Positions 1-64,000 of a DNA stretch of 64,000 nt are shown piece by piece. A program made the translations under genes and the position numbers. The stretch is from contig JBHGNT010000011.1 of NCBI GenBank assembly GCA_043228905.1, positions 12,524,001 through 12,588,000 of the forward strand, read 5' to 3'. This DNA comes from Azolla caroliniana (taxonomy: Eukaryota > Plantae > Polypodiophyta). The notes below the pieces were generated by a model, which saw only the letters and a list, made by a program, of their open reading frames with translations, was not told the origin of the DNA and made no database searches. Numbering within the stretch: position 1 is the first letter of the stretch; the number at the start of each line of letters is the position of its first letter.

Positions 1-76
1 AGCTTGCCAATGACCCTTGCCCCGATAATGCATATACATGCTAACTATACTAACAACTTGTGAACTATTTTGTTTT

Positions 77-488
77 GGTTGAGCGGCAAGCTCAATCGGA
101 GCCGGATCGGCTGAATAAGCCGGAGCCGGTAAGCGAGACGGATCGTGTGAAACGGATCGGTATGACGGTGAGCAACCGAACCCGCAAGCAGTGGAGGCTG
201 GGTGCAATCCGTAACCGGAAGTCCAATCGAAAGCCTAGTATAGGATAGACTACTAGGTAGCTATAGTCTCGTAGTAAGTGTCAGATGCTTGTGTGAGCAT
301 TGAAGTACATAGTACTTCTGTCAGTCCCAAGAGGACTTGTATAAATAGTGCTACTTAGCACAATGTGTATACAGAGTCTTGAAATAATTTTGAAATAGTG
401 TTCTGCTCTCTCTGTCTCTCCTTCTCTCTCTCTCTCTCTTTGTGTTGTTCTTTGTTTTTTTACGCTTCCGCAAACACTCACGTTTACA
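77..488 (+). repeat. E1 5' LTR (starts GG instead of TG)
   Basis: Highly similar to 5583-5992, ends in CA, followed directly by the PBS. Confidence 0.9.
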
Positions 489-500
489 TGGTATCAGAGC
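489..500 (+). promoter_or_regulatory. Primer-binding site (initiator tRNA-Met)
   Basis: TGGTATCAGAGC directly after the LTR. Confidence 0.95.
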
Positions 501-582
501 GCGAGGGTTGAGAACCTCTGCTGCAGACATTTACTCTTGAGAAGAAAACCCTAACAGGTCGAAAACAGACACAATAGAAGAC

Positions 583-3500
583 ATGGATAGAGGCATGGCT
601 ACGTCGCTCCCGGTGGAGAAGCTCGACAAGAGCAACTATGCATCCTGGTCTTACAAGATGCACCAGTACGTGCTTGGACACGGGTACTGGAGTTATGTCG
701 AAGGAGCGAATGATGCGGCGCCCGACTCGGCACACAGGGACTTCCCGGTATGGGAACAGGCGGCAAGCAGGGTGATGTACTGCTTCGCGTCCAGTGTCGG
801 CGATCAACTGCTCAGCCACATCTGTGACGCCAAGACACCGAAGGATGCTTGGGGGAACCTGAAAAAGGTTTTCGCCGCAAGCACCACTGCCCGGAAGCTG
901 CAACTCAGACAGGAGTTGAGCAATGTTCGATAGAAGAACATGTCCGTGGCAAACTACACGGGCCGGATAAAGGAGATCTGCGACTCGCTCGCCTCTATCA
1001 ATGTTACCGTAGAGGAAGATGAGATGGTGCAGGTATGTCTCGGAGGCCTGGCGTCCAAGTTCGGAGGATTCCGGACTGCGGTGTGTACAAGGGAGAATAC
1101 CCCCTCATTCTTCGACTTACAGTCGATGCTCCTTGTAGAGGAGAACCACGCCGGTGCATCTACCAGTGCATCCCCAGACAGCCGAATGGTGTACACGGGA
1201 ACGGATCGGCTCCATGGGCGTGGTGGAAGAGGTGCGTTGGCACGCAATGGAGGCGGCCGACAAGAGCAGGAACGGAGGCACTATGAGTGTGCCGACAGCA
1301 GTTCCGGGACTCCCACAAGCAGGGGGAGTCAAGGCGGTGCCGGAGGCCGGCAAGAGAAATCCGGTACGGAATGCTGGTACTGTGGCAAAAAAGGCCACAA
1401 GGAAAGCGAGTGCTGGAGAAAGCGTGCCGATTCGGACAAATCCGGATCCGGCAAGACCGGTAAGGATGGCCGACAAAACTCGCACTACGCAAATGGATCA
1501 GGAGGATCCGGAACCGGAAAGGCCGGTAAGGGGCCAACCTTGGTGATGAATCACAAGGCAAACTCAATGAAAAAGACCACTTCCAAAACGAAGGAAGTGT
1601 GGTATGTTGATTCTGGTGCGTCGAACCACATGACGAGCCACAAAGAGTGGTTCTCCCTTCTGGAGAAACCGGATCAACCAGGAGTAGTCGAAACCGGAGA
1701 CGACACTCCTCACCCAATCGTGCACGTCGGAGAAGTCCCTCTAAGCCACGTCGGACAGAAAGGGAAGCTGATGAACGTATTACACGTTCCGACAATCACG
1801 AAGAACCTGGTGTCCGTCGGTCAGATTGTCGACCAGGGGATGCAGGTGCGGTTTACGCACCTCGGGTGCTTCATTGAGGATGAGGGCGAAGTCATTGCGC
1901 AAGGGCGCAAAGACGGGAGGATGTTTATCCTCAACACCAATGACTTTGGCACCGCTCTGTTCACGAAACGACAGAAGGTTGAGTCAGACATCGACCTGTG
2001 GCACAAGCGGATAGGCCACGTCAACTACCGGAGGCTTCAAGACCTGCAAACGAAACAAGTCGTTTTCGGTTTGCCGAAGTTCAGCGGCCGGAGAGCCGAA
2101 ATTTGTGAAGCCTGCCAACTTGGGAAGCAACACCGGCTTCCATTCCCCACCGAACGGAACCGGAGCCGTAACAAGCTCGATCTCATCCATTCGGATGTGT
2201 GGGGACCGGCACAAAGTGTAAGCCTTGGCGGGAGCCGATACTTCGTCTCCTTCATCGACGACTATACTCGACATACTTGGATCTATCTCATTGAGTGGAA
2301 GAGCGAAGTCTTCGACAGTTTCCGGAGCCTCCAGAAGATGGTGGAACGGGAATCGGAGAGGAAGATCAAATGCCTTCGGTCGGATGGCAGAAAGGAATAT
2401 TTTTCCGGCCAATTCACTAGTTATCTGCAGCAGAAGGGAATTCGGCGAGAGTTCAGTTGCAGATACACAGCGGAGCAAAACAATGTGGCCGAAAGGAAGA
2501 ACCGGCAAGGGCAATGCTGGAGGAGAAGAGCATGCCCCGGTTCTACTAGGCGGAGGTGGTCCGGACGGCCGTCTACATACAAAACCGCATTGCTGACAAG
2601 GTGTCCGCTCATGAGCTGTATTTCGGGCGCAAGCCGGACTTAAGACACCTTCGGATATTCGGCAGCATAGCGTATGTGCATGTGCCGGATCAGAAGCGGA
2701 GAAAGCTAGATGAAAAATCGGAAAAATGCATTCTAGTCGGCTATGCTCAAGAGCAAAAGGGGTATAAGTGCTTTAACCCCCGGACGAAGGAAGTCCGAGT
2801 TAGCCGGGATGTCGAGTTCGATGAATCGGCATCCTGGTACTCCGTACCGACTCTGACTTTTGATCCCAACCCAATGCCGGAAGATCAGGCCAGTGAGCCT
2901 GAATCAGCCCTGGTAGAGGATGACGAAGCCGGAACTCAAGATGAGAGTCCGGAATCGTTACGGTTAAGTGGACCGAACGAGCGACTGAGTCGGTTGGACC
3001 AGTCGGATGAAGAGACGGCAGGTGGTGGAGACTCTGCCGTGCTCTCCCCGCGCAAGGAACCGAGGAAACGGTTCACGTGCAAAGAGAAGGGGAAGAGGAA
3101 GATGCCGGAATTCGAAACCGGCAACGATGAGTCAGGTCAGTGCGTATCCGACTCCGAAAACGAGAAAGGCGAATCTTCGGCAACGAAGACCGAACTGGCC
3201 AAGAAGGGCCTCAAATCAGGTGACGGTGCATTGCGCCGATCAACCCGCCAGAAGGATCCCGTCATGCGGTACGGGTACAATGAATACATGGCGCATCATT
3301 ATGTGTACATGACTAAGGTGACAGAAGTGTGTGAGCCGGAGAGCTATGCAGAAGCGGCAAAGGACGCAAATTGGCGTGCCGCTATGGATGAAGAAATGCG
3401 GGCACTCGATGCCAACGAGACTTGGGACCTAGTTGATCCTCCCCGTCACTGTAAACCGATCGGATGCAAGTGGGTGTACAAGGTCAAGTACAACGCCGAC

Positions 3501-5477
3501 GGTTCTGTTAACCGGTACAAAGCCCGGTTAGTGGCGAAGGGATACGCGCAGACCCACGGAATCGACTATGACAAGACCTTCGCTCCTGTGGCGAAGATGA
3601 CGACGGTTCGTGTGGTACTGGCGGTTGCTGCGGCAAGGGGGTGGCATCTTCACCAGATGGATGTGAAGAACGCCTTCCTTCAAGGAGAGCTTGAAGAAGA
3701 AGTCTTTATGACTCAGCCCCCCGGATTTCAATCGGAGATGAACAAGTCGGCAGTATGCCGACTGAAGAAGTCGCTTTACGGCTTGAAGCAAGCCCCCCGA
3801 GCTTGGAACGCGAAGATCACGCACCGGTTGCGTAAGCTGGGGTTTGCTGTCTCTAAGTCGGACTCTTCGTTGTTCATCCGGCAAGGCTCTGACGGTCCGG
3901 TTTGTATACTCTTGTATGTGGATGATTTAGTCATCACCGGACCGGGTCTTCCCAAAATCAACCGCGTCAAGTCCCAGTTGTCAGACGCATTCGAAATGAA
4001 GGACCTGGGGGACCTTCATTATTTTCTTGGGATCGAAGTGATCCGGACCCTCGACGGCATATTGCTCTCACAACGACATTACGTGTTGAATATGCTGTAT
4101 AAGTTCGGCATGAGGGATTGCCGACCTATATCCACACCCCTGGACCGGAACCAGAAGCTCCGTCCCAACTCCGGACCGGCCTGCAATGAGAAACGGTTCC
4201 GACAGGTTGTCGGAAGCCTGATATACTTAACCATCACTCGACCCGACATCAGCTATCCGGTCGGCGTGGTAAGTCAGTTCATGCAGAAGCCGACCGTGGA
4301 GCACCTTCAATGCGTGCAACGAATATTACGGTATGTCAGCGGCACTAAGGACCGAGGACTGCTATACCGGCGAGGTATACCCGAAGAGCTTGTCGGTTAC
4401 ACAGATGCTGACTGGGCCGGCGATGCGTCTGATCGCCACTCCACTTCCGGATACATGTTCTCCATAGGTAGCGCGGCCGTTGCGTGGAGCAGCAAGAAGC
4501 AGCCCACAGTGGCTTTGTCAAGCATTGAGGCTGAGTACCGGGCCGCTACCGTTGCCACTTGTGAAGCCATCTGGCTTCGGCGACTGCTGCGAGACTTGCA
4601 GATCGAGGTACCGACCCCGATCCCGATTTACTGCGATAACATGAGCAGCCTGCAGCTCGCCAGGAACCCTGTGTTCCATGCTCGCACAAAGCACATCGAG
4701 GTGCACTACCACTTCGTGTGTGAGCGGGTCCTGAGCGGTGAAGTTGACCTACGGTATGTTCATACGGATCGGCAAGTAGCCGACATCTTCACCAAGCCGC
4801 TCGGATCGGACAAGTTGCAGCACTTTACCGACATGCTTGGTATTCAGCATCTCGACGTGCCGCACTTGAGGGGGAGAAGCAAGGGCAAAGGCCAAAAAAT
4901 TGTTGAACCCGTCGGTAAGAGGAGAGCCAGAAGAAGAGGAGACAAGAAGGTGAAGGAAGCCGAGTCAACGAAGGAAGTTGACACATTCGAACAGGTCGGA
5001 GCAAGCGGTTGTGAAGAAGAGTTGTGCACTCAGGAAGAGAAGTGCATGTTGTGCGGAGGTCATCATGACGGTACTGACCATGATGCGGAGTCGAATGAAG
5101 AATTCGATTTCGGTTCACCAGCTGAAGAAGTCGAGGGAAGCATGGAGAAGGCCAAGACTCGAAAGTGGTTCGATGTGGTGAGAGGCTTGAAGCCGGAAGT
5201 CGAATCGGAGTGTATCGATTCAGACAAGAGCTGGAACGAGTCGGAGACAGCTGACTCGGATCAACAGATGGATCCGGATGAGTCGGATCAACTGAAGGCC
5301 AAGGGGACACGGACACAACGGAAGTCGATGCCATCGTGGGAGAACCGACGGATCGGCAAGCACCGGAGTCACAACAACGTGAGTGCTGAGATGGGCCTAT
5401 TGAGCAGACATGCCGACCGAGAGGGTCGAGGCGTGCAGAACCAAAGGGGTCGCAGCAAACGGGACCGGACCGGATGA
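583..5477 (+). pseudogene. E1 gag-pol polyprotein: in-frame TAG at 931-933, deletion/frameshift near 2505, long C-terminal tail
   Basis: ORFs 583-933, 940-2643 and 2556-5477. Zinc knuckle CWYCGKKGHKESEC, protease WYVDSGAS, IN HSDVWGP, RT LYVDD, RNase H DADWAG...RTKHIEVHYHF. Confidence 0.92.
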
Positions 5478-5582
5478 GGAGCGCGAGCAAGGCGGAGTGA
5501 CGCCAGGAGAAGTTGGTTGGAAGAACCGACTGCCACAGAGGTCGACACTACGACCCCACCTCAGGTTGAGCTTGAGGGGGAG

Positions 5583-5992
5583 TGTTGAGCGGCAAGCTCA
5601 ACCGGAGCCGGATCGACTGAATAAGCCGGAGCCGGTAAGCGAGACGGATCGTGCGAAACGGATCGGTATGACAGTGAGCAACCGAACCGGCAAGCAGTGG
5701 AGGCCGGGTGCAATCCGTAACCGGAAGTCCAATCGGAAGCCTAGTATAGGATAGACTACTAGGTAGCTATAGTCTCGTAGTAAGTGTCAAATGCTCGTGT
5801 GAGCATTGAAGTACATAGTACTTCTGTCAGTCCCAAGAGGACTTGTATAAATAGTGCTACTTAGCGCAGTGTGTATACAGAGTCTTGAAATAATTTTGAA
5901 ATAGTGTTCTGCTCTCTCTGTCTCTCCTTCTCTGTCTCTCTGTGTGTGTTGTTCTCTGTTTTTTTACGCTTCCGCAAACACTCACGTTTACA
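5583..5992 (+). repeat. E1 3' LTR
   Basis: TG...CA termini, preceded by PPT CTTGAGGGGGAG, followed by TSD GTTTT. Confidence 0.92.
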
Positions 5993-7099
5993 GTTTTGTA
6001 CACACCACTGCATACATCAAGCTTCCAATTGCATTTGCATACGCGACTTTCGCCATGTATTCTCGCACTTCATCAATTGTTGGAGATAATCAGCTACTCA
6101 GTTTCGAATGAAGAGCAAGTGGAGTACTTAGAAATTTTCTATCATTGTACATACTAAAATGTTGTAGTATCTTCTTCAAATACTACTTCTATGACAACCA
6201 AAGTTTGTTCCTCTCTCTATCCCTACTTATCTCTATGTCGAGCATTTTCTTCGCTTACCCCAAATCCTTCATCTCAAACTCTTTACTCATTTGAGCCTTC
6301 AACCTATCAATCTCAACTTGACTCTTTGCTGCAATTAGCATATCATCAAGATATAATAGTAAGTAGATGTATGAACCATCTGGAAGATTGTGCAAATACA
6401 CACAATGATTGTATTTGCTTCTCTTGTACTTCTGACCCTTCATGAACTTGTCAAATCGTTTGTACCGCAATCTCAGACATTATTTTAGTCCGTACAACAA
6501 TTTGCTAAGTTTACAAACCCAATTGTCTTTACCAAAAACCTTGTATCCTTTTGGTTGAGTCATATAGATTTCCTCCTTCAAATCACTGTGTAGAATGCAA
6601 TCTTCACATCAAGTTGAGCTAGCTCCAAATTCAATTATGTTACCAAGGCCAACAAAATTCTCATGGAGGACTGTTTTACAACTAGAGAAAATACCTCATT
6701 ACAATCGATTCCCTCCCTTTGAGAATAGCCTTTAGCCACCAATCTTGCCTTGTAGCGAATGTCTTCTTTATCCGAAAATCCTTCTTTCTTTGCAAATACC
6801 CATTTGCACCCAATTTCCTAAATTCTCCCTTTCAGTACTTGTGTCAGCATCCATGTCTTGTTCTTCTTAAGATATTGCATTTGTTCTTCCATTGCACTAG
6901 CCTAGTTGCCACTTTCTGTGCTCCGAATGGCCTTTGGGTAGGTGGATGGAACATTATTTGTTTATGTACTCTATGGGCCAACCTCCTACTATCACTTCCT
7001 TGGAATTTTTTCTTAATGAATTTGTGAAAGTTCTCCAATCAATAACACACTTCATGAAAGGAATATGATCCTTCAGTAAGTGCTTGGAGACGGATCTTG

Positions 7100-8170
7100 T
7101 CCAACTCCCTTCAAACGGAGGCAGAAGTCCAATGTCAACTACTCAATTTTCAGTTTACACGTCCCCACAACCTCTTTCCCATCCATCGTTTCTAAATCAT
7201 TTATTGGAATGATAAGAGTGTTCAACATATAGAACCACTTGGTAGCTACATCCTTCCTAATGTTCGTTACCGTATGTCTAGACATCGAATTTAGGTTCAT
7301 CCGGTCTTGATTGTATTTCTTGCACAATCTCCTTGCCAGGATGTCTATTGTCAAGTACTTCCTTGTTTCCCAAATCTTTCGTCAACTGAGTTTGTCTTTC
7401 TCCTACGTCGGTTAGCAAATCATATATATTCTCTTTCTTAGTTTTCCATTTGGATGTATCATGGCTTGTCTTTTTTACTATGTGTGTTTTGGTAACCTGA
7501 ACACAAGGACCCCCAACGCTTGTTTGTGGCACATCATTGGCAACATCTACTAGAGCTTTCCTTCATAACAAACATTCCTTAACTAAATGTTCCATTCTTT
7601 TATATAAAGAAACATTGATTTGGTAAACTGGCATATAAATTTTTTTGCCTCTTTCCACATCCCCATTTTCTAAACAAGGTAAGTTCACATATGCCAGCAA
7701 TGATTTTTCTCTAATACATAATAATTTCATTGTTGGTATTCTAGATAATTGACCCTGTTTGTTATAATTTTATATAAGCTTTTAATACTAGTCCGATTAA
7801 ACCCCTAACTGATGCAAGAAGCGATGACATTCCTTATGCAATTCCGGAAAACTCGTAGTTAAAACTAGAAAAGCATGTTGGGTCTCTTTCATGGGGTCAA
7901 AAGCATGTTTCCATTCCTCAAATTTAACCCATGCTCCCCGTTGTCAACAAATTTCATAGAAAGTAATACTTGGACAGATGTCGAATCTTGAAACTCGACA
8001 CGGGAATAGCTTCTTCTAAGAAATTGAACACCTACAATATGTCTCATTTCTGCTCGTAATCTACCCTGTAACAAATGCCACAACTCTTGTTGATTCGGTC
8101 GAAGTCCTAATAACTATATAATTAAAGAAAATTGTTGCAAGTGGTGGATCGCTTGTCACGTCCATAGTTC
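7100..8170 (-). pseudogene. Degenerate L1-type LINE ORF1-like remnant
   Basis: Minus strand VQFLRRSYSRVEF (RRM/DUF4283-like) followed near 7570-7630 by LPNQCFF...EHLVKEC, a decayed CCHC knuckle. Many stops. Confidence 0.45.
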
Positions 8171-8326
8171 ATTTTGCTCTGATAGGTGAAGCTCGACCAT
8201 CAGCCCTCCAATAGGTTGGAAATCGAGAAGCGATTCACGAGATCCTTCCACCATTGTAGCTACCTAGGCCATCATCGTTCTATACACAACACATACACAT
8301 GTGTATCAAGTGAAGAACCCCAATTA

Positions 8327-8675
8327 AACCCCAATTTCAAGTGTGAATTAACATGGATTAATACATGATCAATGCATAATGAATTATTATCAAATCCAGG
8401 AAATGGCATGGTGTGATTTACTTCTAAATAGAAAAATAAATAAATTTAACCCCAATTTCAAGTGTGAATTAACATGGATTAATACATGATCAATGCACAA
8501 TGAATTATTATCAAAGCCAGGAAATGACACGGCGTGATTTACTTCTAAACAGAAAAATAAATAAATTTAACCCCTATTTCAAGTGTGAATTAACATGGAT
8601 TAATACATGATCAATGCACAATGAATTATTATCAAAGCCAGGAAATGGCACGACATGATTTACTTAGAAACAGAA
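8327..8675. repeat. Tandem repeat, 121-bp unit, about 3 copies
   Basis: AACCCC(A/T)ATTTCAAGTGTGAATTAACATGGATTAATAC... starts at 8327, 8448 and 8569. Confidence 0.9.
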
Positions 8676-9754
8676 GAAATTATTCTATAAAGGAAAATAA
8701 AGAATTACATTGTTTTTCGACAAGTTTGGGTTATTTTCGAATAATTTCTCAGACTTAGACCTAGAGATTGTACTTATTACTTAGGTGCATTGTGAGGTTA
8801 TATTGGTTTTATAAGGTAACTATCTATTTTAGGTATGCCTTGGGTTACATCACTCTCTCAAGTTTCCACTACAAATATAACATCAATGCCTTGAGCTACA
8901 ATACTTTGTCCTAACCCTTACTCCATGGATATCCTCGGTAGTTCCAAAACATGATTTTTAAGTTTGAGGTATGTGTAGTCCCATAGGACATTATTTCCTA
9001 TTGATTTGAATTCGTTTCCTAGATGTATATGCTTGCCTTCTCCATTCTTGATCTTTTGGAGTTCAATCATCTACTGCAAAGAAATTTGTGCCATTTAAAT
9101 ATACCTTACTACTATGTAAAATAATAGCTCTTTCATGTTCATTTAGGATTGTGCAAACATTAGTGACATTATATTCCCTTCAAACTTTTGTTACTAACCC
9201 TTTGCGTGGCATATATATTAACATTTCACATAGAAAGATGACATTTGAAAATTTTTGCAATAAGAAAAAGTGCATCTTGCATGCCTCTGATAACAACATT
9301 CTTCTTTCAATTTCATATTAGTCTTTTACATCTTGTACATTTTTGAGCTAGAATTCATTGTTAGATCCGACCTAATATGACCTATAATATATGTGAACGT
9401 GTGTAGCAACTCTTGATATTCAAGAACTTTACCAATGAATGCAGCAATCGAGAGTGTATCCTATGACTATAAGAGAAATTCATGCAAGTATTGGGTTTGG
9501 TTGAAGATGTGTGGAAAGCATAGTCAAATTTGAGGAAAGGTAAACCATTGCATCAAAATGGAATATTCAAAATCTTAAACATTTTTTGGGCAAAATGTAC
9601 ATAATCAACTACTCTCATCACTTGGGCTCCAATGCCTTGAAGCAATGGTTCAGATACTAGACAAGCGATAAGCTCTAACATGTATTGGTGCATGTGGTTT
9701 CCCCTTTCAGCGAAGAATATGGTTTTGTAGTTAAGTGCAACATATGTTTAAGTA

Positions 9755-10098
9755 TTTTGAGAATCAAACTCAACTTAAGTCATAGTGTGTGAACACACCT
9801 TTTGAGAATGTAGCTTCAGTCAAAGGTCAGAGGTCACCACTACTTTCTAACATTAATTATGTGTCATAGAATAACTATGACAGATAACTAATGAGTTTCC
9901 ACATTTCCCATGACACATGAGATTCTATACTTCCTAAAGAGAGGGAATACAAAGAGAATGTAAAGAGAGGGTGACTTTATATAAAGCACCTCCCTCCTTC
10001 CTTTGTACTTGTTTGGTTGCTAGTGTATTTTCTTATTCCTTGTTAATATACAGTTGAGTCTTTTACCTTCTATCAATATTCTATCTATCTTATGTCTC

Positions 10099-10131
<33 letters not shown>

Positions 10132-10151
10132 CTAATCTATTCCGCTTAACA
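9755..10151 (+). mobile_element. Degenerate solo LTR related to the E5 LTR family, containing (CA)15 at 10101-10130
   Basis: Shares GAGAATCAA.CTCAACT..TAGTGTGTGAAC and AGAGAGGGTGACT..ATAAAGCACC with 59143-59516 and with the reverse complement of the E5 LTRs. No clean TSD. Confidence 0.6.
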
Positions 10152-10611
10152 TAATTACTCTAAGCAATTATTTACAAAGTATAATGTGTGAATCAGAAGC
10201 TCTGCAAGATTAAGAGGGCGTGTATAACCACCATCAACAAGAGGCGAAGTAGCCATTAATCATTGGGAGTTTACACTGAAACTCGAGGATTCCCTCCTTA
10301 AAGCCTCACTCTTATTCTTTTCTTGATCGTCGTCTTCTTCTTCTCCACACCATACTTGTTGTCATAGAGTTTTATTTTCTAATTCACCATGAAATCTAGG
10401 ATTCTCAGTTTATGATTTACTTTTCTGGAATTTTAACATTGTTGTAATCGTTTACCCCAACAACTTTTAATCCCTATTTTATAATGGGAAATTTCTTCCT
10501 TAATCTAGCCTTTCTAGAATTAATATTGTTAAACCAATTTATAATCTCAAAATCTTCGGATCAATTACTTGTTAATCCCGCACTTAATTAATTGTTTTGA
10601 TTGCTACTCCA

Positions 10612-10790
10612 TTCGACTTTGGCCTAACTTTGAGTCTGGGATATCTTTGAGTTTGGCTACCTTTTGTCACGGACACACCACCTTCAAGTCTGGCCTAACT
10701 TCAACTCTGAACTACCTTTGAATCAAGGCTACCTTCGACTCTAGTCTACCTTCTACTTTGTCCTACCGTCGACTTTGACAATAATTCGAC
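10612..10790. repeat. Degenerate ~17-18-bp minisatellite (TTCGACTCTGGCCTACC-like)
   Basis: Repeated CTACCTT/CTAACTT and TCGACT motifs at roughly regular spacing. Confidence 0.5.
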
Positions 10791-10919
10791 ACTTACGAAC
10801 CCTGGAGTCATCCATCCTCTCTAGTTCAAGTCCCTAATGGTTCCGTTCAAGTAGCACACGTACGCTCATAACTTCACGACAACACAAATGTTTCAACAAC
10901 GTTGAGATTCTTGTTTGAT

Positions 10920-12880
10920 GGATGAGACTTGGAAAGTGGCCTAATCATATTGATACCAAAGGTATCATCTCAATGGAGGCCTATTTCATTGATGGGAGGG
11001 TTGTACAAAGTGTTTGCAAAGACATTATCTAATAGACTTAAGAAATTATTACCTCAATTTAATCACGTATCTTAATATGGTTTTATTCCAAGCATAAATA
11101 TATTTCATAATGTATTGAATGTTCAAATGGTTACTGATTATGCTTAGTATACACATCAAGAAATGATTGTGGAACAATTAGATTTGGAAAAGGCATATAA
11201 TCATGTTACATGGTCTTTTTCCTTAGGAGCGATGTATATTATGGGGTTTGGTCCTCATATGTTTTATAAACATATTTTTTGTCTGGGAAAAATACTACAT
11301 CTCATGTGATGCTTAACAATAGAGTTACTCTTGTGTTACTAGATAGGTGTGGTAAGGATTTCCACTTAGTCCACTGCTATTTTCTATTGTTACACATCCT
11401 TCGTTACTAATGTTGTCTAATCTTGTAGATAGTGGTGATACTGTGGATATGCATCTTCCTTTTGGAGGGCAACTAGTGTTACAAGCCTTGCTTGATGATT
11501 CTTATGTTTCTACAAGCCTCAAAAGTAAATGTTGAAAGGATTATACAAGTTTGGGATAAATTAGACTTGGCTTCAAGGTTGCATCTAAATTGGAGGAAGT
11601 CTTGCAAATTTGACTACAAAGAGTGATTTGCAATATTTGGGATGGCAAGGGTCACCAATTACAGGAGAATAAATTTATTGGCATTTGGGGTATCCACCGG
11701 GTGTTAATTTTGCCAATGTTTAGATAATTCACTAAATTGGTACTAAATGGAAGGAATTATTTATGTATTAGAAGAATCAATTATGACCAATTCTTGTATG
11801 ACTCAAAAGTGGTGCAATGTATCAGGATACCAATGCGATTATATTTTTTACAATTGTTCCCTTGGACTATAAAGGACGTGGGGCTTTTAATGAAGTCAAC
11901 AAGAGGCCCCGATAGAATGGTTATAGTAGTGGAAACATGGATGCTTGAATGGAGATGAGGTTAGAATTCAAAGCAACATCATGAGACAAATTGTTGCCTA
12001 GATGCCAATATTTGGGATATTGATGTACTTTTCAATAAAGTTCATGACCCAAAGCATTATGAGTTTTGTGTTGAATATGGGATCGGCCGCAATCGATTAC
12101 CAAGCACAAACGAGAAAGACAGAAAACTGAAATAACAGAAAAACGATGCACTGACACAGAGACACAAGATATTAATGTGGAAACCTTGAAATGGGGAAAA
12201 ACCACGGGAGCCCACAGACTCCGAACAAAATCACTATATCGAGAGGAATACAGTAAGAGACTCAAAGGCGACAACCTCAAGCTCTTCTTCGTTTGTAGAC
12301 AGTTACAGATTTACAACTCTCTCACTCACACTAGTTACAGAGGCAACTACACTAGTTACAATCTAATGCACACTAATGATTCATCATACATATAATGATT
12401 TTCCTTAAGTGTACTTATACTCATACACAATATGGGCTATTTATAAATACAACCCACAAAGGGCACATTCAGGCTATTTCCAAATATAGCCCCAAGTCGG
12501 TTTCAACCAATTCGGTTATTTACTGAATCGATTATTACTCCAATTCTGCCCCAACTGAATTGGGAATCGGTCGATTTTTTGGCCTCGGCCGAGTTGCTGT
12601 TGTCCAATTCAGCTTATCTCTCCATCCGGAGGGACCAATTTTCCCAACATTTTGTGGGTTTATTTTGATGAGGATCAGGAAGGTTGGCTAATTCAAGCAG
12701 ATCATGGGACACATCCAATAAGCCATGAGATAATCTAGCCAATTCTAACATTATGGGAAGAATAAAACAAGGTGCAACGGATGCTTGATAGATAGATCAT
12801 GAACCACTGTCAAAATTGGTGGCTAGTGCATATCATCAACAAAATGATGGCCTGAAGGAGATTTTGTCGTCGAAGGTTAG
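10920..12880 (+). pseudogene. Degenerate L1-type LINE reverse transcriptase remnant, interrupted by a solo LTR
   Basis: Plus-strand motifs QLDLEKAYNHVTW (~11175), GFPLSPLLF (~11356), ALLDD (~11485) and HLGYPPG (~11682), matching LINE RT domains. The right boundary is approximate. Confidence 0.7.
12069..12649 (-). mobile_element. Solo LTR related to the E2/E6/E7 family
   Basis: TG...CA termini, TSD TTTTG (12064-12068, 12650-12654). Shares GTGGAAA..GGAAAAACCACGGGAG and CCATCCGGAGGGACC..CCCAACA with the E2 LTRs. Confidence 0.88.
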
Positions 12881-12884
12881 ATGA

Positions 12885-13055
12885 GCAGATTTGGCACATT
12901 GAGGAACCAACCCTTGGACTTGAAGGGGACATTTATACACCATGCCTTCAGACTATATATAAGGCAGGAAGCAGATTTGGCACATTGTGGAACCAACCCT
13001 TGGACTTGAAGGGGACATTTCTCCACCATGCCTTCATACTATATATAAGGCAGGA
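12885..13055. repeat. Direct tandem duplication of an 86-bp unit
   Basis: GCAGATTTGGCACATTG...TATATAAGGCAGGA at 12885 and 12971. Confidence 0.9.
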
Positions 13056-13324
13056 CACATAAGTGGAAACATACATCTATGCAAAAGGAAACATGTTAAG
13101 ATGTCTTTACAAATCCGTTGTGAGTAGTTTGTCTTTCACCAATACAAGAATCTCACCTTTAACAATTAAAAATAAATGCACCATACATATTCAAGCTTGG
13201 TTGTGTGTGGTTTTATGAAGAGGTTGATTTATAATGTGTATCCAAGATCATTCCTAAAACATGTTTCTTGTTGTGAGGGTTTTGATTCTTGGAGAGGGTT
13301 CCAATAAAAAATTCGGCACTACCT

Positions 13325-15895
13325 TCATGCAAGTATCCTTGCATTCTGAAAAGCTTGCTTCCCAAAGTCTAGAGTTCCCCAATGTTTGGAAGCACCTAGT
13401 AAAGTATGCCATATGATGAAATTAGGAACTATTGGCATTTTTTTGATCACAGCCTCTGCTTCTTCTAATTCACCAACTCGACTTAAAAGATCTACAATGC
13501 AAGAGTGATGCTCAATGGTTGGCATAATTCCATAGTCTTTGGTCATGGATTGGAAGTATGTCTCGCTCTTATTTAACAGCCCTTGGCGGCTACATGCATT
13601 GAGCACCACCACAAATGTAATGAGATTGGGTTTTATCCCTTCTCCTAACATTTGTTCAAAAGCATGGAAAACATTTTCACTTTTCCCGATTTCTACATAC
13701 CCTGCCATGAGAGTAGTCCAAGATACAACATCACGAACCTGCAGCTTATCAAACACTTGTTGGGCCTTAGTGAGAGAGCCACATTTTAGATACATATTAA
13801 CTAAGGTATTGCCCACAAATTCTTTGTCCAAGAAACCCCGTCTTTCGATTTCAGTGTGTAACACTCTCCCATGATGAGAAGCCCCTATGTTTCCACAAGC
13901 TTTCAACATGCAAATAAATGTGGTGGCATCTGGAGGGATACCCTCATATTGCATCTCTTCAAGGCATTTAAGGGCTTCTTCAAATTGCCTATCTTCAGCA
14001 TATCCTGATATCAGAGCCGTCCATGGTATCTCATTTCGAACTTTGAGGTCATCGAATACCTTTCGAGCATCGATAAGATAACCACATTTCGCATACATAT
14101 CCACCACAATGCTTCCTAGGAACGGGTTCTTATCTGAAAACCCATTTTTAATGGTCTCTCCATGTATTTCATGGCCTCTTTCGATTGCTTTTAATCCACA
14201 GCAAGATTTCAAGACACAAACAAATGAAACCTCATTCGGAAAGAGACCTTGCATTTTGATTCCATCAAAACATTCGATTGCTTGGATGTAAAGACCATGT
14301 TCAGCATAGCTTGACATTAATGATACCCATGAGGTTTCATCTCGAGTGGGTAGCCGATTGAATACAAGCCTCACTATGTTAGGCAAACCGCATTTGGCAT
14401 ACATATCAAGCAAAACATTGCCAATACAGGTGTACACTTCAAGTAACCCAAGTTTCTCAATTTGAGCATGTATTTTCTGGCCCTTATCAATAGCTCTCAT
14501 ATTGCCACATGCTTTCAAGACATAAATGAATGTGATAGAATCTGGGAAAATACCCTCAAGTTGCATCTTTTCTAAACAGTCCAATGCTTCTTCATATGAT
14601 GCATGATCCACATACGCTGAAATTAACGACGTCCATGTGACTACATCTCGTGTGATGAGCGTATCAAATATCGGTCGAGCTATGGAAAACAACCCATGTT
14701 TTAAGTACATATTCACCAAGGCATTATTGACGGCAAGATCTCTCTCTTGTTTTTCCACATCAATGTGTATTTGTTGACCTTTATGCAAAGCTTCTATGTT
14801 GCCCACACAAGCCTTTAAAATAACTGAGAATGTGATGGAATTTGGGAAAGTACCTTCCAATCGCATTTGCTCATAACACTTGAGTACTTCCTCATTTTGA
14901 TCATGCTCAGCGTACCCAGTGATGAGTGCATTCCAACATACCACATTCTGAAAAGCAAGCGTATTAAATACATCTTGTGCTTTTTCCATTAAGTCAACTT
15001 TTGCATATGTATCGATTAATGTGCTCCCTATGAAAAGATCCGTTTGCAACAGCCCTTTCCTCTCGATTTCCAAATGTAAACCTCTCAACTTATTCAATGC
15101 TCGTATCTTACCACAAGCTTTCAAGACATAGACTAGTGTTATAGCATTGGGGCTAAGGCCAAGGGGTAGCATCTTTTCAAAGCAGTCAAGAGCTTCATTT
15201 GCAAACCCATGTTCGACATAACCGGAAATGAGTATAGTCCAAGAGACTACATTTTTTTGGTGCTGAACGTCATCGAACACTTCTTGTGCACTTTGTGTCA
15301 AACCGCATTTAACATACATTTGTATCAAGCTACTACCTACAAAGGAATCTTTCTCAAGCAGCCCAATTCTAGTAACATGTTCACGAATCCGTTCCCCTGT
15401 TTCTAGGTCTTTTAGCTTAGCACAAGCTTGTAACAATGCCACAAATGTATGTGGACAGGGGCATAAATCACCGTTATTTTCTTTCCCTTTCTTTTGCTTC
15501 TTATTCAGCATTTGCTGATATATGTTAATTGCTAATCTTGGCTTACCACATGTAGCAAACCCTCTTATAAGTTCATTCCACGATGATTCAGAGCAACCCG
15601 ATAACACATCAGAAAGCTTCTCTTTTTTACTAATCTCAATAATCAAAGAAAGCAAGGAATTAACTAGCCATTTTTGAGAAGCCAATCCACGTTGCTGTTG
15701 GATATATGTGAACAATCTGAGGGTTGAGTTGAGATCTTCCTGTTTTCGACACTTTTCAACAAGACAAGTTAAGTCTTCGAGAGAGGGATCGGAACAAACC
15801 TTCTGTTCTATGCAAGAAATTGCATCTTTCAAGTTATGGTTCCTCAGGGCAACATTGTCTCTGCTTCTAGTAGTGTTTACGTTATAACCTTTCAT
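13325..15895 (-). CDS. PLS-class pentatricopeptide repeat protein (organellar RNA-editing-factor type), ending within the E region, no DYW domain in the ORF
   Basis: 856-aa intronless ORF with repeated P-L-S triplets (VVSWTILISGY.., PNAITLVYVLKACG.., LIDMYAKCG). Ends with S2/E motifs PTIEHHSCIVDLLSRVGELEEAE..MP..PNFIIWHTLLGASKHWG. Confidence 0.92.
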   Translation of the reverse strand: MKGYNVNTTRSRDNVALRNHNLKDAISCIEQKVCSDPSLEDLTCLVEKCRKQEDLNSTLRLFTYIQQQRGLASQKWLVNSLLSLIIEISKKEKLSDVLSGCSESSWNELIRGFATCGKPRLAINIYQQMLNKKQKKGKENNGDLCPCPHTFVALLQACAKLKDLETGERIREHVTRIGLLEKDSFVGSSLIQMYVKCGLTQSAQEVFDDVQHQKNVVSWTILISGYVEHGFANEALDCFEKMLPLGLSPNAITLVYVLKACGKIRALNKLRGLHLEIERKGLLQTDLFIGSTLIDTYAKVDLMEKAQDVFNTLAFQNVVCWNALITGYAEHDQNEEVLKCYEQMRLEGTFPNSITFSVILKACVGNIEALHKGQQIHIDVEKQERDLAVNNALVNMYLKHGLFSIARPIFDTLITRDVVTWTSLISAYVDHASYEEALDCLEKMQLEGIFPDSITFIYVLKACGNMRAIDKGQKIHAQIEKLGLLEVYTCIGNVLLDMYAKCGLPNIVRLVFNRLPTRDETSWVSLMSSYAEHGLYIQAIECFDGIKMQGLFPNEVSFVCVLKSCCGLKAIERGHEIHGETIKNGFSDKNPFLGSIVVDMYAKCGYLIDARKVFDDLKVRNEIPWTALISGYAEDRQFEEALKCLEEMQYEGIPPDATTFICMLKACGNIGASHHGRVLHTEIERRGFLDKEFVGNTLVNMYLKCGSLTKAQQVFDKLQVRDVVSWTTLMAGYVEIGKSENVFHAFEQMLGEGIKPNLITFVVVLNACSRQGLLNKSETYFQSMTKDYGIMPTIEHHSCIVDLLSRVGELEEAEAVIKKMPIVPNFIIWHTLLGASKHWGTLDFGKQAFQNARILA

Positions 15896-18110
15896 GATTT
15901 TCTTCTCTTTCTTTTTCTCTTCTTTATTTCCCCTCTAGAAGGAGCCATCAACACAGGATCAATGGAAACACTGATAATTTGGGTGGATGCAAACAACAGA
16001 ATGTTTTCACTGATTATGACTTCGGTGTTTGGGTGAGCATGATTTTAACCCGGACAAAATATGGCAAAATTACTTCAAGCTTCTCTCTATTTTATCCAAA
16101 GACCCCCACTTTCCGCACATGTAAATGCTATCATTTGAGCAATTGACATTTGCTATGTATTTGAGCCACTATATTCTTAGTCCAATCCCCCTATTCAATC
16201 AATTATACCGTCAATTTGGTCTCCTTTTTGTTAGGTTTTTCTGTCCACGTTAGTATGTAAATGAAATGGGCCTTGGACGCCCAAAACTTGTATTTTTTAA
16301 AATATAGTGTGAAAGGGGTTCACACAAGAAGACGTTACATATCTACACTATGTAACTCATTCTTTTGGGTGGGTTAAAAAGGGGAAAAAAACGTGCATTT
16401 CTCTAGAGCAGCAGAGAAAAACAGATTTCAGAGAGCTCATACTCTCTTTCGTGGCTGATTCCTTCAAGCATTCTCAAGTACACCAGCACACTCAGACATC
16501 CGGACATCACCGCCTTTGTCACCAGCCACGTGCTGTGAGTTTTGATGGTTTTTGTGTTTTTTTGTTGAGTTTAGTTTTTGAGGAAACATCATATTCCTCG
16601 ATTTCTCATAGTACTCTAACTTGTTTTGAGTAGAACTTTGGTGTATTCAGATTTATATTGATAGTGAATTAGTTCTGGACTAGGTCTCGTGGTTTTTACC
16701 TCTTTGAGGGTTTTCCATGTTAAAATTTTTGCGGTGTATTGTGTATTGATTTGTTGTGTACCTCTCTTGCTTTCTTTTAAATCTTGCACAACATATTTTC
16801 TGTTTTAATAAGTGTTTAAGTTCTATTAAGTTTCGGAACAGAGGTTGAGCACTTCTTATGGAGGCAAAATTTTCTACAATGGTTTGCGTGAACGACACCA
16901 ACTACCACAAATGGAAAGGTAAGATGAAAGATCTTCTTTTTGTGAAAAATCTACACTTACCTGTTTTTGCAGATGTTAAACCGGAGAGCAAAACTGCCGA
17001 GGAATGGCTTTTCGAGAATGAACAGGTATGTGGTTTTATTCGACAATGGGTGGGAGATAATGTCTTAAACCATATTGTGAATGAAACTAATGTTAAAGCT
17101 CTATGGAATAAACTCGAAATATTATATGCATCAAAGACAGGTAACAATAAGCTATTTTTGCTTAAACAAGCAATGCATTTAGTGTATAAAGAAGGTAGTT
17201 CCATTTTAGATCATCTAAATGAATTTCAAGGATGTTTTGACCAACTTTTTGGTATGGGAGTGAAATTTGATGATGAGATTAATGCATTATGGTTGTTAAA
17301 CACTCTCCCTGATTCATTGGAAACTTTTAGGGATCTCTAACTAATGCAGCCCCAAATAGAATTGTAACTACGGAATATGTCAAGAACGGTGTTCTAAATG
17401 AGGAGATGAGACGAAGGACACAAGGGATATCCTCACATTCGGAGGTCTCGATGGTTGAGAGGAATGAATAAGGTCAAAACAACCGAGGGAGGAGTATCAG
17501 AACCAAGGTATAAAAATCTAGAATGACATTTTTGTGGTAAAATAGGACACATAAAGAGGTATTGTTACAAGTGGAAAAAGGAGAACCACACATCTAACGG
17601 TAAGCATGAAAACAAAGGTAACGATGATAATTCTAATCGTGTTAATACAACTTCCTCAGACGATTTACTTGTTGTCTATGATGAAAACGTAATTAATCTT
17701 GCTCACAATGAAACTAATTGGGTTGTTGATAGTGGAGCATCTAGAAGGAACTTTTTTACTTCTTATGCTTCAAGGGATTTCAGAGTTGTGAAGATGGGCG
17801 ATGATGGTCTTTCAAAGGTGATAGGCATCGAGACTATTTGTTTGGAAACCAACACGGGTTCAAAGTTGATTCTCAAGGAGGTAAGACATGTACCCGACAT
17901 TTGCTTACATCTTATCTCAATAGATGATGATGGCTATTGCAACATCTTCAATGAGGGACAATGGAAACTCACTAAGGGCTCATTGGTTGTAGCTCGTGGT
18001 AAGAAATGCTCTAGTTTGTATTTATTACAAGCATCTATCTCTACTAATCTTGTGAATGCAACTGAAAGCAACAACATGTCAAAACTATGGCATACAAGGT
18101 TGTCTCATAT

Positions 18111-21100
18111 TGTTAAACACAGTGCTCGGCCACAACCGAGGAATAGGATCAACTCCCAGAAAACAGGAAATACAAAATGCACGAAGACAATAGAGAGAAG
18201 AGTACACAGAATGTTTTACGTGGAAAACCCTAAATGGGAAAAAACCACGGGAGTGCAAGACTCCAACTATCACTATGCGCAGGGAATGTACAATGGCGAG
18301 CTGCAAGGCAACGACCTTGAGCTCGCTGTCCTCGCCACAGGCGGCGGTATTACACAGAGGCGTCGACCTCTTCCTTTCTCTCTCTCTCTCTCTCTCTCTC
18401 GGCTGCTCTCACTTCGCTCCCTCTAAGTGGAAACCAGAAAATGAGCAACAACTGCAAAACTGTTTGCCCTAAGTCATATTTATACACATATGACTTTCGG
18501 GCTATTTACAAGTATAGCCTAGAGGGCCCTTGGCAAACATATTCACAAATATGTCCCCGCATCCGGATCTCTCTCCGGGTACATTCGTCATCCGGCTCCG
18601 TAGCCGGGGTCTTCATCATCCGGCTCCGCAGCCGGGGTCTTCATCATCCGGCTCCGTAGCCGGGGTCTTCATCATCCGGATCCGAAACCGGGTACTCCTC
18701 ATTCGGGTCTTCATTCTCGATTCCCGGACATCTTACCATCCCATCCGGAGGGACCGTAATCCCAACAAACTCCCCCATCACTTCGGCATGGGATGTCTTT
18801 CCAGTCCGACCCTCTTCCGGCACGCTTCCAGCTTGTCGGGTGTGAGCACTTTGGTCAGCATATCTGACCCGTTCTCGTCCGTGTGGATCTTCGTCAGCAC
18901 GAACTCCTGGTCTTCTATCCTTTCCCGGATCCAGTGATATCTTCGCTGGATGTGCTTTGTCCGGGAGTGATAGGCCGCATTCTTCGCAAGTTGGATGGCA
19001 CTCTGACTGTCGCAGTAGAGTCGGTACTCCTCCTGCCGGATACCGAGCTCTCTAATGAAGTCCTTCATCCATATTATTTCCTTGCCGGCTTCAACAGCCG
19101 CCATGTACTCCGCCTCCGTGGTTGACAACGCAACCGTCTTCTGCAGCCTCGACTGCCACGAAACAGCTCCCCCTGCATACGTCATCACATACCCTGATGT
19201 GGACCGGCTGGTATCTGCATCAGCCGACATATCCGAATCGGTAAAGCCGTCGAGTTCGGGCTTACCGGAGCCGAATCGGAGGCACACGTTTGCCGTGCCC
19301 TTCAGGTATCAGAGTATCCACTTGGCCGCGTTCCAGTGCTCTTTGCCGGGATTGCTCATGTACCGGCTCACCACTCCGACTGCATATCCTATGTCCGGTC
19401 TTGTACACACCATTGCATACATCAAGCTTCCGACGGCAGAGGCATATGGTACTTTCATCATTTCCTCCTTCTCAGCCTTTGTCTTGGGGCTTTGCTTGCT
19501 GGACAACTTGTAGTTTGCCGGGAGGGTTGACCCGACCGGTCTTGCTTCCGACATGTTGAACCGGTGAAGCACCTTTGTCACGTATTTCTCCTGTGACAGC
19601 CACAACTGCTTCTTCTTCCGGTCCCGGATGATGTGCATCCCTAGTATTTGCCTCGCCGGACCCAGGTCCTTCATTGAGAAGGTTCGGTGAAGCGCTTTCT
19701 TCAGCATCCGTATCTTGCCCTGGTCCCGTCCGACGATCAACATGTCGTCCACGTACAGGAGGAGTATTAGAAAGTCTCCTCCTTCGAACTTCTTCACAAA
19801 CACGCAGTGATCGGATTGCGTTTTGTGGTACCCTTCGTCGGTCATGAAAGAGTCGAACTTCCGGTACCATTGCCGGGGAGCCTGCTTCAGTCCGTAAAGG
19901 CTCTTCTTCAACCGGCATACCAGGTGCTCCTTCCCTTTCTTCTCGAATCCTTCCGGTTGCTGCATGTAGATCTCTTCTTCGAGGTCACCGTGAAGGAATG
20001 CCGTCTTCACGTCCATCTGTTCTACCTCGAGGTCCATGCTTGCCGCTATGCTCAGCATCGTCCGGATGGAGGTCATCTTCACTACCGGGGAAAATATCTC
20101 GTCGAAGTCGACGCCCTTCTTTTGCTGGAACCCCTTCACCACGATCCTGGCTTTGTATCTCGGGGGGTTTCCGGCATCTCCCGGTTTCAGCTTGAACACC
20201 CACTTGTTTCGAAGTGCCCGCTTTCCTTTCGGCAACTCCACAAGTTCATATGTGTGGTTCTCATGCAGGGAATCCATCTCCTCCTGCATGGCACTTAACC
20301 ACATGCGGCTATGGGTGTCAAGCTTTGCTTCTTCAAAACTCTCCGGCTCCCCCTCGTCGGTTAGCAGCACGTGCTCTGGTTCCGGAAATCTCCGGGGGGC
20401 CCTTCTCTCTCTTAGAGGATATCTCCGTTCCGGAGCTTCGGTAACCGGCTCGTCCGTTTCTTCTTCATCCGAATCCATTTCGGGATCGGGGCCGGTTCCG
20501 GTATCAGTTTCATCTTCCTCGGCCGGTTCTGTTTCTTCATCGTCTTCGGCCGGATCCTCGAGTGCTAACCGGTCCCTTGCCGGTCAGGACTGCTCCTCGT
20601 AGAGTTGATCCTCACCGGTCGACTTGGAGCTCTTCATCTTCTTCTCCGACTCCCAGTCGGCGAGTGTCTTGTCCTCCATGAAGATGATATCACGACTCCG
20701 GAATATCTTTTTGTCGACCGGGTCCCATACTCGGTTGCCGAACTCGTCATCGCCGTAACCGAGGAATATGCATGGCCGGGTCTTAGGATCTAGCTTTCCT
20801 CTCCGGTCCTTTGCCACATGCACATATGCGAGACACCCGAATACCTTCAGATGCCGGTAGGATACTTCGCTACCGGTCCACACTCTCTGCGGCGTGTCTC
20901 CGTCCAAAGGTACTGAGGGTGATCTGTTTATCACGTATGTCGCCGTCGACATTGCCTCAGCCCAAAACCCCTTGGGTAATTTCGCATGCGCCAGCATACT
21001 CCGGACCCTCTCCATTATGGTCCGGTTCATCCTCTCGGCCAGCCCGTTCAGTTCCGGCGTCTTCGGCACAGTAAACTCGAGCCGGATTCCCTTCGAGTGA

Positions 21101-23593
21101 CAATACTCCTCGAACTGCCCCCGGTATTCCCCTCCGTTATCTGCTCGTATCGCTTTCAGCTTCTTGCCGGATTCCCTTTCCACTCTCGCGTGGAGTTCTT
21201 TGAAGACGCACAACACTTGGTCCTTTGTCTTCAGCGGTGCCGTCCACAGCTTCCGGCTGTGGTCATCAATGAATGTCACGAAGTACTGGGCTCCGCCATG
21301 TGACTTCGTTTCTACTTGACACACGTCAGTGTGCACCAACTCCAATGGTGCGCTACGTCTCGTCGGTGGCCTTGAGTGGAAGGAGGTTCGGTTCTGCTTA
21401 CCGGCCAGGCAATCGGTGCACTTCTCCAGGTGCACATGCTTCACTGGAATAAGGTTGTCTTCTACAAGCCTCTTCATCCCCTTCTCACTCATGTGGCACA
21501 GTCTCTTGTGCCACAGCTCACCGGCAGTGTCAGCTACCACGTTCAGCTCCTCCGGACATAGCCGGGAATTCATCAGGTACAATGTGTTGACCTTCTGGGC
21601 CCGAGCCACTATCAGGCTCCCTTTGCTGAACTTCATGACACCGTTCCGGATGCTACCCGTGTAGCCTTCATCGTCTAGCCTCCCGGCCGAAATCAGGTTC
21701 AATCGAACCTCCGGAACGTGTCGGACATCCTTCAGCAGCATCTTGCATCCGGTTGATGTCATCAGCCACACGTCTCCTATGCCGGCAATCCGGCATGTAC
21801 CTTCATTTCCCATCCGGACACAGCCGTGCTCACCAGCTGTGTAGGATGAGAAGTATTTCTTCTCCGGGGTCAGGTGGAACGACGCTCCGGAATCGACCAC
21901 CCAGGTCATCTCTTCACCAGCAAGGTTCAGCTCCCTCTCTTCGGTAATGAGCATTATCTCTTCTTCACTTGCCGCGAGTGCCGTCGTTCCTTTCCGGTCC
22001 TGCCCTCGCCAATCCGGACCTCTCCGGTCCGTGGCTTCCCGGTATGCACCGTTTCGCTCCGGTGACTTCTTCGAATCGGTACCGTCGGTTCCGTTGTCTT
22101 TCTGGAAATGCCGACAGTTCTTCTGGAAGTGCCCCGGCTTCCCACAGTAGAAGCATGTAGGTCTTCCCCTCGACTGCGACCGTGTCCCCGACTTCTCCCG
22201 TCTTTGCGGACTCCGGTTCCGTTTTCTTCCCCGTTCCGATTCAGTAAGCAGCGCCTTCGAGTCGGAGGCCGGTTCTTTATCTCTCCGACGCGCTTCTTCA
22301 TTTAGAATACTTGTCTTTACCGTTAGTAAAGACAAGTTCTCTTCCTTACAGGAGGTGCTGAGAGTAACTACCAAGTTCTCCCAGCTCTCCGGAAGGGTAC
22401 ACATCAGCATGATGGCTTGCATTGCGTCATCCAACGGGAACTTGATCGCCGCAAGCTGGTTCACGAATCCCATGAACGTGCTGACGTGTTCGACCATGCT
22501 CTCGCCGTCCCGGTACTTAAGATTCACTATCTTCCTCATCAGGGAGGTCCGGGTCAGAGCATTCTTCCTCTCATACAGTCCGGACAGCTTCTGCCACATC
22601 TCATAGGCGTTCGTATCGTTCGCCACATGTTGCAGGACACTTACATCGACATATTGCCGGATCGTCGCTACGGCTTTCCGGTTCAGGAGCTTCCACTCCG
22701 ACTCTATTACCCCCTTGGGTATCTCGGCATTGTCGATCGGTTCGTACAGGTCTCGGACGATGAGAAGGTCTTCCATCTTTATCTTCCAGTTGGCGTAGTT
22801 CTGTGAGTTCAACACCATCATGCCCGGAGGCCCACTACCACCGCCTTCCATTTTCTGTGTTAACCTTGCTCTGATACCACTTTGTTAAACACAGTGCTCG
22901 GCCGCAACCGAGGAATAGGATCAACTCCCAGAAAACAGGAAATACAAAATGCACGAAGACAATAGAGAGAAGAGTACACAGAATGTTTTACGTGGAAAAC
23001 CCTAAATGGGAAAAAACCACGGGAGTGCAAGACTCCAACTATCACTATGCGCAGGGAATGTACAATGGCGAGCTGCAAGGCAACGACCTTGAGCTCGCTG
23101 TCCTCACCACAGGCGGCGGTATTACACAGAGGCGTCGACCTCTTCCTTTCTCTCTCTCTCTCTCTCTCTCGGCTGCTCTCACTTCGCTCCCTCTAAGTGG
23201 AAACCAGAAAATGAGCAACAACTGCAAAACTGTTTGCCCTAAGTCATATTTATACACATATGACTTTCGGGCTATTTACAAGTATAGCCTAGAGGGCCCT
23301 TGGCAAACATATTCACAAATATGTCCCCGCATCCGGATCTCTCTCCGGGTACATTCGTCATCCGGCTCCGTAGCCGGGGTCTTCATCATCCGTCTCCGCA
23401 GCCGGGGTCTTCATCATCCGGATCCGAAACCGGGGTCTTCATCATCCGGCTCCGCAGCCGGGGTCTTCATCATCCGGCTCCGTAGCCGGGGTCTTCATCA
23501 TCCGGATCCGAAACCGGGTACTCCTCATTCGGGTCTTCATTCCCGATTCCCGGACATCTTACCATCCCATCCGGAGGGACCGTAATCCCAACA
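18111..23593 (-). mobile_element. E2: full-length Ty1/copia element
   Basis: LTRs 18111-18767 (3') and 22883-23593 (5'), TSD CATAT (18106-18110, 23594-23598), PBS 22868-22879, PPT at about 18768-18777. Confidence 0.96.
18778..22851 (-). pseudogene. E2 gag-pol: a single reading frame with two premature TGA stops
   Basis: ORFs 20584-22851, 19309-20478 and 18778-19287 are all in frame. Both stops are CGA in the intact paralog E6. Confidence 0.92.
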
Positions 23594-24170
23594 CATATTA
23601 GTGAGAAGGGGCTTGATTGTCTAGCAAAGAAAAGTTTGCTTATGCTAAGTTAGACATGTGCAATCATTGTGTGGTAGGAAAGCAAAGAAGAGTCGCGTTC
23701 AAACAATATTCTTCTTCAAGAAAGGAAGAGGTACTTGGGTTGGTACATTCAGATGTTTGTGGTCCTTTAGAGATAAAATCAATAGGTGGTGCACTCTATT
23801 TCGTTACTTTTATTGATGACTATCCTAGGAAACTTTGGACTCGAACATTGAAAACTAAGGACCAAGTATTTAATGTGTTCAAAGAATTTCATGCTTCTAT
23901 AGAAAGAGAGACAGGAAAAAAGCTGAAATGCATTCGCACCGACAATGGTGGGGAATACCTTGGATCTTTCAATGGATACTGTTAATCAGATATACTGTTG
24001 TCTACAATGCTTTGGCCCAAAACTCCAGCTTTAGTCCGGATTGCTAAAGCATTGCTGTCACCCTCTCATGGATCATCCGGTTGATCCGTTCTACCACTCC
24101 ATTCTACGTGGGTGTGTATGGAACGGTCTTTTGATGTCCGATCCCTTTGTTGGACATGTACTATTTGAAG

Positions 24171-24665
24171 TGTTAACCGTTTCTGGGGAAACACCTTTCA
24201 TGAGCCCACAGGCTATCGGTATCAAGGGATCGTGTTACGTGGAAGCCTCTTCTACACTGAGAAGACGATATGAGAACGAGGAGCGTACACAGGCTACAAC
24301 CCGTTAGGCATAGACGTAGCTCGGGTGCGAGTACCGGGGAGAATACACAAATGAAGGAACAGTAAGAACGAGATTTATATTAAATGAGAAGCTCACAACG
24401 ATTATAGTACACGGCTCTCGGCTGGAAACAGGTTGTGTAGAGCTCAGTGCTACGATAGTAATCTTACTAAATAATCTATATCCTCCCCCTTTGAGGTATG
24501 TAGATCTCGGGTTATATAGTTTTCCTCTTCAGACAGGGCCGAGCCATTGGCTGATTGTGAGGGCTAAAAACTCGACTATTTCCAGTTCTACCTATTTCCT
24601 CACCTACTACTCTACCTACCGGCGAGTTTACATAATGTATTTATATTTCTGGCCTATGAACAACA
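24171..24665. mobile_element. Solo LTR inserted in the E3 integrase
   Basis: TGTT...AACA termini, TSD TGAAG (24166-24170, 24666-24670). Confidence 0.85.
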
Positions 24666-27210
24666 TGAAGGCTCTAGAGGTGTATTCATCGCCATTGTCG
24701 GATCACAGTGTCTTCACTTTGTATCATGATCGGTTCTCCACTTCAATTGTCCACTGAGTGAAGACATCAAACGCTTCATCTTTCGACCTAATCGAATAGG
24801 CCCAGACTTTCCGTGTACAATCATCTACAAATGTGATGAAGTAACAGCAACCACCTAGTGATCGCTCAGGCATAGGCCTACATATATCTATGTGAACGAG
24901 CTCTAGGGGCTGTCGTACAGACTTCGGGTCTATTTCCCGTATCGACAATGCTCGCAAAAGTCCATCTTTGCTTGGAGTTTCAGAATGTAGCCGATCGCCA
25001 TCAACCGATCAAGTCTTGCTTGAGACATATGTCCGAGTTGGCCATGTCATAGGTTTGGCTCGGTCTTTTCAGCTACGTTCACGGCCCCTTCTGGATTGAT
25101 CACCATCATTGGATACAAGTTATTGTACTTGTGTTCATGTCCAATCTTTTGATTTCCTCGGTTGGTCATCCATGTCGACTCACTCAGAGTCGTTCTGTAC
25201 CCGTCTTCGACTAGCATGCCGATGGAGACCAAACTCCTTTTCAGTGCGGGTATGTGCCGAACTTGGTGCAAGACTATTGTGTTGCCATTGGACAATTGAA
25301 TTGTTATTTCAGGAACCACGTATGTGTGTCTTGCGCACTATAGAGGATTTCTCCGATCATCAAGTCCTGTAAGGAGAGGATTTCTCCTGATCGGGTGTCG
25401 GCAACATTAACTTAGTTGCTAACTAGAGAGTGGTTTGAGTCGGATCGTCCTAGATTCCGCTCGGATCACCGACCACTCTCTTTCCTCTTGATAGTCCAGC
25501 AGTAAAAAATGTTGTGACTGCATAATTCGCCTGATCAACTCATTCTCAACTTCAACCGATGTCGGTCTCCCCTCCTTCTCGATCGACTATGATTTCAACC
25601 AGTTCTATCAGCTTGTTCTCTCAATCGACTGTGTCCGTTGATCAACTTAATTGAGTGATGGGCTTCGGCCAACTCATCGATGGTAAGTCCATCGATTTTT
25701 GCCGAATGTCCTCTATGAGAACTTGGCCGACTATTTCCTCTAGATTCAAATTTGGTCAGCTATTGGCAAATGTCGTGCCGAATACCTCCCAGGTCGTCGA
25801 CAGGCTCGATAGGAGAGCAAGGGCTTTAACTTCTTCTTTGAAGTTAATCTCTTGGGAGGAGAGTTTAGACAACACCCTTTGAAGGTGTTGATGTGGGAGG
25901 TGGATGGATCGGTTTCTCTCATCTTCATGTCTTATCAGTATCAATTTCGAAGATGAGGACTTCTTTTCGTACACAACCTACAACTTCTCCCATAACAATA
26001 AAGTTGTTGTCTCCTTGGCCATGCTCAAGTAGAAATTTTCGGCCAGATGCATTCGAATGGTGGAGTGCGCGATTTCGTCTGTGGATCTCCACTCTTTGGC
26101 TATCATCAAAGTAGGTTTTTCAATGTGCCGAATGGCTTCGACCTATAATCTAATGATCAACACATCCTGCATCATCTCCTTCCATAGGGAAAAGTTTTTT
26201 CCATTGAAATTTTGGATCTCAACTCTAGTACCGGATGTTGAAGCCATATACCTTTTTGGAAGTAAGATTTAAAACACGTTCACGTTCACAAGTGGAAGGA
26301 TCACGCATTCCACTTATAGATTCTTTTTATAACCTTGCGATTTTAGGCAATTTTTAGAAACTTGATACACCAATATCACATGTTTTAAGTAGCATGTAAA
26401 ATTTGCTAATTTTTTGAGATTTAACAAGTTTCAAAATAATAATTTCTAAATATTGAATAGTTTTTCAATAAATGTTTAAATGTTGATAGTCTGCAGATAT
26501 GAAATGTAGTTAACTTAAAGAAAATCACAATGGTTAACTCAAGGCACAAGTTAAGATTAATTGTTTCACCATCTTGAGGAGATGTAGGTTCTAGATGTGG
26601 AAGTTACAACTATTGTTAGACTTGAAAATGTTTTAAGTTTAAGAGGTAACATTGTAATCCTTAATGCCATCATCTATAAATTTAAGGCTCATAACATCCA
26701 TAAATTCACAACTCAAGAAATGTATACAATATTCATAAACAATTTTGATAAATCCATAACTCCTAAAATGTAGACGATATTCATAAACTGTTAAAACCAC
26801 CAAACTTAGATGTAAACATTGACATATCAAATTGAACATATCACATAGTTATCAAGGTATCCACAATGCTCTCCTCTTCTTCATTTTGAGAACTCCCTGT
26901 TGAGAGATCAAGCTTAACTTAGTTTAGTTAGTTAGTCAACCATGTAACTTCGTAGTTACCTAGATAACATCTAGTTAGAAGTGTTGACTATAATGCCTTA
27001 AATAGGACCTTGTACTTAAGTGGGATATTCTAGATCCTCCACTCCTAAGTACATTTAATATAGGACTTACACATTAGTACCTATATTCTACTCACACATG
27101 TGCACCTTTGCACATGAGATGTATATATACCTCATTGTGGGTATTTTTGTATTTGATGATGTTTTATTATATACACTCCAATTTACTCATCCCCCATCTT
27201 GTGTTGTTCA

Positions 27211-27248
<38 letters not shown>

Positions 27249-30200
27249 TCTCACACACATACACACACATATCACATAATCTTTCGCTTATCAACTAATC
27301 ACATAATTAGGTACTAATTAATCCTTGCTTAATTACTCACCTAATTCTTAACATGGTATCAGAGTGTGTGCTTTACAAAATCCACTAATCCCACCCGACT
27401 CCATGATTGTATGTTCGAGATGCCGACGACAAAATCCGGCTATCGGCTACCGTAGTGCCGCTACGTAGCACGTGTACGCGATCGAAGGAAGAAAAGCAAA
27501 AGAAGAGAAGACACAATCAACATGAACACCCAAATGGGTAGCTCACTCCCTAGTGAAAAGCTAGATCGGAGCAATTATTCATCTTGGGAGTACAAGATGA
27601 CCCAATACCTCGTCGGCCAAGGGTATTGGAGCTACATTAACGACGCTCAAGAAAATCGACCCAACTCAAAGAACGCCGACTACGCAACATGGGAGCAAAC
27701 GGCGAGTCGAGTCATGTATTGCTTGGCAACATGTGTCCACGACCACATGCTTAGACACATACGAGACGCCAAGACGCCTAAAGAAGCGTGGGTGAAATCA
27801 AAGAAAAGTTTTGCCGCCAACACGACCTCCCGAAAGCTTCAACTTTGACAAGAGTTGAACAACATTTGGCAAAAAGACATGTCCGTGTCAGACTACACCG
27901 CCAAGATCTTGAAAGCATTTGCGACTCGCTTGGCTCCATCAAAATAAACGTCGACGAAGACGAGATGGTTCAAGTATGCTTGGGCGGCCTCGCACAACGA
28001 TTCAATCCATTATGGACGGCAATCTTGGCGAGAGAAAACCCTCCTTCATTCTTCGAGCTCCAATCAATGCTATTGGTCGAAGAGAACCACGTCCGAACCA
28101 AAAGCAAGAAGTCGGAAGGACAAATGTTCTTCTCGAATTCGGACGGTGGCCGAGGAGGAGGTCACGGCGGTAGAAGAGGTCAATTCGACCCATTACACGA
28201 AGGGAACTCAAACCTTCACGGAAGCCATCGAGGAACCTTCAGAAGAAGGGGGAGCTTTCACGCCGAACATGGTCGGCAAACGAGGCCCACAACTTGCAAT
28301 TATTGTGCCAAAATCGGCCACTACAAGGCGGAGTGTCGGAAAAAGAGAAGTGAGTCGGTTTCAACAAGTCGACAACTCACAAACTACGCATCGAACTCCG
28401 ACTATGACTATCGTAGTGAAATGTTTACAAATTACGCCACGAATTTTGACTATGGCAACCATGCCAGAATGTTCGTAATGAGGCATAGAGTGAACTCTAT
28501 GATGGCCTCCAACTCCGCAAGCACCACCAATTCGGAAGATGTGTGGTTCGTCGATTCTAGCGCCTCACATCACATGACATCTCACGAAGAGTGGTTTCGT
28601 GATTTACGAACGCCGGATCGACCCGGCTTCATAGAGACATGAGATGACACCACGCACCCCATTTGGCACATCGGCAATGTCCCATTCGGGAAAGAAGGAG
28701 AACAAACTTGCATCAAGAATGTCTTGCACATGCCCACAATAACGAAGAATTTGGTCTCCGTCGGCCAAATTGTGGAGCAAGGCATGCAAGTCCGCTTCAA
28801 CAAAGAAGGATGCTTCATCGAGAATGTAGTGCCGACTCATAGCGAAGTGGCGGAGAGACGGCCAAATGTTCATCCTCGATTCGAACGAGGTGAAATCGGG
28901 AATGTACGCTAAAGGTCTCAAAACCGAGACAAGCATCGAGTTGTAGCACAAGAGAATCGGCCACATAAACCTCCAACGGCTTTGAGCGATGCAAACCAAG
29001 GGAGTCGTCATCGGACTTCCGACATTCAAGTCAAAACGAGTCAACCGAGTATGCGAAGCATGTCAACTCGGAAAACAACATCGACTCCCATTCCCAAAGG
29101 AGAGCCACACAAGCAAAGGCCTCCTCGACGTCATACACTCGGATGTATGGGGACCGGCTCAAACTTCGACGATCGGCGGATGCCGATACTACGTAACCTT
29201 CATCGACAACTACTCGCGCTACGCGTGGATCTACCCGATGAAGAAGAAGAGCGAAGTGTTCTCCCACTTCCAAAAGCTCAAGGGGCAAGTCGAAAAAGAA
29301 ACCGGTCGGCACATTCGATGCCTATGATTGGATGGAGGAAAGGAGTACTTCTCCGAAGAATTCACCTCCTACCTCCAAAGCGAAGGCATTTAGAGAGAAT
29401 TCTCGTGCCGACACACACCGCAACAAAATGGAGTAGCCGAAAGGAAGAATCAACAAATACTTGAGGTAGCACGCGCCATGATGCATGAGAAGCACATGCC
29501 GAATTTCTATTGGGCCAAAGCGGCATCCACGGTCGTCTATCTCATGAATCGATGCACCATTAATGGAGTGTGTAAAGAATCAAGAGATTGATTCTTGTGA
29601 AGCAGAAGTGATATGAGTTATGTGTGTGTATATGAGAGAGAGAGAGAGAGAGTGAGAGAGACAAGGAATATGCAAGGTAAAGGTATATTGACAAAGGAGA
29701 AAGACTCAACCTTATACAAGGTGGGAGGAGGGTGCTTTATGTAGTCACCCTCTCTCTTCATTAACTACAAGGCTCATGGAGCATGGGGAATGTGAAAGCT
29801 CATAAGTTATGTGTCATAGAATATGATTCTATGACTCATACTAAATGCTAGAGTACAAAGTGGTGACATAATGGTGACTCTTGACCGTTGAGGTGTCTCT
29901 TCACTCTCAAGGTGAGTTCACACACTAGACCAAGTTGAGCTTGATTCTCAACACGCCCCCTCAAGCTCAAGTCGGGTCGGTTTCAGACGATATCCGAAAT
30001 CCGCTTCAATTCATGTTCGGGAGTCCGCGTCGACTCGCTTCGACTTGCTTTATGCGGAGTTGCGGAATCCGTGCTCCAACTTGCGTTGTGCGTAGTTACG
30101 AAGTCTGTGCTTCGGCTTGCGTCTTTCTTCGCGGCTTTGCGCGGTAGATTGGCTCTTTGCTACTACGGTGTGTGGTTGTAGAATCTACGCGTTATTGCGT

Positions 30201-30586
30201 AGTGTCTTCAGTACTCCCCCTCAAGCTTGGCAGATCAGGGATCGTCAATCCGAGATCGGTCATGAATTGCCATAGCTTGTCGGCTCCTAAGGCTTTAGTG
30301 AAGATGTCGGCCGTTTAAAGATTGGTGCTTATGTGTTGTAGGTCGACATCGCCAGCCAGAACGCGCTCTCGGATGAAGTGATAGTGCACTTCGATGTGCT
30401 TTGTCCTCGCGTGGAACACCGGGTTCCGAACCAGATAGATCCTTCAAAATCCTCTTGAGCCATACAGCTTCAAAATCCTCTTGAGCCCAGATCCTTCAAA
30501 ATCCTCTTGAGCCATACAGCTTCAAACGCAGCTACGGCTGCGCCCCTGTATTCCGCCTCCGTACTTGAAAGAGCGACGGTGGGCTG

Positions 30587-33500
30587 TGTTGGGATTTCGG
30601 TCCCTCCGGATGGGATGTCCGGAGATGAATGACGGCAAGCCCGGAGGCTGTTACGGAACCGTAGGATGAAGAGTACCCGGCATGAAGCCGGATGAAGAGT
30701 ACCCGGTTACGGAGCCGGATGCTGAAGACCCCGGTTACAGAGCCGGATGCCGTATGTACCCGGAGAGAGATCCGGATGCGGGGACATATCTGTGAATATG
30801 TTTGCCAAGGGCCCTTGAGGCTATATTTGTAAATAGCCCGAAAGTCATATGTGTATAAATATGACTTAGGGCAAACAGTTTTGGGTTGTTGTTGCTCATT
30901 TTTCTGTTTTCCACTAAGAGGGAGCGAAGTGAGAGCAGCCGAGAGAGAGTGAGAGAGAAAGAGGAAGGAAGAGGTCGACGCCTCTGTGTAATACCGCCGC
31001 CTGTGGCGAGGACAGCGTGCTCAAGGTCGTCGCCTTGCAGCTCGCCATTGTACATTCCCGCGTATAGTGATAGTTGGAGTCTTGTACTCCCGTGGTTTTT
31101 TCCCATTTAGGGTTTTCCACGTAAAACATCCAGTGTACCCTTCTCTCTATTGTTTTCGTGCATTGTTGTATTTCCCGTTTTCTGTGAATCGATCCTGTTC
31201 CTCGGTTGTGGCCGAGCACGGAATTTCGACAAAGTGGTATCAGAGCGACGGTAACACAGAAAATGGAAGGCGGCAGCAGCGGGCAGCCGGGGATGATGGT
31301 GCTGAATGCGCAGAACTACGCCGACTGGAAGATAAAGATGGAGGATCTGCTCATTGTTCGGTACCTGTATGAACCGATCGACAGGTCGGAAATACCCAAG
31401 GGGGTACTTGAGACGGAGTGGAGGCTTCTGAACCGGAAAGCCGTTGCAACCATTCGGCAATACGTCGACGTGAGCGTTCTACAACACGTGGCGAACGACA
31501 CCAACGCATATGAGATGTGGAGGAAGCTGTCGGGCCTCTACGAGAGGAAGAATGCGTTGAACCGGACCTCCCTGATGAGAAAGATAGTGAACCTCAAGTA
31601 CCGGGACGGCGAGAGTATGGTGGAACACGTAAGCACGTTCATGGGATTCGTGAACCAGCTTGCGGCGATCAAGTTCCCGTTGGAGGATGCAATGCAAGCC
31701 ATCATCCTGATCTGTACATTGCCGGACAGCTGGGAGAACTTGGTGGTGACTCTCAGCACCTCCTGCACCGAAGATAGCTTGTCCCTACAAACGGTAAAGA
31801 CAAGTATTTTGAACGAAGAAGCGCGTCGGAGAGATAAAGAACCGGCCTCCGACTCGAAGGCGCTGCTTACCGAATCGGAACGGGGAAGACAATGGAACCG
31901 GAGTCCGCAAAGACGGGAGAAGTCGGGGATCCGGTCGCAGTCAAGAGGAAGACCCACATGCTTCCACTGTGGGAAGCCGGGGCACTTCCGAAAGAATTGT
32001 CGGCATTACCGAAAAGACAACGGAGCCGACGACACCGATTCGAAGAAGTCACCGGAGAGAAACGGTGCATACCGGGGAGCCACGGACCGGAGAGGTCCGG
32101 ATCGGCGAGGGCAGGACCGGAAAGGAACGACGGCACTCGCGGCAAGTGAAGAGGAGATCATGCTCATCACCGAAGAAGGTGAACTAAACATTGCCGGCGA
32201 TGAGACTACCTGGGTGGTCGATTCCGGAGCGTCGTTCCACCTGACCCCGGAAAGTAGATACTTCTCATCCTACACAGCCGGTGAACATGGCTGTGTTCGG
32301 ATGGGAAATGAAGGTACGTGCCGGATTGCCGGCATAGGAGACGTATGGTTGACAACCCCGACCGGATGCAAAATGCTGCTGAAGGATGTACGACACGTTC
32401 CGGAGGTTCGATTGAACCTGATTTCGGCCGGGAGGCTAGACGATGAAGGCTACACAGGTAGCATCCGGAACGGCGTAATGAAGTTTAGCAAGGGAAGCCT
32501 GATAGTGGCTCGGGCCCGGAAAGTCAACACACTGTACCTTATGAATGCCTGGTTGTGTCCGGAAGAGTTGAATGTGGCAGCCGACACTGCCGGTGAGCTG
32601 TGGCACAAAAGACTGTGCCACATGAGTGAGAAGGGGATGAAGAGGCTTGCAGAAGACAACCTTATTCCAGTGAAGCATGTGCACCTGGAGAAGTGCACCG
32701 ATTGCCTGGCCGGTAAGCAGAACCGAACCTCCTTCCACTCAAGGCCACCGACGAGACGAAGCGCACCATTGGAGTTGGTGCACACTGATGTGTGTCAGGT
32801 AGAAACGAAGTCACATGGCGGAGCCCAGTACTTCGTGACTTTCATTGATGATCATAGCCAGAAGCTGTGGACGGCACCGTTGAAGACAAAGGACCAAGTG
32901 TTGTCCATCTTCAAAGAACTCCACGCGAGAGTGGAAAGAGAATCCGGCAAGAAGCTGAAAGCGATACGAGCGGATAACGGAGGAGAATACCGGGGGCAGT
33001 TCGCGGAGTACTGTCGCTCGAAGGGAATCCGGCTCGAGTTTACTGTGCCGAAGACGCCGGAACTGAACGGGCTGGCCGAGAGGATGAACCGGACCATAAT
33101 GGAGAGGGTCCGGAGTATGCTAGCGCATGCGAAATTACCCAAGGGGTTTTGGGCTGAGGCGATGTCGACGGCGACATACGTGATAAATAGATCACCCTCA
33201 GTACCTTTGGACGGAGACACGCCGCAGAGAGTGTGGACCGGTAGGGAAGTGTCCTACCGGCATCTGAAGGTGTTCGGGTGCCTCGCATATGTGCATGTGG
33301 CTAAGGACCGGAGAGGAAAGCTAGATCCAAAGACCCGGCCATGCATATTCCTCGGTTACGGCGATGACGAGTTCGGCTACCGAGTATGGGACCCGGTCGA
33401 CAAGAAGATATTCCGGAGTCGTGATATCATCTTCATGGAGAACAAGACACTTGCCGACTGGGAGTCGGAGAAGAAGATGAAGAGCTCCAAGTCGACCGGT

Positions 33501-36018
33501 GAGGATCAACTCTACGAGGAGCAGTCCCGACCGGCAAGAGACCGGTTAGCACTCGAGGATCCGGCCGAAGACGGTGAAGAAACAGAACCGGCCGAAGACG
33601 GTGAAGAAACAGAACCGGCCGAAGAAGATGAAAATGATACCGGAACCGGCCCCGATCCCGAAATGGATTCGGATGAAGAAGAATCGGAAGAACCGGTTAC
33701 CGAAGCTCCGGAACGGAGATACCCTCTAAGAGAGAGAAGGGCCCCCCGGAGATTTCCGGAACCAGAACACGTGCTGCTAACCGACGAAGGGGAGCCGGAG
33801 AGCTTTGAAGAAGCAAAGCATGACACCCAGAGCCGCAGGTGGTTGAGTGCCATGCAGGACGAGATGGATTCCCTGCATGAGAACCACACATATGAACTTG
33901 TGGAGTTGCCGAAAGGAAAGCGGGCACTTCGAAACAAGTGGGTGTTCAAGTTGAAACCGGGAGATGCCGAAAACCCCCCGAGATACAAAGCCAGGATCGT
34001 GGTGAAGGGGTTTCAGCAGAAGAAGGGCGTCGACTTCGACGAGATATTTGCCCCGGTAGTGAAGATGACCTCCATCCGGACGGTGCTGAGCATAGCGGCA
34101 AGCATGGACCTCGAGGTAGAACAGATGGACGTGAAGACGGCATTCCTTCATGGTGACCTCGAAGAAGAGATCTACATGCAGCAACCGGAAGGATTCGAGA
34201 AGAAAGGGAAGGAGCACCTGGTATGCCGGTTGAAGAAGAGCCTTTACGGCCTGAAGCAGGCTCCCCGGCAATGGTACCGCAAGTTCGACTCATTCATGAC
34301 CGACGAAGGGTACCACAAAACGCAGTCTGATCACTGCGTGTTTGTGAAGAAGTTCGAAGGAGGAGACTCTCTAATACTCCTCCTGTACGTGGACGACATG
34401 TTGATCGTCGGACGGGACCAGGTCAAGATACGGACGCTGAAGAAAGCGCTTCCCCGAACCTTCTCAATGAAGGACCTGGGTCCGGCGAGGCAAATACTAG
34501 GGATGCACATCATCCGGGACCGGAAGAAGAAGCAGTTGTGGCTGTCACAGGAGAAGTACGTGACAAAGGTGCTTCACCGGTTCAACATGTCGGAAGCAAG
34601 ACCGGTCGGGTCAACCCTCCCGGCAAACTGCAAGTTGTCCAGCAAGCAAAGCCCCAAGACAAAGGCTGAGAAGGAGGACATGATGAAAGTACCATATGCC
34701 TCTGCCGTCGGAAGCTTGATGTACGCAATGGTGTGTACAAGACCGGACATAGGATATGCAGTTGGAGTGGTGAGCCGGTACATGAGCAATCCCGGCAAAG
34801 AGCACTGGAACGCGGTCAAGTGGATACTCCGATACCTGAAGGGCACGGCAAACGTGTGCCTCCGATTCGGCTCCGGTAAGCCCGAATTCGACGGCTTTAT
34901 CGATTCGGACATGTCGGCTGATGCAGATACCAGCCGGTCCACATCAGGGTATGTGATGACGTATGCAGGTGGAGCTGTTTCGTGGCAGTCGAGGCTGCAG
35001 AAGACGGTTGCGCTGTCAACCACGGAGGCGGAGTACATGGCAGCTGTTGAAGCCGGCAAGGAAATAATATGGATGAAGGACTTCATTAGAGAGCTCGGTA
35101 TCCGGCAGGAGGAGTACCGACTCTACTGCGATAGTCTGAGTGCCATCCACCTTGCGAAGAACGCGGCCTACCATTCCCGGACGAAACACATCCAGCGTAG
35201 ATACCACTGGATCTGGGAAAGGATAGAAGACAAGGAGTTCGTGTTGACGAAGATCCACACGGATGAGAACGGGTCGGATATGCTGACCAAGGTGCTCACA
35301 CCCGACAAGCTGGAAGCATGCCGGAAGAGGATCGGGTTGGAGAGACATCCCATGCCGAAGTGAAGGGGGAGTTTGTTGGGATTTCGGTCCCTCCGGATGG
35401 GATGTCCGGAGATGAATGACGGCAAGCCCGGAGGCTGTTACGGAACCGTAGGATGAAGAGTACCCGGCATGAAGCCGGATGAAGAGTACCCGGTTACGGA
35501 GCCGGATGCTGAAGACCCCGGTTACAGAGCCGGATGCCGTATGTACCCGGAGAGAGATCCGGATGCGGGGACATATCTGTGAATATGTTTGCCAAGGGCC
35601 CTTGAGGCTATATTTGTAAATAGCCCGAAAGTCATATGTGTATAAATATGACTTAGGGCAAACAGTTTTGGGTTGTTGTTGCTCATTTTTCTGTTTTCCA
35701 CTAAGAGGGAGCGAAGTGAGAGCAGCCGAGAGAGAGTGAGAGAGAAAGAGGAAGGAAGAGGTCGACGCCTCTGTGTAATACCGCCGCCTGTGGCGAGGAC
35801 AGCGTGCTCAAGGTCGTCGCCTTGCAGCTCGCCATTGTACATTCCCGCGTATAGTGATAGTTGGAGTCTTGTACTCCCGTGGTTTTTTCCCATTTAGGGT
35901 TTTCCACGTAAAACATCCAGTGTACCCTTCTCTCTATTGTTTTCGTGCATTGTTGTATTTCCCGTTTTCTGTGAATCGATCCTGTTCCTCGGTTGTGGCC
36001 GAGCACGGAATTTCGATA
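30587..36018 (+). mobile_element. E6: young, structurally intact Ty1/copia element
   Basis: 645-bp LTRs at 30587-31231 and 35374-36018, apparently identical except a terminal CA>TA. TSD GGCTG (30582-30586, 36019-36023), PBS 31235-31246, PPT at about 35362-35373. Confidence 0.97.
31263..35363 (+). CDS. E6 uninterrupted Gag-Pol polyprotein (~1366 aa from MEGG)
   Basis: One ORF with CFHCGKPGHFRKNC, WVVDSGAS, an HHCC zinc domain, IN D-D-E (HTDV, ADNGGE, AERMN), RT YVDD and RNase H. Confidence 0.95.
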   Translation: MEGGSSGQPGMMVLNAQNYADWKIKMEDLLIVRYLYEPIDRSEIPKGVLETEWRLLNRKAVATIRQYVDVSVLQHVANDTNAYEMWRKLSGLYERKNALNRTSLMRKIVNLKYRDGESMVEHVSTFMGFVNQLAAIKFPLEDAMQAIILICTLPDSWENLVVTLSTSCTEDSLSLQTVKTSILNEEARRRDKEPASDSKALLTESERGRQWNRSPQRREKSGIRSQSRGRPTCFHCGKPGHFRKNCRHYRKDNGADDTDSKKSPERNGAYRGATDRRGPDRRGQDRKGTTALAASEEEIMLITEEGELNIAGDETTWVVDSGASFHLTPESRYFSSYTAGEHGCVRMGNEGTCRIAGIGDVWLTTPTGCKMLLKDVRHVPEVRLNLISAGRLDDEGYTGSIRNGVMKFSKGSLIVARARKVNTLYLMNAWLCPEELNVAADTAGELWHKRLCHMSEKGMKRLAEDNLIPVKHVHLEKCTDCLAGKQNRTSFHSRPPTRRSAPLELVHTDVCQVETKSHGGAQYFVTFIDDHSQKLWTAPLKTKDQVLSIFKELHARVERESGKKLKAIRADNGGEYRGQFAEYCRSKGIRLEFTVPKTPELNGLAERMNRTIMERVRSMLAHAKLPKGFWAEAMSTATYVINRSPSVPLDGDTPQRVWTGREVSYRHLKVFGCLAYVHVAKDRRGKLDPKTRPCIFLGYGDDEFGYRVWDPVDKKIFRSRDIIFMENKTLADWESEKKMKSSKSTGEDQLYEEQSRPARDRLALEDPAEDGEETEPAEDGEETEPAEEDENDTGTGPDPEMDSDEEESEEPVTEAPERRYPLRERRAPRRFPEPEHVLLTDEGEPESFEEAKHDTQSRRWLSAMQDEMDSLHENHTYELVELPKGKRALRNKWVFKLKPGDAENPPRYKARIVVKGFQQKKGVDFDEIFAPVVKMTSIRTVLSIAASMDLEVEQMDVKTAFLHGDLEEEIYMQQPEGFEKKGKEHLVCRLKKSLYGLKQAPRQWYRKFDSFMTDEGYHKTQSDHCVFVKKFEGGDSLILLLYVDDMLIVGRDQVKIRTLKKALPRTFSMKDLGPARQILGMHIIRDRKKKQLWLSQEKYVTKVLHRFNMSEARPVGSTLPANCKLSSKQSPKTKAEKEDMMKVPYASAVGSLMYAMVCTRPDIGYAVGVVSRYMSNPGKEHWNAVKWILRYLKGTANVCLRFGSGKPEFDGFIDSDMSADADTSRSTSGYVMTYAGGAVSWQSRLQKTVALSTTEAEYMAAVEAGKEIIWMKDFIRELGIRQEEYRLYCDSLSAIHLAKNAAYHSRTKHIQRRYHWIWERIEDKEFVLTKIHTDENGSDMLTKVLTPDKLEACRKRIGLERHPMPK

Positions 36019-39000
36019 GGCTGCTTCTTGCTACTCCAGGATATTGCTCCGCTGCCAAGGGAGAAAATAAATCCGGAGGTTGATCTTCTATCGGCTTTGT
36101 AGCCGGCCCAATCGGCGTCTGTGTACCCCTCGAGTCGTATTGGCATCGCGGTCTTGTAGAGGATGCCGCAATCCATTGTGCCGCTCACGTACCGTAGAAC
36201 TCGCTTAGCGCAATCCAAGTGAGTATCACACGGTGTTTGCATGAATTGGTTAAGGAGACCGACCGGATAACTGAGATCGGGTCGAGTGATCGTGAGGTAG
36301 ATGAGACTCCCGATGAGTTGCCGATACTGAGTCGGCTCACACGCTTTGGTGCCGGAGTTCGCATCCAGTTTGAGATTACGATCGAGCGGGGTTGCCACGG
36401 ATTTGCACTCAGCCATCCCGAACTTGTATAACAAGTTGAGGATGTAGTGCCGTTGAGAGATCATGATTCAGGCCAGAGTCCTAATTACCTCGATGCCGAA
36501 GAAGTAGTGGAGCTCCTTCATGTCCGTCATCTCGAACTTGTCGGAAAGGAGAGATTTGACCTTCTTGATTTCGACGAGATGCTCACCTCCAATGACTAGG
36601 TCATCCACATATAAAATGATGACGATCGGACTTGCGGAATCGCTTCGTATGTAGAGGGAGTTATCCGATTTTGACATACGGAAGCTGTTTGATGAAGATA
36701 TTGCGTTATCTTTGAATGCCAAGCACGCGGTGCTTGCTTGAGGCCGTAGAGTAGCTTCTTGAGTCGGCATACAACTTTTGGATGGGTGCTCGAGTTGAAG
36801 CCGGGTGGTTGTATCATGTGCACATCCTCTTCTAATTCACCTTGTAGAAAGGCGTTCTTGACGTCCATTTGATGGAGGTGCCACCCTTTCGCCGCGGCAA
36901 GCGCAATTACGGTCCGCACCGTTGTCATCTTTGCCACCGGGGCAAAGGTCTCTTCGTAGTCGACGCCATGCGTCTGAGCGTATCCTTTCGCTATGAGTCG
37001 AGCTTTGTAGCGGTTTACGGAGCCATCGGCGTTATACTTCACCTTGTAGATCCATCTGCATCCGATCGCCTTTTTGTGTGGTGAGGTGGGAACGAGATCC
37101 TACGTCTCGTTCTTCCGTAGTGCCTGCATCTCCTCGTTCATTGCTTCGATCCATCACGGGTCCTTTGCGGCTTCCGAAAAGGTTTCCGGCTCCTGTACTG
37201 TCGCTACCTTCATCATAAAGGCGTAATGGTATGCCATATAATCGTTGTAGCCGAATCTGCTTACGGGGTTCTTTTCACGGGTGGATCGGCGGAGTTTTTC
37301 ATTTGCAGAGATGAGGGCTTTCTTAGCTCTGATTGGTACCTCGAAACCGCCGAACTCACTGTCGAGTGAGTGAGTCGATTCATCGTCGTTGAAGCAATCG
37401 TCTTCATATTCCGCCATTTTCGCCTTGCCTTTGTCCATCTTCGGGCTAGGCCGTGATGTGCTTTGATCGCTCAAAGGCTCTTGTGGTCCGCTCAGTCGGG
37501 TCGTGATCGGACTTTCTTCGAACATGCACGTAAGGTGATCTTCATCCTCTATCTCTTGTTCGGTGGATTCCGGGTCGAGCGGGGTCGGAGTCGAAGTTGT
37601 CTTTGGTGCATACCAGGATGCGGACTCATCAAAGATGACGTCTCGACTTACCCAAGATTTTCGAGTTGAGGTGTCGAGTGAGTATCCTACGAGGATACAT
37701 TTCTCTGACTTCGGGTCGAGCTTTTGACGCTTCTCGTCGGGGATGTGCACGTACGCAATGGAATCGAATATCCGAACATGTGATAGGTTCGGCTTCTTTC
37801 CGAAGAATCTTTCGTGCGGAGTGACCTCGTGCACGCCAGATGTTGTGCACCGGTTCATTAGGTAGACGGCCGTATTTGCCGCTTCGGCCCAATATGACTT
37901 GGGATATGCTTCTTGTTCATCATGGCCTGTGCTACTTCGAGGATGTGCCGATTTTTGCGCTTGGCTACTCTGTTTCGTTGCGGAGTGTGTCGGCAAGTGA
38001 ATTCTCGCCGAATTCCTTCCTTTCGGAGATACGCTGTGAAATCGTCTGAGAAATACTCCTTGCCGCCATCCAATCGAAGGCATCGTACATGTCGGCCCGT
38101 GGCTTTCTTGACTTCATTCTTGAAATTTTGGAAGTGTCTGAACACTTCGCTCTTTTGCCGCATCGGGTAGATCCAAGTGTGCCTAGAAAAGTCGTCGATG
38201 AAGAGCACGTAATAGCGGCATCCGCCGAATGTCGCCGTTTGAGCCGGACCCCATACATCGGAATGAATTACGTCGAGTACGCCTTTGCTCACATTCCGCT
38301 CCTTCGGAAATGGGTGTCGGTGTTGCTTGCCGAATTGGCACGCTTCACATACACCTTCAATCTCCTTCTCTTTGAATGTCGGGAGTCCGATGATGACTCC
38401 TTTCGATTTCATTGCTTTGAGTTTGTTGAGATTGATGTGACCGATTCGCTTATGCCATAGCTCTATGTCGGAGTCGGCTTTCGTGCTTTTCGCAAACATG
38501 GCGGATTTCATCTCGTGCGAATCGAGAATGAACATCCGTCCCTCTCTTCTTCCACATGCGATGATTCGGCCTTCTTTTTCGATGAAGCACCCTTCTTGGT
38601 TGAATCGTACTTGCATCCCTTGCTCAACCATTTGGCCGACCGAGACCAAATTCTTTCTAATGGTGGGTACATGCAAGACATTTTTAATGTATGTTTGCTT
38701 ACCTCTTTTGCCGAACGGAACGTTGCCGATGTGCCGAATCGGGTGCGTAGTGTCATCTCCAGTTTCGACATAACCGGGTCGCTCCGGCTCTCGAAGTTCG
38801 AGAAACCATTCTTTGTGGGATGTCATATGGTTTGAGGCTCCGGAGTTAACAAACCATACGTCCTCCGGATTGAGGGCACTAGTTGAGGTAGAGGCCGACA
38901 TAGACTTTGCTCTATGTTTCATCATGAACATTCCGCCACGGTCGGAGTTGTATGTGTACATTCCGCCACGATCCTCGTAGTCGGAATTGTGCCCTTACAT

Positions 39001-39585
39001 TCCGCTATACTCTTCGTAGTTGGAATTGTGCGCGTAATTCATGAGTTGACGGCTTGTGGAAGCCGATTCACGCATCTTCTTTCGGCACTCTTCTTCGTGG
39101 TGGCCAAGCTTTCCGCAATATCCGCATTCGGTTGTGTTTTGACGGCTCGGGCCGGAGTGGAAGCTCCCCCTTCTTGCGAAGGTTCCTTGTTGGCCTCCGT
39201 TTTGCGGCCGAAATTGGGAGTTGTTGTCGTAGGTCGGACCTCGTTCGCCTTGTCCTTGGTCGAATCGGCCTCTCGCTCGTCCGCGTCCTCTTCCTCCATT
39301 AGAGTGCGTGTAGAGCATGTGGCCTTCCGCCTCATTGCTCCTTGTATGCACGTGGTTTTCTTCGATCAATAGCATTGATTGGAGCTCGAAGAAGGAGGGA
39401 GATTTCTCCCGTGCTAGAACGGCGGTTCGCATCGCGCCGAACCGTGGCGCGAGGCCGCCGAGGCATATTTGCACCATCTCATCATCATCTATACTTACGC
39501 TTATTGAGCCGAGCGAGTCGCAAAGCTCCTTGATCTTCAAGGTGTATGTCGTGATGGACATGTCCCTTTGTTGAATGTTGTTCAA

Positions 39586-42500
39586 TGTTAGGATTTGACG
39601 CTTTCAAATCCTACACCTCTCGGCCACAACCGAGGAAACACGGATCAATGCAGCAGTAAATCGAAAACACAGAGAGAGACTCGAATTCACAGGGTTTAGC
39701 GTGGAAAACCCTAGACGGGAAAAACCACGGGAGTGCAAGACTCCAACTATCACTATGCGCAGGGAATGTACAATGGCGAGCTGCAAGGCGACGACCTTGA
39801 GCTCGCAGTCCTCGCCACAGGCGGCGATATTACACAGAGGCATCGACCTCTTCCTTTCTCTCTCCCTCTCTCTCTCTCTCTCGGCTGCTCTCACTTCGCT
39901 CCCTCTTGGAAAACAGAAAAATAAGCAACAACAACAAAACTATTTGCCCTAAGTCATATTTATACACATATGACTTTCGGGCTATTTACAAATACAGCCT
40001 CAAGGGCCCTTGGCAAACATATTCACTAATATGTCCCCGCATCCGGATCTCTCTCCGGGTACATTCGTCATCCGGCTCCGTAGTCGGGGTCTTCATCATC
40101 CGGCTCCGTAGCCGGGGTCTTCATCATCCGGCTCCGTAGCCGGGGTCTTCATCATCCGGCTCCGATACCGGGTCTTCATTCCCGATTCCCGGACATCCGA
40201 TCATCCCATCCGGAGGGACCGTAATCCCAACAAACTCCCCCTTCACTTCGGCATGGGATGTCTTTCCAGTCCGACCCTCTTCCGGCACGCTTCCAGCTTG
40301 TCGGGTGTGAGCACTTTGGTCAGCATATCTGACCCGTTCTCGTCCGTGTGGATCTTCGTCAGCACGAACTCCTGGTCTTCTATCCTTTCCCGGATCCAGT
40401 GATATCTTCGCTGGATGTGCTTCGTCCGGGAGTGATAGGCCGCGTTCTTGGCAAGGTGGATGGCACTCTGACTGTCGCAGTAGAGTCGGTACTCCTCCTG
40501 CCGGATACCGAGCTCTCTAATGAAGTCCTTCATCCATATCATTTCTTTGCCGGCTTCAACAGCCGCCATGTACTCCGCCTCCGTGGTTGACAACGCAACC
40601 GTCTTCTGCAGCCTCGACTGCCACGAAACAGCTCCTCCTGCATACGTCATCACATACCCTGATGTGGACCGGCTGGTATCTGCATCAGCCGACATATCCG
40701 AATCGGTAAAGCCGTCGAGTTCGGGCTTACCGGAGCCGAATCGGAGGCACACGTTTGCCGTGCCCTTCAGGTATCGGAGTATCCACTTGGCCACGTTCCA
40801 GTGCTCTTTGCCGGGATTGCTCATGTACCGGCTCACCACTCCGACTGCATATCCTATGTCCGGTCTTGTACACACCATTGCGTACATCAAGCTTCCGACG
40901 GCAGAGGCATATGGTACTTTCATCATGTCCTCCTTCTCAGCCTTTGTCTTGGGGCTTTGCTTGCTGGACAACTTGTAGTTTGCGGGAGGGTTGACCCGAC
41001 CGGTCTTGCTTCCGACATGTTGAACCGGTGAAGCACCTTTGTCACGTACTTCTCCTGTGACAGCCACAACTGCTTCTTCTTCAGGTCTCGGATGATGTGC
41101 ATCCCTAGTATTTGCCTCGCCGGACCCAGGTCCTTCATTGAGAAGGTTCGGTGAAGTGCTTTCTTCAGCATCCGTATCTTGCCCTGGTCCCGTCCGACGA
41201 TCAACATGTCGTCCACGTACAGGAGGAGTATTAGAAAGTCTCCTCCGTCGAACTTCTTCACAAACACGCAGTGATCGGACTGCGTTTTGTGGTACCCTTC
41301 GTCGGTCATGAAAGAGTCGAACTTCCGGTACCATTGCCAGGGAGCCTGCTTCAGTCCGTAAAGGCTCTTCTTCAACCGGCATACCAGGTGCTCCTTCCCT
41401 TTCTTCTCGAATCCTTCCGGTTGCTGCATGTAGATCTCTTCTTCGAGGTCACCGTGAAGGAATGCCGTCTTCACGTCCATTTGTACTACCTCGAGGTCCA
41501 TGCTTGCCGCTATGCTCAGCACCGTCCGGATGGAGGTCATCTTCACTACCGGGGAAAATATCTCGTCGAAGTCGACGCCCTTCTTCTGCTGGAACCCCTT
41601 CACCACGATCCTGGCTTTGTATCTCGGGGGGTTTCCGGCATCTCCCGGTTTCAGCTTGAACACCCACTTGTTTCGAAGTGCCCGCTTTCCTTTCGGCAAC
41701 TCCACAAGTTCATATGTGTGGTTCTCATGCAGGGAATCCATCTCCTCCTGCATGGCACTTAACCACCTGCGGCTATGGGTGTCGAGCTTTGCTTCTTCAA
41801 AGCTCTCCGGCTCCCCTTCGTCGGTTAGCAGCACGTGCTCTGGTTCCGGAAATCTCCGGGGGGCCCTTCTCTCTCTTAGAGGATATCTCCGTTCCGGAGC
41901 TTCGGGAACCGGCTCCTCCGTTTCCTCTTCATCCGAATCCATTTCGGGATCGGGGCCGGTTCCAGTATCAGTTTCGTCTTCCTCGGCCGGTTCTGTTTCT
42001 TCACCGTCTTCGGCCGGATCCTCGAGTGCTAACCGGTCCCTTGCCGGTCGGGACTGCTCCTCGTAGAGTTGATCCTCACCGGTCGACTTGGAGCTCTTCA
42101 TCTTCTTCTCCGACTCCCAGTCGGCGAGTGTCTTGTCCTCCATGAAGATGATATCACGACTCCGGAATATCTTTTTGTCGACCGGGTCCCATACTCGGTA
42201 GCTGAACTCGTCATCGCCGTAACCGAGGAATATGCATGGCCGGGTCTTTGGATCTAGCTTTCCTCTCCGGTCCTTTGCCACATGCACATATGCGAGACAC
42301 CCGAACACCTTCAGATGCCGGTAGGATACTTCCCTACCGGTCCACACTCTCTGCTGCGTGTCTCCGTCCAAAGGTACTGAGGGTGATCTGTTTATCACGT
42401 ATGTCGCCGTCGACATTGCCTCAGCCCAAAACCCCTTGGGTAATTTCGCATGCGCCAGCATACTCCGGACCCTCTCCATTATGGTCCGGTTCATCCTCTC

Positions 42501-44918
42501 GGCCAGCCCGTTCAGTTCCGGCGTCTTCGGCACAGTAAACTCGAGCTGGATTCCCTTTGAGCGACAATACTCCTCGAACTTCCCCCGGTATTCCCCTCCG
42601 TTATCCGCTCGTATCGCTTTCAGCTTCTTGCCGGATTCCCTTTCCACTCTCGCGTGGAGTTCTTTGAAGACGCACAACACTTGGTCCTTTGTCTTCAACG
42701 GTGCCGTCCACAGCTTCCGGCTGTGGTCATCAATGAATGTCACGAAGTACTGGGCTCCGCCATGTGACTTCGTTTCTACTTGACACACGTCAGTGTGCAC
42801 CAACTCCAATGGTGCGCTACGTCTCGTCGGTGGCCTTGAGTGGAAGGAGGTTCGGTTCTGCTTACCGGCCAGGCAATCGGTGCACTTCTCCAGGTGCACA
42901 TGCTTCACTGGAATAAGGTTGTCTTCTGCAAGCCTCTTCATCCCCTTCTCTTGTGCCACAGCTCACCGGCAGTGTCGTCTTCCACGTTTAACTCCTCCGG
43001 ACACAACCAGGCACTCATAAGGTACAGTGTGTTGACTGTCCGGGCCCGAGCCACTATGAGGCTCCCCTTGCTGAACTTCATTACGCCGTTCCGGATGCTA
43101 CCTGTGTAGCCTTCATCGTCTAGCCTCCCGGCCGAAATCAGGTTCAATCGAACCTCCGGAACGTGTCGGACATCCTTCAGCAACATTTTGCATCCGGTCG
43201 AGGTTGTCAACCACACGTCTCCTATGCCGGCAATCCGGCACGTACCTTCATTTCCCATCCGAACACAGCCATGCTCACCGGCTGTGTAGGATGAGAAGTA
43301 TCTTCTTTCCGGGGTCAGGTGGAACGACGCTCCGGAATCGACCACCCAGGTAGTCTCATCGCCGGCAATGTTTAGTTCACCTTCTTCAGTAATGAGCATG
43401 ATCTCCTCTTCACTTGCCGCGAGTGCCGTCGTTCCTTTCCGGTCCTACCCTCGCCGATCCGAACCATTCCGGTCCGTGGCTCCCCGGTAAGCACCGTTCC
43501 GTTCCGAAGACTTCTTCGAATCGGTGTCGTCGGCTCCGTTGTCTTTTCGGTAATGCCGACAATTCTTTCGGAAGTGCCCCGGCTTCCCACAGTGGAAGCA
43601 TGTGGGCCTTCCTCTTGACTGCGACCGGGTCCCCGACTTCTCCCGTCTTTGCGGACTCTGGTTCCGTTGTCTTCCCCGATCCGATTCGGTAAGCAGCATC
43701 TTCGGATCGGAGGCCGGTTCTTTATCTCTCTGACGCGCTTCTTCGTTCAAAATGCTTGTCTTTACCGTTTGTAGGGACAAGTTATCTTCGGTGCAGGAGG
43801 TGCTGAGAGTCACCACCAAGTTCTCCCAGCTTTCCGGCAATGTACACATCAGGATGATGGCTTGCATTGCATCCTCCAACGGGAACTTGATCGCCGCAAG
43901 CTGGTTCACGAATCCCATGAACGTGCTTACGTGTTCCACCATACTCTCGCCGTCCCGGTACTTGAGGTTCACTATCTTCCTCATCAGGGAGGTCCGGTTC
44001 AACCCATTCTTCCTCTCGTAGAGGCCCGACAGCTTCCGCCACATCTCATATGCGTTGGTGTCGTTCGCCACATGTTGTAGAACGCTCACGTCGATGTATT
44101 GCCGAATGGTTGCAACGGCTTTCCGGTTCAGAAGCCTCCATTCCGTCTCAAGTACCCCCTTGGGTATTTCCGACCTGTCAATCGGTTCATACAGGTCCCG
44201 AACAATGAGCAGATCCTCCATCTTTATCTTCCAGTCGGCGTAGTTCTGCGCATTCAGCACCATCATCCCCGGCTGCCCGCTGTTGCCGCCTTCCATTTTC
44301 TGCACTGCAGTCGCTCTTATACCAGATTGTTAGGATTTGACGCTTTCAAATCCTACACCTCTCGGCCACAACCGAGGAAACACGGATCAATGCAGCAGTA
44401 AATCGAAAACACAGAGAGAGACTCGAATGCACAGGGTTTAGCGTGGAAAACCCTAGACGGGAAAAACCACGGGAGTGCAAGACTCCAACTATCACTATAC
44501 GCAGGGAATGTACAATGGCGAGCTGCAAGGCGACGACCTTGAGCTCGCAGTCCTCGCCACAGGCGGCGGTATTACACAGAGGCGTCGACCTCTTCCTTTC
44601 TCTCTCCCTCTCTCTCTCTCTCTCGGCTGCTCTCACTTCGCTCCCTCTTGGAAAACAGAAAAATAAGCAACAACAACAAAACTATTTGCCCTAAGTCATA
44701 TTTATACACATATGACTTTCGGGCTATTTACAAATACAGCCTCAAGGGCCCTTGGCAAACATATTCACTAATATGTCCCCGCATCCGGATCTCTCTCCGG
44801 GTACATTCGTCATCCGGCTCCGTAGCCGGGGTCTTCATCATCCGGCTCTGATACCGGGTCTTCATTCCCGATTCCCGGACATCCGATCATCCCATCCGGA
44901 GGGACCGTAATCCCAACA
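39586..44918 (-). mobile_element. E7: full-length copia of the E2/E6 family, disrupted by a TAG at 43445, a short deletion at ~42950 and a frameshift at ~40985
   Basis: LTRs 39586-40232 (3') and 44328-44918 (5'), TSD TTCAA (39581-39585, 44919-44923), PBS with one mismatch at 44313-44324. Confidence 0.95.
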
Positions 44919-47128
44919 TTCAACTCTTGGCGGAGTTGAAGCTTCCTCGCGGTCGTCTTGGTGGCGAAAATCTTTCGTAGATTTTCCCACGCTTCCTTCG
45001 GCGTCTTGGCTTCTCGAATGTAACCGAGCATGTGGTCGTGAACACATGTCACCAAACAATACATCACGCGGCTTGCGGCTTGCTCCCATGTCGCGTATCC
45101 GGGAGCCGCTTCGGCGGTTCAGTCTTCATGCACTCCTTTGATGTAGCTCCAATAGCCTTGTCCGACAAGGTATTGGTGCATCTTGTACTCCCAAGATGCG
45201 AAGTTGTTTCGATCCAACTTCTCGGTAGGGAGAGCGCTCCCCATTTGAGTATTCATTATGTTGATTCTTCTTCTTCTTCTTCTCTCTTCGAATGTGAGCT
45301 ATGTAGCGAAGCTACGATAGCGATGAGCCGGTTCTTGGTCGTCGGCGTAGAGCACAACACACGATCACGATGAGGCGAATGGGCTAGATCGAGCTACCAA
45401 ATCGCTCTGATACCATGTAAAGAATCAAGAGATTGATTCTTGTGAAGCGGAAGTGATATGAGTTATGTGTGTGTATATGAGAGAGAGAGAGAGTGAGTGA
45501 GAGAGATAAGGAATACGCAAGGTAAAGGTATATTGACAAAGGAGAAAGACTCAACCTTATACAAGGTGGGAGGAGGGTGCTTTATGTAGTCACCCTCTCT
45601 CTTCATTAACTACAAGGCTCATGGAGCATTGGGAATGTGAAAGCTCATAAGTTATGTGTCATAGAATATGATTCTATGACTCATACTAAATGCTAGAATA
45701 CAAAGTGGTGACATAATGGTGACTCTTGACCGTTGAGGTGTCTCTTCACTCTCAGGGTGAGTTCACACACTAGACCAAGTTGAGCTTGATTCTCAACAGA
45801 GTGCATGGGCTAACTCCATACGAGCTCCTCGTCGCAAGGAAGCTGATCCTATCGCACCTCAAGGTGTTCGGAAGCATTGCAAATGTACACATCCTGAACG
45901 AAAGCTGACAGAAGCCCGACACGAAGTCGGAGGAATATATCCTCATAGGATACTCGTCTAAGAAGAAGGCATACAAGTGCTACAACCCTTCTACCCGAGC
46001 GGTTCGGGTAAGTCGAGACGTAGTCTTTGACGAGTCCGCATCCTGGTAGGCACCAGAGACAACTTTGACTCTGACTCCGCTTGACCTGGAATCTGCCGAA
46101 CAAGAGGTAGAAGATGGAGATCGCTTCGAACACATGTTCGAAGAAAGTTCGATTACGGCAAAGCCTAGTGGGCCACAAGATCCCCCATGCGACCCAAGCA
46201 TGTTGCGGCCAAGTACGAACTTGGAGAAATGCAAAGGTAAGATGCCCGAACACGAAGTTAACCACCCCGACGAAAATGATTCGGATGGATCGGCTCCCTC
46301 ACTAGACAGTGAGTTTGGTGTACCCATCATGCGTACACCTGGAGTAAAGAAGGCGCTCACATTGGCGAGCGAAAAACTTCGACGCTCTTCTAGAGAGAAG
46401 AATCCCGTCACTCGGCTTGGTTACAACGAGTATATGACCCATCATTACGCGTTTGCGATGAAGGTAGCGGTCGAGCAAGAGCCCAAGAGCTCTACTGAAG
46501 CGGCTCGTAACCCACGATGGGTGGAAGTAGTCGACCTTCACCCACACGCTACAAGCCTTCGTCTCCGGCTTGAGGGGGAGGAACTGAGATTGCTACGACA
46601 AAGAAAGCCGAAGGCCGGACGGAAGCACACGAAACCGACAAAAGCCAAAGCGGATGTCGGGCGCCTCACACTTGAGCTTGAGGGGGCATGTTGAGAGATC
46701 AAGCTCAACTTAGTTTAGTTAGTTAGTCAACCATATAACTTTGTAGTTACCTAGATAGCATCTAGTTAGAAGTGTTGACTATAACGCCTTAAATAGGACC
46801 ATGTACTTAAGCGGGATATTCTAGATCCTCCACTCCTAAGTACATTTAATATAGGACATACACATTAGTACCTTTGCACATGAGATGTATATATATACCT
46901 CATTGTGCATATTTTTGTATTTGATGATGTTTTATTATATACACTCTAGTTTACTCATCCCCCATCTTGTGTTGTTCATAAGTCTCTCTCTCTCTCTCTT
47001 CCTCTCATACACATACACACACATATCACATAATCTTTCGCTTATTAACTAATCACATAATTAGGTACTAATTAATCCTTGCTTAATTACTTACCTAGTT
47101 CTTAACACTCCCCTAAAAAATTTGTGAA

Positions 47129-48333
47129 GTAAATGGCACTTGCAAGGTTCAATTACCATCAACACAATTATTAATGTTTTTTTTAATCAAGGAAGCACAT
47201 GTTCACCATAAGGTATCTTGTTGTGCAACATACTTCTTTACATTATCAATATGCATCTTTCACTCTTGTAGAACAGAGATTTTAGTACAATTCTAGTTCA
47301 TGATTAAAAACCCTGTTTTATTTTGAAAAAGAAGAACATTTCTAAACATGAACTCGATACATTCCGTATGTTTTCATCACAATTCCGTATGATGTATCAA
47401 ATTCATGTTCAAAGTTTTTTTCCCCGGATTTTAAAAATAAAAAAATCGAGCTTGAGTTAATGAATAAACTAGATTTTTCACCACAATTCAAACAATGTAT
47501 CAAGTTCATGTTTAAAGTAATTTGTTTTAATTTTTTTCAATTTGTTTTCTTTTATTTATTTTATTTTATTTTTATTATTATTTGGAAAAAAAACTTTAAA
47601 CATAAATTCGATACATTTTACTGACTCATGATTAAAACTCTGGTTTTTTCATCACTTCAAACTCAAAATGTTTTTTTGTTATAAAGAAAAACAAAATAAC
47701 CAAAATAAATAGAAAGAAAAACAAAATTTAAAAAAAATATTTAACATGAACTCAATACATTGTAATGTATCGAGTTCCTGTTTAAAGTTTTTTTAAAAGA
47801 ATTGACTTTTTTGTTTTAAAAAAATATTTTGAGCTTGAAGTAATGAAATAACCAGAGTTTTCATCACAAGTCGATACAATATATCGAATTCATGTTTAAA
47901 GTTTTTTTTCCCAAAAAATAATACAAACAATTTGAAAAGAAATTAAAACAAAAAAAAAATTACTTTAAACATGAACTCGATATAATGTGTTGAATTGTGG
48001 TGAAAAATCTGGTTTTTTCATCAACTCAAGCTCTAGTTTTTTATTTTTTTATTTTTTTAAATCTGGGAAAAAAAACTTTGAACATGAATTTGATACATTG
48101 TATCGAGTTCATGTTTATAAATCTTCTTTTTTTTCAAATGAAAGAGGTTTTTTAGACATGAACTCGAATTGTACTAAAATCTCTGTTTTTACAAGAGGAA
48201 AAGATGCATATCAATACTGCAAAGAAGTATGTTGCACAACAAGATACCTTATGGTGAATATGTGCTTCATTGATTAACAAAAAACCATGAATAACTGTGT
48301 TGATGGTAATTGAACCTTGCAAATGCCATTTAC
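47129..48333. repeat. ~1.2-kb imperfect palindrome (foldback) inside DNA transposon copy A
   Basis: GTAAATGGCACTTGCAAGGTTCAATTACCATCAACACA... at 47129 is inverted at ...TGTGTTGATGGTAATTGAACCTTGCAAATGCCATTTAC ending 48333. The centre is near 47762. Confidence 0.9.
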
Positions 48334-50339
48334 GTGGTCTATAAAATATTCTCGTGGTTCTTAATCACCACTTCAAGCACTTTATGTTGATCTTCATAGT
48401 TTGGTTCATCTAAAACAAAGAAACATTTATATGGAACTAAGGATGACAACATGAGCATAACTCAAGTGACAAGGAAACTTGCAAGAACTCAAGGTGGGGA
48501 TATTAATAGCTAGGCATGTAGATGGCCATGACCTAGGGCACCAATTCTGCATTAGTAAAGTTTTGGACGTGGTGATGCATTAAACCTTTGTAATACATCT
48601 ATCATTGACATTAGTGAGGTGGATATCATTGTGTATGAATTTACACACACAAAAGTTGGATGTTTAAGGACGACAACGATAGACATAATAAATAAGATAT
48701 TGCCAAGTCTAGAAGATATTTTAGATTGAAGGCGAACAAGATTTAGTGCACACAATTTGGAGACACCATTTGGTGAAGACAATAATTTGATTGGTACATT
48801 TGAAAATGAGGAGGAAGAGTTACAATTGTATATTAGCTATAATAATGATTCTCATGAAAGGAATGATGATAGTGATACAAATAACTCCTAAATGTATTTT
48901 TTGTGCAATGATATGTAACAAATTTAGACAACATTTTATCGAATGAAATAAAAAAGTTGATTGTTTTGAAATCTTTCGCTTATGATTTTATTAGGATCTA
49001 AAATACTACTAGTTGTAAAAATTTCTCCTTAAAAATACACAAAGTTACTTTTCGTATTTGGCCAAATTTTGGCATTTTTCATCAAGTTTTTGAGAACATG
49101 TGATACTAGTATCAAGGTGTTTTGTGAAATGGCCAAAAAAGCCCCAAAATCAGAAGGAATATTCCTTATCCTTCCATTTGTGCGCGATCCTTCCATTTGT
49201 GAACGCGAACGTGTTTTAACTGCCCTGGTCTTTTCTTTCAGTTATGATGTTTCCTCTTCTTGACTTTTTTGCTATTTGTCGCCACCAAACAACGGGTCAC
49301 TCTGATACCAATTCTGGGCAGATATGCACGGAAGAATGTGAGGAAATGTCGGTTATGTGTATTGCAAACAACACAAAGAGTATGATAGAAGAAATCATGA
49401 TGGAAACGTAGACACAATTCAAGCTCTAATGGAAGCTCTCATTATTCTTTAACTCTACACTCTTAGAGACTCAAGATACAAGATCATTATTCTTACAACA
49501 TTAGGTTAGAGCTTATATACTAAGCCCTAACTATTTGGACGTGTTCATACTAAGATGCAAAGTGGAAGGAGTCAACCTTTTATGCCAATAGAGGAGGCCC
49601 GGAGCCGAATTAAAACATTGGAGGACGAATTGGAAAGGGCCAAAGAGTTATTAGCCATCCAGGCAAACTTAGGCCAGGACAACAGGACAGAGCCGGAAGG
49701 AGAGGCTCGGAGAGAAGAACCAGTTGCAAGTAAAGCACTAGAAAAAGAACGAGAATGGAAAAAGAATTAGAAGCGTTGAAGGATGAATTGGTCGCATAAG
49801 CGACATTGAAGGAGAACGAAAAGAAATTAAGAAAGGTAGTCGAAGATGAAAAACGGCGGATGGAAGACTCTAGTGAATGCAAAGTAACATGGACTGGCTG
49901 AAAGAGGAGAAAGAGACGTTGGAGCAGGACAAGGACAAACTCCGGCGGATGGCTGAAACGGAGATTGAGTGGCTCAAGGAGGAACTTCAACAATAAAAAG
50001 ATCGAGACGATTGGTTGCGGCACAAGCCAACCAAGGACTGAAGGAAAAATCGTAGGACTTTGACAAGATGTATCGAGAGCACAAGGAGCTCGAAAAAGAG
50101 TATGATTGCCAGTGAGAAAAACTAAGCAAAGGCCCGTGCAGAGGTGAAGGAGAAAATAGAGGCGTTCATGGGACAACAAAGACCGTTGGCAAAAATAGTG
50201 GCGAAGGAATGGATGGAGCTGCTATTGGAGAATAACCAAGCAATCAAACGGTCGAATGTTGTATTGGATAAGTGCAAATGGCATACCAAACCCAAGCAAC
50301 AAATTATGACATCCAAGTATCGGTCGCATGGTTTTGGAA

Positions 50340-51030
50340 CGTGGAGTGAAGTGAGCCATCTTTGTAAAACGATCGACAATGACCAACACCGAGTCATAGC
50401 TATTGACCAAGGGTAGATTAGATATTAGGTCCATAGAGATAGATGCCCAATGACGATTGGGGCATGGAAGCGGTTGGAGTAAGCCATATGGCCGATGATG
50501 AGCGACTCTGGAGCGAGCGCAAACCTGACAACTCTTGATATATTCTTTGACCAACTTCCATGGTTGTGGCCACTAGTACCCTCGAGAGATTAGTTCAAGG
50601 GTTTTTGCGACCCCGAAATGACCCGCAAGTGGGTCATCGTGGCATTCCCGCAACACTCGAGTGCGACACGGGCCCTCTGGGACATATAACTGATGATCTC
50701 AGAATAGCAAACCATCTTGCATGGTGAAGTTTTCAAGGTCCTTCCTTTTGGTCTCCGTGGAGGGGTTTTGCAGACTATCTCGAATCTCGTTGGTAAATGC
50801 AACGGTCGTGGATGCATCAGTGATCTGTTGGAGTAATGAATCATACTGCAACATACAAGAGGCAAAAAGATGCAATTGGTCGGGTTTCAGCAAACATCTA
50901 GATTGTTGAGCATAAGCTGCATCCCCGGGGCGGAGTGCAAGGTCAACTCGACGAGAAAGGGCACTGGCCTTCCCATGTTGGCCAGCAGGTCAAAATATTA
51001 TCTCAAAATCGTAGTCAGCGAGAAATGTTT
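50340..51030 (-). pseudogene. Ty3/gypsy (Tf2/chromovirus-like) integrase fragment
   Basis: CHDDPLAGHFGVAKT, CQVCARSR...GLLQPLP...WASISMDLI...VIVDRFTKMAHF. Confidence 0.85.
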
Positions 51031-52171
51031 GTTACGAAGGCGCTATGGCTCTTCTCTGTGCACAGCGGATCGTTTAGTGCTCAAGACAGAAAGGGGAAGG
51101 GGAAGGAGACTTACCGTTGCACAGTCCTAAAGCTTCAATTCCATTACACACAGAGCTCAACTCACTCTCATCAGTTTTCTGGTCTTACTTCTCTCTACAC
51201 TAATACCTTACTACACTTACTTTTTACCTAAGTACATAAGTGACTTACATATGCAGCTAATTAGCTACCAGTAGCTAATTAGCTGTCAGTAGCTAAATAA
51301 ACACGTTTGCGTTCACAAGTGGAAGGATCGCGCACAAGTGGAAGGATAAGGAATATTCTGTTTGATTTTGGGGTTTTTTTTGCCATTTCACAAAACATCT
51401 TGATACTAGTATCACATGTTCTCCAAAACTTGATGAAAAAGTTGAAAATTTCACCATTTGGTAAAATTGAAAAATGCCAAATTTGGGTAAAATATGAAAA
51501 GTAACTTTGTGGATTTTTAAAGAAAAATGACAACTAATAAGTTTTTAGATCTTAAAGAAATCAAAGTAGAATATTTCAAAACAATGAACGTTTTTATTCC
51601 ATTCGATAAAATGTTGTCTAAATTTGTTACATATAGTTGCACAACAAATACATTTGGGAGTTATTTGCATGACTATCATCATTCTTTTCATGATAATCAC
51701 TACTATAGATAATATACAATTGTGACTCTTCCTCCTCATCTTCTAATGTACCAATCAAATCATTGTCTTCACCAAATGGTATCTCCAAATTTTGTGCAAT
51801 AAATCTTCTTCGTCTTTAATCTGAGATATCTTCTAGACTTGCTAATATCTCTTTTATTATGCATATCGTTGTTGTCCTTATACATCCAACTTTTATTTGT
51901 GTAAAGTCATACATAATGATATCCACCTCATTAATGTCAATGATAGATGTATTACAAAGGTTTTATGCATCATCACGTCCAAAACTTTACCAATGCAGAA
52001 TTGGTACCCTAGGTCATGGCCATCTACATGTGTAGCTATTAATATACTCACCTTGACTTCTTGCAAGTTTCCTTGTCACCTGAGTTATGCTTGTGTTGTC
52101 ATCATTCGTTCCAACTATAAAGATCAACATTAAGTAGTGATTGAGAACAACACGAACACTTTATGGACCGT

Positions 52172-55100
52172 GTAAATGGCATTTGCAAGGTTCAATTACC
52201 ATCAACACAATTATTAATAGTTTTATGTTAATCAATGATGCACATGTTTACCATAAAGTATCTTATTGTACAACATACTTGTTTGCACTATCGATATGCA
52301 TCTTTTTCTCTTGTAAAAACAAAGATTTTAGTACGATTCAAGTTCATGTTTAAAAAACCTCTTTTATCTGAAAAACAACAAGATTTTAAACATTAAGTCG
52401 ATATGTTATATCGAGTTGATGTAAAAAATAGAGTTTTCATCATAATTCCATACAATGTATTGAGTTATTGCTCAAAGTTTTTTTTACTAGATTTAAAAAA
52501 TAATAATAATAATAAATTGTGCTTGAGTTCATCTAGAAAACCATAATTTTCATCACAATTCGATATAATGTATTGAGTTCATGCTTAAAGTAATTTTTTC
52601 TAATTGTTTTCAATTTTGTTTCAATTTTTTTCAATTTTTTTGTAGTTTTTTATTGATTTTGTTTTATTTTTTAAACATCAATTTGATACATTGTATCGAC
52701 TTGTGATAAAAGCTTTGGTTTTTTCATCACTTATTCAAGCTCAATTTTGTTTTAGAAAAAAAAACAAAGTACCAAAATAAAATAGAAAAAAATGTAATTA
52801 TTTTTAAAAAAAAATCTAAAATTAAACTTTTCATGTCATGATATGGTAGGACTCGAACCCATGACCTTATGTTACATGGGTCAAGCTCTTGACAATTAAA
52901 CCATACATTGTAATACATAAAATATTATTTTTATCACTTCTTAAAGCTCAATTTTTTTTTAGAAAAAAAACAAAACACCATAATAAAATAGGAAAAAATG
53001 TAATTATTTTTTAAAAAAAATCCGAAATAAAACTTTAAACATGAACTCGATACACCGTGTCAGGTTCATGTAAAAAAGTTAGCTTTTCAACATGAACTTG
53101 ATACGCCGTATCGGGTTCATGTAAAAAAGTTAGTATCGAGTTCTTGTAAAAAAAGGTAACTTTTTTATATGTCATGATATGGTAGGACTCGAACCCATGA
53201 CCTTCTACTACATGGGTGGAGCTCTTGACCATTAGACCATGCACTATAATATATAAATTATTATTTTTATCACTTATTAAAGCTTAATTTTATTTTAGAA
53301 AAAAAACAAAACACCATAATAAACTAGGAAAAAATGTAATTATTTAAATAAAAAAATCTGAAATAAAACTTTAAACATGAACTCGATACGCCGTATCGAG
53401 TTCATGTAAAAAAGTTAGCTTTTCAACATGAACTCGATACGGCGTATCGAGTTCATGTTTAAAAGGGGTATCGAGTTCATGTAAAAGAGTTAGCTTAGTT
53501 CATGACATGATATAGTAAGACTCGAACCCATGACCTTTTGCTACATAGGTGAGGCTCTTAACCATTAGACCATACATTGTAATACATGAACTATTATTTT
53601 TATCACTTATTAGAGCTTAATTTGTTTTTAGAAAACCAACAAAACACCATAATAAAATAGGAAAAAATGTAATTATTTTTAAAAAAAAATCCGAAATAAA
53701 ACTTTAAACATGAATTCGATACGCCGTATCGAGTTCATGTAAAAAAGTTAGCTTTTCAACATGAACTCGATACGGCGTATCGAGTTCATGTTTAAAAGGG
53801 GTATCGAGTTCATGTAAAAGAGTTAGCTTAGTTCATGACATGATATAGTAGGACTCGAACCCATGACCTTCTACTACATAGGTGAGGCTCTTAACCATTA
53901 GACCATACATTGTAATACATAAACTATTATTTTTATCACTTATTAGAGCTCAATTTGTTTTTAGAAAACAAACAAAACACCATAATAAAATAGGAAAAAA
54001 TGTAATTATTTAAAAAAAAAAATCCGAAATAAAACTTTAAACATGAATTCGATACGCCGTATCGAGTTCATGTAAAAAAGTTAGCTTTTCAACATGAACT
54101 CGATACGGCGTATCGAGTTCATGTTTAAAAGGGGTATCGAGTTTATGTAAAAGAGTTAGCTTAGTTCATGACATGATATAGTAGGACTTGAACCCATGAC
54201 CTTCTACTACATAGGTGACCATTAGACCATACATTGTAATACATAAACTATTATTTTTATCACTTATTAGAGCTCAATTTGTTTTCAGAAAACAAACAAA
54301 ATACCAAAATAAAATAGGAAAAATGTAATTATTTAAAAAAGTAAATCAGAAATAAAACTTTAAACATGAACTCGATACGCCGTATCGAGTTCATGTAAAA
54401 AAGTTAGACTTTAAACATGAACTCGATACGCCGTATCGAGTTCATGTTGAAAAGGCGTATCGAGTTCATGTAGTGATATGTAGGACTTGAACCCATGACA
54501 TTATGCTACATGGGTTAAGCTCTTGACCATTAGACGATACATTGTAATACATAAAATATTATTTTCCTCACTTATTAAAGCTCAAAGCCTTTTAGAGAAA
54601 AAAACAAAATACCAAAATAAAATAGGAAAAAATGTAATTATTTTAAAAAAAAAATCAGAAATAACACTTTCAACATGAACTCGATACGTCGTAGATTAAC
54701 TCATGTCATCATCATTCCCTCTCATTCCCTCTCTCTCTCTCAGTCTCTCTCTCTCTTCTTTTCTCAAGTGTTCTACACCTTAAATTCTTCTTAGTACTAA
54801 TATTTCTCTCTTAGTACTAATTTCGTCTCTGTCTTAGAATTTTGTTTTTGAGCTTTAATAAGTGATGAAAAAACCTGAGTTTTTATCACAAGTCGATACA
54901 ATGTATCAAGTTCATGTTTAAAATTATTATTTTTTCCATAAAAAATAAAAAAAATAAAAAAAATAAAAGAAATTAAAAGGAACAAAAAGAAACAAAAAAA
55001 AATTGAAAAAAAATTAAAAAAATTGAAACAAATTGAAAATGTTTTTTTTTTAAATTAGAAAAAATTACTTTAAACATGAACTCGATACATTGTATTGAAT

Positions 55101-55417
55101 TGTGATGAAAAATCTGGTTTTTCTATGAACTCAAGCTTAATTTATTTTTATTTTTATTTTTTTAATTCGGTAAAAAAACTTTGAACATGAATTTAATATA
55201 TTGTATAGAGTTATGATGAAAACTCTATTTTTTACGTCAATTCAATACAACATATCGTGTTCATGTTTAAAACTCTTGTTGTTTTTCAAATAAAAGAGGT
55301 TTTTAAAGATGTATGTTGCACAACAAGATACCTTATGGTAAATATGTGCTTCATTTATTAGAAGAAAACCATTAATAATTGTGTTGATGGTAATTGAACT
55401 TTGCAAATGCCATTTAC
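52172..55417. repeat. Foldback arms (~600 bp each) of copy B, enclosing a tandem array
   Basis: GTAAATGGCATTTGCAAGG at 52172 and GCAAATGCCATTTAC ending 55417. The arms are homologous to those of copy A. Confidence 0.88.
52700..54695 (-). repeat. Tandem array of six ~333-bp units, each with a tRNA-like (Pol III A/B box) module, separated by 35-bp palindromes
   Basis: The B-box reverse complement (G/A)GACT(C/T)GAACC occurs at ~52849, 53185, 53518, 53851, 54184 and 54483. Minus strand A box TGGTCTAATGG. Palindrome AACATGAACTCGATACG-N-CGTATCGAGTTCATGT(T). Confidence 0.88.
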
Positions 55418-58106
55418 TTCACAAATTTTGAAGGGGAATTCTTATAAGGAAGGAGATTATAACATTGTAGATACCTTGATAACTATGTGTTATGTTCAAA
55501 TTGATATATTAATGTTCACATCTAAAGTTTGACAATTTATGAATATCGTCTACATTTTAGGAGTTGTGGATTTATCAAAATTGTTTATGAATATTGTCTA
55601 CATTTCTTGAGTTGTGAATTTATGGATGTTAATGAGCACTAATTTATAGATGATGACATTAAGGATTGCAATATTACCTTTTATACTTAAAACATTTTCA
55701 AGTCTAACAATAGATGTAACCTTAATCTTCTCAAGACGGTGAAACCATTAATCTTAACTTGTGCCTTGAGTTTACCATAATTGTGATTTTCTTTAAGTTA
55801 ACTACATTTCATATCTGCAAACCATCAACATTTAAACATTATCCCTAAACTATTCAATTTTAGAAATTATCATTTAGAAATTTGTTAAATCTCAAAAAAT
55901 TAGCAAAATTTACATGCTATTTAAAACATGTGATACTAGTGTATCAAGTTTTTGGAAATTGTCTAAAATCGCAAGATTATAAAAGGAATCTATAAGTGGA
56001 ATGCGCAATCCTTCCACTTGTGAATGCAAAGGTGTTAATAGTTGTTTCACCTTTATGTCCACTAGTAGCTAATTAGCTAATAGCTATTGTGAAAGTGTTT
56101 TTAGAATCTAAGCCATTGAACATTAGAATAATATAAAGTATGGATAACTCACATTTGGAGGCTAAGAACACGAACCAAGACCTTAGGATGAAGTCAAAAG
56201 TAAAAGTAAGAGACCAAGAGAAAAGTCAAAAGAGAAAAAGCAGACCATAAAAAACAGTAAAAACGGAATGGTCATAACTCCTTCGTTTTTCACCCAAATG
56301 TTATGTTTAAATATAGGTTAGAAATCTTGTAAAGAGAGCTATCTATAGATTTTTAAATCCCTAAATTTGGAGCTCTGATGAGGGAGATATGAAGATTAGA
56401 AGGTCGTTGGGTCTTAGCTAAAAATAGGAGATAAAAAGCTTCTAAAAATTGCGTGAACGAGGAAGAAGAAGAAAATTATAAAAGAGGAAGTGATAGTCTT
56501 TGATGGGGGAACTAATAGGAAGAGGATCCTAATAGAGGAAGAGGATTAGGAAGAAGGGTCTTAGTGGAAGAGGAAGGGTCTTAATTGTGGTTTTGAATGA
56601 TTGGTAGTAAGAAGGTCTTTGGTTTCTTTATTGAATGTGGAGTTTATCTCCTTTGTATTGTCTTGATATTGGAATATCATAACAATCTTATCTCTTTCTC
56701 ATCTTCTCTATCTTTTTCCTTAATTTCTTGAGTCTCTATGTCTCTATCTCTCTAATTCATAGATACCTTGATCTATATAATATATTACGAGTCACAATTC
56801 CATCTAACCGATTTGGTCAAGCCCTCATATAGTGTAAGATTACCCTTTGTCTTAAACACTCTATCAACTACTATAACTTATTCCTCAATAAGCATCACAT
56901 ACCTTTGTTGAGCTTGCTTCTCAACACTCCCCCTCAAGCTCAACTTATCCTTTCTTGGGATCATCTTCAATCTTCTTTTCTTCATGCTTTTCAGCTACCA
57001 TGCCGATGGTTATGACTCCCATCATGTCTCTAAACTGTGTATGTTTTTGCATGCTCAATCTCTTCGTAACCATATAAGCAACTTGCTGATTTGTACTTAC
57101 ATACAATAGATCCACTTCTCCATCAATCACTTTTTCTCTAACAAAGTGATGATGCACTTCAATGTGCTTCGTTCTTGCATGGAACATTGGGTATTTTGCC
57201 AGCTGAATGCTACTCATATTGTCACACCAAATTGTGACAACACCATCTATATATTCTCCCAAATCAAAAAGCAATCTTCTGATCCATACCTCTTCATAGG
57301 TGGCTATTGCAGCTCCTCTATATTCAGCTTCAATACTAGATAGTGCAACAGTAGCTTGTTTCTTGCTACTCAATGAAATAACTGCACTTCCCAATGTAAA
57401 CATATATCCACTTGTAGATCTTCTGTCAGTTTAGCTTCCAGCCTAATCAACATCTGTATATCCTTCCAACTTTATGTCTAAATCAGCCTTGTAAAACAGT
57501 CCATAGTTCTGAGTAGCTTTTACATACCTCAAGATTCTTCTAATGCAGTCCAAATGCGGCTTTGTTGGCTGTTGCATAACTCAAATCGGGTCTTGTTATA
57601 GTCAAATATATGAGGTTGCCCACCATAGACCTGTACATGTTTACATCTTCTATTTTGGCTCCCAAATCAGCCCTCAATTTGCAGTCCTTATCTAGTGGTA
57701 CACTAATAGGTTTGCATCCAAGCATACCATACTTCTTCAACATATTTGTTGCATACTGTTTTTGCAACATATATATACCACTTTAAGATCTGATCATCTC
57801 AATACCGAGAAAGTATCTTAGCTCTCCCAAATCTTTCATATGAAATTGCATCTCCCAAACCTCCAATGATTAAGTCATCAACATATATCAAGATAATAAC
57901 AATGCAATCATTTATCCTCTTTACATATAATGATGGATCAGCCTTTGACATTTTGAAAGCAATTTTTTTTAAAGATTCTAAAAATTCTTTATGCCATGCC
58001 CTTGGTGCTTGTTTCAATCCATAGAGAGCCTTTTTCAGCCTACATACATATTCTGGATGCTTCTTATCTTCAAAACCCAGTGGTTGACACATATACACTT
58101 CTTCTT

Positions 58107-58954
58107 TGACGGGAACTACACGCTCCCTATACGCAACGCTCGGCCACAACCGAGCTTAGAATCATACACAAAAAACGGGAAATAATGAACGACACAAAGA
58201 AGTGACGAGTACGCAGGATGTTTACGTGGAAAACCCAAACTAAGGGAAAAACCACGGCAGCCCACAGGCTGCAAACTATCACTATGTTAGAATGTACAAC
58301 AGTGAGTTCACGAAGGCAACGACCTCGTGCTCACAATCCTCACCACAGGCGGCGGTTACAACAGAGGCAACGACCTCTTTCTCTCTCTCTCTCTATACAG
58401 TTCACGGAGGCAACGACCTCGTGCTCACGATCCTCGCCACAAGCGGCGGTTACAACAGAGGCAACGACCTCTTTCTCTCTCTCTCTCTCTCCGTACACAG
58501 TTACACACTTTCTCTCTCCTTGCACCAACAAGAATGACGACAACAACTAAAAGTTTGCCCTAAGTCATATTTATACTAATATGACTTTTTGGCTATTTAC
58601 AAATATAGCCATGATGGACTCTCAGAAACATATTTACGAATATGTCTCTTCATCCGATGAGCACTCCTCACCAGGTCTGCACCATCCGGCTCTCCGTAGC
58701 CGGGCACTCCTCATCCGGTTCTCACCGGGTCTGCACCATCCGCGTCTCTGTAGCCGGGTACTCCTCATCCGGTTCTCACCGGGTCTGCACCATCCGGCTC
58801 TCCGTAGCCGGGTACTCCTCATCCGGTTCTCACCGGGTCTGCACCATCTGGCTCTCCGTAGCCGGGTACTCCTCATCCGGTTTCGACCTCGGCCGAGTTT
58901 GTTCATCAGCACTGTTCTTCTCCCTTCCCATCCGGAGGGACCTGTCTCCCAACA
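58107..58954 (-). mobile_element. Solo LTR related to E2/E6/E7, with an internal ~95-bp duplication and about 4 copies of a 54-bp tandem repeat
   Basis: TG...CA termini, TSD TTCTT (58102-58106, 58955-58959). Repeat TCATCCGGTTCTCACCGGGTCTGCACCATCCGGCTCTCCGTAGCCGGGTACTCC at ~58660-58880. Confidence 0.9.
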
Positions 58955-59142
58955 TTCTTCTAAGTTACCATGTAAAAAGGCATTTTTTACATTCATATGG
59001 TGCAGAACCCATCTTTTGGCTGCACTCACAGCAAGTAGTGTTCTCAATGTTGCCATCTTTACAATTGGTGCAAATGTTTCATCATAATCAATTCCATGCA
59101 TCTAGGCATATCCCTTTGCCACAAGTCTTGCTTTATGTCTAC

Positions 59143-59516
59143 TGTTGAGAATCAAGCTCAACTTGGTCTAGTGTGTGAACTCACCTTGAGAGTGAATAGA
59201 CACTCCAACGGTCAAGAGTCACCATTAAGTCACCTCTTTGTATTCTAGCATTTAGTATGAGTCATAGAATCATATTCTATGACACATAACTTATGAGCTT
59301 TCACATTCCCCATGCTCCATGAGCCTTGTAGTTAATGAAGAGAGAGGGTGACTATATAAAGCACCCTCCACCCACCTTGTATTGTGTTGAGTTCTTCTCC
59401 TTTGTTAATATACTTTTTACCTTGCATATTCTCTGTGTATTACTCCTTGTCTCTCTCACTCTCTCTCTCTCTCATACACAAACAGTTCGCACCTATTCCG
59501 CTACACAAGAATCATA
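59143..59516 (+). mobile_element. Solo LTR of the E5 LTR family
   Basis: Starts TGTTGAGAATCAAGCTCAAC, similar to the reverse complement of the E5 LTRs. TSD TCTAC (59138-59142, 59517-59521). Host RT NGNVSR|HKARLVAKG rejoins across it. Confidence 0.88.
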
Positions 59517-62330
59517 TCTACTAACATTTCCATTGGAATCATGCTTTATCTTGTAGACCCATTTGCAACCTACAACATTTTTTCCTTTTGGTAACTTTAC
59601 CAAATCCCATGTTCTGTTTTCAGCCAATGCATCTATTTCTTCTTGCATTGCATTCACCCATTTCTTATCATATTTTGCTTCATCAAAATTATTTGGATTA
59701 GGGATTTGTACCACTTTAGACATGTATGCATAATGCATAGCCATGTATGTATCATAACCAAATCTTTCAACAGTCTTTTTCTCTCTATCTAATCTTCTCA
59801 GTTTCTGATTTGCATCTTTCATTGTCTTTTCCATACTAGGGATTTTCAAGGCTCCTATACCAAGCTCGTCATCCAATGATGTATCTGAATCTACATCTTC
59901 CATGTTTCTAGACCCATCATCAAACATTTCATATTCTGGCATCTTCTGTTTTCCCTTTCTGGCATCTTCTGTTTTCCCTTTCTATCATCATATTTTTTTT
60001 GTCTTGCATTCTTTCCACTCCAAGCATTAGATTCAGATTTACTACCTCAGCTTCTAGATGGTTCAGTACATTCCATTGATGTGGAACTTTGTTGTCCAAC
60101 ATTGTTTCCATCTCTATGGTTATCTCTTACATTTTCAGATTTATCCTTGTCTTCATTTTGAACATTGTCTTCATCAGTTTCTACATTTTGTTTTGGTCTG
60201 TACGAGCTGCCCAACTCATTAAATATTACATCCTGACTTACCACAATCTTTTTTGTCAATGGGTTAGCATATATACCCTTTTTGCTCCTCTGAATATCCA
60301 ACAAAAACACATTTTTCAGCTTTTGGATCAAGCTTACTTCTTGCTTCAGTAGGTACATGAACATAGGCAAGGCATCCAAACACTTTTAAGTGTCATAAAC
60401 TCGGCTTTCTGCCATAGAAACATTCTTCAGGAGTTACTTCATGTACTCCAGATATTATACATCTATTTAGGATATAGTTTGTTGTGTTTACAGCTTCTGC
60501 CTAGTAATACAATGACATTTTTTTTTGTCATCATGGCTCTTGCTATGTTCACCAGAGTTCTGTTTTTTCTCTCAACAACTCCATTTTGATGTGGAGTATA
60601 TCTACATGTAAAATATCTCCTTATTCCTTGATTACATAGAAAATCAGAAAATTCATTTGAGAAGTATTCAGATCTTAAACACTTTATTTTAGTTCCAGCC
60701 TGCTTTTCCACCATACATTTAAACTTACGAAAGCAATCAAATACTTCACTTTTTTCTTTCATGAAGTAAACCCATGTTTTCCTTGAGCAATCATCAATAA
60801 ATGTTACATAAAACTTACATCCACTAATTGATGCTTTTTTTGTTAGTCCCCATACATCTATATGTACCAAAATCAACAAATTTTTGCTTACATGTCTTTC
60901 ATGAGGGAAAGGCAACCTGTTTTGCTTTCCATATTGACATGCTTCACATATTTTGCTCATCTCACAGTCTTTGAGCTTAGGCAGTCCAACCACTGCATTT
61001 TTCCTCAACATATTCTTCAATGTTTGTATACTTATGTGATCGATTCTTTTATGCCACATAAGATTACACTCATTCCTTCTGCAAACATGGCTGTAATCTT
61101 ATTAGGCATATCCACATCTAACACAAACATCATTCCTTGACATTTTCCTTTTGCAATAAGTTTTCCTTGTTTCTCTATAAAGCATCCACTTTGCTTAAAT
61201 TTAACTTGCATTCCTTGCTCCACTATCTGTCCAACAGAAATCAGTTTTTTTGCAAGGTTTGGCACATGCATAACATTCAACATATATTTTGTTTTCCCTT
61301 TTTCTTCCCACAATGGGATATCTCCAACATGCTCTATTTGGTGAGTAGTATTATCACCTGTTTGTACATAACTAGGAATCTTTGGTTCTCTTAGACTTTC
61401 AAACCAGTTTGCATGTCCTGTCATATGATTAGATGCCCCAAAATCTACATACCACATAAACTCTTCATTGCATCTCTGTGAACATTCAACCATTGTTGTT
61501 ATTTCATGTTGCATCACAAATGCACCATCTTTATCACAATCTTCACTAGTTGAAGCATAGTTATTTTGCTATCTCTTCCCTCTTTTTTCATCATTTTGCT
61601 TTTTATAGCATTCAGCCTGTGTATGTTTTCCACAATACCAATAGCCATCATCATTCAAATAAGTTTGCTTACCTCTACCTCGATTGCTCCCCCTGCCTTT
61701 GATGTTGTTTCTTCCACTTGTAACCTATTGTCCTCTTCCTTGATAACAATTATTGTTGGTTCTAGCTGAACCAAATCTTCCATGACCTTTTGCTCGGCCT
61801 CTTCCAGCACTATTGTAGAGGGCTTGCCCCTCAGTCTCAGAGTTTCCTTTGTTTACATCATCCCTACAAGCATTGAAACCAGATCTGGAAAACTTGGGAT
61901 GTTATCCCTTGTGAGAATAGATGTTTTGAAGCTTTTATATTGAGGTCCTAAGCATATTTCCACATTATCATCATCTTCTACCTTCACATTGATAGAAGCA
62001 AGTGATTCACATATGCTCTTTATTTTCAGAGCATACTCATTCACTGACATCTTACCTTTTTCCAAGGTATTTAGCTCAGCCTTCAACTAAAGCTTTCTAG
62101 CCTTTGTGTTCACTGTGAACAGTTTTACCAAATTGTCCCAAGCTTCTTTTGGAAGCTCCTGTATGTGTCCAAGCATCGAATCTGAGATGTTAAGTGAGAG
62201 CCAATGTAATACCTTTCTTGCCCCTTGATTCCATTCCTTAAATGCTTTAATCTGTGCAGTAGTTGCATTTTCTTTAGGGATCTCTAGAGCCTCTTCTAGG
62301 TCTCCTTCAACGTAATCCCAGTATCCTTTT

Positions 62331-64000
62331 TGTTGAGAGACAAGCTCAACATCGGCCGGATCGGCTGAAGAAGCCGAGGACCGGATCGGTTGGGACCGAT
62401 CGGTTAGGCTGAGTGCGTAAACCGGGAGGTCATTAGGAAAGATATTCCGTGAGGAATATATTTGGGAGTTAGTGTAGGAGCTCTAAATGAGCATTGAAGT
62501 ACTGCCAGTACTTCTGTCAGTCCTTCTAGGACTTGTATAAGAGTGTTCATTGAACACACATATGTATAGAGTGTGGTGAATACAGACTGAGCATTTTTTT
62601 GAATATATTTCTTGTGTTCTCTCTCACTCTCTCTGTCTCTCCCGCGTATATTGCGTAAGCTCAAGCTCTCCATTAAACCTGAGTTTTCTTCCTTCTGTTC
62701 GGTCTTCATACCTGCTTCCGCACGCCACTTTCTACATGGTATCAGAGCGCGAGGGTTGAGAACCTCTCTGCAGTCGACACAGCTTGACGAAGAAGAACTA
62801 GAAGAACGATGGATAGAGGCATGACGAGCTCGCTTCCAACAGAGAAGCTCGACAGAACCAACTACGCGTCTTGGTCCTACAAGATGCACCAGTACCTGCT
62901 CGGGCACGGCTACTGGAGTTATGTCGAAGGAGCTAATGACGCGGCACCCGAATCGACACACAGAGACTTCCCATCGTGGGAGCAATCGGCGAGCAGGGTA
63001 TTATACTGCTTCGCGTCGTGTGTGGGCGAACAACTATTGAGCTATGTTCGGGATGCAAAGACACCGAAGGGTGCATGGGAAAATCTGAAGAAGATTTTCG
63101 CTGCGAGCACCACAGCCAGGAAGCTTCAGCTCCGACAGGAGTTGAGCAACCTACGACAATGCGACTTGTCGGTGGCGGACTACACCTCGAAGATCAAGGA
63201 TATCTGCGACTCCCTCGCCTCCATAGAGGTGAACATCGAGGAGAATGAGATGGTCCAGATCTGTCTCGGAGGTTTGGCGTTGAAGTTCGGAGCGTTCCGA
63301 ACGGCTGTGTGTACCCGGGAGAATACGTCGTCCTTTCTCGACTTAAAGTCAATGCTCCTGGTAGAGGAGAACGACGTGGGTGCGTCTACAAGCACGCACA
63401 CCGACAGGAGAATGCTGTACACGGAGGGAGATAGGCCCCGTGGACGTGGAGGACGAGGCGAGTCGGCGCACAATGGAGGCGGCCGACGAGATCAAGGAAG
63501 AAGGCACCGAAGTGATGCCGACAGCAACTCCGGACCCTCCGGAAACAAGGGGAGTCGAAGCGATGAGAACCGGCAAGGGAAGGCCATCGCGGAGTGCTGG
63601 TACTGTGGCAAGAAAGGCCACAGGGAAAGTGAGTGCTGGAAGAAGCGCGCCGAGTCGGAGAGAACCGGTTCCGGAAACGGCTCCGGACATACCGACAAGG
63701 GAAATCGGCAGCGATCGCACTACGCCGAAGACTCCGGGAGAGCCGGAGAAGGGTCTGCCTTCGTGACGAGACACGAAGCAAACTCAATGAAATGAACCAC
63801 CCCGAGATCGGACGAGGTGTGGTACGTAGACTCCGGCGCGTCAAACCACATGACGAGCCATAAGGAGTGGTTCTTGTACCTTGAAAAACCGATACAACCT
63901 GGAGTAGTCGCAACTGGAGATGACACTCCGCATCCGATCGCGAATGTCGAAGAAGTTCCCCTTAGCCATGTCGGGCAGAAAGGGAAACTCATGAACATGT
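62331..64000 (+). mobile_element. E9: copia element related to E1, running off the window
   Basis: 5' LTR 62331-62736, PBS 62737-62748, leader start identical to E1. Inserted in the gag of E8. Confidence 0.92.
62809..64000 (+). pseudogene. E9 gag-pol 5' part, with a premature TGA at 63793-63795 before the protease
   Basis: Gag highly similar to E1, knuckle CWYCGKKGHRESEC. WYVDSGAS continues in frame after the stop. Confidence 0.85.

What the first reader, a model, noticed from the sequence alone, without database searches (positions are those of the whole stretch)
52700..54695. Array of tRNA-like Pol III modules and near-perfect palindromes at the centre of a foldback DNA transposon
Seen: six head-to-tail units with spacing of about 336, 333, 333, 333 and 299 bp. 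On the minus strand each carries a ~70-nt tRNA-shaped segment, e.g. TATGGTCTAATGGTTAAGAGCCTCACCTATGTAGTAGAAGGTCATGGGTTCGAGTCCTACTATATCA. Unit 5 has an internal deletion. A T-run lies shortly downstream of most modules. The intervals between modules contain about two 35-bp palindromes (17-bp arms, 1-nt spacer) plus a half-site. Established: TGGTCTAATGG and GGTTCGAGTCC match the type-2 Pol III A and B boxes at tRNA-like spacing, and TTTT terminates Pol III. Copy A of the same transposon lacks the array, so it is a variable cargo. Inference: it could be a transposon-borne battery of Pol III small-RNA or hairpin-RNA cassettes, or of TFIIIC/insulator sites, amplified inside a foldback. I do not recognise this arrangement from described plant transposons.
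Basis: partly seen in the sequence, partly recalled or inferred. Interest (0 to 1): 0.85.

Follow-up and report, generated by a model that had tools for sequence, protein, structure and literature searches.

The report
Retrotransposon scrap amplified inside DNA transposon
The tRNA-like repeats are the first 100 bases of a common retrotransposon's terminal repeat, copied in tandem inside a small cut-and-paste transposon together with that transposon family's own palindromes, and it is likely the palindromes, not the decaying tRNA promoter boxes, that the element needs.

Summary
The array is real (spacings 336, 333, 333, 333, 299) and is a family trait, but it is not a purpose-built Pol III battery. 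It lies in a 4.7-kb non-autonomous DNA transposon (51300-56036; AACAC...GTGTT ends; 4-bp target duplication in 31 of 32 two-ended copies; 1-8 modules per copy). Each module is nt 1-100 of the LTR of a high-copy chromovirus (up to 91% identical); more of that LTR follows the array. That LTR, and three diverged chromovirus LTR families, begin with an antisense tRNA-derived segment. The palindromes are inherited: a coding 9.3-kb relative with the same ends has 11 of them at the same 51-bp period, between a transposase and a DNA-methyltransferase gene. In arrays the B-box CpG survives in 94 of 214 modules, the palindrome CpG in 775 of 859 half-sites; broken modules were carried through the youngest burst. 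Likely history: LTR insertion into the central palindromes, then unequal recombination, which also rebuilt palindrome number. No expression test was possible. The scan noted the methyltransferase-bearing relatives in this genome before, and reversed tRNA relics in LTRs of other genomes.

The parts
51300..56036 (.). Non-autonomous Sola-type DNA transposon, copy B (4737 bp), flanked by the 4-bp duplication AATA (51296-51299, 56037-56040)
   Evidence: ends and duplication rule from 32 two-ended copies
51300..51335 (+). Left terminal inverted repeat; 34 of its first 35 bases equal the left end of the coding relative at G000:C15:17747941
56001..56036 (-). Right terminal inverted repeat; 41 of 43 terminal bases equal the coding relative's right end
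51720..52316 (-). Degenerate remnant of the 3' end of a DUF7869 transposase gene (stops, frame breaks, deletions)
   Evidence: tblastn E 1.7e-10 and 2.1e-6 against the L229 transposase, two weaker upstream pieces; 66% DNA identity to the C15 element's left end
52172..52830 (+). Inner left arm with degenerate palindromes; inverted-repeated in the right arm; its last ~110 bp recur in every unit
   Evidence: (family D10)
52834..52934 (+). Module 1: LTR nt 1-101 (91% to the L110 3' LTR); tRNA-like A/B boxes on the minus strand
53170..53270 (+). Module 2 (87% to LTR)
53503..53603 (+). Module 3 (86% to LTR)
53836..53936 (+). Module 4 (85% to LTR)
54169..54260 (+). Module 5, 9-nt deletion between the boxes
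54469..54566 (+). Module 6, LTR start eroded, A box broken; the same break is in the last module of 15 of the 15 youngest copies
53040..53121 (.). Palindrome pair 1 (imperfect), 51 bp apart
53376..53457 (.). Palindrome pair 2; core GAACTCGATAC-NNN-GTATCGAGTTC shared with the coding relative
53709..53790 (.). Palindrome pair 3
54042..54123 (.). Palindrome pair 4
54365..54446 (.). Palindrome pair 5
54708..54837 (+). 3' piece of the same LTR (about nt 290-418), lacking the last ~14 nt; 94% identical to the piece in a sister subfamily, up to 88% to free LTRs
54848..55417 (-). Inner right arm, inverted copy of the inner left arm
26273..49215 (-). Copy A: older subfamily member (78-86%), TTAA duplication, no LTR piece, split by a nested retrotransposon block at about 26898-47108

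Best explanation
The array is a chimeric tandem repeat in a non-autonomous Sola-type DNA transposon: each unit joins the first 100 bases of a chromovirus LTR, which already carried an antisense tRNA-derived segment, to the transposon family's own palindrome pair, and the palindromes are likely the part kept by selection while the tRNA boxes ride along and decay. Shown: (1) the module's identity and source; (2) older subfamily members have palindromes but no LTR piece, a sister subfamily keeps a nearly whole solo LTR with the same right junction, and two other copies have chromovirus insertions at GTATC inside the palindrome; (3) a coding relative with the same ends has the same palindrome at the same 51-bp period; (4) the whole element spread by cut-and-paste with the array inside. 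Inferred: a chromovirus inserted into the central palindromes and was reduced to a solo LTR; unequal recombination or slippage between the palindrome repeats duplicated the block [inner arm + palindromes + LTR start] to 1-8 copies; the transposase of the very active coding family moves the element in trans; a protein of that family (its methyltransferase fusion or its transposase) binds the palindromes, so copies that rebuilt a longer palindrome row would transpose better.
For: Module = LTR nt 1-101 at 79-91%, LTR nt 290-418 after the array. 6 of 6 modules found outside the element in the flanks of 39 loci run on into the same LTR, two directly behind a polypurine tract; full element L110 has RT, RNase H, integrase, chromodomain; 3281 first-look candidates, best 40 at 97-100%. 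40 of 40 array loci examined lie in the element; 31 of 32 two-ended copies have a 4-bp duplication. Older copies without module and sister copies L206-L210 with a solo LTR; insertions GTATC|TG...CA|GTATC in L222/L226 and L223. Coding relative: 9328 bp, AAAT duplication, 927-aa DUF7869 frame (E 1.8e-51), N6_N4_Mtase exon (E 3.5e-8), 11 perfect palindromes, no module; 150 of 150 scored transposase matches 97-100% identical. B-box CpG intact in 94 of 214 against 775 of 859 palindrome half-sites, higher for palindromes in 48 of 51 elements; on one tree of 128 units 21+27 changes against 1+0 and 4+6; in the 15 youngest copies B box 44 of 65, spacer CpG 44 of 57, palindrome 338 of 360, arms 230 of 239. 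Last module A-box-broken in 15 of 15 and a doubly mutated B box shared by 8 of 15 youngest copies. Module folding z median -1.8 in 169 array modules against -4.0 in 35 LTR modules. Near-perfect palindromes per element: 0-4 in 9 module-free copies, 4-12 in the 15 youngest array copies, 4-8 in the sister subfamily, which expanded them as a plain 51-bp tandem.
Against: No binding or transposition test; the role of the palindromes is inferred. Their low CpG loss could come from hairpin repair or recent re-copying, and equals that of the arms (p = 0.26). Palindrome counts fall with age, so the contrast with older copies is confounded. The A box is well kept (1.7-2.5 changes per site against 3.7-5.0), though it has no CpG; 99 of 211 modules still meet both box patterns, the units amplified last mostly do, and only 8 of 51 elements have none, so weak selection for some working boxes is not excluded. 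Copies are related by descent and recombine, so the p-values overstate independence; one palindrome position was fixed by my filter. The coding relative is only 66% identical in the arm: a likely helper, not the direct parent. No target duplication survives round the captured LTR. 35 of the 40 best left-arm hits carry at least one module, so the module is nearly fixed in the young subfamily.
Confidence: 0.65

Rival explanations
1. Wholly neutral repeat: same origin, but neither module nor palindrome matters; palindromes simply promote slippage and self-repair, and the array hitch-hiked with the master copies.
For: Unit lengths vary widely (188-619 bp) with no helical phase; a 1.66-kb two-ended copy has lost the whole centre (L100) and L108 lost its modules; palindrome CpG retention equals that of the arms.
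Against: Same palindrome and 51-bp period kept in a relative only 66% identical in the arm, and 128 neighbour distances of exactly 51 bp in arrays; two lineages expanded palindromes in different ways; a more distant family keeps the core CGATRC-N3-GYATCG in the same place (L229).
Confidence: 0.22
2. One reading: the array is kept as a battery of Pol III promoters or TFIIIC sites that shields the element from silencing or makes small hairpin RNAs.
For: Real tRNA ancestry; both boxes at 44-45 nt in most intact modules and T-runs behind them; only the tRNA-like 100 nt of the 430-nt LTR was multiplied, and the sister subfamily duplicated the same piece separately, inverted; 43 of 51 elements keep at least one intact module.
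Against: Boxes not more conserved than the rest of the module; the B-box CpG is the most changed dinucleotide of the unit; broken modules spread with the youngest burst; the coding relative and older subfamilies have no module; the multiplied piece is also simply the piece next to the palindromes and shares short words with them (ACTCGA, TCATG).
Confidence: 0.11
3. An ordinary dispersed SINE that landed in the element and was amplified.
For: tRNA-derived, rod-folding head; a SINE inserted long ago into the LTR is the origin Kojima proposes for Helenus (PMC10886601).
Against: Every outside copy seen begins at the TG of an LTR and continues into it; no tail or own target duplication seen. I did not enumerate all 836 first-look candidates (40 scored).
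Confidence: 0.02

Closest known systems
Tetris foldback transposon of Drosophila virilis (PMC4079207; abstract and outline seen)
   Same: Non-autonomous, modular TIR element that carries about 200-300-bp internal tandem repeats of variable number.
   Different: Here the unit is a chimera of a captured LTR end and the family's palindromes, lies in the centre rather than in the TIRs, and no long satellite arrays were seen (at most 8 units in 51 elements).
Helenus / TRIMp3 and Cassandra (Kojima 2024, PMC10886601; parts 1-4 of 6 read, supplements and figures not seen)
   Same: LTRs with a non-functional tRNA-like segment whose A and B boxes stand out; the paper also says that not a few LTRs in Repbase hold part of a tRNA.
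   Different: The source here is a 5.6-kb gag-pol chromovirus, not a TRIM under 1.3 kb; the segment is antisense at the very start of U3; and the finding is a fragment of it inside a DNA transposon.
Sola superfamily (PMC10741241 and PMC3845634, passages; Bao et al. 2009 not held)
   Same: 4-bp target duplication, 2-9 kb, reported from a moss; transposase with acidic motifs that I recall as Sola-like.
   Different: No AWWT preference (0 of 31 duplications); coding relatives carry a DNA-methyltransferase gene and a palindrome array.
Tcn1-like chromoviruses of non-seed plants (PMC2864245, passages)
   Same: About 430-bp LTR, chromodomain, polypurine tract, no tRNA primer site, T-rich leader, 5-bp duplication; slight palindrome preference reported for Tcn1 (PMC6911290, passages).
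   Different: The passages seen mention no tRNA-like segment in the LTR; clade membership was not tested by a tree.
VANDAL/VANC anti-silencing transposons (named in an earlier scan note; details recalled, not read)
   Same: Element-encoded second protein plus tandem cis motifs that non-autonomous copies could borrow.
   Different: Different superfamily and protein; binding here is untested.

Membership tests
tRNA gene cluster | Cloverleaf detected by tRNA models | tested here: not met
   ARAGORN 0; no RF00005 hit; rod folds
tRNA-derived SINE | tRNA-related head with A and B boxes | tested here: met
tRNA-derived SINE | Dispersed as free copies with tail and own target duplication | tested here: not met
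   outside copies seen are LTR starts; not all candidates enumerated
Helenus / TRIMp3 | tRNA-like sequence inside the LTR | tested here: met
   (source LTR)
Helenus / TRIMp3 | Short non-coding TRIM with primer site | tested here: not met
   source element 5.6 kb with gag-pol domains, no TGG primer site
Helenus / TRIMp3 | Pol III transcription from the LTR | not testable with these tools
   no stranded raw RNA reads offered
Foldback element | Long modular inverted repeats starting at the termini | tested here: not met
   terminal repeats about 36 bp; 570-bp inverted repeat is internal
Sola superfamily | 4-bp target duplication | tested here: met
   31 of 32; coding relative AAAT
Sola superfamily | Sola-clade DDD transposase | tested here: inconclusive
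   DUF7869 E 1.8e-51; Atlas neighbours DUF7869; no named Sola reference compared
Sola1 group | AWWT target preference | tested here: not met
   0 of 31 duplications fit (hallmark per PMC3845634)
Tcn1-like chromovirus (source of the module) | Gypsy domain order with C-terminal chromodomain, TG...CA LTRs, polypurine tract | tested here: met
Tcn1-like chromovirus (source of the module) | Placement in the Tcn1 clade by RT tree | not tested
   no reference sequences at hand
ParB-methyltransferase transposons of earlier scan notes (coding relative) | Amino-methyltransferase gene beside the palindrome array | tested here: met
   N6_N4_Mtase E 3.5e-8; 52-60% to L229 pieces
ParB-methyltransferase transposons of earlier scan notes (coding relative) | ParB-like fold | tested here: inconclusive
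   no ParB hit in Pfam or NCBIfam; Atlas lead DUF3723; no fold run

The most novel reading that the evidence does not exclude
A non-autonomous DNA transposon has turned a captured retrotransposon end into a two-part anti-silencing cassette: it multiplies binding sites for its helper's DNA methyltransferase and interleaves them with TFIIIC sites taken from an antisense tRNA-type promoter that a whole clade of coding chromoviruses keeps at the start of its LTRs as a chromatin barrier.
Probability: 0.1. Interest if true: 0.8.

Novelty: new variant of a known kind. Interest (0 to 1): 0.4.

Why it matters
As it stands it is a well-resolved case of how a mobile tandem repeat is born: empty, freshly inserted, solo-LTR, inverted and tandem states all survive in one genome. 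Two points reach further. Non-coding copies keep and re-expand exactly the palindrome row of the methyltransferase-bearing coding family, which is independent sequence evidence that the row is a cis site and gives a ready test substrate. And at least four diverged chromovirus families here open their LTRs with an antisense tRNA-like segment, which my searches did not find described for coding plant chromoviruses; if TFIIIC binds there, thousands of LTRs would be mobile Pol III sites.

Tried and rejected
Functional tRNAs: rejected. miRNA precursors: Rfam hits on the palindromes are all far below their gathering scores. A single tRNA isotype as source: best matches differ (Ile, Arg, Lys) with near-equal scores. 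Helical phasing of unit or long palindrome distances: none, Rayleigh p 0.5-1.0 on 57 and 62 distinct distances. L222 as the direct ancestor of the array: rejected; its LTRs are 98.4% alike and its junction differs, so it is a separate, later insertion. L229 as the helper: different terminal repeat and palindrome flanks; the C15 family fits instead. Remnant of the methyltransferase gene in the right arm: no significant match. Expression: no RNA holder listed; contigs of four guessed-RNA runs covered only the LTR-type module (X1, X3, running on into LTR-like sequence) or only palindromes (X2), none spanning a unit; no evidence either way. Box-specific conservation in free LTRs: boxes beat the rest (p = 0.013) only because of the AT-rich tail; the stretch between the boxes is as conserved. 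Earlier scan notes on this sequence: none by sequence or words. Literature searches for the combination found nothing; the DAM-retrotransposon preprint has no 'Sola' or 'ParB' in its main text (supplements closed). No structure or complex prediction was run.

Full report
Observation. The six modules, their spacings, the deletion in unit 5, the T-runs and the palindrome pairs are as described. Four window units align to tRNA genes of the same genome with scores of 55-62 against a shuffled maximum near 36 (0 of 300 base shuffles; 39 tRNAs from 30 loci), so the tRNA ancestry is real, but no tRNA model accepts them and they fold as rods.

The carrier. The window is part of a 523-Mb eukaryotic assembly, by its retrotransposon content likely a non-seed plant (inference). 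One unit gave 486 matches from 40 scored of 1960 candidates. I fetched the 39 other loci behind the 150 listed matches; all lie in the same element. Of 40 loci, 32 have both ends; they start AACAC, end GTGTT, measure 2.7-5.4 kb, and 31 have a 4-bp duplication of no fixed sequence, one a 5-bp one (three of them share flanks and are segmental duplicates). Their left arms are 93-99.6% identical to the window. Modules number 1-8 in 51 elements. The left arm is a decayed transposase 3' end. The terminal repeats are short and the long inverted repeat is internal, so 'foldback' describes the look, not the class.

Source of the module. Six modules lay outside the element in those flanks; all six start an LTR and run on into it, two directly behind a polypurine tract. 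A full 5.6-kb element with such LTRs has gag, protease, RT, RNase H, integrase and chromodomain; its LTR has 3281 first-look candidates, the best 40 being 97-100% identical. The six window modules match LTR nt 1-101 at 79-91%, and 54708-54837 matches nt 290-418. History is preserved in relatives picked from a protein search (20 loci fetched: 19 of the 150 matches and one other place): older copies and copy A have palindromes only; five sister copies keep a nearly complete solo LTR with the same right junction and a 3' piece 94% like the window's, plus inverted copies of the module; two copies have chromovirus insertions bounded by GTATC inside a palindrome. A slight palindrome preference is reported for Tcn1 (PMC6911290, passages).

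Source of the palindromes. An earlier scan note pointed to transposons with a methyltransferase and a palindrome array. The element it names (L229) has AACAC ends and a related transposase but another terminal repeat. Using its proteins on loci already held, I found the matching family: G000:C15:17747941-17757268, 9328 bp, AAAT duplication, ends nearly identical to the window's, a 927-aa open transposase frame (DUF7869), 11 perfect copies of the same palindrome mostly 51 bp apart, then a divergent gene with an N6/N4-methyltransferase exon, and no LTR piece. A 200-aa part of its transposase has 150 of 150 scored matches at 97-100% (their ends were not checked). A second coding-type copy with the same ends and period is interrupted by an array-bearing element (L052). 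The 'ParB' and 'Sola1' labels come from the earlier notes and from recall; my own calls give DUF7869, N6_N4_Mtase and an Atlas lead to DUF3723.

Selection test. From 273 modules of at least 60 aligned bases (211 in elements, 62 in LTRs; short or diverged copies missed), the 22 box positions do not change less than the other 79 in arrays (p = 0.40). The B box and the palindrome both contain ACTCGA; its CpG is intact in 94 of 214 B boxes and 775 of 859 half-sites, and better kept in palindromes in 48 of 51 elements. On one tree of 128 units (129 of 205 modules had a following palindrome) the counts are 21+27 against 1+0 and 4+6. In the 15 youngest copies, leaving out the last module and the shared doubly mutated one, the B box (44 of 65) behaves like a spacer CpG (44 of 57), the palindromes (338 of 360) like the arms (230 of 239). 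The last module has a broken A box in 15 of 15 and the one before a dead B box in 8 of 15, so masters carried them. The strong rod fold of the LTR version (median z -4.0, 35 sequences) weakens in arrays (-1.8, 169). Against my reading: the A box is well kept, 99 of 211 modules meet both patterns, the middle units amplified last mostly do, 43 of 51 elements keep at least one, and copies are not independent.

Mechanism. Shown: identity of parts, presence of intermediate states, spread by cut-and-paste, decay of the B box. Inferred: LTR insertion into the palindromes, solo-LTR formation, unequal recombination among palindromes, trans-mobilisation, and selection on palindrome number (0-4 in 9 module-free copies, 4-12 in the 15 youngest, 11 in the coding copy, confounded by age). 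I give this 0.65, a wholly neutral repeat 0.22, a selected Pol III/TFIIIC battery 0.11, a SINE 0.02.

The LTR side. Among LTR starts next to chromodomain or SH3 hits (22 sequences, 60 loci), four families with 45-100% chromodomain identity carry an antisense tRNA-like segment in the first 110 nt (0 of 100 shuffles each); two more are weak (4-14 of 100), one lacks it, and four control LTRs lack it. Rfam does not call any. If the boxes work anywhere it is likely there.

Comparison and verdict. Tandem repeats inside non-autonomous TIR elements (Tetris, abstract) and tRNA-like sequence in LTRs (Kojima 2024, parts 1-4 of 6; PMC13570524, passages) are known; this combination was not found in nine paper searches, and Repbase entries and supplements were not seen. 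New variant of a known kind; interest 0.4.

Noticed in passing
L116, L228, L236, L261, L256 (LTR starts); weaker in L237, L257, L249: At least four diverged chromovirus families open their LTR with an antisense tRNA-like A/B-box segment; three of them fold as strong rods (z -3 to -5). An LTR inserted in L211 has a similar segment 115-180 nt from its start.
   Followed up: partly
L110 just after the 5' LTR and about 35 nt after the TATA box: No tRNA primer site; the bases after the 5' LTR are complementary to a stretch at the likely transcript start, suggesting Tf1-like self-priming (recalled mechanism). PMC2864245 left priming of SM-Tcn1 unexplained.
   Followed up: partly
G000:C15:17747941-17757268 (L232, L113): Coding element with intact-looking transposase, 11 perfect palindromes at 51 bp and a methyltransferase gene; at least 150 near-identical transposase copies in the genome, many with a 927-aa open frame.
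   Followed up: partly
L222/L226 and L223: Two separate chromovirus insertions at the same GTATC position of the palindrome, each with that 5-bp duplication: a possible hot spot.
   Followed up: partly
L206-L210, centre: Sister subfamily with a plain 51-bp palindrome tandem, inverted module copies and a near-complete solo LTR whose module is only 81% like the window's while its 3' piece is 91-94% alike; the uneven divergence is unexplained.
   Followed up: partly
L213:7002 onward (to L234:2380): Another family with the same terminal repeat but a different, 62-bp-spaced palindrome array and methyltransferase pieces.
   Followed up: no
L105:3450-5600: LINE-like reverse transcriptase fragment inserted in the CT run of the captured LTR.
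   Followed up: no
window 26273-49215: Copy A is split by about 20 kb of nested retrotransposons bounded by two similar LTRs near 26900 and 46690.
   Followed up: partly
L044, L047, L048, L061 (C4:9.2-9.8 Mb): Same insertion site in four loci: a segmental duplication series.
   Followed up: no
L146, L153, L154, L163: Tandem clusters of tRNA-Lys(TTT) and tRNA-Ile(TAT) genes and variants, some with changed anticodons.
   Followed up: no
L216:400-700: Stretch with several tRNA-like segments on the minus strand next to a fragment of this transposon.
   Followed up: no
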